Assembly: GCA_034780895.1 (NCBI GenBank)
Contig: JAUZTB010000098.1
Coordinates: 76,786,993 to 76,850,992 of the forward strand
DNA length: 64,000 bases
Direction of reading: 5' to 3'
From: Rhynchobatus australiae
Lineage: Eukaryota
Shown: one piece after another, positions 1-64,000 of the stretch
Layout: each line of letters starts with the position of its first letter
Numbering within the stretch: position 1 is the first letter of the stretch
Notes under the pieces: model-generated
The model's input: the letters and a program-made list of their open reading frames with translations, nothing else
What the model was told of the DNA's origin: nothing
The model's database searches: none
Program-made: the position numbers and the translations under genes

Positions 1-679
1 AAAATAGAATGAGCTTTTACCTGTATATAAAGGAAGAGATCAGTGAAAGCAAAGAATGAAATATTGGGTAACAAGAAAACAGCAAGATATTATATGATTT
101 TTTGCTTGCCTCCACAGAGGAAGACAACTAGTTCATGGGAAATCAAGGGGCACTGGGTTCTCGTAGAGATTGCTGAATATAAATGTAAAGGAGAAATGTA
201 CTTCCAGGGAACAAGTTGTCTGAACAATGCTAGCAACGATATGTAATTAAGGACCTTGTAACCAGTAACTGTGGGGGCAGGGAAAGAGGGAAAAATAACA
301 CGATTAAGCAGAGTCACCACAATTTAAAGCAAGCCTAAAACTTTTGTGAAAAGCAAACTAGTATTTGACACACCTATCTGAATTTTTTGTGACACAGGTA
401 GCAGCTTGAATCTGTTCAATCAGTGGCTGCTGTATGATTGAATTTTCAGAATATGTTTAAGAGAGGTAAGAAATTGCACACAAAGATCGGTCCATGGGCT
501 TGTGGGTAACATTGGAAATTCTGGAAATATGCAGCACACCAAACGGCAAGAGAATGAACGAGAATGCTGGAAGTGCCTGCTAGGTACTTCCATTTTCAGC
601 CAGCACCAATAGTATTGGTGTCAGTTTTTCTTGGTCTGCACTGTTGGATTCAGCTGTTTTAATGATTTCTTTTTAAACA

Positions 680-1077
680 TGTATAGTGTTTAATACACCT
701 CAAGTGACTGCACAAGGAATGGCCGCTTCCTAGCTTATTGGTTCATCCATCAGATGAATGTGTATTTTCTCATTGCTTGGTTTGGCTACAGGTATCTAAC
801 AAGTTTCCTGACTGGACTATTGTTAGCTAAGGAGTACCTCTTATCTCAGGTATAAAAAGGTGTCATTTTTTTGTTAATCACTCTCTTGCTCACTTCCCCC
901 CACCTCATCTTTAGTTCCTCGTCTCATCTCTTAGTAGTAAAGCTAGTGCCATGTGCTCTGTGACTGTTTCTTTGTTTTAAACTTTTCCAATAAAACTTTG
1001 TGAAGCACCATGTTGTTTTCAATTCATTCCTGGACTCCTGAAAGAACCTGCAGATTCGAAAATAACCAGATCCGACA
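680..1077 (+). mobile_element. Solo-LTR-like element, antisense to NUP153
   Basis: TG...CA ends, ATTGG boxes, TATAAAA at 851-857, pyrimidine-rich R region, AATAAA at 989-994; no clean target-site duplication seen. Confidence 0.45.
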
Positions 1078-2550
1078 GTACTTTATGATGGACATTCCCT
1101 TCCTATGCTCATCTGAAACATAAAAACTTGCCCATTTCCAACTTCTAATTTTCATGAAAGGTCATTGATCAGAAACATAAACTGTTTCTCTCTCCATGCA
1201 TGTCGTCTTGCCTTGTATTTCCAGCATTTTCTGTTCTTGTTTCAGATTTTCAGTACTGGCAGTTTTTTATTTTTCCAATTATGCATAACATGCTGAGTTG
1301 GTGAACTGACAGGAAGCAGAACATGTCATTTTCAAGATGATAGGGTACAACTATAGGGGGTCAATGCTTTGGGCATAGCCATTTACAATCCACAATTACA
1401 ACTGGGATGTAAACTATGCTAGTTGATCTTGGTAAATGTTCTTGCAAGGTGGTAGGCAAAATATAATTTAGGGGATGTGTAAAATTTGCCAAGGAAAAAG
1501 GGGAAAACAAAATCTTTTTCTCAAAAAAGATGAGACACTCTTCAAAGGAATGTGGGTGTTTTTTTGCAAACATTTTGCACATTCACATGCAATCATAGAG
1601 CAATTAGGAAGACAAACAACGTGCTAGCCTTGAAATAGAATGCTGCTGATGCGAGAGAAGATACTACTGCAATTATTTTCATGGATTCATAAACCTTAAC
1701 CATACGTACAGTAGTTTCCATCCCCATTAGCAAGGCAAAAGTTATCCTTGCTGACTCGGTACATCACTGGATTGAGAGGGCTACAAAATGTGAAAATACC
1801 GGAGGACAGTAGAGGTTGTTTTACTCTAATGAAGAATCTGGGTTACAATCTCAGAGTAAGGGAATTTAGGACAGAGATTAAGGAAAACAAAACTCTTCAG
1901 TCAGAATCATGGACATTTTCTACTCCAATGCAATGGTTAGTAATTGGTTTATTATTGCCACGTACCGAGGCACAATGAAAAGCTTTTGTTTGCATGCCAT
2001 TCAGACAGATCATTCCATACACAAGTATGTAGAGGTAATACAAGGGAAAAAGCAATGCAGAATATAGTGTTACAGTTACAATGAAAGTGTAATGCAGGAA
2101 GACAATTGCAAGAGCCATGACAAGGTTCATCTTCAGCGTATAAAGATATAAGGTTTAGTAATATATAAAGTCTGGANNNNNNNNNNNNNNNNNNNNNNNN
2201 NNNNNNNNNNNNNNNNNNNNNNNNNNNNNNNNNNNNNNNNNNNNNNNNNNNNNNNNNNNNNNNNNNNNNNNNNNNNNNNNNNNNNNNNNNNNNNNNTTGT
2301 CTTATTTCATATATCCTTAATTGCAAGCTCAAGCCACATGCACAATGGATACATGCATATCTCCCAATATCCTAATTTGAATGGATACCAACATTCCTTG
2401 ATCATTGGGATAAACCCTGTTATTCCTTGTATCAAAGATTAAGAGCAATCCAAGGATGAGGTCCATTACTACTTTCTGAAGGAGCAACAAATGGGGCCTT
2501 GACAGCTTTGGACATACTGTAAATAATATTTTAAAAAATTCATCACATAC

Positions 2551-3159
2551 CTGGCTTAGCATTCTGACAAGCCACACACTTGCTGTCCTCAGCCTTGTTT
2601 GGAACAAGGCATATGGCACAGTCCCACACTCCTTCGGGTTTCTTAAACTGGTCCGCCAGTCCCACAGAGGTACTGCTGGAAGTGTCGGACTCCGTTCTTG
2701 TTCTTTCAGTTACCATAGGGAAAGTCAGTGCAGGTTTAATTCCAGCTCCATGTTTTGGTGTTTCACAAGCCACACATTTGACAGCTTCTGAATTATTTTG
2801 AACTAAACAGCTATCACAGTTCCAGGTACCCACTGAAGGTTTGAATTTTTCTCCAAAACTCAATGGAGTCTCTATAGAAGCAGCTTTGCTACTGTTGGCT
2901 GACTCAATATTAGTCTGTACGGGAGGTGCTGATTTAGCAGTCTGACAAGCTACACATTTGCTATCTGTACTTTTGTTTTGTAAAAAGCAGGAACCACATT
3001 GCCACGAACCTTCAACTGGTTTGAACTTATCTTCAAATCCAAATGTGCTGGAGTTCTCATTATTTTTACCAGTAGTTGATGGTAAAGATTTCACAGTAAC
3101 TGGTGTACTGGTCAAGGAATTGACAGCACTTTGAGTGGAAGGCAGAGGTGAAGTAAACT
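2551..3159 (-). CDS. NUP153: NUP153 exon 16, three RanBP2-type (Ran-binding) zinc fingers
   Basis: Three W-x-C-x2-C-x3-N-x6-C-x2-C repeats (WQCGSC, WNCDSC, WDCAIC), each preceded by FK(P/K); acceptor TTCCAAG, donor CAG|GTATGT; 609 nt. Confidence 0.95.
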
Positions 3160-6100
3160 CTTGGAACAGATTAAAAAAAGAAACAAGTTTGTTCATTATT
3201 TTGCCAACATTACCTAGACAGGATAAACAGCACTTGAACACTTTTATCTCAATACCCCTATCAACTTGCCCAAACACAATTCAATTTTGCAAATTAAGCC
3301 ATGATTTTCCAGACGCCCCCAAAACAACGTAGCTTCACACGTGCACAATTAAGCACAAGTATAAAAATTATCAGAAGCAATACTGGAGTACTGTTGAAAG
3401 ATGATAATTTAATATGCATTATTGCCATTTTACTTGAGCAATCAGCTTGATCCTTTTCATACACAGACATTATGTAAATACAAGACACCATGCTAGCTTG
3501 GTGCCGCATTTGGATGTTACTGCCAAAAGCATAATAATCTAGCAAGTACCACAGTTGGAATTTAAAAGCTACAGATGCTGGAAATCCAAAACAAACAGAA
3601 AACACTGGGAGAACTCAGTAGGTAGAGCCGGAACAGAACAAAAATAAGATTCTCTGCATTCTCACCTTTCATCCCAGCAACCTCCACATTCAACAGATCA
3701 TCCTCCATAATTTCCACAACGTTTAATGGAACCCCAGCACCAGATATCTTCTTGTCCCTCCCCTTTCAATATTCCAAAGGCAGGGTTCCATCTGTGACTC
3801 CCTGTCCACTCTTCCATTTCCAAGATCATTCCCCTTCTCAATGCACTTTCCCAACACAACAGCATGTGATGCAGCATCTGCCCTATTACCTCTTGCCTTC
3901 CCACCATCCAGGGACCTAAACTGTCTTGCCAGTTGAAGGTGCAGTTGACTTGCATTTCTTTTTAGTGTTTTGCATTCGGTGCTCTTGGTGTAGTCTCCTC
4001 CACACAATGGAAAGCAAATGTACTTGGGTAACCACTTAGCAGAATACTCCATTCAGTCCACAAGGATTACTCCAGTTGCTTTCTATTTTAATTCTACATC
4101 CTACTCAAACTTCTTGGTCTTTAGCCTCTTTATATTGTTCCAATGATCCCTAATGCAAGTTTGATGAACAGTACCTCAGATTCCACCTGAATTTAACAGT
4201 TTCAGGTAACTTTTTTTTTAAATACTCAGGTGTGTTTGTACCTTTGTTTCAATTTTATTGTGTCTCCAACAGCTGGTTTTTAAAGTAATTGTTGCCTTGG
4301 CAATTTTGGTCTACATTCCACTGTTTCCTNNNNNNNNAATGCAAATTAAAACACACCTGTTTTCTCACTTTTCCAGTTCTAATACAAGGTTCTTAACTCT
4401 ACCTGTCAACTTTTTCTCTCCATAGTGAGATCATTTGATTTGCCGAGTGCATCCAGCATTTTCTGTTTTTGTTTTGAATCACCATAATTGAGCTGTTATA
4501 TGTTAAGAGATCTAATAATTAGTTACGGAGAGTTATATTTTAGTTACCCTTGGATATTGATCAAGCAAAACCTAAAATAGGAATACTACTCAGGAGAGAA
4601 ACAGCTGTTTTTACATTATCTTTTCAAAAAGAAGAGTACTTACCAGGACCTTTTAGGATGTCCAGAACACTGCCTTGCTTCAGAGCTTTAGCAGGTTTTA
4701 ATGGCCCCTCACATTGTTCATCTTTTCCCTTGTTTGGTGGTGTAGAAAGAGAAGGCGATGATGTGCACTTTGCTGAAGGATTGTATGAAAGATTTTAATT
4801 ATTGACATTGTCAAGTTTTAGGCTAACGTTTGACCAATTTAGATGTTGTAAAATTGTATGTACCTGTATTAATGGAGGGTCTAGCAGATACAATGAATGG
4901 AACTGACTTGTCAATCGGCTCACTAAAGGTAAATCCAGTCTTTGATGGTGGGCAAGAGGGGTAGAAAGAGAATGGGATAATTACAAGTGCAGACGTTAGG
5001 AGATACTGTTGCCATTTTACAATAGTATTAATTACTCTAGATTGCAGAAATAACTTGAATAGAGATTTTGTTTTGAACTAATGTTTGTTTTGAACACAAT
5101 GTAAATCACAGTACTTTACAAAGATTTTATCTCAACAAAATTACTTACAGATACTGAAACAGGTTGCAGATTTGCTTCTGTTGCTTTTATATTCGGTGTA
5201 GAAAAGGTAAAAGCAACACTGTTTGGACTGGATACAACTGCCTATACATGAAGAAAAATAATATTCAAATACACATACATTGGTTTCAGCACTGATCTTT
5301 TCCACTACTATCTTAATGTTTGTATGAGACAATTGATAACTGATCCATTCCAGATTCAGTAATTTTTCTCCACAGAAGGTGAAATCCCTTCACAATTACC
5401 CCATCAGAATGCATTCTCTCTCTTGCAAGCTTGATTTTTTTTTAAAAAAAAGCTGTCCTAGAAATTTATAGACAAATATAAATGTTTGCCTTTCCAACTA
5501 TATTACTTACATATGAAAAATAAATTAAACCTCAAAGTCAACTGCTTTGCTGAGTAGAAATTAAGAACATAAGAAATATAAAATGGGAGTAGGTCACATA
5601 AGGCCTCAAATTCTGTCCCTCATTCTTTAAGGTTATGTCTGATGGCGCCCACACCACTTTCATCTTCTCCCTTCATCAATATTTTGATTTTAAAAAAATA
5701 ACATAAGGCTGATGAAGGGCTGAATTGATTCAGGACTATTATTCTTCCTGGCAATATTTTAAGCTCCTTTTAATCTAATATGATCTTTAGTGAGCTGTTC
5801 AAGGACCATTTTTATAAGGAGTTTTTAATTTCTTCATGAAATATAGATTCACAGAGAATATTTATTTAAATAATTGTTTGCATATTTCAGTTTAATTCCT
5901 CTTCTAGCATACTAATTCACTTTATATTTACATAATTAGCTTTATAAGTTCAAAACTCTAATTTCCAAATGAACTGGTGTTCCTCTCAAACTGCAAATTA
6001 TAGTCTATATGAACACTTCTCTCTGGCAAGATCCTTACTGTTATATTACTAATTAAAGCAATGTCATTACACAAGATGAAATCTCTTCTTCAAAGAGTTA

Positions 6101-9100
6101 CAAATTTGATGTTCTTGGATTCTGATGGCAAGAGAAATAAGGTATTTCAAAGTTTAAATGTACAACCAATTTACTTATAACATTATTGAAATGAGAAAAT
6201 GTCAAGGGAATTACACAAAAAAGGTATAGAAGTAATCATGAGATGTACTACCATTAATTGCCTATGATCTGCATCCTCTGCAGTGGGCATTTTGTGAAAA
6301 AGCTGGCAATAAAAAGAAAGCAACATGCAAAACCACTCTACCTTGTTAGGAGGAGGTTTAGTTACTGCTGGTGTTACAGGTAATGGTGCAGCAGAAGGGG
6401 AGCCAAAGTTAAAGGTTGGCAACGCTATGGTTTTAATTGGTAAAGATACTTCGGGAAGTTCTGGAGCTGGGGCCTGGACCTGCAGAAGGCACAATATTGT
6501 AGTTATAATTTGAATGCACTGTCACATGGCAATCTCCAAACAAATTGTAAATAGCAAGTTAAAACACATCTTAAAATGTCACATAATAAGTCATGCATGT
6601 AACATGAAACAAGAAATAGGAAATTAAAGTTTGCAATTTAACTCCAAGGTTCAAAACCACACAAAATCATTAAATAGTAATGTCTTAACTTGAAGAACTT
6701 TATTCCATATTTTCATATATGGTCCCTACATCCCTGCAATATTGCTGAAAAAGCTCAAATTCCACCAGATGGATTCAGCTATTGCTATTGTTTTGTCTAG
6801 CTGTTGATCTCACTACAGCTCTAGGTCATGATCCTGGACTGCTAANNNNNNNNNNNNNNNNNNNNNNNNNNNNNNNNNNNNNNNNNNNNNNNNNNNNNNN
6901 NNNNNNNNNNNNNNNNNNNNNNNGTTTACATGTTACTAGTATTCATATTTGCTATTTAAGTACAAGTTTCTAAATGGAGAATAATTTGGTTGTTTAGGAG
7001 ATATTTAACAAGTCAGAATACAAAATGGGAAGGATATGGGAGAACTAAAAGTGACTATTCTTTTCTGGCAACTAAAAGCTTAAGAGAGTATAAAAACTTA
7101 AAGGATATATGGGCACGACTTATTAAGCAGCAGAGTTTAGTCTATTAGAATTTAGATTAATTACATGAATTATTATTAAACCAAATTAGTGTTACTTTAT
7201 TAATCTTTGGTCCTGTCTTTTTCAATTTTCAATGCAATAAGTGAAAATTAATATCAAAACTCAGAATGAGCAGTAAGGTGAACTCCCAAGAACTCTTACA
7301 CTGATTTTATCCTGAACTGCTGCCTCATCAACTAGCTACCTGATGTCTGATGCTAAAATTCCATGTAAAGATAGATCTAATAAGTTTATATATCAGAATG
7401 GACAGGAAAGAAAATGTCCTGCATGAATCATTTCACTAAGTGTCACCAAGTCCTTGATAGAACTTTGGCTACCAGAAAATGCAAAATAATATACAATTGT
7501 AAAGCTAACGAAAAATGCATGCACATGCTAGGTAGAAATCTGAAACAAAAACAGAAAATGCTGGAAACACTCAACCAGGTCAGTAGAGAGAGACACAGAG
7601 ATAACGTTTCAGATCGAATGTCTTTCATTAGTATTAGCAAAGATAGAAATCAAACATAATTTAAGTAGCAGAAAAGGGGGAGGAGTGATGATTATAAAGG
7701 AAGCGTCAGTAATAGGGTGGAGGCCATAAGAGACTGAGTGGTGGTGTTGACTGGGTGTGGTGAAGGTTTTCTAATCACAGCGGATCTGTCTGGAGGAGAT
7801 GCAAGAGGTGAATGAAAAGGAGAAAAAAGTTTCTGGGTCTGAGATATAGAACAGATGTTAGAAACCTGAAATTAAAAAAACTCTACCCCTATGGCAATCC
7901 TTACTCTGTGCAGTTTCAAACATTCAAAAAAAAAATTATTTTTTTTTGCTTTGAGGTCTATGAAAGTCGGGCTTTTCATTATTACAATTGAGTGGTCACA
8001 CATACAAATTTCACCAATACAGTCAATAAATGCATTTCTTGTTACAATCAATTTTTTATTTAAATTTTCAAAATANNNNNNNNNNNNNNNNNNNNNNNNN
8101 NNNNNNNNNNNNNNNNNNNNNNNNNNNNNNNNNNNNNNNNNNNNNNNNNNNNNNNNNNNNNNNNNNNNNNNNNNNTAAATGCATTTCTTGTTACAATCAA
8201 TTTTTTTCTGTAATTTTCCAAATACAGATTATTTTATTTAATTCTAGAACAAATCCATAAATTTAGCCATGCAATGTAATTCTATTCACTATTTAATAGC
8301 ACTATGAGTCCTGCAAATATCAATCAATAAACTATGCACTGGGAAAGCTCAAGTGCGGAATGACACATTCTGTATCATTTGTGAAGCTAAAGAAATTGAT
8401 CATTCAGAAGAGAGGACCAAACCAATGATACTCTTAAGAACACAAGTTAGGAACACTGCACAAATGGAAGAAAGGGAAAGCTCAATCATTTAACAGTTAC
8501 TCAACAAAACGACTTGAGCAGAGATTTAGTGCTGATACACAAGACACAATAAAGCAACAGCCAAAATCCAGTAACATAGAGACAATTTATTCTAACCTCC
8601 TGTGCAACTCTTGATGAGTAATGCCCCTTTTCTCTCTTCATTTTTCCTCCAGCTCCTCCAGACACAAGGCCATTGGTTGCATGAGAAACAGTTGCTTGAT
8701 ATGAGCAGCTGGTATCACTACAACACAAATAAAAAGGGAGAATGCCTCGGAATAGCTGTCTAGTGAATAAAATATTTCAAAATTCCTATCTGACATAAAA
8801 ATGATGTGAGAATTGCAGGCACCATACCTTTTTGTTGTTTGAAGGCTGACTTCAGGGGGGACAGGCGACTTTTCCTTCGGTCTCTGAAATCACAGATGGA
8901 TTAGAATTTAATACTCGGCCCCAGTGTTTTTTCTAATAGAACTTTTCAAACTTCTTAGTAGTATTTTTATTTTGCCCAAGTCTTTACGTATATTTATGAA
9001 TGACAAAGAGATACATGAACATTTAATGTAAATGACAGCTCTATAATGACTTCTTTCTTCATTGGCCTGCAAAATGCTTAAGCCTTGAACAGAAATGGTC

Positions 9101-12100
9101 AAGGGAAACAATCCCAGTGAAGTATTACTGAATTACTATTTAAAAAGCACTCTAAAAATGCACTAAAGACCATTTAAACTATTTTCTACATTTTGCAATA
9201 CTTCAGAATTTTCCCATTCAGACTATTTTCAGAGTCCAACAAAGCTGTAACAGCAGTAAAGTGGAACATATTTTAATTATGCCACTGGACCAACTTTAGA
9301 GACAGAAGATTTCATTAACTACATTGGCAATCACACAACGAAACCAAAAGTACAGAGAAACTGTTCGTTCAAAGCCCAGATTTTTACAAATCACCTCCAT
9401 TATCAAAGAGGTGTTATCATCTGTTATCAAAGTAACTTTATTCAGATAATATTAAGAAAAAAATTACAAGGCAAGTGAACAACACTGACTTTAAGCAATA
9501 AAAAACGTTCAATCCCGAAGTGTCCACTTCTAGTTATGATAAATTAATTTAAACTTAGTGGCTGGCATAGATTAGAACTATGAAGAATAATGAGCATTCA
9601 ATCATAACTAATCAAGCTGTTAAACAAATAACACACGGATGTTTCAAAAGTAAGATGTATTTCTTACATTGTTTCGGATTTCAGTCCTATTAATATGTCT
9701 ATTACTCTGCCATCCAGGGGTCAGAGATGGCTTGTAAAACATAGATCTATTTGCAGCTCCAGAAGCAACTGTAGGTGTCTGAAGTTTCTGGACAGGAGGA
9801 GACTGGATTTCTACCTGAAAATAAAAGTAGGAATTTAGCTATGTTTGCAACTGCAAATTAATTATGTTATTATAACACTACTTATGCAACAAATTAGTAA
9901 TCATGAATTAAATGATTTTGCTGTAGAAATATTTGAAATGACCAAATAATTTTAACAAAGTAAAATCAAAACAAGCAGTTACAAGTTTATAAAGAAAATC
10001 TGCAGTACAGAGGCAGCCCTTTTTTCCCCCCAAAACCCTTCTCCTTCCTTTTGCCAAATCAAGTAGGAAATGGTTTGCTGTACACACAGCTCAGTATTGT
10101 ATGTGGACAATTGAACTACTTTTGCCCAGTAACAGCTGAATGTACAATCAACAGTTGCTCTGGCAGTATTGTGCTTTTGCAATTTAAGCTAATTTGGCCT
10201 CTGATGCCACTGTTCTATTCCTGATCACAGCTGCAGTATTCAACTTTTATGAATACTGTAGAGCTTTTCAAGTAGGTATCTCTGTGGCACAATATCAAGA
10301 AATGCTGCTGAATCAGATGTTTGCAATATCATCACAGTTAAATATAAAAAAGGGGGAGAAGATGCCACAATCAACACAAAATTTTCTTTTGCTTATGTGC
10401 AAACTAATTATTCAACAATTATACATAACTAAATAGGAGATTACGCATTTTAATTTTATTGTGTGCTCCTTTAATAAATTTATACCATCAACATTTGCTT
10501 GGCAATAATGTTTAAATACGGTATATATACACACACTCTCTCATCCTAGTCCTTAGTCAGTTCTTCCATTTGGCAAGGCAAGAAGTGATTAGGGATAGTC
10601 AGCATAGGCTTTATGAATGGGAAATTATGTCTCTCAAATTTTTTTTTGAAGAGGTGACCGAATGGAATGATAGGGGAGGGCGGGGGACATTGTCTACATG
10701 GACTTTAGCAAGGCCTTTGACAAGGTCCCGATGGTAGGCTGGTCCAGAAGGGATCCAGGGACACCTAGCTAATTGGATACAAAATGTGCTTCTGATAGGA
10801 GGCAGAGGGTGGTAGTGGAGCTTTGCTTTTCAGATTGTAGGACTATGACCAGCAGTGTGCCACAGGGATCAGTGCTGGGTGCCCTGTTGTTTATCATATA
10901 TATTTGGACGAGAATACAAGTGGCATGATTAGCAAGTCTGCAAATGACACCAAAACTTGTGGGAAAGTGAATGGTGAAGGAGGTTGTCTTAGGTTACAAC
11001 AAGATATTGATCAACCAGGAAAGTGGGCAAATAGCAGATGGAATTTAACTTAGACAAATGTGACCCGATGCAGTTTGGGAAGTTAAAACAGGCCAGGACA
11101 TACACTGGGAGTGCCAGGGACCCCAGGATTGTTGTTGAATAGAAAGACCTAGGAGTACAAGTAAATAGCTCCCTGACAGCAGTAAGAGGTAAATAGGGTG
11201 GCGAAGAAGGCATATGGTGTGCTTGCCTTCATTAGCTGGGACACTGAGTATAAGAGTTGAGACTTCATGTTACAGTTGTATAAAACATTGGCTGGACCAC
11301 GCTTGGATTATTATGTGCAGTTCTGGTTGCCACACTAGAGGAAGGCTTGAGCTATTAAGGCGGGATTAGATAGGCTGGGACTGTTTTCCCTGGAGCAAAG
11401 GACGCGGAGGGGTGACCTTATAGGTTTATAAAATTATATGGGGTACAGATTGGGTAGATAGTCACAGTCTTTCNNNNNNNNNNNNNNNNNNNNNNNNNNN
11501 NNNNNNNNNNNNNNNNNNNNNNNNNNNNNNNNNNNNNNNNNNNNNNNNNNNNNNNNNNNNNNNNNNNNNNNNNCAGATTGGGTAGATAGTCACAGTCTTT
11601 CCTAGAGGTCATAGGTTTAAGGTGAGAGGGGAAAGATTTAAAGAGGATCTGAAGGGCAAGTTTTTTCACACAGGTGGTGGTGGGTTTATGGATGAGCTGC
11701 TGGAGGTGGTGGTAAAGACAGGTACAATTACAAATGTCTAAAAACAAATATTTGGACAGGTGCATGGATAGGAAAGGATTAGAGGGATATGGACCTAAAG
11801 CAGCCAAATGGGATTAGCCTAGAAGTGCATTTTGGCATGCAAATGGCCTGTTTCTATACTGTATAACTCTATGAATCTGTAAGGTTAAACATGCAGCTTA
11901 TTGCCAGGTAACATTTCAAACATGCTATAATTAAAAGATACAATAGCACAAGTTCTTATGTGGAAAAAAAGTGCCCTTGGAGTTAAAGTTTTAGATTTGC
12001 TGACTGTGGTAAAAGTTTCACTATACCTTTCTCATCTTGGACTGCCATCCAGTAACATCTATGGTACTTCTCTCCAAAGGCTGAAACAAAATTCATATTG

Positions 12101-15100
12101 TAAGTATCAGCAAAGATTTGTGAGGATCATTANNNNNNNNNNNNNTACAATCAAGAGGGAGGAAAGAACACAACTTGCAGAATACGAAAAAGACAATCAA
12201 TAAAAAATTTTAATGCAAAGTATTCATGGAATTATGCCTAATTTTGAAATATTCTACCTCAACTTAATGCAAGGTATTTTGTAAGCTTTGAAAGATTTGT
12301 GTACGTGGGAAAATGCCATTTTTCTAAAATAAAGGACAACCATTTTATATTTGGTGGGTTGGGGCCCAAATTTATGCTTTATACCAGATGTTAAATGCAT
12401 AAACAAATACTGTGATTATAAATTTTCTTTGTTTCTATTGAACTGAGAATTGAAGTTCTATTAATTTTTTTTTAGTTATTTTGAGGCTTTTCAATGTGTG
12501 TGTAAAATGTACAGCACATTAATTTAATAAAAATGAATAAAGTGCTATTCTCATCCTCAGATGAACTGATCAATGCCTATTATTAATATATTCCATTTTA
12601 TAAGAACTGTGGGAAGGATGAATTTGCATAGGACAAAACATACATTAATGATTAGCATCTTTCATAAAATAGATGGTTAACAAAAATCAGAAATCAAAAC
12701 GTCTCAAAATAAAGTCTTTTAAGTCAATTCTAGTCTGAACTAATCATCAATGACAGCTATTTTCACTTACTGTAGATACTGGAGATTCCACTGCAGATGG
12801 AATTCTTTTAGCATCCTGAAAACACAGTACATCAGATGTTATAAAGTTTTATACTTAAATATCTTTATTTTTGCTTCCTTTCTTTCCTCTCATGTTTCTT
12901 TATATCAATGACCAGTCCAGTCTCAAGGTGCCATCGTTTGATATCACAGAATGTCATCTGCACTGCAAAATGTTATGTTCTCATCAGTATGCTTGTTTCT
13001 TTAATTCTGCCTACATTTAAATACACCCTTTACTATAGATTCTGAAATCCAAATTATTTTCCAGGGAATAGGATACTCCACCTCAAAAGATATGTCAATT
13101 TGGATTTGGTGCTCAAACTGCAAAATGGGGAACACAGAATTTTCTGATTTACAGTTCTTCCACCAAGCCAATAATGGCCTCTTATCTGCAATTTTACTCT
13201 ACATATTTGAAAGAGGTGAATATTCCCAAACATTAAATAGGGTCTAAGAGTGAACTGCACCTGTTTTGCAGAAAAAGCTACCTGATAGCCCAAATGGCAT
13301 TTTCATATTCATGTACTTCTTTTTAAATCGTTCCTATTAGAATGAACATCAAAGAGCATCTTCATGAATTACCTTTCATCCAAATCGTTAAGTTTCAGAG
13401 GTGAGTTCTGATCAGTGCTGTCAATCAACTACAGTTAGTGGCCATTTCTGATTCAAAGGGGAGCCAATGTGTTAACTTTGGTTTAAGCATAATAATCACA
13501 TCAGCAACGTAGAAAAATATCCTTTCCTCACACTTCCTCCATGGAATCTGCAGGCAGTCCTTACTAAGATGATTTTTTTAACCATGTTTAGAAGCAAGGA
13601 ACCTGGGTATCCTGAACTTAATTAAACAGCTAATTTCTTTAACTTGTCCCAATGAAAAGAAATCTGATTTTTGATGTTACCTATATCCCACCTCCACTCA
13701 ACTATCACCACAGAAACTGTCAAGTTCCACACAAGGGAACTATTTGTTACCTAGATGAATCTACAATGCGGGTAAATGACTTGCTTAACAGTGCCATTAA
13801 AATAGTGATTAACTTGCAATTTTATTTTAAATCATGATAGTCCAGGTTCAGTTCAAAATGAAAAGGTAATTTAGATATAGGATATGAAATTGGGCTGTTA
13901 ATGCATAATTGCTCCTTTCCTATTGTAAGATTTCCAATGTCACTGCTAGTATGTCTGGATGGTAGCTTAAAATGAATGAGAAACAAGACAGGTCAGAACA
14001 TTCTTGCTTCCTTTTCATCAGTGAGAGTCTGCTACCCTTTAGCTTCAAGATAAATGTGACTGAAGTTGGAAAACTTAAGACTGATGAAATTATCATCATA
14101 AGAAATCTTCAAAAAGGAGTTTATAACCTATTAGAACAAGCTGGAGCAGAGATAAATATCTACAATGTCAATCAGGTGTATTGGAAATTATAATAGACTG
14201 CAGGAGCAAAACACCAATAAAAGTTTCCGGATATAATTTAGGGCTCTCATGACATGAAGCCCAATTTATCATCAGAACAATGTTTTAAAAAAAAATGCGC
14301 TGTTCATTAAGAAATAGATGAACCCATGATTTGCTTTCCTTCTTGAAAGAGCAAGGGGACAACAATGTTTCTTCCCCCAACAACCACCCCTCCCACTGCA
14401 ATACTATCAACCTACGTAATTTCTATACAGTCAAGATTGGTTGCTCAATACCTAGCCCCAGATCACAGAAGGGTTCTCTAATTAAATGCTGGCAACATAA
14501 AACTATTGCCTCCGCACACACCCACTTGCCATAAGGTCAGTTCTCAATCACCCAATGCCTTCCTTCTGCCACTTACTGTCTCAAGCATCATTTTTTAATT
14601 GGATCAGAGTTTCTGACCCTAAATCCTCATCTTGATTCTCTATTTCTTTATCCACAATATTCTCCAGAGCAGCCTACACTCCTCTGCATTCGCTAATCTT
14701 GAGCAACTTCCAAAATCTTTTTCCTGTTTCCTAACATGCATCCATCAGTGCTCACTGTCTTGTTTCCTAATTCACCAAAGGTTTTCACCCTCATTCTCAA
14801 AATGGCCTCCCATCCCATTGATTCCATTCTTCTGTAAACTCCAACAGCTCTGCAACTGCACTGCATTCTTCTAATTTGGCCACGAGTTACGTTCTTCCTT
14901 AACTCATCCAGTGACAGCTGAACCTTGAACCTTATAGGCTTTAAGCTCGGTAATTCTCTACCATCCCCTATCCTTCTTTAAAATCTCTTCANNNNNNNNN
15001 NNNNNNNNNNNNNNNNNNNNNNNNNNNNNNNNNNNNNNNNNNNNNNNNNNNNNNNNNNNNNNNNNNNNNNNNNNNNNNNNNNNNNNNNNNNNNNNNNNNN

Positions 15101-18100
15101 NNNNNNNNNNNNNNNNNNNNNNNNNNNNNNNNNNNNNNNNNNNNNNNNNNNNNNNNNNNNNNNNNNNNNNNNNNNNNNNNNNNNNNNNNNNNNNNNNNNN
15201 NNNNNNNNNNNNNNNNNNNNNNNNNNNNNNNNNNNNNNNNNNNNNNNNNNNNNNNNNNNNNNNNNNNNNNNNNNNNNNNNNNNNNNTGTCTTCCTTGGCA
15301 GTATATTTAACCTGACTATGCTCACTTCAAGCACTTCATAGTATTACACAAGTGTTACCTTTGCAGTGATGGGAACTCCACCTACAGCAATATTGGAGCT
15401 TCTGTTCTGCCCTAAGTGACAGTGAATGAACATTGTACACATGCTTCAAAACACTTTCAAATTGCAAACTTTGAATTGCAAAGTTCACACGCAAACAAAA
15501 GCTCCATTAAAGAGACTTAATTTGTAACAATCCTCTTCAGCATGTGGTGCTCATTTCTTTTGGAACAACACTCTCCTCAAAATGAGATCCATACCTTCTC
15601 TTTCAACAGACATCAAGGTTGACAAATATACTCCTTAATCGCATCATGATTGAAATAGGATGTGAAATAAAGTCAGATGCCCAAAGGAAATCAATTTACC
15701 AGAGTCAATCCATTACATTAACTTTCAATACCTTCAATGTGATAAATAAAGTTACTAGTACTATGCTGACTTCTAATACCTTGGAATTAGAACAGGCCAG
15801 CATGCATTAATTATTCTTAAAATAAGTCATATTTTGAGCCAAGTATTTTAAAAGCAAACACGAAATCAGCAAGAACAATAGAATTTTATTAATACCCGGA
15901 AACACTGGTGAAATGAATTCTACCACAAAAGAAACAGGTTTTGTTATAGAAATGCCGCATCAGAGACCTTACTTGCAAAATTACATCCAATACAGAAAAA
16001 AGTTCACAATAGAAAGACGCAATTTTACTATATAGTTTGCCATAAACTAATCTAAGATTTCCCCTAAGAGATCCACCTGCAGTGAAAGGTCTCTCTTATG
16101 TCAACAACAAATAAGCTTTAAAAAAATAAATTAACCAGTGCACAAACATTTAAAATTCAAACTATGAAGACTTACTGCTAAGGGGCTTGACATCTTTTCT
16201 AAAGACTGGAGAATGCGCCTGGCAGTGGCACTTGTCACTCCATAAGATGTTGAACTTGCTGGCTTTGCTTTCATCTGCCTCCTTATTGGAACCTAGTGGT
16301 CAATAAGACTAGAATTTATTTCAATAATGCATCAGGGTACTATTCTTTATGTGGAGAAAAATGAGCAGAGTCAAAGAACTGATGTGAATGACTCTCATTC
16401 TAACATTCAACATGTGAAGTCAATGGAAATCAAATGCATTAAGTATCCATGTCTCTTAGTGCCTACCATAATCACAAAATGCTTGGTTTGTTCTATTGCG
16501 ATAGTTAGGAGTAAAAACAAACAGAACCAAAGTAGGCCATGCATCTGATTAAGCTTGTTTCACCATCCTATACGTCAAATCCAATTTTCCACCTAATCTG
16601 CAAGGATTAGGCAGAAAATTAGATTTGAGGTACCAAATCCAAACCCCAATGCCTTCACCACTGTTCAAAAAGATCAAGGCCTAACTTTTACCTTAGCTTC
16701 AGTTTCCTGCAATAACACTAAATATCCTGTCTAAAATGATCCTGGTTTTGAATATATGAGAAAATGAGAGTTCCCAGCCTGAAGAAAATGTCCACGAGGT
16801 CTTCAGAGTTTTATATCATGCACAACACTTTATTAACAAAACTTTGTTTTACATGAGAATTTGTGTACTTATCCCTCCAGCTGCCAAATGACTGCTGAAA
16901 ATGCCTCAGTATCAAACTGCTCTGTACAAGCTGTGCTGAAAACAAAACAAAGATCTCAGCCNNNNNNNNNNTCATTGGAGTCAAGAAATTGAATCCTGTC
17001 AAACTGCTGCATTACAGATCAACTTGGCACAAGGTATGTGGCATATCACTACTCAATGCCATACAACTTGGGAGAAAATGGAAAAGCTGTGCAGTAATTT
17101 ACTCAGCATGGTTAGAAAATAATAACTGATTTCTCTGATTTACTCAACAAGGAAAGCAGATTTAAAACAAGTTTAGGCAAACAATAAAATTCTTATGGAT
17201 TCATGCTTATGTTTTTAATGTCCATACCTACATTTAGAACATTGCAAGTCATACTACCCCAGTCACTCTGCCTAAAAGTCAATAAAAGAACTGAACTCTA
17301 TGCACCAACTATTTGGGCTTCCTGGATACAGAATTTCATTTGTTAATTCTTATGCTGCTGCAAAAGGCCAAATTGAGAATTCATGCTTAAAAAGTTGATG
17401 TTATTTGTTACGAAAACAACAAAAGCACATGGCTCAACCAAGATACAGGAGGACCAGTGCATCCCTAATTTGGCTCCATATCAGTGGCATTCCAAAATAA
17501 ATTCAAGGAACTAAGGGTTTACAGTTCTTGCATTGATTACATCTACATGAACCCGTGGCTTAATACAAAGTATCATAAAGCATAATAATGAAATCTTTCA
17601 GATTATACTTTTGTTGGGCTCCCAAAACTTAAAGAACTCTTGCTGATGTGAAGCATACATTAAAAGAGTACAAAATTAATTGAGCAGAACAAAGACATCC
17701 AATTATCTTTACCTGATAAGGTGTGCCTCGCATTTGAGAAGTTCTTCCTGCTGCTGCAGCCCCACCATATGTAGTCTTGCCAGGGTAGAAAGGGGAATCC
17801 CCAAGTTGGCTTGAATTTAGCAATGATGTACTAATAAAAGACTGCAAAAGGCATGAGCATTTTGAATTTCAGTTTTACAGTTTCACTTATAGTGTGTGTA
17901 TATATATATATATATATAAAATGATTAGACAAAGTAAATTCTATCTCATATCACTACACTTACAGGAGATGAACTGCCAAAGGCCGTGAGATTAAAAGAT
18001 GGCTTTTTCAAGCTTGTGGCAGGTTGTTGAGGAACTGATTGAAAGCGATCCCCCTCTGGAGACCACAAAGGTGGCAAAGAAGCATTCCTTGAAGTTATTG

Positions 18101-21100
18101 CATCTGCGTTATTAAAGCAACAAAAAGCTTAATCTATAAATATAACTTTGATAAAGTTGAGCACAGTTTGAAAAAAAGCTATAATTTTTAAAAAAATCAT
18201 TCTTGACTCTACAAATGCATAACACTTCAGATCAAAAAGATATTATTTCTCAATAACACCAATTTAGCTTAGCAAATGTGTGGCAATGAACTATTCAGAT
18301 GAGGAAAGTCCTAGAGTCAATTCTAGCCTGTTCTAGTACAGAAGGGGTAATGTTACAATTGATACTATCTCCACTCAAAAGGAAAATGAAACTATAGAAG
18401 CATCATAAATGAACAGGTTAACCTGAAACAAGCAGATTGTGAATAGGATTGGGTTTTTGGGAGGTGGTGTGGAAGAGGAATCTAGCCATGATCTCAAAGC
18501 CAAAATCCAATGCTCAACCAGCCAAGCCTGGGCATTAAGTCAAATTGACTCAACTACAAGTGTTTCTGGTGAACAGCATTGCAGACATGTTGCTGAACAA
18601 GGACCTGAGTACTTAGTCAATTCAGATATTATACAGACTTAACATGATCCTTAACCTATTTGAAGTTTCAGAGTTCTGTAGTTTGTTATCAAAAGAAAAA
18701 CATAATTAAACATTCTTAAAAACATTAGTTAATGTTTTTGTGCACAAGCCAATAGGAATATAGGGACATTACTAGTTTTTGTGAAGGTTTACAGAATCCA
18801 ATCTTTGCAATTCTGCCAGATCTGGCAGCAACATACAACTGATATCACTGGGGTAAAGAAAACATAAAGCAAGTGCATCTGTTTTACAGAGTGTGAAAAT
18901 GAAATACACGATTTTATCATAGAATTGATCTTTCACAAAGATCGCCTTCCGATGCAAAGTCATTGTCCCTAATCTCCAACCTTAACCAAAAGATGCTGTG
19001 TGAACTGCTGAATATTTTGGTAATTGATTTATCACACATACTAAGGTACAGTGAAAAAACTTTGTTTTGCATGCCATTTATACAGATCATTTCATCACAT
19101 CAGTACATCAAAGTAGTACAACGGAAAAGCAATAACAGAATGCAGAATATGGGGTTACACTACAGAATATCTGCAGAATTTTCTAGAGTTCTTTGGTTTA
19201 ACTTGAGTACAGTTTTATCAAAACCGAAATGCTTCCAACTGTATAACATTTTTTTTTCAGTAGCAATATTTTTGAAGAATCCTTTACCTTTATCAGAGGC
19301 TCTGGAAGAGAAGCCACTTGTTGTGGAGATGTTATCATCTTCATGCAAAGAACCAGAATCTTTGATTTCCTTAACCAGTGAAAATCCTGAATTGCCAATA
19401 GGAAATGAAGAGGACGTGGATGGTTGACAATCATGTGCTGGTGTGTCTACTGCAGCACAATTAAAGTGTGTTCGATTAAGAGCTGGTCGCAGTAGTAGCA
19501 TGTCTGAGAAATTTAAAGCAGTTTTGCTTGGTGTGCTTACTGTAAAGAATAAGAAATGAAATACAGGTAATTTATTCAGGAAGTTAACACATAAATCACA
19601 CACACAATTGCAATGTAATCTTGCTCATTCTTTCCCCCCCCCCCCCCTTTCATATCATGAATTATTATAGATCCAAGAGAACCAGAGATCAAAGTTCACA
19701 CGAGCGGAAGATAAACGTTTCAAGATATGATATTCTTTGTGGAATAGCAGTTTTGGCCAAAGAGGGAAGAAGTGTTCTCGAAAGTATGGACACAGAAAAT
19801 CATGATAATATGAAGACAATGAAAAAAATTACAAAACTGCAAAAGAAATATACACCATGGGAGGTTACTTAAGTTTCAAGCTATGATAAATAAGGGTGAG
19901 GAAGAAACCAACTGAACATATTAAACTATAAATATAAAATCTAGAAAAATCCAATTACTAAATGTTTCGGAAGGGAGTTAAATGGAAACGTGGTGAGAAT
20001 CTGAAAATAACAATAAAGTGTGGTAAAATGTACCACTAAATTGATCAAGAGAAAAGCTTAACTATGAACACAAGAAAATAAGAGCATGAGCCAGCCACTT
20101 GACTCCTCAAGCCTGCCTTACCATTCATTATCATGACTGATCTATGCTGGCCTCAACTCTTCTTTCCCAGTTCCTCTTAAAGGAAACTGAATTAACAGAA
20201 AATGGATAGATATTTTTTATTGGGTACCTGAATGAGCTCATTACTTCAATGTTCACAAGACAGGGGATAGTGAGGAAATATTAAATTCCAAGCTGACTAA
20301 GAATGAGATGAATTAGATTATATGTAAAAAAAATAATTTGAGGAAGAATAAATCATGGGTGATGAACTTGGAGTCATAGAATGGTAGAGCACAGAAATAG
20401 GACCCTCGGCCCACCATGTCCATGCCTACACTAATCTCATTTGCCAGCATTTGGACCATATCCTTCCATGCCTTGCCTATTTAAGTGTTTGTAAAGTAAT
20501 CAATATTATGGATGGATGGATGGATGAATGAATGAATGAATTTTAGTTGAAGTGATCTAACTGGTTAGACAGTAAGAAATGGAGTTAAGAATGGCTTCTT
20601 AGTGATGTTGGAATTAGATAGCAGCATTCTACAGCTTCCATTTTAAAACTTTCTGTTCACAATGCACATCGATGATTTAAATGTAAATCTTCGGAAGTGG
20701 TGTTCAGACAACTGGAATTAATTTATTTTGAAAAATGAAAGAAGCTGTAAGGCACTAGAAACAAGACAGTAAAATGCTAAAAATAAAAGACGGATAATAT
20801 TTTACATGATTAAAGTGGGATTGATTGAGATGTGATTGCAGCAGCAGTGAATTCCGGATCAGAAAAGGCAATGGGTTAGATCTCACTGGATCTGGCCACA
20901 AAACATGATCACCCTGTAGCTCCCAATGAATTTTGCCACTGTGCACATTCTGCAAGGTGGAGAGGGCTGCGAGCAGCAACTGGGCCATAGACAGTGCAAA
21001 GCAAGTCCCTGCCTAACAGCTCCTGATGCCAAAGGCCCTTACACTACTTCCCCATGTCTCTCAGGGAAAAAAAAGTGAAAAGCAAGATATTCAGAACATT

Positions 21101-24100
21101 ACTAATGCACATAAGTTAATTAAAAACATTACATTAAGGTTAAAAATAACTTTTTCAATTCACACTTTTTAACAAATATCAGTTGCCTCATTTGAAAGAG
21201 TGAGGTTGTGATAGACATGCTAGCCAGGGGCTAGGTACAAAGTGTATCTGGCCCTCACACAGGCCATTAAAAAGATGCCTGTACTCAACAGCTAGTCCAG
21301 CAACATTGCAAGAGGACAGATGCTCTAGCATCTGAATATCTGTTGTGTTCTGTACCTCTGCACTATAATGTGCTAGCACAGAGTCTAAATCAAATTGATT
21401 TGTGGACTATAGCTACCTGGCATTACTCTATAGACGCAACAGCCAGTTGTTCTATCAAACTGGCACAAGAATTTGAAAGGATATGGGAAATGAGGGTAAA
21501 GCTGAATGAAATGGATTGTGTTCATACTAAACAGAATCATTAAAAACAGAATCTCAAGACAATGAAAGACTAATGCATTATTGCTTTTTTTTGTAAAAGA
21601 TGTAAGGATATGTTAAAATACGAGGTTGACCTTTTCAGACAGAGATGAGGTATTTTTAACCCCCCCCCCACACACACAGACGGTTATGTGGCTTTGGGAT
21701 TCTCTTTCTCAAAGGGCAGTGAAAGCAGGCTTCTAAATACTTTGTTTTGCATAGATAAAGCTAAATTCTTGATGAGCAAGGAGCGATAAGTTGCTATGGG
21801 TAGATGGGAATGCAGAGTTGAGGTTACAATCTCATTAACCAAGATCTTATTAAATGACAGAGCACACAAGTAGCATACTTCTGCTTCTCATTCATATGCT
21901 CAGTGCTTACAATACAAAGACCACCTTGAAAAGGTGGAGCTGTCATTTGTGGAGGGGGAGACAGGGTACTTTGATACAAGACTTATAAACAAAGCAGATA
22001 TGACTCTGAATACATAGAAATAAGCTGTTTTCACTAACTAAATAATTCAGTGTATAGGGATTTACAAATACAAGATAAATGTTCAATTATGAGCCAGAGA
22101 ACAGAAGTGTTATTGGATACAACATTAACAAGTTGTAGAAAGCACAACCAGATGGTGGTCAACAATTAAGAATAAATTTGAGCCACTCAAATAAAAGTTG
22201 CATGGCCACGTAACTTGTAATGTGGAAAAATCCTTTTCTGACAAGCACCAGAATAAGCATATAATTGCAGTTAACCAAAAACTATGATCAAAAAGGATCC
22301 AACACAAACACAGTATGCAAGCTATAAACCCTGAAGAGCATTCTTTGCTGATAATCAGATTCAATTTACATGATCACAAGAGGCCCAAACTTGCATATAG
22401 TAAAATGAGTCACTTCTGTAGGAGACTTTTAAAAACATATAAACTTTTAAAAATGACTACTTTCTCCCCCTAAAGAATTTTTTCTGTTGAAAATTATATT
22501 GCTAATATGCATTTTCTACATATATTGATCTCCCCACAAAACTATCCAAGCATTTAATTATATACGCACCTGATGTATTATTGGTTGCAGATGTTGAATT
22601 ATGTCTTCTATTATCAAATGGTGGGGTCTCATTTACAAGGGCTGCATCACTTTCATGATTGTCTATCGATCTTTTTGCTTCAGCTGGTTCTACCTTGGAA
22701 GCTTGCCCAAAATATCTCTGCAGCCATCCAGGTACTATATTCTTCACAGTGTCTGTAACTCTGCCAATGAGTCCCTGTGGATAAATTTGTTTTAAAATTA
22801 AGAAAATATCTATTACATTTCAAAAATAAATTACAATGAATCAAAAAGAACCTGTTTCCCTTCTTAAGTGGTTTTCATAAATATCAAACCAGACAAGAGC
22901 TGAAAGACTAAACAATTAATAATGATGTGACATGGAGCACAGAAGCAATGTTAGCTGAACAAATATCAAAACAAAATGAGGTGAAACTTACAAGCTGCCA
23001 AATAAAATTGCTATCCTTCCATGTTAAGATATTTAATAAATTACAATTTGTCAGAATTTAACATTCTCAACTCAAAACTGAAGTCTCAGATGTAAATGCC
23101 ACTGAAATTATACCAAATATTACAAGGAAGAATAATGTTATAAAACAGGAGATCATAAAATTATGTGCCTATGGAAGCCATTCAGCTCTCTGTGCTGCGC
23201 CAAAGCCTTGGCTGAATCAATTGGTCCAATCTTCTTTTCTTATTCTCTTTAGGAAAGTACCCCCTTGTCTTTTCGCTCAAGCTGTTAAATCTGTATCCAC
23301 TAAATGTTCCAGACACTGCATTCCAAATTTGCATAAAGAAACCTTTTTCTGATTGGCTCACCAATTACCTTAAATCTATGTACTCCATAAATGATCATAA
23401 TACCACCAGAAAAAAGCTTCCCTTGATTACATGATCAGAGTTTTCATGATTTACAATAAATTTCCCCTTAAACCTCTGCTCAAAGGAGAAAAATTCAGCT
23501 TCTATAGCCTCTCCAAGTACTCTCTACACTACAACACGGGAGTACCACAGAGGACTGCAGTGCTCAAGGTGGTAACTCACCACCACCTGCTCATTAGGAA
23601 CAGACAATACATTATGGCCACGTCAGTGATTTCCAGATTTCACCCCACACCCCCCCCCCACTCACGAAATAAAGATTTCCATCAAATCTCTTCTACATTT
23701 TGTTAAAGCATTACAAGTCTGTCTAATGGTGACACCCAGAATAAGACATAAACCCCGNNNNNNNNNNNNNNNNNNNNNNNNNNNNNNNNNNNNNNNNNNN
23801 NNNNNNNNNNNNNNNNNNNNNNNNNNNNNNNNNNNNNNNNNNNNNNNNNNNNNNNNNNNNNNNNNNNNNNNNNNNNNNNNNNNNNNNNNNNNNNNNNNNN
23901 NNNNNNNNNNNNNNNNNNNNNNNNNNNNNNNNNNNNNNNNNNNNNNNNNNNNNNNNNNNNNNNNNNNNNNNNNNNNNNNNNNNNNNNNNNNNNNNNNNNN
24001 NNNNNNNNNNNNNNNNNNNNNNNNNNNNNNNNNNNNNNNNNNNNNNNNNNNTAATCAATGATAAGTTCACAAGACAAAGTATCAGACTTTTTAAAATGAT

Positions 24101-27100
24101 GAACATGTATGACAAGTGTCCAGCACACCTTCATAACTAATGCTTTGGATTAGAATGTCAAGACATTGATTTGTACATATAACTTCACAAAGTGCTCATT
24201 TATAAAGCAGGAGAAATACTTGGTGATCCTTCAAATGAAGAACATGTAATGTTAAAGACAAAAGTGAAGAAGCAAGTTTTATAAGCTGGTGAACTATGCT
24301 GGAGATGCTGTCCCCAATTAACAAAATGTTGGTTCACACAAAGTTCCTTTGATAGATATGCAACAATTTGAAACATCAGGACAAAAAATAAGTTTCAGTG
24401 CTTCTAGCCTTACTCATAACAGACAATATTCAGAATAATTCAGTAAAAGGACTGGATTACAATGATAGCAAAAAAAATGCTCTTCAACAACCATTCCTTT
24501 TAAAAGGATGATCAAGTTAGATGAAAGAGGTAAAATACATAAAAGATACTACTGCTTAGTTCCTTTAAAAATCACCCATAATACCCAATTATAGAAATAA
24601 CCTTAAAAGGTTTCATCATTACATGTTCCTTGGCTCCAAAGATTAAAATGATAGAAAACTGAAATACATTTGAGAATCTCATTAAAAACAAAATCAGTCA
24701 AAATTTCTTGAAAATGACATGCCCATTTGTAATTTTCTATTTGTGAAGTTGTATGGTGGAGCAGAGTCAAACTTAAATGTCTTTCTTGCACTCTCACAGT
24801 TGGAACCCCTAGAATGTTTTCTTTTACATATTGCTTTTTTCAAAACGTCACTAATCTAAAAAAAACATTTGGTTGCTTGTTTTTCTTCCCTTCTGCAATA
24901 TGTCCTGGGACAATTTTTAAGTCAGTAAATGGACATGTGTGATAGTGCAAGTTGAAAGAGCAACATCAATTTCTATCAGTGATCGATAGTGTAAGTTGAA
25001 AGAGCAACATCAATTTCTATCAGTGATCTTATCAATAATTGATGTTTCCAAAACAACCATCACAATAATATTAAAAGGTACACTCAAACAGTTCTACTCT
25101 TGGATACATTTGATAGGCTGATCTAGTTAGAATTAACTGCTCCACACCATCTTTGTAATGAATAAAACATACTAAAGTCATCAGATTTGACTGATGTCTG
25201 AATGGTAAGCTGATAGATTCACTGCTCCAAAGTCCCAACAATAACTTCAGTAATATAGTTGCAAATTTTCACTTATTTCTCTCAAACTCCAAATAAGTTG
25301 TCTTGCATACATTTCCTTGCTCCTGCATCCTTGGACTCGTCCTCTTATTCATCATTTCCTCAAACTTAAACAACTTCTACTTTCCTGTTTTGAAGTATCT
25401 GGATATAAAAATCTGCCCTTGATGGGCCACATTCAACTTTGGTAGAATCCTGAGAAAATTACATTTTTCCACCTTGACAGGAAGAAACTGAGATAAACTT
25501 ATGTCAATAAACTGTAAATAATGTAGAAACTTCTGAATAATAAACTAAATTGTGACAAGAAATTAACATGTGGAATAGACGTACTGCAAGAGTCCTATGT
25601 TGTAGCCCAAAAAGACTAAAAGTTATGAAGTGATACTTCAAGATGAACCTTATCCTTCTATCTTGAAGTGCAACCCTCAGTTTCCCACCAGAGCAATGCA
25701 GAAAAAAAAATCAACAAATTACACAGAGAATTTTCAACACAAAAAAATTCTTTCTAGGATACTTCAAAGAGACAGAAGGCACAAATGAACCCAAGTCAAA
25801 GAAGATATTAGAAGAACAAGCCAAAAGCTTGACCTGAGAGAATGACTTTCAAGCACTAGTTATTGGAGATTTTGAGAAAAGGACTTGCAAAGGATAGAAG
25901 CTGAATAACTGAGGACACAGCTGACAACAGTATGACACAGAGATTATCCTAACCACATGATGACTGTTCGGGGAAATGTTATTACTTAAAAAAAAAAGGG
26001 AAACATTCACAGTGATGAGGAAAACAGCTTAAAAAGGAACATATGGATGATGGTCAGGAACTAATTTAGGTCAGGGAAACAGGATGGGAAAAATAGGTAG
26101 CAGGATGGATAATACAGACAGGTCTGGTTGAATATTGGTGATGGAGAAGATAGGGAAAAAGAAATTCAGCTCATAGTAATAGAGAATGCCGAAATAGCAA
26201 TCAGCCCTGCTTAGCCAGCAAGTGCAAATGGAATTAACATCTCAAGTTAAAGTTTGAACTGAAGGCCCAAAGCAATTATTTCAATCTGATTAACTAATAT
26301 TTAGTTGGAAGACACAATAAGCAATCTGGAAATAGTGGGTACAAATGGCTGGGTTGGTTTTAGTTGGCAAACAAGTAGAAGATGACTTGTGCCTAATGTC
26401 ACTGAAGTGCAGCATATATATAGATAAAGCAGGTCACCATGTATACTCAGTAGATTATTTGATTATGTTGTTTCAGAATGAAAAGACAAAGTTAGAGATA
26501 TGCTGTTGACAAACATATAAGAATGGAACCTGGGCTTGTGTATTTCTGATTTCCCTCACCTGTCCGGGAGCAAATCAATCTTCCATTATCATGCCTGGCC
26601 TGCTGAGTTCCTCCAGCATCGTCATTTCTTTTCTTCATTTACCTAAACCCTAAGCTTGGGAATTCCTTTCACAAACCGCTCAGTGTTCTTCCCCTGAAAC
26701 CCTTTGGTACAACATTCTTGAGGTAGTGTCAAGTTTCATCTATTGAAGCTCCTGCAAGGCACCCCAGAGTTGTTTACTATCTAATGAACACTGTACATAA
26801 GAAACGGAAGCAGTAATGGGTCATTTACCCTTCAAATCTACTCCACCAATCAACAAGATCATGGCCTATCTTACTGAACATTTTCCTGCACTATTCCCAG
26901 ATCCTTCCATTTCTTTAACAAACAGAAGTCTACGATTGAGCCTCCACCACTCCCTCAGGTAGCAAATTCCAAAGAAATGTTTCATCTCAGTCCAAATTGT
27001 CCTAGCCTTTAATCTAAAGCCATGACCTCTGGTTCTAGACTCCTCAGCCAAGGACATATCCTCTACGTTGTTGAGTTCTCAGATGTTTGTATGTGTCAAT

Positions 27101-28944
27101 AAGGTCACACCTTATTCTTATTAATCTTTACAGGGTAAAAGCATAGCCTACTTAGTCTCTTCTCATGTGACAGACACACCAGCCTAGCAACCAATCTGTT
27201 GAACCTCTATTGTACCCACTATTTCCAGATTGCTTGTTGTGTCTTCCCTCTATTGCAAGTACATTCCTCTTTAGGTGCAAATATATTTTGCAAATATAGC
27301 TTTAAAAGCTGCAGCAGAATCTGTATACTACAACAAAAAGTCAATGTGCTAGTCTGCCAGGAATCAAATGAGATCAGCAGGAAACAAAGGAAGAAAAGGA
27401 AAATGTATGACACAACATGGGAGACCTGTAATGTATTACTTAAGTAGTACAAGTAGAAAGGTGACTCAACACAACTTCACTATGTGCATTTTTGTTACTT
27501 TGATAAATTCACATGATGCTTTTAAACTTGACAAGTTANNNNNNNNNNNNNNNCCATTTGGACATCATATCATGCCTGGCCTCCCGAGTGCAGGTGGACT
27601 GAGAAGAAATTCACATAACCCAGTCTGTTATTATTGGTACCAATTTCACTTTTATAAGCAATCCAAGATCATAATTCACTGTTCTATTCACATGTCGAGA
27701 GATGTCTGAAAATAGACATATACCAGAAATACTATAATATTTCAATGAGATTGCCTTTAAAAATCGGACAGATCATCTAAAATTCAGTGAAGAGCATTGT
27801 TTTAAAAAAAATACGCTGACTGTTATAATTAATATATTTGATAAATTTTCTTTTATGAAGTTCAGAATTAGCATTCAAAAGTTTAGGAATAAATTAAACA
27901 GACTAATAATGCATGTACTATGCAAATTTATATTTCAGAATAATTCCTTTGGCTGTAAATCTAGCACTCCCGACGCTGCTGGGCTCCCAGAACAGAGCGA
28001 ACGTGAATTAAAAATTTAACACGGGAATGCAGGGGAAAAAAACGCGACGCCGCAAGAAACAAACTTTCAGAAAAAAAGTAGTGGGCAAATCGGAGCGTTG
28101 TGAAAGATGTGGCGTTTAAACACTAATCGATCAGCTCCGCGCCAAAAAAAAAACCCATGAGGGCACGCTGACAGGACGGGATAAACTGGGAGCAAGCGGG
28201 GGCCTGCACCCAGAGGATGTGAACAAGGCCTCAAATGAATACCTTTCACGTGTGTTCACTGAGGACATTGCAGTTGGAGGTTTCAGTTAGGCTGGTGAAA
28301 TTCTAGAGCACGTTAAGGTTAAGAAGGCGGAGGTGTTAGTTGGGCATAAAGCTGGATAAATCCCCAGAGCCTGATGAAGTAAATCCAAAGCTATTCTAGG
28401 AAACANNNNNNNNNNNNNNNNNNNNNNNNNNNNNNNNNNNNNNNNNNNNNNNNNNNNNNNNNNNNNNNNNNNNNNNNNNNNNNNNNNNNNNNNNNNNNNN
28501 NNNNNGTGAAGGGAGATGAAGGGAGGGAGGGGGGAGGCGAGAGAGGGAGACTCGTTTCTCCTGACAGCGATCAACGTGCAGTCGGGGCCACCGGAAGCGA
28601 GCCGACGGGAAACACACCAACAGCATTTCTGATGGTGCGAACACAATGAAATAAAACCCAGGGCAGGAGGCGGACCGGGACCGGCCCCGCTATCGACGGG
28701 CCCGGCTGATACCGATCCCCCCGCAAGGCGGCCGACACCAGCGCTAGGCCGCGGGCTCGCCGCCGCACACCGCCAAAGGTAAGCACAGCCCCGACGCACT
28801 CCCCCCTCCTCTTGCCGCTGCCGCCGCCTCACATCCAGCCTCCGGACTCCTCACCTGGTTCTTGGTGTAGGGTTTGCTGATGATGTGGTGCCTCTTATTT
28901 CTGATTTTGCCACCACCTCCTCCTCCTCCCGTCGCCGCCGCCAT
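2551..28944 (-). CDS. NUP153: Nuclear pore complex protein Nup153, coding exons 1-16 (gene continues beyond the left edge)
   Basis: Sixteen GT-AG exons join in frame (2401 nt, about 800 aa). Contains MAAATGGGGGGGKIRNKRHH..KPY, VKNIVPGWLQRYF, DDNISTTSGFSSRASDK, SPFYPGKTTYGGAAA, GVTSATARRILQSLEKMSSPLADAKRIP, KQGSVLDILKGP and RanBP2-type zinc fingers, all recognisable Nup153 motifs. Confidence 0.97.
3570..4480 (+). mobile_element. Decayed Penelope-like retroelement (GIY-YIG endonuclease remnant, inverted termini)
   Basis: LTFHPSNLHIQQIILHNF; GPK..; CIRCSWCSLL; HLAE..SV; PVA..FNS; KFDEQYLRF remnants; flanked by CAGATGCTGGAAAT... and ...CCAGCATTTTCTGTTTT. Confidence 0.65.
4644..4772 (-). CDS. NUP153: NUP153 exon 15 (...EGPLKPAKALKQGSVLDILKGP)
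   Basis: Acceptor CCTTCAG, donor CTG|GTAAGT; 129 nt. Confidence 0.9.
4864..4939 (-). CDS. NUP153: NUP153 exon 14 (TGFTFSEPIDK...)
   Basis: AAG acceptor, donor CAG|GTACAT; 76 nt, phase 0 to 1; GFTFSxP motif. Confidence 0.82.
5149..5241 (-). CDS. NUP153: NUP153 exon 13 (AVVSSPNSVAFTFSTPNIKATEANLQPVSVS)
   Basis: Acceptor ATGTATAG, donor TCT|GTAAGT; 93 nt; FxFSxP motif. Confidence 0.85.
6342..6479 (-). CDS. NUP153: NUP153 exon 12 (VQAPAPELPEVSLPI..LPTFNF...PNK)
   Basis: Acceptor CTTCTGCAG, donor AAG|GTAGAG; 138 nt. Confidence 0.9.
8597..8717 (-). CDS. NUP153: NUP153 exon 11 (...ATNGLVSGGAGGKMKREK...)
   Basis: Acceptor TGTTGTAG, donor GAG|GTTAGA; 121 nt, phase 2 to 0. Confidence 0.88.
8828..8883 (-). 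CDS. NUP153: NUP153 exon 10 (RPKEKSPVPPEVSLQTTK)
   Basis: Acceptor ATTTCAG, donor AAG|GTATGG; 56 nt, phase 0 to 2, which is needed to bring exon 11 into frame. Confidence 0.8.
9668..9814 (-). CDS. NUP153: NUP153 exon 9 (VEIQSPPVQKLQTP...NRSMFYKPSLTP...)
   Basis: Acceptor ATTTTCAG, donor AAT|GTAAGA; 147 nt. Confidence 0.9.
10585..11878 (+). mobile_element. 5'-truncated CR1-clade LINE (HER1-like), decayed reverse transcriptase plus 3' tail
   Basis: YMDFSKAFDKVP, VPQGSVLG, SKSANDTK (FADDTK), RPRLDYYVQFW remnants; tail CTGTATAACTCTATGAATC. Confidence 0.88.
12027..12080 (-). CDS. NUP153: NUP153 exon 8 (PLERSTIDVTGWQSKMRK)
   Basis: Acceptor TTTGTTTCAG, donor AAG|GTATAG; 54 nt. Confidence 0.85.
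12771..12815 (-). CDS. NUP153: NUP153 exon 7 (DAKRIPSAVESPVST)
   Basis: Acceptor GTTTTCAG, donor ACA|GTAAGT; 45 nt. Confidence 0.88.
14540..14990 (+). mobile_element. Decayed L2-like LINE 3' region
   Basis: Pyrimidine-rich pattern typical of L2 3' ends; related reverse-strand remnants near 25.8-26.2 kb and 37.5-37.9 kb. Confidence 0.4.
16176..16292 (-). CDS. NUP153: NUP153 exon 6 (VPIRRQMKAK...GVTSATARRILQSLEKMSSPLA)
   Basis: Acceptor CCACTAG, donor GCA|GTAAGT; 117 nt; highly conserved motif. Confidence 0.93.
17713..17841 (-). CDS. NUP153: NUP153 exon 5 (SFISTS...SPFYPGKTTYGGAAA...TPYQ)
   Basis: Acceptor TTTTGCAG, donor CAG|GTAAAG; 129 nt. Confidence 0.93.
17964..18103 (-). CDS. NUP153: NUP153 exon 4 (DAITSRNASLPPLWSPEG...KPSFNLTAFGSSSP)
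   Basis: Acceptor ACGCAG, donor CCT|GTAAGT; 140 nt; not in the ORF track. Confidence 0.9.
19288..19539 (-). CDS. NUP153: NUP153 exon 3 (VSTPSK...DDNISTTSGFSSRASDK)
   Basis: Acceptor CTTTACAG, donor AAG|GTAAAG; 252 nt, phase 1 to 1. Confidence 0.93.
20372..20492 (-). mobile_element. CR1/HER1 LINE 3' tail fragment
   Basis: Reverse complement of the tail at about 11750-11878. Confidence 0.6.
20508..20541. repeat. Compound (ATGG)n(ATGA)n microsatellite
   Basis: Direct reading. Confidence 0.85.
22570..22774 (-). CDS. NUP153: NUP153 exon 2 (GLIGRVTDTVKNIVPGWLQRYF..., N-terminal amphipathic helix)
   Basis: Acceptor TATCCACAG, donor CAG|GTGCGT; 205 nt, phase 0 to 1. Confidence 0.93.
24941..25028. 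repeat. 44-bp tandem duplication (2 units, 1 mismatch)
   Basis: GATAGTG(C/T)AAGTTGAAAGAGCAACATCAATTTCTATCAGTGATC x2. Confidence 0.9.
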
Positions 28945-29480
28945 GTCTGCCTCTTCCCGGCTGCCCGCCGCTCTGCGCCCGCGCCGCTCGCTATCTCCTA
29001 GCAGCCGTGTCGTGAAACGGGAGGGGGGAGTGTGGGTGTGACGGGGGGGGGGGTTCACGTACTACGTCACGCTGCCTTCGTGTTCCGACCTCTTCCCGCA
29101 ACACGCGCTTCACATGTCGTCACGCGCAAGCGCCTTTTCCCTCCGGGGTTTTTTTTTCCGTTTTCCCCCACCCCCCCACCACCCTGTTGCGCTCACGTAA
29201 GAGAGTGCACGGCAGTCTACGTCATCGCGCCACCGGACCCGCTCATTGGCTCAACCCGACAATCGGTCTGCGTCGGAGAGCGGACTGCGTCTGCGTTCTG
29301 CCGGTCGTCAGGGCGAGCGGCATGTGGACCGGGGCCTGGGCCGTCAGACGGAGCAGTCAGTGAACCTGTCGACCTGAGTTAAGGCGAGGGCTGAGATAGA
29401 GAATGCTCATCGGGGACGTTTTGAGCAGCAGAGTACGCGTATCTGACGGAAGGGTCGGCACAGTGACGCAGCTGCTGCCT
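28540..29480 (-). promoter_or_regulatory. CpG island / TATA-less promoter of NUP153
   Basis: Abrupt GC/CpG-rich segment around exon 1. CRE-like TACGTCA at 29063-29069 and 29218-29224, E2F-like TTCCCGC at 29093-29099 and TCGCGCCA at 29225-29232, CCAAT box (ATTGG) at 29245-29249. Confidence 0.8.
28855..28944 (-). CDS. NUP153: NUP153 coding exon 1 (MAAATGGGGGGGKIRNKRHHIISKPYTKNQ)
   Basis: ATG in context GCAGACATGG inside the CpG island; donor CAG|GTGAGG; 90 nt, phase 0. Confidence 0.93.
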
Positions 29481-29705
29481 CACTGACCCGGGCTCAGTGC
29501 TAACCCTGGCTGCTGTCTGTCTGCTCCGTGACTGCCGTGGGTCCCAAGGAACTGCGGGCAGGTTCAGTGGCTGCTGAGAGTTGCCCCAGCTGTGCAGGTG
29601 AATGGGTGGGAATGTAGAGAGAATAAAATGGGATGAGTGTAAATGGGCGTTTTGTTAATAGTGCAGACTCGGTAGGCCGAAAGGCCTTTCTGTTCTGTAT
29701 GATCT
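29452..29705 (+). mobile_element. Decayed HE1-like SINE at the distal edge of the NUP153 CpG island
   Basis: GGCACAGTGACGCAG..GCTGCCTCAC..GACCCGGG head; GCAGACTCGGTAGGCCGAAAGGCCT..CTGTATGATCT tail. Confidence 0.6.
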
Positions 29706-30619
29706 TAAATATTGTTTGCATATTATAAATTACTAGATTGAAAGTTGGCGCCTTAACAATCTCTTGCCAAAAATGGAAGCTATTGGAAACAAACTCCAAA
29801 CACTACAGAGGAGTGAATAATAGTATTGAACAGGACACCTGTATTTAAATAGAAACTGGCTACTTCCGTGTTACAGTATGGGATGCCCATTTTCCTGCTT
29901 CATGTTCCGAAGCCAGAGACTTGAGCTACGAGGATGAAGCTCGAAGCCTGTTCCGAACTGAATGTGTCGTGGAGTGACTGTATAAATACAAGGGTCCAAG
30001 ATATTATTGCCAGCAGCAAACACTGCAGACTCATCATTTACCTTCAACTTAATTTAAATTCATCTTGGAGAACTTTTTTCCCCCCAGCTACTACTTAAGG
30101 AATTACCAGAATCCTATGACCATGCCCTGTACCATTTTTTAAATACACTACCCTATTCTAGTTGTGGAAGAATTAATCAACTTCTCCAAGAATTTTTTTT
30201 TAACTTTTGTTGTAATTTGGTAGGGACATCCTGAGGTTATGAAAGGTGCAAGAGAAATATATCTGTCTTTAAATGATAACTGACCTGAATGATTCCACAG
30301 CTTCTCTTAATTTAACACAGTTGGATATGCATTCCAGTATTTGGGAAGACCAGATATCTTGGAGAAGCAAAACAAGGGTAGGAATGAAAACAAGCAAGTT
30401 TTCTTCTATTGTCAACTCAAGGTCAGATTGCAGCTGCACAGAGGAAAATTTACTTTTGTGATGTACAGAAAACATTATGTTGCAAGTTTTCTACAAAATA
30501 GCAAGTCTATTATGGGAAATTAGCAGTCTGTGATTGAAGGTTGAAATGTCTGAGAATTCAAACTGAGAATTTAATTTAAAAAAAATTGGATCACTGTGTT
30601 CATCTTATTTTTAAAGCAT

Positions 30620-31210
30620 GGGTCAGCCTCACATGAACGTTCCTGGACTTTTTGAAGGTATATGACAAGTTCCCATATAAGGCAATGGCAAATCTGAAGA
30701 CAAATTATGACCCTGGTTAGTTAATTGGCTAAGTGGAGGCCTGGGCAGGTACACCTATTAACCCCAGAAAGTGACAAGGGTCTGAGTTGGGGCTTTAACA
30801 CAATAGTGTGACTTAGAATAGAATCATAAAATTATAAAAGAAATGGCAATGGATTACATAAATATGCAAACATGGCAAATGGATTTCAAAGGTGAAGTCA
30901 GCAGATTTAGACTCAAATACAATCTATTTACTGTACCTGATGTAAAGGTTAATAGAATACTAATCATAAGTTGGAGGAATAAGGATGCAGAAGTCATCCT
31001 ACAGGTAAAAATGTCATAGATAAACCATGCCTACAAATACTGTGTTTGTTCTACTGGCTTCAAAAGGTGTACACAATGGATTACAGAAGTATCTAAATTA
31101 TAAGAAATAATTACACCAGCTTATTCTACTGTTTAGAGATTTGAGGATCTGGAGAACAGAGCTGATCAGTTACAGCCAGGCCTTTAAGGTCTGAAAATAT
31201 GAAACACTTG
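30620..31210 (+). mobile_element. Highly decayed CR1-like LINE remnant
   Basis: CTGGACTTTTTGAAGGTATATGACAAGTTCCC (DFxKAFDKVP remnant), TGGCAAATGGATTTCAA (WQMxF). Confidence 0.5.
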
Positions 31211-32814
31211 TGCACGCAAAGCTTGGTGCAGAGGGGCAAAATGAGCTACCCCTAGCTTATTTCTTGCCTGTCACTTTTCACTCAAGGTGACACCATCAAT
31301 GTCAGAGCACTTATCTCTGCAAAATCCTCCAAACCCACTCATGAACCAAGATCAGCATCTTCTCCCAGGATAAATAGGCCCAGCATTGAAATTTTACTTA
31401 CATCATAGGCTTCAATGGGCAGGCCAGAACATATACATGACTAACCCCAGGCTCTTGAAAGATACTATCAAAACATCAGTTAAAAAAAAATGTAATATCC
31501 ACCAACCTTTTAACTACATCTATCCATTTCAGGCAACAATCCTGGTGATTCTCTTCTGCAGCCTCTCTATTGCTACCATATTCTTCCTGTTGTGCGGCAA
31601 TGAGAACTCAGAATCAGATTATCACCAACTTATATGATGTGAAATTTGTTGTTTTGTGACAGCAGTACAGTGCAAAGACAAAATTATTACAAATTACCAA
31701 AAGTGCAAAAATGATTAATAGGGTAGTGTTCATAGAACAATACTTCAAGTGCAGCTTAACCAATGGTTTGTATGACTGCAACGTGATATCCCAAATTAAT
31801 GGGGTCTTGGAATTTTTAAATCATTAGTCAATTAACTCAGTGTAAATCCTAGGGAACCTGAGCAAAACTAGGCTATGCTGCAGATCTCTTTGTGGTATCT
31901 AATAGAACTGGTATTCCACTAATGACAGCACATGGTCTGGAAGTCCAGTCCACTTCCATGTAAAAGTAAATGCCATCTGTTCCAAACAGAATTATCAGCA
32001 TTTATTTGTAAGATTCAGAAATTATGTTGATGGGTGGAAGAGGAGACAATTAAAAGAACTGTATTGAGGAAGAGTGCTAAGTTGAATTGCATCACAGGGT
32101 TGAAGAGTGCCAAGTTGAATATGCAAGAGTAAATCAAGTATGCTACTGAGTAGCTTGGAGCATTCCATTCTCTTTCCCCCCCCCCCCCNNNNNNNNNNNN
32201 NNNNNNNNNNNNNNNNNNNNNNNNNNNNNNNNNNNNNNNNNNNNNNNNNNNNNNNNNNNNNNNNNNNNNNNNNNNNNNNNNNNNNNNNGAGAGAACTGAT
32301 TGCTAATACAATTTACTAAGTGAAATTGTACTCATTGTAAAATTGTACTGGGCACCTTCAGTCATGATCCATGTTAATGCACTTGACATTTTCCCAGCAT
32401 CTTTTGCAAACTCTGTGATGTCAATCATTGCACAGCACACATTACAACTCATTTTGACATAAATTGGTGTTCAAAGCTCCTGGAACTGACATTGAAGAAT
32501 ATCACTGAAGAATAAGGAGTAAAACCTGCAGCATTCTTCATTTATTTGTAATTTAATGGACTACTCTACTGTCATTGGAACACATCACAAGATGACACCA
32601 GAACTGACTGCAGACAGCTGAAACATCTCCCAGAGTCCTCAGAGTGTACACAAACTAGTAGAGACTGCTCCCTGCAACATTTAACAGCTGAGCAGCTCTT
32701 CAATGGATACCTTAGTGCTGGCAGAACTTTTATCACTGAAAGGTTTGGGCTAGGCATTGCAGGCAACCCAAGGAGGGTCACAGACCACCAGGCAGATCAC
32801 AGAAATGCCCAAGT

Positions 32815-33610
32815 CCAAAGATACTGTTCTCAGAGGGTCTTTACAGACAGAGGATCATGCCTGGACCTCTCTAATGAGCAATATATTCATCAGCTCAGGT
32901 CAAGATGTAATAACTTAGATCTGTGACATTTAGCAGGGAGACCTTTGGGTATAGAACACTCACTGTGGAGGTCGGTCACTTTCGATTTTCTGTCATCTGG
33001 TGGCTGTTTTAGAGCTTTGGTACATCTCTCAGTTTATTCATCAGAGCAGGCAGGAGGTCATCCAGGCTCTGTATACATGGAGGAACAATTTTGTGCCCTT
33101 TGGCTTCAGTGAAGAACAGCGGCAGCATCTCGTGCGCTGGGATTATCCAGCATTGTTGTCATGCCCAAAGTGCACGTAGCATCTACTACACTCCTGTTCC
33201 ACGAGGGCTCCCTTGACGAGTCCAGTTTTCTACTATTAATGCAGAGGGATTTCTCCTAATGTGAAAATTGCTGTGTATCATAGGAAGAATTTTCTCATGT
33301 CACTGCCATTTTTCATGGCAGCTCCCTCAACGTAGTCGCTCTTAAGGAAGTCATTTTGCCAACCTTCTTAATGCACAACACTGCCTTGGAAGGGGAACAA
33401 AGGTTGTCGTCTTCTATTGCTTTTGACATCAGTTTTCTCCCCCACCATTCCAGTTGAGCGCCAATACAACAGAATAAGTGTAGTGGTGGAGAATGTGATC
33501 AGTTTCCTGAAAATGAGACTCCAATGTCTTCATCAGTCCAGGGCTATACATGTCCAACTGGTGTAGAGACTTCACTGTGGTGTGGTGCAGGCTGCATAAC
33601 CTGGCCAACT
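32815..33610 (+). pseudogene. Degenerate Harbinger/PIF (HARBI1-like, DDE_Tnp_4) transposase
   Basis: Frameshifted translation gives collinear motifs: QRVF..SCLDLSNEQY; FLSSG; YISQ..EVIQALY..NFV; MPKV..IYYTPV (GFPxVxGAIDCTHV-like); IN.EGF..NV; FHGSS; GNKGC..LLTS (GDxGY..LMTP-like); ERQYN..VVENVISFLKMRLQCL; VVWCRLHNLA. Confidence 0.75.
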
Positions 33611-34989
33611 GATTCACTAGGAAAAGCAAGCAGGAACCCCAGATCCTGAGGGTCAAAAACCGCAATCAGAAGACCAACAGGAGCAGGAGGACAAGGAAGA
33701 TTGATAAAGCTCTGGGGGATGTTCCTACTCAATGTCTGCTCAATATCATGTGCTTCAGCATCCTGCTGAACAAAGAAAGGGAGGCAACATCCCATAACTG
33801 CTTCACTTTTGAATGATGATTCTTATGGTAAGCAAAGACTCTCCCTGCCAAACAAGTGATCCTCTCCATGTACCTTTCAGAAACATGATCACAGAGCACC
33901 AAAAAGCATGAGGGAGAATCCAAAGGATGCATGATATTCCATATTTGCTGTTTTGTGAGTCTACCTCGACGATTTACAATCCCTGCTGTTGTTACTAAAT
34001 GTCTTGACATAACATCCCTGTATATCTTGATGAATGGCACTCTGTTTAAACCACTCCAGCCTCCAGATGAAACAAAAATTTCTTGGAGCAACTCCAATCT
34101 GCAGCTGCTAACAATGAACAAAATGTTTCATGCTTTGACAAGCTGATCAGTGCCAATGGTAGATACTGTTGGCAATACAAGTGACAGTAATGTACATCAC
34201 AATATATTGAGCAGACTGCCATGCATTGGGTAAGGAGATGCATTTCTTGCTTGTAAAGTCCTGACTCTTCAACTGGTGTCAAAAGTTCACTTTTAAAGCA
34301 CTGAAACAATTGAGTACTCCAAGATAAACAATGGGAAAGAATGCATCTAAATCTCTCCTGTGAGCTTTAGGCGGGATTCTAAATCTGAATAGGCAAGCCT
34401 GACAATGTCCCCACTATCTCACTGTTCATCTGTGTCAGCTTTGTCATTAAAATATCCCAGATATGGTCTCCATCTGAGTCTTCTGGGGCATTATGGATGT
34501 GCAGACCTCCCCCTCCCCCACTTCCCCTTCAACCAAGGGAGCACCCACATCACACTCCCTATGCCTCTTTTGAATGACAGTAGCCTGCTTATGCCTAGTG
34601 TCTCTCCCAATGAAATACCCCTCTAACCTACTTTTCTCATCCCCCGCAGTGCCAGTCTCTGAGATGGTGCTGTGTGGTCAGATGCAATGACGCACTGTGC
34701 TCATCATCATCATTATGCTCCTCCTCTCTTTTCCTTCCTTCCTGCTCCTTCATCTCCTTGTGTTTCCACTTGGAGTCCTGATGTTGTGGTCAGGGGGAAA
34801 CAGGGGGGAATTCCTCATACCCTGCACAGACAAAACAGAACAGAGTTGCATATATAAACAGCGCACTAAACACTTCGGTGATGCAGAAGTGTATGCATGG
34901 TAATAAAGATATATGCTATTGATCTTTACAAAGGTGTTGTACTGATCACAATGAATCAGAGTTAATTTACATACCCAACAGCGTTCATA

Positions 34990-35552
34990 TTGCCTCTCCA
35001 CGAGGCTTCACATGAGGAGGTGGATCATCTCCTCCAGGCTGGTGAGACAGTGCACTTAAGAGAGCATCTCACCTATCCAGGTGGCCTCTCTCTTATTCCT
35101 CGTTGTTTAGCTAAATGGAGCAAATGAAGGAAACGGAATAACCTTTTCATATTCTTACATTTCGAACCTATATCTACAAGAGAGTTGAGGGGTTAAAATA
35201 TCTTTGTTGACATCTAGGTGGGTTGTGTTGGGTGAGTAACAGTTTGTGTGAGTATCTCTGCGTGTGCCTTTGGATAAGTGTTTCTGTGTGAGAGAGAGAG
35301 CCATGTTTTGTGGGCTCATTACTTTTCTTCTGACATTACTCTGATGTTTGGGTATTTTCACCCCAGAAGAAACAGCTAGAGCCACCTTCTGCCAAGCTGG
35401 TAGTGAAGCTGGCAGGATCTCCTACCACATCCCTCACTCCTCCTCCCCAACTCCCCCAGTAGTATACAAGATCTCATTGATGAGTAACATTATGTCACTT
35501 GCTGTAGATGTTGGAGTTCTCTGCCCCTACATGCAGCCTCTCTCTCTTCCAT
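34990..35552 (-). pseudogene. Degenerate Myb/SANT-like (trihelix) accessory gene of the same Harbinger element
   Basis: ACCATGG start at 35552; RTPTS..SDIMLLINEI; AWQKVALAVSS..K..SNVRRK; then an AG acceptor near 35111 and NKREATWIG..LTSLEEMIHLL (NxRExxxTGGG..LTxLEE-like). Confidence 0.6.
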
Positions 35553-37239
35553 GGTAGTCATAGTATGCTTTGTTGTTGTCTGGTTGTGATGAGCACAGTG
35601 CCCTTAAGTTGGCAGATTTAGGGTGGTCCCATTAGGAAATTATCAGGTCACATTTTCGCAATTATTTCTGGGTGGAAAATATACTAATGCTCTTGCACAT
35701 GTTTTTGGCCAATTTCCCAACTTTTGAGGGGTATTTGAATTGGCAATAGTGCTACATGCGACAATGTTTCAGCAAACAAACAAGGTACAGTCTTATTTCT
35801 CGGCATTGATTTCAACTTAAGTTGCCAGATAGGTATTTATGACAATCGATTACTGATGATTAACACAAAAATTCAGAATATTTAGTAAGTGTAAATAGAT
35901 AATTATCTAATTATACAATAGTTTTATTTGTTAAAGGAAACCCTGCTTTCTGTTTGATTCTTCTGGACAAGAGCAGAAATTTTTCACAATGAACATTTCT
36001 CATATCTTCTTACCAGAAGACTACCAGGCATTTCAAAATTAAATTTTTGTTGAGTGTATTTCCATGTTCCTACACAATGTGCTGCAATTTATGCTTCAGT
36101 TATTATAATGCATTTTCAGCTGGGTCTTTTATATATGCAGTCATTACTATAAAATGGCACAAAGCCCTGTCAACTGTTATCAGAATTTATTCTCATTTTT
36201 AGCCATATCAATGGTGGCATTTATTTTATAGCTCAGATGATTAGTTTTTCTTCAGAAACTACCTAACTTTTCCACATATTCTCTCAGGTAATAAAGTAAC
36301 GTGTAAAAACTCTTGTGCTCCAGATGTTGCTCCAAATTCCAGCATGTAGTCTCTTGTGTTTCCATGTAAAAACTCTATTTATGGAACAGTGAATTTTTGG
36401 GGAAGATTTTCTGCTATCCAGATCTATCACTAAATAAACCAGTAACCATGCTACTCTCAAGCATAGGATGAAGAGCAGCCTTCCATCAGCAGGGTTCTGG
36501 CCCTTGGATACCTGGGCTGTACCATTGGATACCTTATGAATTCCAAAGAAGCAGTGCTAACTTCTATAGACTTCCCACTTCTCAAAGTAGGAAAAATGCC
36601 TGTGGAACCTACNNNNNNNNNNCACCAAGTTAGACCTGGTACAAACACAGTGGATCCATTTCAATGAATGGTTGCCAGAAAAAAGGTGACTGCAGTTTTT
36701 TTCATTTGATTTGATTGCGTGTTTAATTATTCTTAAGTTTGTGTGTGAGTGCAAGCCTGTGGTTTTCAGTCTGTTAATTAAAAAAAAATGTAATTCTAAA
36801 TTCTTAAATATTATTTTTAACAGGTCCTGAGTGATTTTGAATATCTGTGAACATCAAGGACATTTGTAAACAATCATAATAGAGGAAGGTTTGACAGCTA
36901 GTGAAATCAGGGAAAGAGACTCACTAGCTATCAAGATCATTCTTTCAATGTAGTCTGCCACTTATACTGAGGGAGGCCTTGTACTTCACTGGTCTACACT
37001 GATGAGCTAGGAACAACACCCTGTGATCATACTGGGAGGAACTTTGTGGTCCAGGAGCTGGCAGCCAGCAATCCTGGGGCACAGAAAGCTCTGCACCAAT
37101 ATGTTATTTTGTTGTTTCTTGGGCTTGAATTTGAATCAAACAGGATCGACAGGATTTCTGTTCGACAGGAAAACTTGCATGACCTTTTTACATCCTTTTT
37201 AGAACATCTCAAAGCTATTCAGTCAATTAGCTAAAACAA

Positions 37240-37335
37240 TGAGGGTAACTCCACTGTTCTTCTTCAAAATAATGCCATACAATTTCTTATGGGACAAGAC
37301 TGGTTTAATGTTTCATCCAAATGGCAAATGGAACA
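37240..37335 (-). mobile_element. DeuSINE/SacSINE1-like fragment
   Basis: Reverse reads ATGGCATTATTTTGAAGAAGAACAGTGGAGTTACCC, resembling the Deu-domain core; a related tail GGGACATCCTGAGGTTATGAAAGGTGC lies near 30223. Confidence 0.4.
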
Positions 37336-40300
37336 CTTTCCCTTTATAAAGCATCTCTAAAAAGCACTTTTATAAAAGCACATGCAGGCTGCCTCCAGAA
37401 CACACTACACAGAAGATGTATTTCACCGTGTGTTTCGATGTACATGTGACTAATAAAGATATCTTATTTCTTACCTTATCTTTAACACAGAAAAATATCC
37501 CATAGATGCACACGGAAACAAAAAGTAGTATCAAGCCAAAGAAGGAGATATTAGAATAACCATCAGAAACAGATTTAAAGGACAAACTTAAAGTTAACGA
37601 AAGAGGTAGTGAGGCAGAGAGATTTAAGAATATAATTCTGGACCCAGTGGTCCATATTGCTAAAAGAATACTTACAAATGGCAGGGCAAAGAGAGCTGAT
37701 GCAGGGCATCACAGACCAGAAATTTCAGAATTCTGAATTGTAGAGTCAGAGGAAGTTACAGTGAAAATGAAGCGGGTGGTGGTGATTAGTGAAGCCATGA
37801 AGACACTTGAAGATTAAAGTGGAGGCACTGAGGCTGCAGAATATTGGAAGGGCTGAAGTTTATAGAGTGTAGAAGATAGAAGGCAGTTCAGAAAACAATG
37901 AAATAGTTCCACTAGACAATAACAAAGGCAGCAGAAGGGCAAGAGAGATGATAGAGAGATCGGGTCAAGTGTCTGCATTATGAGTGCATGTGGAACACAA
38001 TGCATGTTCTTGGATGTTGTTTCTTAATAGTGATGTATAGATCAGGAACAAGAGGAAGACACAGACTGAAGTGTACCAGTGTATGCCCAGGTAGAAGGCA
38101 TTGCTGTTGATGGTCGGCCTCTGATTGAATATCTATGATGATCAGGTCAATCCCACTCAGCCAGACAAGAAAGGATATGGAAGCCAATGTTGTGTTTGAT
38201 CATTTTGGTTTTCCAGAAGTATGACGGGATAACACACTTAAGTATTAATGATAGGGGATGTCACTTGACACTTTTATTGGAGTAATTTCATTGCTTTGGC
38301 AAGGGCAGAAATAGAATCAAATAAATTCAAAAATGGAGCTGTGGGAAAAAAAATGGGTACAGCTTTGCAAATCAACAGCATTCTAAAGAAAATGAGCTTA
38401 CTGCACTAGAGAATAACTAACTAAATTCTCGAAAGCAGCACTATGCTAAACACCAAAACTATTTCTGGCAGTTTCCCTGTGTACTACGTGATCTTATATT
38501 CTGCTATGTTTATTTAGCCTAAATGTTAATAACTGAATGTTTCTATTGAATCTCTTAGCAAGCAGATCATATTTATTTACAGACAGGAGAAGCTGGCAGC
38601 CAGCAATCCTACAGCATTACTGTGTTAAATAGATGATAACAACCAAATAGCACTGGAAAGTACAAATTAGGAAATTGCTTTCTTTCTGGAGTATCCAAAC
38701 TGAAAAAAGCATGTAAGCAGATTTGGAATGTATTTTGAAAGATAAACTTTGAGCAAGTAGCAGGGCTGGATTCCAAGGGACCACCTTGATGAAAGATTGG
38801 CAACCTGAACTATTAACTCTGCTTCTCTTTCCACTGATATTGCCTGGGCTGCCAAGGATTTCCAACATTTTCTGATTCTATTCCAAGAGCTTATGATTCC
38901 TACTGAAGTACATGTTTAGTAACAACTTTGAATCCTTCATACAGTACCTTAACTGTTAATTATAGATGCATACAATGCATCTGAATCCATTTTGCTCAGT
39001 AGATGGCATGGACAAAGAGGTAGAGCACAGAAATTCATGCAAATATCAGATTCTTTTGAATGTTTGTACAATTGAAATTTGACTTTACCCATTATTCACA
39101 CATGTTGCCATTATTTAGTGGGCAATGTTCCTTTTGCAGTGAAGTGCCACAGGTCTAATTTTTAAGGTTACTGAATTTAACCCAAGTTCTTCTGTGAACC
39201 ACCATCATTGTTACTGCTGGGACAACCATGTTTTATTCCACTGCGCTGCAGGATTGGGACCCTGTCAAATAAGTCTGAACCATATGGCACCAACAAACCC
39301 CTTCCCCAATTTCACTCCTGACTCCCCGCAACACAGCCCCCAACTTCCAGATATTCAAGAGCTTCCCATTCCCTAACCCTCTGATGTCATTCTAGTGTTC
39401 CAGGCCACTGGTGGCCAGAACCTTATTTGAAGACTCCTTTCCTAGCCCTAATCATCTTTGTAGACTCATCACGATCCTCACCATCCTTGAAGGCAACTCT
39501 ACTCTATTCCCTACTGGCCACTTACCTTTCTGAGGAACTCAATCCCAGACCCTAACCTTGGGCTTTGGCCACCAGCCTGCTCTTCTGCCTAAGTCCCCTT
39601 GTTCTCCCCTACCACCCCAAAATCCCCAGATCCAGTCCCAGATGAGAGTATATTCCATCAAGGAAAAAAAAGCAACATGCTTTCACTAGTGCATGAGGAC
39701 TTTTGTGCATTAGAATTTCTAGACAAGAATGAAATAAGGAATAACATAATATATACATTTCCCAATGGGCATTCTATACAAGGAAGGATATCCCTCTCTC
39801 GTGTGGGTCTGATGTTTTTAAATTTCCTTTTCTCTGACAGGTTTCCACTTCATTCTTCTTCACAACTCTTCAGATTTACACTTATCTCTGGTTTTCTTTC
39901 TTTTGTATCTTTTCTGATGATGGGGGTGGTGTTATAATGAATTGGGCTATCAATATCTGCAGGCTGATTTAGGGTTGGGACTGAAAGTTGTTCTTCCAGT
40001 TTCTAGATTTTTGCCTTTTAAAAAATGTGATCTATCTTTCTTTAGCCCAAAGCCAATGATCTTTTCACAATGTGCTCCATTCATCAGCTTTCTTCAAAAA
40101 CATCTTGAAAACTTTGTTTCCTCATTTTGTTATTTCACACTTCACTTTGTTCTTTTATACAGGGGCCATTATAAGAATGCAAAAAACTCAAATAAAAATA
40201 CATGAGTGTGAACTCAAGTCACTTAGTTCCTTGGTGATGTGTAGGTCCATGCTGGAACACAAATCAATGCCACAGCTGCAAGATATAATGCTCCCTAATC

Positions 40301-41120
40301 ATACACTGCCTTTATGCAAGCAATGAATTTAGTCAGGCACAGCATATAAAAAATATTTAAACACTGGATGCAAGAGGTTTATGGCAGATAAATAATGTTC
40401 TTTTATGGTTGATGCATTTTTAATTGATTGCTTTAAATGTCATAGCAACAGAACCTTACATAGGATATGCACAGAAACTTGAATCAGTCTTATGTTTTAT
40501 GTTGTGCTAATTGAAAATAAAATTATTACAGGACAGACTAATTGGCATTTTTCCCTAGTATGTACATCTTGTCTTACAGCAAAATAAAAAGAACACCTGT
40601 TCAGTAACAGCGCTTTCACTTTCTGATATATTGCAAAACAAATAATTGAACACATTGCTAACAATAGGTATGAATACTTAAAAAATACGTGGTTCACTTT
40701 TGCAAGACTTTGCAAAGAGGTACTGAACAATCTAGTATGTCATTTACTCATTTTCAACGGGAGAGCATTTCCTTTAGATACGATACCTAACCTTAATATT
40801 AACCATCATAATAGGTGCGAAAGCATCAGGAAAGTCAAAAAAGTAAAAATAAGGAACATATTCCCAACCCATTATTACAGTTTTAAGGCAAGCAAGCATC
40901 TTAACATGGAAAGATGGGATATTTCAATTACTTAAATTGGACTTCCAATGCACTACCAGGACCTGATTTAAAATTCAGGATGTGTACACTTCCCAAACCT
41001 CAGGAATCTCTAATAAAAGAAAGCAGACATTACTGGCTGAAGGATAAATGCCTTTAAAGCATTCCTTGTAGGCCAGGACGACAAAAGAGCAACCCCAAAC
41101 CATTAAACTCCACTCTGCTG

Positions 41121-41124
<4 letters not shown>

Positions 41125-41158
<34 letters not shown>
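41125..41158. repeat. (TC)n microsatellite
   Basis: Direct reading. Confidence 0.9.
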
Positions 41159-41161
<3 letters not shown>

Positions 41162-42694
41162 ACTGTGGTAGTGTAACTTTTTTCCAGACCCTATCCTGCC
41201 CAAACAAAAATTGGCTCAACTTTCTGCAATGCACTTTCACTATTGTCTCATTACCCCTAGCCCTGATTTTCTGGCTTTCCACGCCACCCCACCCCTCCAA
41301 ATTACTGAGACCTCTTGTCGCTGTTCTCTTGCTTAACAACCACTGGCCTGTTAGGTCAGCTGACAGCTGGACATGGAATCATAGCAATAATTATGCTGAG
41401 GTCCCGCTGAATTTCTGTGTTCCTGGCCTCAACAAATTTCAGTTTGCTACATCCTCCCCTGCCCCTGCCCCCCCCCCCAAAGTGTCTTTTTGAGCAAGTT
41501 GAGGAGAAAGACTGCCTCTTTGAATGTAGTTAGACAAAAGTGTGACCACTGAGGTATTCTTTAGGAGAGTGAAAATATAGTTGGTCATAAGTTTCAAGTG
41601 ACACTTGAAAAATATTATTTGCAGAAGCTATAGTATTTAATAAAATAAAACCATTGAGTTAAAAAAACTGTGAAAGTGTGTTTCTGGATTCATTGACCAA
41701 GATTGATTATCTAGTTTTAGTTATTCAAGCAATGAGAATTTCCAGCCAACACCTGTCACCCTTTCGCATGCTTTTCTTCTAAAATTAGTGAAAGGTTGCT
41801 GCAAATTTCGACAACTTAATTACAAATCTTTCTTGATTCTCATTTTCCTGTATCCAGACTTACAAATCAAATTTTTTTTCAGGTTGGCATAAGAGCATAT
41901 ATTTTTAAATAACTCAGTCCCTCCAAATAGAGTTTGAGCACAATTTATCTTTGTTCAAATTGATAGCAGCAATGGGGCACAGCATTATTTTACAATTCCC
42001 CTTCATTCATCCAGCTTTGCCAAACCTCAAGTTAAAAGAACAGATGGTTGCTTTCAACGTGAGTCACAGAAACTGAAGTCTCAAATCCAGAATGCCAAGG
42101 ACTTTTTAGCAGAAGCTTCGAACCCTCTCTGATGATCTTCCAACAAAATTGGAACTTTTACAACTGTTTCTGTTAAAATAAAAATTTCCTTTCATAAATT
42201 CTGTAAAAGCAAATTTTATTCTGTATCTGACATTTGAGTAGTGATTTATACATTCTGTGAGGGTGAATTTCCATTACCTGAATGGCTGCAATGCACTGGT
42301 TGCTTGTATTATAATAAATTCTCCAGTGAACCTGGTAAATTTCAGGGCAATGTGGGAACTGGGGACCAGGTGAGTCCTGGGGGAGTGCAGGAATCAAGGA
42401 CCCAGTGAGTCTTGGGGGAGGGTGGGAACTAGTCAGTTTCGGAGGAGTGTGGGAAGCATTACCTGGTGATCCAGCTGCTGAACTGTTGGGAATATCAATG
42501 GTTGGATAGTGGATTATTGGAGTTTTGATAGATGGACACTTGTGTGCCAATTCTCCTGAATATATTTGTTGAGAGCAGGTGTTTTAAATTTAGGAACTGA
42601 TCCCGATATCAGCTTACTGAAGGCCAGGTGGAATTTTGATTCCAGTTAGGGCAGATTAAGAGTACATAAAAAGCTAGCATTTGAAAAAGTAAAA

Positions 42695-42950
42695 CTAAAA
42701 CAGAAAATGTTTGAAACACTCAGCAAATCAGGCAGAGTTCACGTTTCACGTTGAAGACCTTTTGTTGGAATCAGTTGACAAGATGGTTAATAGGGAAATA
42801 CAGAACTTATTATAGATCCAAGTTGGCTTTCATCAGTGACTCTACATTTTGTCCACAAAATGCTGGAAGAACTCAGCAGGTCAGGCAGCATGCTGAGTTT
42901 TTCCAGCATTTTGTGTGCATTGCTCCAGATTTCCAGCATCTGTGGTCTCA
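42695..42950. repeat. Collapsed inverted-terminus element containing a 25-bp-stem hairpin
   Basis: 42854-42878 pairs with 42891-42915 (one mismatch), 12-nt loop. Confidence 0.75.
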
Positions 42951-44734
42951 TGTCTATATTTGTCCACGTGCTTAATTTGAAAAGAGTTATCAAAGCTAAT
43001 AAGTTTTTATCCCAGATTTAAGTGAATATACCATAATACCCAATATCGGTTTTGACAAGAAATGCATTCCTGATCGTTCTCAAAAATGCATCTTGCATCC
43101 ATCATATGTTGGGCCATTTGAAGTGCAGTATCTACTTATGAATTAAAATGCAACTTAAAGAAATAAAATGTAATTCCTTAGGCTTGCTAAAAATATTTGC
43201 ATCAGTCCTCTTGACAGATAAGGCATCTGAAGCAAATTAAAAGTCAAATAAGCAACTTACTAAACATAATCTCATTATCTTTTTAAAAAAAAATACAAAT
43301 TACATACCTAAGAAGTTCCATCCATGCATTCCAAAGTACAAAGAAACTGGAAGAGATGCAGAAGATTGTCCTTTTGGATTGGAAAATTGCCAGTGTCACT
43401 CCATCCAAGAGGATTTGTTGGCCAGTTATTTAACATATGCTGTGAGAAAATTGCTAGAACTTGTCATCTGGGTGGAGTGATTGTGCAGTTGGACAAATAT
43501 ACACTCATCAGTGAGAGAAGCTTGGATCTGTAACAAGTTCTGCGATTCTCTCACCTGTGGATAGTTTCTCATTAACCATCTAAACTGGTTAATCATCTTA
43601 AATAAGCCATGGACAGGGCTTATTTCCCAATTACACTTCAAGGCATGGCTGTAACTCACTGCCTCACCTCATGGCTCTGAGACCTTCTGGGCCAGTGAAA
43701 TCAGCATTCTTGATCTAGCAAAGCTAAGAACAGGGAAAGTGACTAGCGAGTGCTGAGAGCAGATCCAGCTCGGGAAAACCTAGGCCACAGAGGTAACCAG
43801 TTTGATATTCAGTGGTATGTGTTGGGCAATATTTTGGCTCTTAAAAAAAATGCTATCAATTTTAAAATCTACTGTTTGAAATTGCATTACAAAGATGAAA
43901 ACTCATTTTCTTATGGCACATTTTAAGATAAAGAAATAGCCAATTAAAACTGCATAGAAAACACACATTAGCTAGAAGACTCGCACAGAAATCATCCTTT
44001 TAGATCAAGATAACTGTACCTAGTCTTAATTCTACATCTAAAGTGTCTAATAACACTTGTTTGTTTCTCATGTAACTGATATACTCAAATATATTTCAGC
44101 AGAGGTGTCATCTGTATTCACAGATTACCTAGTCAATCTTGTTTAAGCAGGGATTTGAGTGAGGAAAGCAACTTATTTTTTTAAGAAAGAAAACAAGCTC
44201 TTTTGCAGTCTTTTAGGAAATCTCAGCCCTTCCTGCAGATTCATTCCCAGAAATATTGAAAATATTCTATCCAACTTCCAATTTTGAACGTGTAAATAAC
44301 ATAAGATTTGTCTTGTATCCTAAGGGAATAAAATTAGGTAATTATCTCAGTATAATAGTTGAGTGGATCTTAGAATACTGTACTCATGAATAGTCAGATG
44401 AGTAGACACTTCCTTTAGTTAAGGGGATTTCTGGAGGAGCAACATTGCTTAGGCATATTTTTGACATCTTGGCTTACAAGAAATCTGGAAGGTGGTGACA
44501 CTAAAGTAACTCATTGAGGCAATAGTTTGAGCTTGGCTGCAAACACCAATGCATAATCTGCAACTGCTGTAATAAAGGTCAACATTGGTTCCACGACAAC
44601 AGTACTCTTTAACTGGTGTTGTAGGAAAATTATTATTAAGTATTTACCAAATAATATTGTTTATCTCTAACGGTAATTCAATATTTTGTAATTTATTTTA
44701 AAGTTGATTTTCCCAACACTTTTAAGATTTTATT

Positions 44735-44940
44735 GGGTGGCACGGTAGTCTAGCGGTTAGCGCAAAGGAGTTTGTACGTTCTCCCGTGTCTGCGTGGGTT
44801 TCCTCCGGGTGCTCCAGTTTCCTCCCACATTCTAAAGACGTATGGGTAGGTTAATTTGGGGTTTAAAATGCGTAGCGTGGACTCGTTGGCCCGGAAGGGT
44901 CTGTTACCAAGCAGTAAATAAAATTTAAAGTTTAAATTTA
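44735..44940 (+). mobile_element. V-SINE copy of the same subfamily lacking the B-box segment
   Basis: Collinear with 62357-62611 but jumps from GGTTAGCGCA to AAGGAGTTTGTACG. Confidence 0.85.
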
Positions 44941-45859
44941 TTAATATCCAATATATCCTTGTACATTCATCCATTAAAAATCCTAGTGAAATTTGCTACT
45001 CTTTGCATACCACTGGATATATCTCAAAAAGCAATATAGTCCACAAAATACCAATATATTTCTTGCTGGTCTCCATGGTCTGGTTCACACAAGTTTATCA
45101 GTTTTCTTTCACCAGTGAATTCCCACTTTATTGTGCTATTACTTGCTCAGTTAATTTTTTAAGCTGCAAAAAAATTAGGAGTCATCTTTCTGATATGCCT
45201 AAAACTTGTACAATGGATGTGCTTTTAACAATGTTCTTTGGAAACAGTGTCTTGAAAGCAAAATACAGTTTCAGCTCGAATATCTTAAATGCACTGCCCC
45301 AATTATTTTCCTGGGTTCAGTCTAGTCTTTGATGAAATGAATATGTAACACTATATTTACATTAAGCAAAATCGTTAATTCAAGCTTGAAGTAGAATTAC
45401 CAGCAAGATGCTGAAGAAGGGTCCTGACCCAAAACATTGACCGTCTGTTTTTCTCTACAGATGTCGTCTTGTCTGCTGAGTTGGAGAACACTGCAGTCTG
45501 TGTTATTTTCATATCCCATGAAACTTCTCTGTGTAGGTTTACTTTTGGAGTTCATGAGTACAATAATAGTCTACGGCAGGAAGATGGACTTATCAAAATC
45601 TTGCATTGGACTATCACATTATATTTACTTAGGGATGTAATTTACTAAGCATACACAATTTTAATTTCACAAGTTATTAAATCTTGCCATTTTGACACTC
45701 AAGTTTGCACAAAAATTTACCACATTTAAAAACCAGTGTCTCACTTCTGCAGTGTGCTTATCCTCCAATGCAAACAAAATTGGCCCTCTCTTGGAGCTGC
45801 GTTATATGGTCTAGGCCTTTAAACTAATGACGGGGAGGGTCCTTAAGCACAAAGTTTTA

Positions 45860-47381
45860 AAAATGATGCAATAATAAAAAGTTTTTATTTAATGTTTACA
45901 ACTAGATAGCAGAGGGGCTCAAAAATCTCTTTGAAATAGGGTACATCAAAAAGTTTAGGAGCCTCTGGTATCCAATGGTATTTTAATTCACAAATTAATT
46001 AACAGCTACACAAGATGCTCAGCATTTCTGGCCTCTGTATAGATCCCCCAACTGCTTTAATATTTAATTTCAAGCCTGACATTACTACCTGCATAGTATC
46101 ATCATACTGGATTGGAAGAGATTCCATAGAGACAAAAACTTGGTAAGATATTTACATGTCAAAACTCAAATATGCAAACAAAATACACACAACAGTTACA
46201 TGGTTCCAGGCTGTAGAATGTATTCTAAAACACTGAAATGCTGTACCAATTAAATACAGTTTTGCTGAAATAATATATATTACAACTCTGTACATAGTCA
46301 TACAAAAACACTACAAAGGGAAAATATATACAAAAAACTAATTCAGCAGCTCTTGAGCAAGTCCCAAGTTTTTCATTATTAAAATTAACAATCGGCCTTT
46401 CATCATCACATTTTTCCAAACAGGCTGACTCTTAAGTACCTACAATTTTGCACAACTCTATGTACACTGGATGGCTTTGAAACAGTCTTTAGTCCATCAG
46501 ATCATACCTTCACTGCATGGATGCAGTAAACCTTTCAACTATATATAATCCTGTATATAAATTATTTTAACCAAATCATCCAATGAGATCTTTCATTATA
46601 TACACTGTTGCAAAATGTACCTTTACTTTGCATTCTTCAGCAAATGCATGCACACATACTCTCATAAGCCAATACAATAGATTTTCTGTCTGCTCCCTAC
46701 ATTCTTGCAGTAATACTGTTTAAGCACTAAACTGCCAAAAGGCAAATGAGACTACAGGTGTTTAGACTTGTAACATGCAAAGCCTCAAGCCACAGGTCCA
46801 AGCTAGTAGTGGAACCAAGACCCATGTGAAGCTTAATCAGCAGTGGTAAACTTTGGAAGACAACAACCGCATAGAATAATCAGTTTTGTTTAAATGTGCT
46901 TATTAGACAATAGTAATAAGGCAGCATGATACAGAGTAACAAAAACACGGCACATTAATAAAATCAAAAAAGTGCCTACAGCCTAGAACTCAATTTTATG
47001 AAGGTCAAAATTAAAATTAAGAGGTTCCTGATTCTAATCAAGATCTTTGGTAATTAAGAACCAATTTAGAGATCTCTGTGACTTGCATCCAAATCATTTT
47101 AATAAAAATACCTATTTACTGATTAAAATCTCAAGTTACTTTGTAATGCAGAAGGTGATGTTCTCATAGCTGGTTAAGGGTATTTTACATAGGCTAGCCA
47201 TATTTTAGTGTACTTCAGATGTGTTACCAGCAAATATACTTTATTTTTTACAAAAGGCAAAATATTAAAGTTTTATTCTATCCTCTATATCACAGAGTAA
47301 TATAAACAAAAACTGTACAAGTATAAAATGCTCCATTAAGATGCCTATACAGTAACATGTAATAAGTGCAAATGTTGCAGT
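45860..47381 (-). other. Probable KIF13A 3'UTR with AATAAA at 45889-45884
   Basis: Repeat-free AT-rich stretch after the stop; AATAAA on the minus strand followed by a T-rich downstream element. Other AATAAA hexamers lie near 47240 and 47272. Confidence 0.55.
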
Positions 47382-47662
47382 TCAGTTCGTCCAGGATTTC
47401 CTGTTCTGCTTCTTGGAGGATACAGTAACTCCTGATTTGTGAAGTGCTGTTCCTTCAGGTTTGGTGGATGGGGTCACCTGTGACCTCTGGCGATTGACAC
47501 TTTTCCGCTTCTCATGACCTGTGGATGCCTGCCCTTCAGGTAGGGTGCTGTGCCGCTTCACTGTATTGGAGACCTGAATAAGCCGGTTTGGACGAACAAA
47601 AACACCACAATTTGGATTGCAGCGAAAGTATTCCTTTCCTTGAATGGTGCCTTGATGTTTCC
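47382..47662 (-). CDS. KIF13A: KIF13A last coding exon (second half of CAP-Gly, ends NRKSWTN*)
   Basis: Acceptor CATGTAG, phase 1; GKHQGTIQGKEYFRCNPNCGVFVRPNR; stop TGA at 47384-47382. Confidence 0.9.
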
Positions 47663-50600
47663 CTACATGAGTTATAAATGCAAAAAACAGCACTGAAACT
47701 ATGCCCTCTTCTGAAAGATAGAGGGCAAAATATGACATTTCAAACTTAAAGCCATGAGGAACTATGTGATTTGGACTTGACAATATCTAAGCTTGAGGAA
47801 GAGATTGCTTCAAAAAAAAACTAAAGGCTGTACAGATGGCCATAGCAACCATATATAAAAGCCTAGTTCATTTCCTCGAAAGTGCAATTACAAATAAGAA
47901 CATAAGAAACAGGAGGAAGCCAATCAGCGTTTTGGGTCTGCTCCACCATCCAATATCCAATTTGCCTTGGCACCATTTCCATGCTCTCCCCCAATATCCC
48001 TCAACTCCCTCGTAGTTCAAATGTCAATTTCCACCTTGTATATTAATCCACCTCCACAGCCCTCTTTGGTAGACAATTCAGAAGATTCACGACCCTTAAC
48101 GAAGAAATTCCTCCTCCGGCTTGTGTGGAAAACCCTTATTCTGAAAGAATGCCCATAATTCTTGATACATGTTTCGATAAAATGACCTCTCATTCTTCTA
48201 TAATCCAAAGGTCCAACCTTTGCAAACTTTCTTTAATATACCAACCAGTTCATCCCAGAGATCAACCTAGTGAAGCTTGTCTGCACAGCCTCCCATACAA
48301 ATATATCCTTACTTAAATATTGAGTTCAAACCTGTATGCTGAACTCCAGATGCAGTCTCACCTCTTATGCCTCTTAAAATAAAGGCCAATATCCCATCTG
48401 CTGTCTTATACTGTACCTACATGCTAACATTTGGTGTTCCATGTGCAAGGTTCTCCAAATCCCTTTATTACATTCTGAAATCTCATTCCTTCTAAATACA
48501 AAATTATTTTTACATTCTTCCTTTCAAAGTGAAGAGGCCTCACATTTTTCCAGATTATATTCTATCTGCCAGCTTCTCGCTCCACTCACTTATCCCACCT
48601 ATAATCCTTTGCAAGCTCTTTGTGTCCTTCTCAGATCTTGCTAACCCATCCCATCACTGCATCATCTGCAAGTTTGGGTACAGTACACTCAGTCCCCTCT
48701 TCGAAGTTACACTTGTAGATTATAAATAACTGAACTCTCAGCACAGATCCCTCTGGCACTCCACCTGTTACTAACTGCCAATTTGACTAGATAAATAAGC
48801 TAAGAGATGGATCAGTAGATGAGCAGTGGTAGATATTTAAACAGCTAGTTCATAATGCTCAGCAAAAATTTCTCTCAACATGAAAGAGCAATTCCATGAG
48901 AAGGAGCCATACTTGGTTAACAAAAGGGGTCAAGATAATGTTAAATCAAAAGTAAGGCTAAGTAGCAAGGGCTGGTAGTGGAGGAGAGGACTGGGAATTT
49001 TTCAGGAACCAGCAACTAAAGACTGAAAATCTCATAAGGAGAAAATTGATTTTGAGGGCCAACTTGCATGTTAAAGTCAAAACAAACAGTAAAAGTTTTA
49101 TGGATATTTAAAAAGGAAGATAGTGTAAAGTGTAGGACCTCTAGAGAATGAAGATGTTGAATCAATATCAGGAAAAGGCAGATACACTAAACCAATGCTT
49201 TTGCATCAGCTTTCATAATGGAGGTATGAAAATGACAACAGGTGGGCTATTTTCAAATAGGATGGAAGATCTTGTAAAAAAATTACTATCACAAGCGATG
49301 AGGTATTAGAAAAACTCATGGCATTAACAGCAGATGAGTTGCCAGAGTCCAATGATTTACAACCAAGGATCTTAAAGGAAGTGGCCGCAAGATAGTGAAA
49401 TGGATTAGGTTTTTCAAAAGAATTCCAAGAGGGTATGTGTGGATGTTCAATGGAGTTGGGGGGGGGGGGTGTGTAAGGCAAAAGACGGGAAACTACAAGT
49501 AAGTTAGTTTTAGCATCTTGCCAGCAATAGACATTGAGTCAATAATAGAAGAAATAGCTAATTATTTAGAAAAATGTAATCTAATCAAACCAAGTCATCA
49601 CAGCTTCAAGAAAGGTAAATACTATTTGACAAATTTTCTAGTTCTTTGAGGCTGTAACAAATAGAGTACATAAAGGGGAATCAGTAGATGGTGTGTTTTT
49701 CAGGGTGGAAAGATGTAACCAATGATCAGCTCTTGACTGTCAATTATTTACTGTTTATATTAATGACCTGGGAGGAATGTGTAGAATGTAAGGTATCCAT
49801 ATTTGCTGATGGCATGGAAACAGATGGAAGGGCACTTTGCTAAAATGGTATTATGAATCTGCAACAGATTATAAAGAAATTGAATGAGTGGATGAAACTT
49901 GGCAAATGGAGTTGAATGTGGGCAAGTGTGAGGTCACATACTTCAACTAGAGGAATCAAAAGACAGATTATCTAAATGCAAAGCAAAGGATCAAAATGTA
50001 CCCAATTTCTTTGCTTTTGTATACCAGTGGGAGCTGTTAATGTGTGCTTTTATCTTATTTGCCAGTTTACTTTCATATTGTATCTTTTTTTTATATTTTT
50101 ATGTTATCCTTTATTGGCTTCTTAAAATTTCCCAATCCTCTGGCCTACCTCCAATCTTCCAACATTGTTTGCCTTTTCTGTAAATTTAATTCCATCCTTA
50201 ACTTCCTTAGTCAGTCATGGACAGTGCATCCTTCTTGCAGAAAACAAGTAGTACAAAATGTTTCCTTAAANNNNNNNNNNNNNNNNNNNNNNNNNNNNNN
50301 NNNNNNNNNNNNNNNNNNNNNNNNNNNNNNNNNNNNNNNNNNNNNNNNNNNNNNNNNNNNNNNNNNNNNNCCTTAAATATCAGCCACTGCTGACCCACAG
50401 TCTTATCCTTAAATCTATTTTCCCAGTTCACACTGGCAACTGTTCTCATGCCACTGTATGAGATTTTAAGTTAGGACACTACTTTCAGACTCAAACTTTA
50501 AGGAAATGAACAAATGATTGTACATCTTTGTAATATATTAAGTTACAATTCATAATTGTTCAATACTTAACTGTAAGGATCAATTGCATTGTCCAAAAGA

Positions 50601-53600
50601 ATGATTTAAATGGTCAGCGTTTTTGAGATGTACATTTGCTTAACAGTTAGAAAGTAGAAAAGGAGCAGTGTATGTTTTCTTTGCAAATTGGAGGGAAGTT
50701 GCCCCCAAGGGTTGGTGTTGGGATCATTTAATTTGTGTTTTACCATGACAGATCTGGATTTCTATACAATTTCAAATTTTTCAGATATCACAAAACTTGG
50801 AAATGTAATTAACAGTGAGGAGGACAGGACAGAGGAACTGGCAAAATGGCAGTCTTGCATCAGTTGACATCACAGGAATAGTGGGCCATTCAGACCCTTG
50901 ATGGTTCTGTAATTCAATCCAATCACAATTTATCAATATGATCATGTATCACAGTCCGTGAAATCAACCAATTACGGTGACAATATGTTATTACTCACCA
51001 ACTGGAGTATCAAGCTCAACTCCAACCCAGACACCAGTGGAGAAATCCACTGCACCAACATATCGAATGGTTCCATTCTTGTTGCTTCCAACAGATGTAC
51101 GTCCTCCCAGTATGATCCAGCTTGGTAGAGGCTCACACTGCTCTGCAGCATTACTATCTTCAATATCTGATAAATCTGAAAGGTTCCTCATACCAGAGTT
51201 ATCTGGGCTGGTAGAGTGATCAGAGGCTTCTTCATGGTCGGCTTCTCCACAAAACAGTGGGTTCTCTACAGTGTTTGCTAACCTATAATCAAGAATGGTT
51301 GTCTGTGATTGGTTATGGGCATTGCTGCATGAATCTTCAGGAAGCTCAGAAGTATCATTTGCACATTTTACTGCAGGATTTTGCCACTTTTCATCTAATT
51401 CTAGACTATCAACAGAAAGTCTATTCGAGTCATCAGAGGAACCTGTACTGTAAATCATGGGCTCATCTGGTAGCTCAAGGTCCTTCCTTGCCTCCTCCGC
51501 ACCCTGAAAATCTGTAAAATCCTGGCTGTTGAAAATTTCTACATTCACTATTGAATTGAAATCATCACCTCGTCCGTCTTCTAATATGCTTTCATGTGGA
51601 TTTAATGTATATGTGCAGGACGATGAATCTGGTGCATACATATCTGGGAGGGTTCTATAAACAAGTATAGATTTAGACTCAATAAACTGCTGCAATACTG
51701 AGGTTTCTTTCAATAAGGCACTATTTTTTGGGAGGGATGTGTTCTTTTNNNNNNNNNNNNNNNNNNNNNNNNNNNCCTGATTTCCATTTTCCTTCTCAGA
51801 AAATAATTTTAAATCATATTTACTCATCTGTGAAATAGTATTCTGTAGCTCAGAGTCTCGTGACTGATTACTCATCTGTTCTGTGTTCTCCGTACCAGCG
51901 AATGCCACATCAGAGAGTGTTACATTAGAAGCACTATGGGAGAAGTAACCACTAGTCATACTGCTGGTAGTTGGACTACGAGAAACTTCATTTTCAAGGC
52001 AGCGAGAACTCAGGAATTCTGGCTTTGAAGAAAACAAATCCCTGTTTTCAAGGCTTGCATTATATACATCAAAGTCTGCAAAATCTTCAGGAATGTATGG
52101 CTGGAAACCATGACAGTGCTGAGAAAGACCTGTTTTCTTGCTGAGATTCTCCACTTCATAATCCTCCTCTTCAGAATCCTATAGCAAGAACATTTGCAAA
52201 ATGATCATATTTCTGCAGTTCATCACAAAGTCAGAAAGTTAGTGTCATATTTAGGTAAGGAAGCATAGGAGATCAGAGGGACACATGATTTCTGGCTGGA
52301 TTAAAAGCTATAACCAATTTATAATCTTGTTTATAATTCAGTAGATAATTCATTTACTTTCATTAATTTAAAGTTTGTTGAAGTATCCTGATTGCTGAAG
52401 TTCTGCTTTGGATGTCAAATGTGTAGACCCGAGTATTCAACTTGCAATTCACAAATTTAATTTTGAGTTGAAAAATGGATGCACAAGGTCAAAGTACAAA
52501 TTATGCAATTTAAAAAAACTAGATAATATTTGGTATTTAATATAGCTCAATCTTAGGACATAGTTTAGACTTTGAGAATGATCTTTTATTTATATTCTGT
52601 CTGTCCTTGAGTTCAGTATTGTGATCACAAAATGCCTTTGAGCTTCCTATATCATGAAACCTCACTCATAAGGAAGGATTTAATAGCACGCAGTGGAAGG
52701 TTGCCAATGACAAGATCTCAAGTGTTTTTCTGACATATGCTTCTCCACCTTAAAGGGTGAAAGGTAAATAATTCATCAAGTTTAATATCACATGATGGTT
52801 GGCACTATTTTCTCCAAAGTCAATTGAAGAATACCTGTAGCTGTGAATGGAAGATCTCAACAACTATTGTGGGAATTTAGTAATGACATTTTTCACCAAG
52901 GCAAGGATGAGATAGGGTGGAAGAAAAAGAGGAGCTTTGTCTGTAGATGATTTAACATGTCTTTAGGTCATCCAGAGCACTACAAAAAAAAGTGGACATC
53001 ATTGTTGAGGAAAATATAGAAGGCAAAGTCTTGGAAATGAGAAATAAGACAAGTTATTTGTTGAGCTTCTTCTAATGATGCATACTTTCAGAGAAATATT
53101 GATCAGGAACAAAAAGAACATTTTATTTCTGTTGTACTGGTATCTACCCAAGTTGATTGATGGAACATTACAGAAAGATAGCTGAAGGTCCCTCTCCACT
53201 TCCTCCAAGTTCTCTTATTTTAAAAAGTGAAGAAAAAAAGGGACAATAATAAGAGACAAATGATGGTTGTGCTCTTCCATGTAATGTATTCAAAATAAAA
53301 GTGCATTGTAAAATGAAGATCTAAAAAGTACTCCATGCAACGTTTTCAAAATTTTGTCAAAATCATCANNNNNNNNNNNGATGTTGAGGAAAAGGGTGGA
53401 AGTTGTGGCTTTTGGCCATTGCATGTCAACGCTTTAGCAGTCCAAATGTGAAAGATGAGCAGAAAAAAAAATTGCTCTGGAGACTTCCCTCTTAAATAAT
53501 TGAATAGATAATCTTAAAATAATAACCAAACTCTATTAAAAAGCATGGTATATAAATTTCAAATTTATCTCCATATTTTCTCAAACAGATCTTCTTCAAC

Positions 53601-56600
53601 AAGTGCCATGTCATAACCATTTTAAATCTTGATGAATTACTCCCAATACAATTTCAGAATCGTGTAGTGATGTGATTAGATTAAATTCATAGATGAGACT
53701 TTATTTAATGATGTAAGATGCAAATCATACACTGAATGTTGCTAGAATTACAGAGCTAAGCAAGCTGAGAAAAAGCCTAAAATAATTAACTTTCCTATTA
53801 TTAATAACTCTCCACATGTAAATATTTATTCTTTGCATAGTATAAAAATTGAAAACCTATCCACACAATGTCCCAAAAGAAGGGCAGCTAGATTAAAAAA
53901 AAATAATTTTCACATGAATTCTGGATGTCAATTAGGGATGATTAGAAAAATCCAAAAATTCAAACATGGCCACAGGTTTTTCTTTTGAAAAGAAAGTTAT
54001 CAATATTGGCAAGGCATTAGATTCATGAGAAGTGTCTGTGAGGAAGAGATAAAGTGTGTACATTTTGACATGACCTAAATATGCCTATGTGGACTAGAAA
54101 AAGGACTAGAAAGAAAACAGTCTCTCTCTGCAAAGTCCTCAGCCTTGATCAAACTGCCTTCAAGAGTTTATTTTAAGTTATACTAAAATCACGAGGAAAG
54201 GTTTCCTCGGTTAGTTACTTGGTGAAATTATAAAAAGATACATTGAGAATGTTTTGATAATTTCATCATCAAACTGATCAGTGAAAGTATTCCATTCATG
54301 TGATTAAGGCCTGTAGCGTCCACAGTGAGTTGGTAGACTGGATTCAAAATTGACTTAGCCACAGAAGACAGAGTGGTAGAGGGGTATTATTCTGATGGGA
54401 GGTCTGTAGCCAATGGTGTCCGTAAGGAATACTGCTGGGCCACGTTGTTTGTGATATTTACAAATGACTTGGGACGAAAATGTAGATGGGTTGATTAGCA
54501 AGTTTGCAGATGACATAAAAATTGGCATAGTTGTGGGTAGTGAGGAAGGTTGTCAAAGGATACAGCAGAATATGGATCAATTGGAAATATGGGCAGAAAA
54601 ATGGCAGATGGAGTTTAATCTGGACAAGTGTGAGATGTTGCACTTTTGGGAGGTCAAATGTAAGAAGAAAGTATACAGTAAATGACAGGACCCTTAGGAA
54701 CATTAATGTACAGAGGAATCTTGGGGCGTAAGTTTATAGCACCCAGAAATTGGCAACATAAATGTATAAGGTGGTAAACAAGGCATATGGCATACTTGCC
54801 TTCAATGGTTGGGGTGCTGAACATAAAAGTTAGCTTGTCATGTTGCAGCTGGATAATACTTTAGTCAGGCCACATTTTGAGTATTGTTGCAGTTCTGGTC
54901 GTCATATTACAGGAAATATATGGAAGCTTTGGAGAGGATGTAGAAGGATGTTGCCTGAATTGGAGAGCATTAGCTATAAAGAAGGGGCCAGACAAATTTG
55001 GATTGTTTTCTCTGGAGCTTTGGAGGCTGAAGGGCAACCTGATAGAAGCTTATAAAATTATGAGAGGCATAGATGGGGTAATAGTCAAGACCTTTTTCCT
55101 TTTCCCCAAGGAAGAAATATCAAATACCAGACAGTAGATATGTCAAACACCAGAGGGCACGCTTTTAAGGTTGGTGAGGGGGGTGGGGGTGGAGGTTAAA
55201 GGCAATTTTTTTTTGCGCAGAGAGTGGTAGGTGCCTGGAATGCATTACCAAGGGTAGTAATGGAAGCAGACAGTTTGGTGGAGTTTAAGAGGCCTTTAGA
55301 TAGACACATGAATATGAAAGGAATGGAGGAATATGGATGATACACAGGAGGAAGACATTTTAGTACAAATTAGCATCAAGATCGGCACAACATCGTGGGC
55401 TGAATGGCCTGTCCAGTGCTGTACTGTTTTATGTTCAGAGAATATAGTTTTAAGGTGAGCAGGGGAAAGATTAAAGGAGATTTACAAGGCAGTTCTTTTT
55501 TTTAAAAACACAGAGTGGTAGGTGGTTGGAACATGCTAGGGGAAATTGAGGAGGCAGATTTGATACAACTTTTAAGAGGCATTTAGACATGCACATGAAC
55601 AGGCAGGGAATTGAAAGATAGACCATATGCAGGCAGATTGGATTAATTTGGCAGCTTCATCAGCATAGACATTGTGGGCCAAAGGGCCTTTTCTTGTGCT
55701 GTACTGTGTTCTAAAACTATTTTGATTTGTGCACTGTAACTGTGAAACATGATTCCTGTTAGCAAACCAAAACTCCGATTCTGCGATCTGCAGTGCAAAA
55801 ACTGCATGCCCCAAATGCTCGTCCTTAACGTGTATGGTGGGTTATTAAAAGATTTAAACCTTTACCTTCCACCTAGGTCTTTATATCCTAACCAGGAAAT
55901 AGTTTGACTTTGTCTCAGCTGTAGCACTTTAAAATCAACGAATCATGCTGGGAGATTTTTAGTCATTTGATTATCTTTTTGTAATTAAAGTCAATTTTCA
56001 ATTTAGCATTTGTGGATTAACAAATAGTTTTAAAATCCAGGAAGAGTTCCATTATTCAAAAGACTATTCTGGGAAGAGAAAATGTACTGAGTTAGAGCAA
56101 AAGTATTAGCACAGTATACCTCCAGGAAAAAAAACACTAGTGGGGAGGCAACTAATCAATTTTCATTGGTACCAACAACTAGTTCCTATAAACAGATGAA
56201 ATAAATCATATTTATAAAATTCACCAAATATTCACTGCAAATTTCACAATCATCCAAGAGTAGGTTCTTGGGACATACATGCTAAAACTTCTTGTCTTTT
56301 AGACTTTATGTCTAAATGAGAATTCATAATATTCCAATGTGTTTGGGGTTTAATGTGATCATAACAGAGTAAAACTTATCAAAATAGTTATGCCATTACA
56401 ATTCAAACAAAGTGGTTGCCAATTTAAATAGCAAGATGGCCTGTACTGTCACTTATCGTTACTGATTACCTGTGCAGTAAATATGGTACGAACTATTGAT
56501 GAAGAATGAAGAACATAAATTAAAAACCCAGCATAATGTTGACCCAATTGGGCCAAACAAGAGACCACAAGTTAGAAGAGGGTGTGCACAAATTTTATTG

Positions 56601-59600
56601 CGCTTTGATTGGACTGCAGCTTGAATACTGTAACGAGTTCCTGTTGCTTTAATAAATTCACATGCTTGATGTAGTGCAGACAGAATACTCCTTAGCATCT
56701 GAAGACTAAGCTACAAGAAGTAATAGATAAATATCTTCCAATTCTGGAAAATTTAGATGTCATATTTAATATTTTTAGCAATATACTTGAGGGAAAGGAA
56801 AATGTAGGTCCAATTGGAACCATCAATTGATTTGTAGAGATAAAACAGAAGAAAAAGGTTCAAATCAATAACAGGCAAATTTAAGAGACATCAAGAAATG
56901 CACCTTCATACAGAATGATCACTTTCTGAAGTAGACTTATAATGTTGTTGGTGATAGATTTATAATTATTAGAAACCAAACTGGATTTTGAAGACATTAA
57001 GGACATCCACTTGTCTTCCTCATCCATAATTAGAGATGTTTACAAATTTGCACAAGACAAAACACAAATTTACTGAATGAATGATGAGGCAAACTAAGTC
57101 GGTCGATTATTAATTCGACTGAATCCAAGGAGGATGTAGAAATGATGATCTGTTCTTGAACACAAATTAAACTTAGTCTGAATAGAACAATTGCTTCTGA
57201 AAGTTTAAATTAATTAAAGTATTGGGGATGGAGAAAAATACATCCTTTTATAATTAGAACAGTTCAAAAGAATCTGAAACAAAAAAATGAACAAAGCTGT
57301 TTTACTTTCTCAGTCAAAAACACACAAAGGCATACATTTGTGAGCTGCTGAAGGGAGGAGTGTTCAGTGAAGCATTTAAAGTGAAGTTAAAATGTAATGC
57401 ATGGTTGTGAAACCATTGTTCATTAAAGTACTGCATATTTAGTTCTACTTTGTTCATGTTAAGAAAATGATTTTGTATTAAAACTTTTTAATGGCAATTT
57501 TCCATTAGTTTCTGAGTCTGACAAATGCAGACATAATATTTCATGTTCTATATTTATGTCACAGCATCTAAATTAAGTAACAAAGTTATTCAAACAAACG
57601 TATTTAGCTTTAAATCACATTCAGATGGAAAATGAGATTGGATTCTAGATCTAAATCACAGAAGAGTAAAGCATGATTTTCAAATAGTACAAGGCATGTT
57701 ATATGCTTGTGTCTCAGTTAGTCTATAATCCAAGAATGTTAATTACCTATTTTGCCAACATTTGGAAGAAAGCAAATAACAATCCTGAACTCATCTGTAG
57801 AGCAGAAAGAAAGGCATGGCTGCATTCATAAATGTTTCAACCATAATCCTTGTGAAAGGACCTTAATCCCACCACCAAGTATTATGACATTAAAAAAAAC
57901 AAAACTTACAAACGTCTCGTCATTTTCGTTATTGTTTTCTACTGACATGCTGTTGGCACTGCTTCCTGCGGGCACAACACTGCCACTGCTATGTAACAGC
58001 ATGTTTTTATCCTGAGGGGGAGACATGCTCTGCAATGGTCGAGACATACAATGGCACATCATCACACCATAAATGACAGTTCATTAATCAGACCACAAAC
58101 ATGCAGTTAGTTTATCAACAAACATCAATATTCTACACAAGCAATGGTGGATTGCACTTCATGTACAAAAATAACTTGTACATCTTCATTATGCATGAAT
58201 GACTCAGTAGATTTTATTTTAAACTGAAACCTGCTGTACATAAAACAGTGTTGCAATTTGTCATTAATCATGCAAAATTGGCATAGGTACTTTGTGCACA
58301 ACAGGGAAGCTCATTCTCCATGCTATTCAAAATGATGATTATTTTTACATGCACTTGGAGCTTTTCTTTTACGTAGAACTGGTGCACGCACAGCTTCAGG
58401 TTAAAGTGAGTTTTAAACCTTCCCTGCTTAGCTCTCATGCAGATTATTCAATTCAGTTATTTGCGCTCTACTCATATAAAAGGAATTTTACACTAAACCC
58501 AAATAGCGTATGCTATTGAGCAGCCACAACATGAATCTTTTATTCAACACACATAAAATGCCGGAGGAATTCTGCAGATGCTGGAATCTGGAGCAACACA
58601 CACAAAATGCCGGACGAACTTAGGTCAGACAGCATCTATGGAGGGAAATAGTCGATGTTTTGGGTCGAGACCCTGGAAAGGAAGAGGGCAGAAGCTGGAA
58701 TAAAAAGGTAGGGGGAGGGGGAAGAGCACGTTGGCAGGTGGTAGGTGAGTCCGGGGTGGGGAGGGGGAGAATTAAAGGGAGTGATTCCCCCCTCTCACCT
58801 GAACATCTATTCCCCNNNNNNNNNNNNNNNNNNNNNNNNNNNNNNNNNNNNNNNNNNNNNNNNNNNNNNNNNNNNNNNNNNNNNNNNNNNNNNNNNNNNN
58901 NNNNNNNNNNNNNNNCTCCCCCACCCACCTTACCCCCTTCACCTGGACTCGCCTATCACGGGCCAGCTTGTGCTCCTCCCCCTGCCTTTTTATTCTGGCT
59001 TCTGCCCACTTCCTTTCCAGTCCTGATGAAGGATCTCGACCCGAAATGTCCACTGTTTATATTGCTCCATAGATGCTGCCTGACCTGCTGAGTTCCTCCA
59101 GCATTGTGTGAATGTTGCTCCAGATTCCAGCAGCTGCAGAATCTCTTATGAATCTTTTATTGTTGCAGTAAACTCTTTTATGAGGCAATATAAATTAGAT
59201 TAAAGGTGATACTATATTTTTACAATTTTTCAGGTAGCATTAGAATTTGGGCTTTCCTGCAATATATATCATCTGTTTTCCCAAGTATCAGCATGATCTT
59301 TCTCACCTTTCTTACTTCATTGGTTATGTCTGTAGAGATGTCTAGATCAACCCTACTCTGTGGATATAGATTGTGGTACTATGGATACAAAGATGAAATT
59401 GAGATTCCATATCATCAGGTCTCTATCCAATGGACTGATTATCTAACTTAATCCCACGTCTGGGGTCTCAAGACTCCACTTCAGATGCTCCTAGGGTTTC
59501 TGATTTGCTTGCATTGGTTTGCTGTCTGCCTCCACAGCCTGCAGTCCCAGAGCCCAGCCTCCTTGGTTTCTGCAGCAAATGCTGTGAGCTAAATTAGTCA

Positions 59601-61457
59601 CATCCCTGGACTGAAGCAATAACTGCAGTGCATCTAGGGATGTGTACTCAAAATATAGAATGGTATTTAAGATAAAACACATCATAGACATGATTTAAAG
59701 TGCTTTGAAGTATAAATGCATTCATGTAGTTTAAACCTTCCCTCCCCCAGACAAAGAATATGCTGACTAATATTTGGAAAATACTGCAATTAATAAAACT
59801 AGATATTACTTTCTAAAATTTTGACTGTGTTGCAGGTAAGGCAGACATGATTTGCTTTTCTACAACTCAGCCAAATATTTTTTGCAAGTTTACCCCACAG
59901 TTTAGTTAGGGCTTTAATTATTTGCCTCTATCTACAGCAGTCATATACTGCTCTGAGCAAGATAACCAATGAGGGCACAGAACATTGCTACTTACAATGT
60001 GTCATGCAATTTGCACAAGTACCACAATTTTGCATAATGGTTATAGATACTGATATCAATAACTAACTTGTGTTTTGAACCAAAAATAATGGCAGTAATG
60101 GACGGAGTCATCATGCAAGAACTAATGGAACAAAGATTCTGGGACGTTCAATACCTGAAGCAGACAGGAGTGACAAACTGCCAGATTAAATTGAAGCCTA
60201 TCAGATATTGTAACCTTCCTATGATTTGAGATTGTTTTTGCTGCAACAACTTGCTTTGCCGAACTGTGACCACAGAAGGATAGAGGTAAATCATGAGAAC
60301 GTTTGACCTTTCTTTTGTTAGGAAAGAATAATGTGGGATATTCCATGACAGGTTCACCTTCTGCTTTGGATCCTGACGTCTTCCCACTATTTCCTCTCCC
60401 TTCCCTATTCTTGCTCTGATTAATATTTAAGAACTCTGATTTACTGAGGACAATAAATAAAGTTGGCTATGCAATGAATTAAGATTGATTGCCTATTTAT
60501 TACAACATCGGAGCTGGCCATTCGGCCCATCAGGTCCATGCCAGTCCTCAGCAGACCAATTGTATCAGTCCCATTGCTGCTCCCCCACCCCCCCCCCCCA
60601 ATTTCCCTGTATCCCTGCAACTTATTCTTTCTCACACATGCCTGTCAACTCCCCTTTGATTCATTTGCCATGTACTTACATGAGGGGCAATTTACAGTAG
60701 CCATTTATGCAACAGCAAGTCTTTACGATGTGCGAGCAGAGCACCCAGCAGAAGCCCACATGATTATGGGAAGAATATGCACAGTCACACAAATGGCACC
60801 CAAGATCAGGATCAAATCTGGGCCATGAGAGCCAGAAGGCTGCGGCACTAACTGCTGTGCAACTATGCTCCCCCAAGATCATTATTAAGTGAAATCTCTC
60901 CCATCTATCCCCTGAAATTCAGGTTGTTAAGCCTTAATTTTTATAGTTACCAGCAAATAAAATATTCGGAGAATATCACATGGCAGAGGATAAAAATCTC
61001 TCCTAAGTAAATGTGTCTTTACCAATTCCCTTGCTTAAGTATTCATGGAAATAAATTAAATTAGTTTTTGACCTAAAATAAATTGTTCATTGTAGCAAAG
61101 TTATAGAGAAATTGTTAGTACCAAAATAATTTTCATGGGTTCATCTATTCAAAGTTTAAACCCTAAGAAATTACCTTCTAACATACAATAAGCTCTTCAT
61201 TTAAGTGTGTAATATTCAAGTCTCACCACATTAAAAGGAAGCTAAACGTATAAAGACACTGCATAGTTGCCTTGGCTTTCATTATTTAGTTTAAATAGCA
61301 TGATTTACCTCGTGTGCAAGAAGAGGTTTAGTTTCTAAAGGTTGTTTGTCTTTTCGTTCTTCTCGTACAGGCAGAAGTGATTTCAGAAATTTTGGTGGCT
61401 GAGCAGAAAATGCTTTTAGTGGACTACCCAGTGAATGGTGACTCTCCGTTGCAATAC
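47382..61457 (-). CDS. KIF13A: Kinesin-3 motor KIF13A, 3'-terminal exons (gene begins beyond the right edge)
   Basis: Exons encode KAFSAQPPKFLKSLLPVREE..PLL, SMSPPQ.., DSEEE..QPYIPEDFADFDVYNASLENR..EVSRSPTTSSMTSGYFSHSASNVTLSD, matching the KIF13A tail rather than KIF13B. The gene lies next to NUP153, as in human. Confidence 0.9.
47895..50490. mobile_element. Cluster of decayed CR1-type LINE fragments in alternating orientation (minus 47.9-48.8 kb, plus 48.8-50.0 kb, minus 50.0-50.5 kb)
   Basis: Reverse tail ATAAGAACATAAGAA, reverse VPEGSV motif near 48750, forward ATTTGCTGATGG (FAD) near 49801; the same tether segment appears on both strands (about 48820 and 50380). Confidence 0.7.
50999..52178 (-). 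CDS. KIF13A: KIF13A large penultimate exon (DSEEE...; ends with first half of CAP-Gly)
   Basis: Acceptor TGCTATAG, donor TTG|GTGAGT; frame stays open across a 27-N gap; ends GTIRYVGAVDFSTGVWVGVELDTPV. Confidence 0.92.
54310..55436 (+). mobile_element. 5'-truncated CR1/HER1-like LINE
   Basis: ORF-track peptides GLISKFADDIKIG..DQLEIWAEKWQMEFNLDKCEMLHF, LVRPHFEYC, GLFSLE..LKGNLIEAYKIMRG; 3' tail GTGCTGTACTGTTTTATGTTC. Confidence 0.9.
55440..55715 (+). mobile_element. Second CR1/HER1 3'-end fragment abutting the previous LINE
   Basis: Repeats the TTTAAGGTGAG..CAGAGTGGTAGGTG..TGGAA..TTTAGAC..GGGCC..GCTGTACTGTGTTCTA terminal segment. Confidence 0.75.
57910..58029 (-). CDS. KIF13A: KIF13A cassette-type exon (SMSPPQDKN...VVPAGSSANSMSVENN...)
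   Basis: Acceptor CCATTGCAG, donor TTT|GTAAGT; 120 nt, phase 0-0; resembles the alternatively spliced SMPPPQ...SMPVEHN exon of mammalian KIF13A. Confidence 0.8.
58546..59147. mobile_element. Non-autonomous element with about 110-bp inverted terminal repeats (Penelope-terminus derived)
   Basis: CTGCAGATGCTGGAATCTGGAGCAAC..CAGCATCTATGGAG..GGGTCGAGACCCT at 58573-58675 is the reverse complement of 59030-59140. Confidence 0.75.
60500..60872 (-). mobile_element. Decayed HE1-like SINE
   Basis: Reverse-strand tail (GGCCATTCGGCCCATC), V-domain remnant (GAGCACCCAGCAGAAGCCCAC) and head remnant. Confidence 0.6.
61309..61457 (-). CDS. KIF13A: KIF13A exon (GIATESHHSLGSPLKAFSAQPPKFLKSLLPVREE...PLLAHE)
   Basis: Acceptor CACTTACAG, donor GAG|GTAAAT; 149 nt, phase 1 to 0. 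Confidence 0.88.
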
Positions 61458-62337
61458 CTGTAAGTGAAATAAATGAAAGGAAATAACTTCTACAGAATAA
61501 TATAGGATAATAATTCTTGACTAGTATGACACAAATGCAATACTGATCAAATACCAAATGCAACAAACATTAATATCCAGTTCAGTAAAAAAAGATTTCC
61601 TTTAAAGTTTAAAGACCCCACTTGTGACATCAGAGTACGAATGAGAGATGAGCTTCCCTTTAAATACCACGAACATTACCTCTCACATGCAATGATTGCT
61701 GAGTTAAGATAGTGAGATCACCAAGGTGGGGGGTGGGGGGGGGCGGAGGTTGGGGAGAGGGGGTCAGAAACAAACAGGGGAGAGGGGGAAGAAAGTTATA
61801 GAAAGAGGGACAGGAGAGTGTAGTGTTTTAGGGNNNNNNNNNNNNNNNNNNNNNNNNNNNNNNNNNNNNNNNNNNNNNNNNNNNNNNNNNNNNNNNNNNN
61901 NNNNNNNNNNNNNNNNNNNNNNNNNNNNNNNNNGCGGGGGTCAGAAACAAACAGTGGAGAGGGGGAAGAAAGTTATAGAAAGAGGGAAAGTAGAGTGTAG
62001 TGTTTTATGGGGCTGGTTGAGGTTTGAAACTGTGGAGTAATTTGAAGACAGATGTTGAGACACAGCTTAAATGTAAACCATGAGGGCAGAAAGCATCAGA
62101 GTCATCAACCAATGGCACGGTGTGAATACAGCATGGGTATTCAACTTTTGGATGAGCTCAAAGTAATGGACAATTTGATGGAGCGAGGCCAGTAGGAGTG
62201 GTTTGGAATAAACAGGTCAAGGTTAAAATAAAAGACAAGAATGAGGATTGCGGCAGCAAATGAAGTGAGATTGGTCAGAGTTGGAGCAACATAATCAAGG
62301 TGAAAATGAGTGATGGCAATGTGCGATTTGAAGCTTT

Positions 62338-62611
62338 GGGCGGCACGGTAGCGTAAGGGCGGCACGGTAGCGTAGTGGTTAGCACGACGCTATTACAGCA
62401 CCAGTGACCCGGGTTCGATTCCCGCCGCTGCCTGTAAGGAGTTTCTACGTTCTCCCGCGTCTGCCTGGGTTTCCTCCGGGTGCTCCGGTTTCCTCCCACA
62501 TTTCAAAGACGGGCGGGTAGGTTAATTCGGGGTTTAAAAATGGGCGGTGTGGACTCGTTGGGCTGGAAGGGCCTGCTACCACGCTGTAAATAAAATTTAA
62601 ATTTAAAATTT
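62338..62611 (+). mobile_element. tRNA-derived V-SINE (HE1-like), near full length, with duplicated 5' 18-mer
   Basis: A box TAGCGTAGTGG at 62368-62378, B box GGTTCGATTCC at 62412-62422, V-domain GGGTTTCCTCCGGGTGCTCCGGTTTCCTCCCACA, LINE-like tail and (TTTAAA)-type end. Confidence 0.88.
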
Positions 62612-62886
62612 ACTCTGTACTGTTATTGTTTTTACCTGTACTACATCAATACACTTTGTACTGACCCAATGTAACTGCACTGTGTAACGAATTGACCTGT
62701 ACGATCGGTGTGCAAGACAAGTTTTTCACTGGACCTCGGGACAAGTGACAATAACAAACCAATACCAATACTAACTCAATGTAACCGCACTGTGCAGTGA
62801 ATTGACCCGTACGATCGGTGTGCAAGACAAGTTTTCACTGGACCTCAGTACAAGTGACAATAACAAACCAATACCAATACCAATAC
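62612..62886 (+). mobile_element. Non-LTR retrotransposon 3' tail (possibly Rex1/Babar-like), tandemly duplicated, with (CAATAC)n end
   Basis: Two copies of CAATGTAAC..GTACGATCGGTGTGCAAGACAAG..TTCACTGGACCTC..ACAAGTGACAATAACAAACCAATAC. Confidence 0.6.
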
Positions 62887-63294
62887 CATGACCCTCCTGA
62901 TTACACAATCAGGTCACCCTTGGGCTCCTACGCTCCGGAGAAAATGGACCTCAGCCTAACTCCCAGTCTCTCCCAGACTCCTGCTGAGGTTCCCGGCGCA
63001 CGGGGGCCAGCAAGACGCGGCGGAGGGGTGGGGGGGGTGGGGGTGGGTGGGGATGGCGAGCACACCGGGTCACAGGAGAAACGCGCAGAGCTCAGGGGGC
63101 CGGGATGGGACAGCGTCACTCGCTGGTGCTGGGCTTCAGCAGCACTACCCGCTGCGGGACTCCGCACCCCACCCGGTGTAGATGCTGCGCCAGTGGGTTC
63201 GTCCGGCCGGGCGCTCATCAGGAGTCGCAGTGGGGTTTGCGGGTTTTGTGGGGAGCAGCAGATCACGGCGTGCCCAGGCAACGACTGGCCAGTC

Positions 63295-63972
63295 AGAGAC
63301 ACTGAAGGACCGCAGATGCTGGGATCTGGATGCAAATCACGGTGACGCCGGAGGAACTCAGCGGGCCGGGCAGCATCTGTGGAGAAAAGCAGGCGGGTCA
63401 ACGTATCTGCTCGGAGACCTTCCCTCCGGACTGAAGATTGGGGAAGGGGAAGCCCGATATATCGGAGGGAAAAGCAGAGCAGTGATAGGTCGAAAAAAGA
63501 AGGGAGGTGAAGTGGGCAGAAGGTGGCGATAGGCGATAGGTAGACACACCCAGTGATGGGCGGGTGCGGGAGGAGGAGGGGAGAGCAGATCCATCGGGGG
63601 TATTGGTATTGGTGTTGGCTTATTAGTCACTTGTACGGAGGTCCAGTGAAAGACTTGTCTTGCACACCGATCGCACGGGTGAATTCATAACGCAGTGCAG
63701 TTACACTGAGTCAGTACAGAGAGCATTGAGGTACTACAGGTAAAAACAGTAACAGTACAGAGTAAAGTGTCACAGCTACAGAGAAAGTGCAGTGCAGGTA
63801 GACAATAAGGTGCAAGGTCACAACAANNNNNNNNNNNNNNNNNNNNNNNNNNNNNNNNNNNNNNNNNNNNNNNNNNNNNNNNNNNNNNNNNNNNNNNNNN
63901 NNNNNNNNNNNNNNNNNNNNNNNNNNTGTGTTGCTCCAGAGTCCAGCATCTGCAGAATCTCTTGTGTCTCAG
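63295..63972. mobile_element. Same inverted-terminus element family, interrupted by a LINE tail and a gap
   Basis: GCAGATGCTGGGATCTGGA..GGAGGAACTCAGC at about 63311 and TGTTGCTCCAGAGTCCAGCATCTGCAGAATCT at about 63929. Confidence 0.6.
63599..63826 (-). mobile_element. Inverted copy of the same retrotransposon tail
   Basis: Reverse complement of 62612-62770; related decayed copies near 1940-2175, 19030-19170 and 31605-31740. Confidence 0.65.
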
Positions 63973-64000
63973 TTGGTAAATTTGATCCAAAATTGGCTTG

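Follow-up and report, generated by a model that had tools for sequence, protein, structure and literature searches.

An intact two-exon CAP-Gly domain in ray KIF13A, probably ancestral to jawed vertebrates and lost in placental mammals

The 3' end of KIF13A in the ray

The window, the whole stretch of 64,000 nucleotides of Rhynchobatus australiae DNA analysed here, contains the end of the KIF13A gene, whose last two coding exons lie on the minus strand at positions 52178-50999 (exon A) and 47662-47382 (exon B). Exon A, the penultimate coding exon (50999..52178; 1180 bases, with a frame open for 393 codons), is 79% identical to skate KIF13A (P0001) and encodes the KIF13A tail motifs, present as the first-pass annotation had read them, followed by a long low-complexity linker and the first half of a CAP-Gly domain (51003..51107). 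A run of 27 bases in this exon (51749-51775), upstream of this domain, is masked. The coding part of exon B (47382..47662; 76% identity to residues 1877-1972 of P0001) supplies the second half of the domain, a basic tail and the stop codon, and the protein ends in RKSWTN (47382..47402, including the stop at 47384-47382), in agreement with the NRKSWTN terminus claimed before.

The two exons are separated by a phase-1 intron of 3336 bases on the same strand (47663..50998), which splits the first Gly codon of the motif GKHQG; the motif reads across the joint (47649..47662, with the first base of the Gly codon at 50999). Exon A ends at 50999 with GT next and exon B starts at 47662 with AG before it, this being the sole GT..AG combination among the nine cut pairs tried, and the joined frame is open through the stop. 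Without splicing, exon A would meet a stop codon two codons inside the intron. The 3' untranslated part of the last exon (47000..47381, minus strand) extends past 47000 and contains AATAAA at 47277 and 47245, neither of which can be the sole transcript end because contigs from three sequencing runs (X1-X3) cover 47000-47661 and go on.

Upstream on the same strand, we located a putative small alternative exon of nine codons plus a stop (56156..56185; AG before 56185, stop at 56158-56156), deduced from annotated isoforms, a cassette exon of 120 bases with AG and GT borders (57910..58029), detected by tblastn of batoid isoform ends, and a further KIF13A coding exon (61309..61458), found as a collinear tblastn piece; about 30 further exon pieces lie outside the window and reach the motor domain. 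The exon at 56185 matches the ends of seven short RefSeq isoforms from five batoid species, and its use would give an early stop before both CAP-Gly exons. NUP153 exons (4627..16292, minus strand), which serve only as a synteny marker, were recognized by PF08604 in three of the five window ORFs scanned (16134-16292, 6186-6521 and 4627-4794). NUP153 is thus downstream of KIF13A on the same strand, as had been noted, which is also the order of the human genes.

Contigs from four of five runs (X1-X4), all of one study of a relative about 96% alike, known as contigs only and taken for RNA by guess, omit exactly 3336 bases at 47661/50998, and those from X1-X3 span 50998-52178/52180 in one piece; the CAP-Gly exons are uncovered in the fifth run (X5). 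The spliced CAP-Gly form is the contig assembled in these four runs. In the genome-sized runs X6 and X7, the intron bins are covered throughout and the 47661/50998 joint is absent among the joints listed. The predicted phase-1 splicing of the last two exons into a full CAP-Gly domain is accordingly borne out by the GT..AG joint, by Pfam matches on both halves (see below) and by the exact skip in the relative's contigs. Rays (batoids) also have annotated KIF13A isoforms that stop earlier and lack the CAP-Gly domain.

Identity of the gene and of its domain

By tblastn, skate P0001 aligns to this gene in 33 collinear pieces that span about 130 kb and account for 1893 of its 1972 residues, and the Pfam layout of P0001 is that of a kinesin-3 (motor, FHA, KIF1B and DUF3694). 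The summed tblastn score of skate KIF13A was 3630 on the window gene and 1731 on its paralogue, and was reversed for KIF13B. This paralogue, a separate KIF13B with the motif GKNDG, is on another contig (G000:C76, near 131.72-131.80 Mb) and is interrupted at the same Gly as ray KIF13A, likewise by an intron of phase 1. In a quick IQ-TREE phylogeny with SH-aLRT support and without bootstrap, built on the first 1200-1400 residues of 31 rows with the tail excluded, the window gene falls within KIF13A beside the skate (support 99) and the ray's own paralogue within KIF13B (100); the placental KIF13A sequences lacking CAP-Gly are nested in the KIF13A clade, and amphioxus, which has a CAP-Gly, is outside both. 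A tree of the CAP-Gly domain only, with three of the 35 intended rows left out, likewise groups all 16 KIF13A domains in one clade (97/92), which argues against a late copy from KIF13B. Both the tree and the cross-comparison of scores thus assign the gene to KIF13A and not to KIF13B, as first proposed.

Each half of the domain exceeds by itself the curated Pfam cut-off for PF01302 (26.5 bits), with 36.7 bits for exon A (profile 2-36) and 37.0 bits for exon B (profile 39-65); the whole skate domain scores 85.9 bits. The domain of the skate orthologue, which carries the same motif as the joined ray sequence, is predicted to adopt the CAP-Gly fold (pLDDT 92; TM 0.87-0.90 to solved CAP-Gly domains), and the fold is probably kept in the ray; a prediction made without alignment (pLDDT 53) was set aside. 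The groove and core residues Tyr, Phe, Trp, Lys, Tyr-Phe, Phe and Arg, with groove positions numbered after PMC11229396 and mapped by motif and by alignment to dynactin, are invariant in 13/13 cartilaginous-fish entries, and the aromatic cluster and basic groove residues are also found in the window's own domain.

The literal GKNDG is absent from ray KIF13A, and all 13 cartilaginous-fish entries have GKHQG. The earlier suggestion that the N-to-H change alters binding finds no support: His occupies this position in all 115 whole KIF13A domains and in 41 of 132 other CAP-Gly motifs, and has been reported to leave peptide binding unaffected (PMC3806363). The D-to-Q change is more unusual, and it could be, although we consider it unlikely, that the cartilaginous-fish domain folds but binds differently, with weaker or no reading of tyrosination or with preference for another acidic-aromatic tail. 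All 132 other motifs have Asp or Asn at position 4 and all 114 KIF13B motifs have Asp, Gln being found in neither set, and the change from Asp to Gln needs two base changes and is fixed in the 13 cartilaginous-fish entries; also, KIF13A domains evolve faster than those of KIF13B, and in a trypanosome CAP-Gly the Asp is part of a water-mediated network that includes the peptide carboxylate (PMC3806363). However, the determinants tested in that same study are Lys and Asn, not Asp, no change affects the Lys, His, aromatic and Arg positions, and the faster rate is common to KIF13A at large rather than particular to the Gln carriers. Moreover, Asn is common at position 4 (33/132) and one bird KIF13A entry has Ala, so charge is dispensable there. 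Since it is fixed from chimaera to ray, the D-to-Q change looks tolerated rather than decayed.

Distribution of the domain and its loss in placental mammals

A survey of KIF13A C-termini retrieved a whole CAP-Gly in 115 of 123 non-placental entries, including platypus and marsupials, and PF01302 in all of the best 120 matches to exon A; stickleback and an anchovy entry have a CAP-Gly too, with GKHNG, and the domain is present in every non-placental jawed-vertebrate group sampled, the single lamprey entry being incomplete and uninformative. Conversely, its core was found in 0/104 placental-type entries, a sample without named xenarthrans, rodents and several other orders, and a profile of the non-placental domain and tail detected no remnant in these 104 proteins (best E 4.8). 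The loss had been ascribed to mammals, but the domain persists, with the motif GKHDG, in platypus, echidna and all marsupial entries, and the loss is placental. A C-terminal [RG][KR]SWxx occurs in 111 of the 123 non-placental entries, and RKSW is close to the C-terminus in 113 of 120 KIF13B entries. Survey and trees agree in supporting a CAP-Gly and an RKSW end, common to KIF13B, as the probable ancestral state of jawed-vertebrate KIF13A, as had been inferred from the ray.

We regard as very improbable that the domain is a dispensable leftover, with early stop exons leaving it out of most non-placental KIF13A and placentals having fixed that condition. Annotation does include short isoforms that stop at the 56185 exon in five batoid species, six bird gene models run into the intron after the CAP-Gly first half, and placentals manage without the domain. 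Nevertheless, the open frame, the invariant core and the RKSW end are retained from chimaera to opossum, CAP-Gly identity is well above that of the linker in 7/7 taxon pairs, and the spliced form is assembled in the four runs mentioned above. In the same seven pairs, which share taxa, the KIF13A domain is always less conserved than that of KIF13B (61-84% versus 75-90%), and the KIF13A motor is as conserved as that of KIF13B or more.

Placental proteins end in short tails of 6-8 residues, such as GSTTAP and GGTTSR, and comparison of protein sequences suggests that a newly arisen splice donor brought about the loss of the domain. When shifted by one base, the beginning of the old last exon is the best fit to the six-residue tails in the needed frame (rank 1/1930), and ranks 10/3860 (opossum) and 21/3968 (platypus) when both shifted frames are counted, for an idea that was formed after seeing the tails. 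The whale GSTTAP plus stop fits the shifted frame with no base change. Additionally, 41 of the 104 placental-type entries continue with Val, the residue expected from a GT donor, into sequence alignable to the marsupial exon; this origin requires an insertion for ten of the tails, which are eight residues long. Read in the second of the two shifted frames, a stretch of platypus exon A fits the tails better, at 0.55 base changes, and was rejected as their origin because it is not conserved in marsupials.

Origin of the domain and comparison with known kinesins

That the gene is a KIF13B copy, or that the domain of KIF13A is a late acquisition from KIF13B through conversion or exon shuffling, is hardly credible: the closest solved sequence is indeed the human KIF13B CAP-Gly (2cow), and CAP-Gly is used in papers to tell KIF13B from KIF13A (PMC8576264, PMC9081326), but both trees split A from B, the tblastn sums agree with them, and the ray has its separate KIF13B.

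We therefore favour, with reasonable confidence, a KIF13A with an intact two-exon CAP-Gly domain that is likely KIF13B-like, was ancestral to jawed vertebrates and was lost once in placentals. An early-vertebrate duplication would have left both KIF13A and KIF13B with the CAP-Gly, its intron and the RKSW end; the N-to-H change was presumably fixed early in KIF13A, with D-to-Q added in cartilaginous fishes, and the KIF13A domain would have been kept under selection, somewhat looser than that on KIF13B. By analogy, ray KIF13A CAP-Gly likely works as that of KIF13B, which doubles landing on tyrosinated microtubules (bioRxiv 2022.08.09.503328), and may be a second microtubule contact favouring landing and longer runs on them. 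The step of loss can be proposed less firmly: a new phase-0 donor some 60 codons upstream of the CAP-Gly, arisen in the placental ancestor, would skip the first half of the domain and connect to the old last exon in a shifted frame, which would produce the tails of 6-8 residues. Whether non-placental jawed vertebrates thus have two tyrosination-reading kinesins, the KIF13A of the placental ancestor having turned tyrosination-blind by one donor gain, with the GGTTSR end of human isoform d being the old CAP-Gly exon out of frame, we judge an evenly balanced matter.

KIF13B has been described as unique among kinesins in having a CAP-Gly (bioRxiv 2022.08.09.503328), a view that likely reflects the placental loss, and the domain has been used to assign KIF13 orthologues (PMC8576264; PMC3442412). 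As a separator of KIF13B from KIF13A it holds for placental entries and fails in the ray and other non-placentals; the rule would mislabel fish, frog, bird and marsupial KIF13A, and what is found in these models may not hold for human KIF13A. Automatic annotation already marks the domain in public protein records, which limits the surprise, and we found no description of it in KIF13A in the papers searched; the novelty foreseen by the first-pass annotation is reduced to that extent. The loss can be dated to the stem of the placentals and provides a natural test case for how modified microtubules are selected by a cargo motor; GKHQG is a small, old natural substitution useful to ask what the motif Asp does. 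If a donor gain did make placental KIF13A tyrosination-blind, the division of labour between human KIF13A and KIF13B on different microtubule tracks would be a placental invention.

Non-placental KIF13A records (Amblyraja radiata XP_032869740.1, Callorhinchus milii XP_042188164.1, Monodelphis domestica and platypus F6ZZ18) are automatic annotations of orthologues that show no difference of kind from the window gene: the order of their domains is the same, with PF01302 and RKSW at the end, and those from cartilaginous fishes share its GKHQG. Human and mouse KIF13A (1749-1805 aa; PMC9081326) are orthologues with the same motor, FHA and stalk, and with a tail that corresponds until about 60 residues short of the domain, although placental KIF13A ends about 190 residues earlier than that of the window, without CAP-Gly or RKSW. 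The paralogue KIF13B/GAKIN (2cow; bioRxiv 10.1101/2022.08.09.503328) has the same architecture, domain intron and RKSW end, but it forms a separate clade, has GKNDG in 113/114 motifs and Leu where KIF13A has the groove Phe, and its domain evolves more slowly. Finally, the CAP-Gly domains of CLIP-170, p150Glued and TBCB (PF01302) have the fold (TM 0.84-0.90) and core residues in common with that of KIF13A, whereas Gln at motif position 4 is absent from the 132 other motifs.

Structure and identity of the window gene

The penultimate KIF13A coding exon (exon A, 52178-50999, minus strand, 1180 bases) is directly followed by GT, and the last coding exon (exon B, 47662-47382, minus strand) is directly preceded by AG. 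Only one of the nine cut pairs tried, 50999/47662, had canonical splice ends, and this join gives an open frame with GKHQG, the form taken here by the CAP-Gly motif GKNDG, spanning the joint and RKSWTN ahead of the stop. Each exon half separately passed the Pfam CAP_GLY cut-off, covering profile positions 2-36 (exon A) and 39-65 (exon B). The same joint, skipping 3336 bases, was present in contigs of four of five runs guessed as RNA; these four belong to a single study of a related species, and the remaining run did not cover the CAP-Gly exons. The joint was absent from the joint lists of two genome-sized runs, whose depth there fills all 30 of 30 bins, those of the intron among them. The complete two-exon domain described in the first-pass annotation is thus confirmed, with the putative transcript contigs for its junction coming from that single study. 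The last intron contains repeat-derived sequence (47900-50100); contig depth is very high around 49790-50050 and 48480-48610.

Skate KIF13A (P0001) aligned to the contig in 33 ordered pieces over ca. 130 kb, covering 1893 of 1972 residues. Another contig of this genome bears a second gene of this kind, which encodes GKNDG and an RKSW end and whose phase-1 intron falls at the same motif glycine as in the window gene. In a motor and stalk tree (31 rows, quick search, SH-aLRT support only), the window gene adjoined skate within KIF13A (99); the second gene grouped with KIF13B (100), and amphioxus branched outside both. The animal is therefore a relative of rays or skates. Together, these results uphold the assignment to KIF13A and not KIF13B, and the CAP-Gly is real and rightly assigned. 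NUP153 exons lie downstream, as in the human gene order. A GC-rich stretch upstream of them (28600-29400) probably holds the NUP153 promoter and first exon, and an ORF within this stretch had no Pfam match. The KIF13B of this genome (G000:C76 near 131.72 Mb, loci L013/L016) extends five residues beyond the usual RKSW end, as do other cartilaginous-fish KIF13B entries.

Distribution of the domain and a proposed route of its loss

PF01302 appeared in the database's own annotation of all the best 120 of 1060 exon A matches, which included sharks, skates, chimaera, coelacanth, bichir, sturgeons, gar, salamanders, turtles, crocodilians, birds, lizards, platypus and marsupials. A whole CAP-Gly was found in 115 of 123 non-placental KIF13A entries, the other eight being six bird models that run into intron and two fusions with a neighbour gene; stickleback and one anchovy entry carry a GKHNG-type domain. 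In the fusions, from turtle (P0021) and swallow (P0073), the first CAP-Gly half is joined to a sirtuin-5 (and NOL7-type) gene; they are probably annotation errors, and hint at a different downstream neighbour of KIF13A in reptiles and birds.

Using the opossum KIF13A tail without the domain as query, CAP-Gly was present in 16 of 16 marsupial entries and in none of the 104 others among the best 120 of 941 matches. These 104 comprise two unnamed entries and 102 placentals (primates, carnivores, bats, horse, even-toed ungulates with whales, and elephant; no xenarthran or rodent is named); mouse KIF13A, given as ca. 1750 residues in PMC9081326, is the short form. KIF13 of amphioxus, acorn worm and coral has CAP-Gly and lacks the RKSW end, and all 16 KIF13A domains in a domain tree group apart from KIF13B (97/92). 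The survey and the tree thus indicate an ancestral CAP-Gly that both paralogues inherited and that placentals lost. The earlier proposal of an ancestral domain lost by mammals therefore stands as to ancestry, and its loss has to be restricted to placentals, since platypus and marsupials retain it.

Placental KIF13A tracks the marsupial exon until Asp-Gln or Asp-Lys, ca. 60 residues ahead of the domain. From there, 41 of 104 entries continue with Val, which is what a GT donor would give, and then a few residues still alignable to the marsupial exon; the others end after six residues (49), eight residues (10) or otherwise (4), with one six-residue tail counted in a separate bin. The Val read-on and the short tail correspond to human isoforms a and d (PMC9081326, accessible text). 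If a new phase-0 donor were spliced to the phase-1 acceptor of the old exon, GKHDGTVK would be translated with a one-base shift, permitting G; S; T or M; T or M; A; R or P; stop. Of 1930 opossum-protein places in the frame that this requires, the old last-exon start matched the distinct six-residue tails best, whether scored by residue match or base distance; with both shifted frames it ranked 7 and 10 of 3860 (opossum) and 15 and 21 of 3968 (platypus). Loss through a new splice donor and out-of-frame use of the old last exon appears reasonably probable, as a post hoc idea drawn from protein-level comparison of mutually related tails.

The GKHQG motif

The N-to-H and D-to-Q changes had been proposed to mark altered or relaxed binding. 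His at position 3 gives this no support: it occurs in 115 of 115 whole KIF13A domains and in 41 of 132 motifs of CAP-Gly library representatives, and N-to-H is reported in the accessible part of PMC3806363 to leave peptide binding unaffected. Gln at position 4 is rare, being found in 13 of 13 cartilaginous-fish KIF13A entries (six species, including chimaera) and in none of 102 other KIF13A, 114 KIF13B and 132 representative motifs; Asp or Asn prevail elsewhere. The motif question is now down to this one residue. Gln carriers show no variation at the aromatic, Lys and Arg positions, and the predicted skate domain (pLDDT 92, 41-row alignment) resembles solved CAP-Gly domains, a model that says nothing on affinity. 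The KIF13A domain was more conserved than its own linker and less than the KIF13B domain in seven of seven taxon pairs (which share taxa), indicating mild relaxation across the whole family rather than decay in rays. At 47600-47625 (minus strand), the last CAP-Gly loop of shark and ray KIF13A contains a second Cys, at a position occupied by Tyr or His in other vertebrates.

Ray isoforms and comparison with KIF13B

Seven short RefSeq KIF13A isoforms from five batoid species terminate in a nine-residue exon, and the window contains a fitting nine-codon exon with stop (56185-56156, minus strand) upstream of both CAP-Gly exons; rays thus probably produce KIF13A both with and without the domain. 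Because neither AATAAA nor ATTAAA occurs within the following 860 bases, this exon may be a poison cassette instead of a last exon. Some batoid isoforms include a 120-base cassette exon (57910-58029, minus strand) that others skip; in human KIF13A, a 35-residue stretch at a similar place is skipped (PMC9081326, accessible text).

In the literature searched, whose scope excluded most subscription journals, we found no description of CAP-Gly on KIF13A or of its loss there. The domain is already displayed in public records of non-placental KIF13A, and has apparently passed without remark in print. The useful outcomes are the placental timing of the loss, a possible splice mechanism and a narrower motif question. 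In their accessible parts, PMC2064238, PMC4438066 and PMC11229396 give CAP-Gly residue numbering only; PMC9081326, PMC8576264, PMC11151104 and PMC3442412 take the domain as KIF13B's mark, and bioRxiv 2022.08.09.503328 names KIF13B the sole kinesin with it. In that preprint's accessible text, the human KIF13B CAP-Gly about doubled landing on tyrosinated microtubules and lengthened runs; by analogy, the ray domain would likely give KIF13A a second, tyrosination-sensitive microtubule contact.
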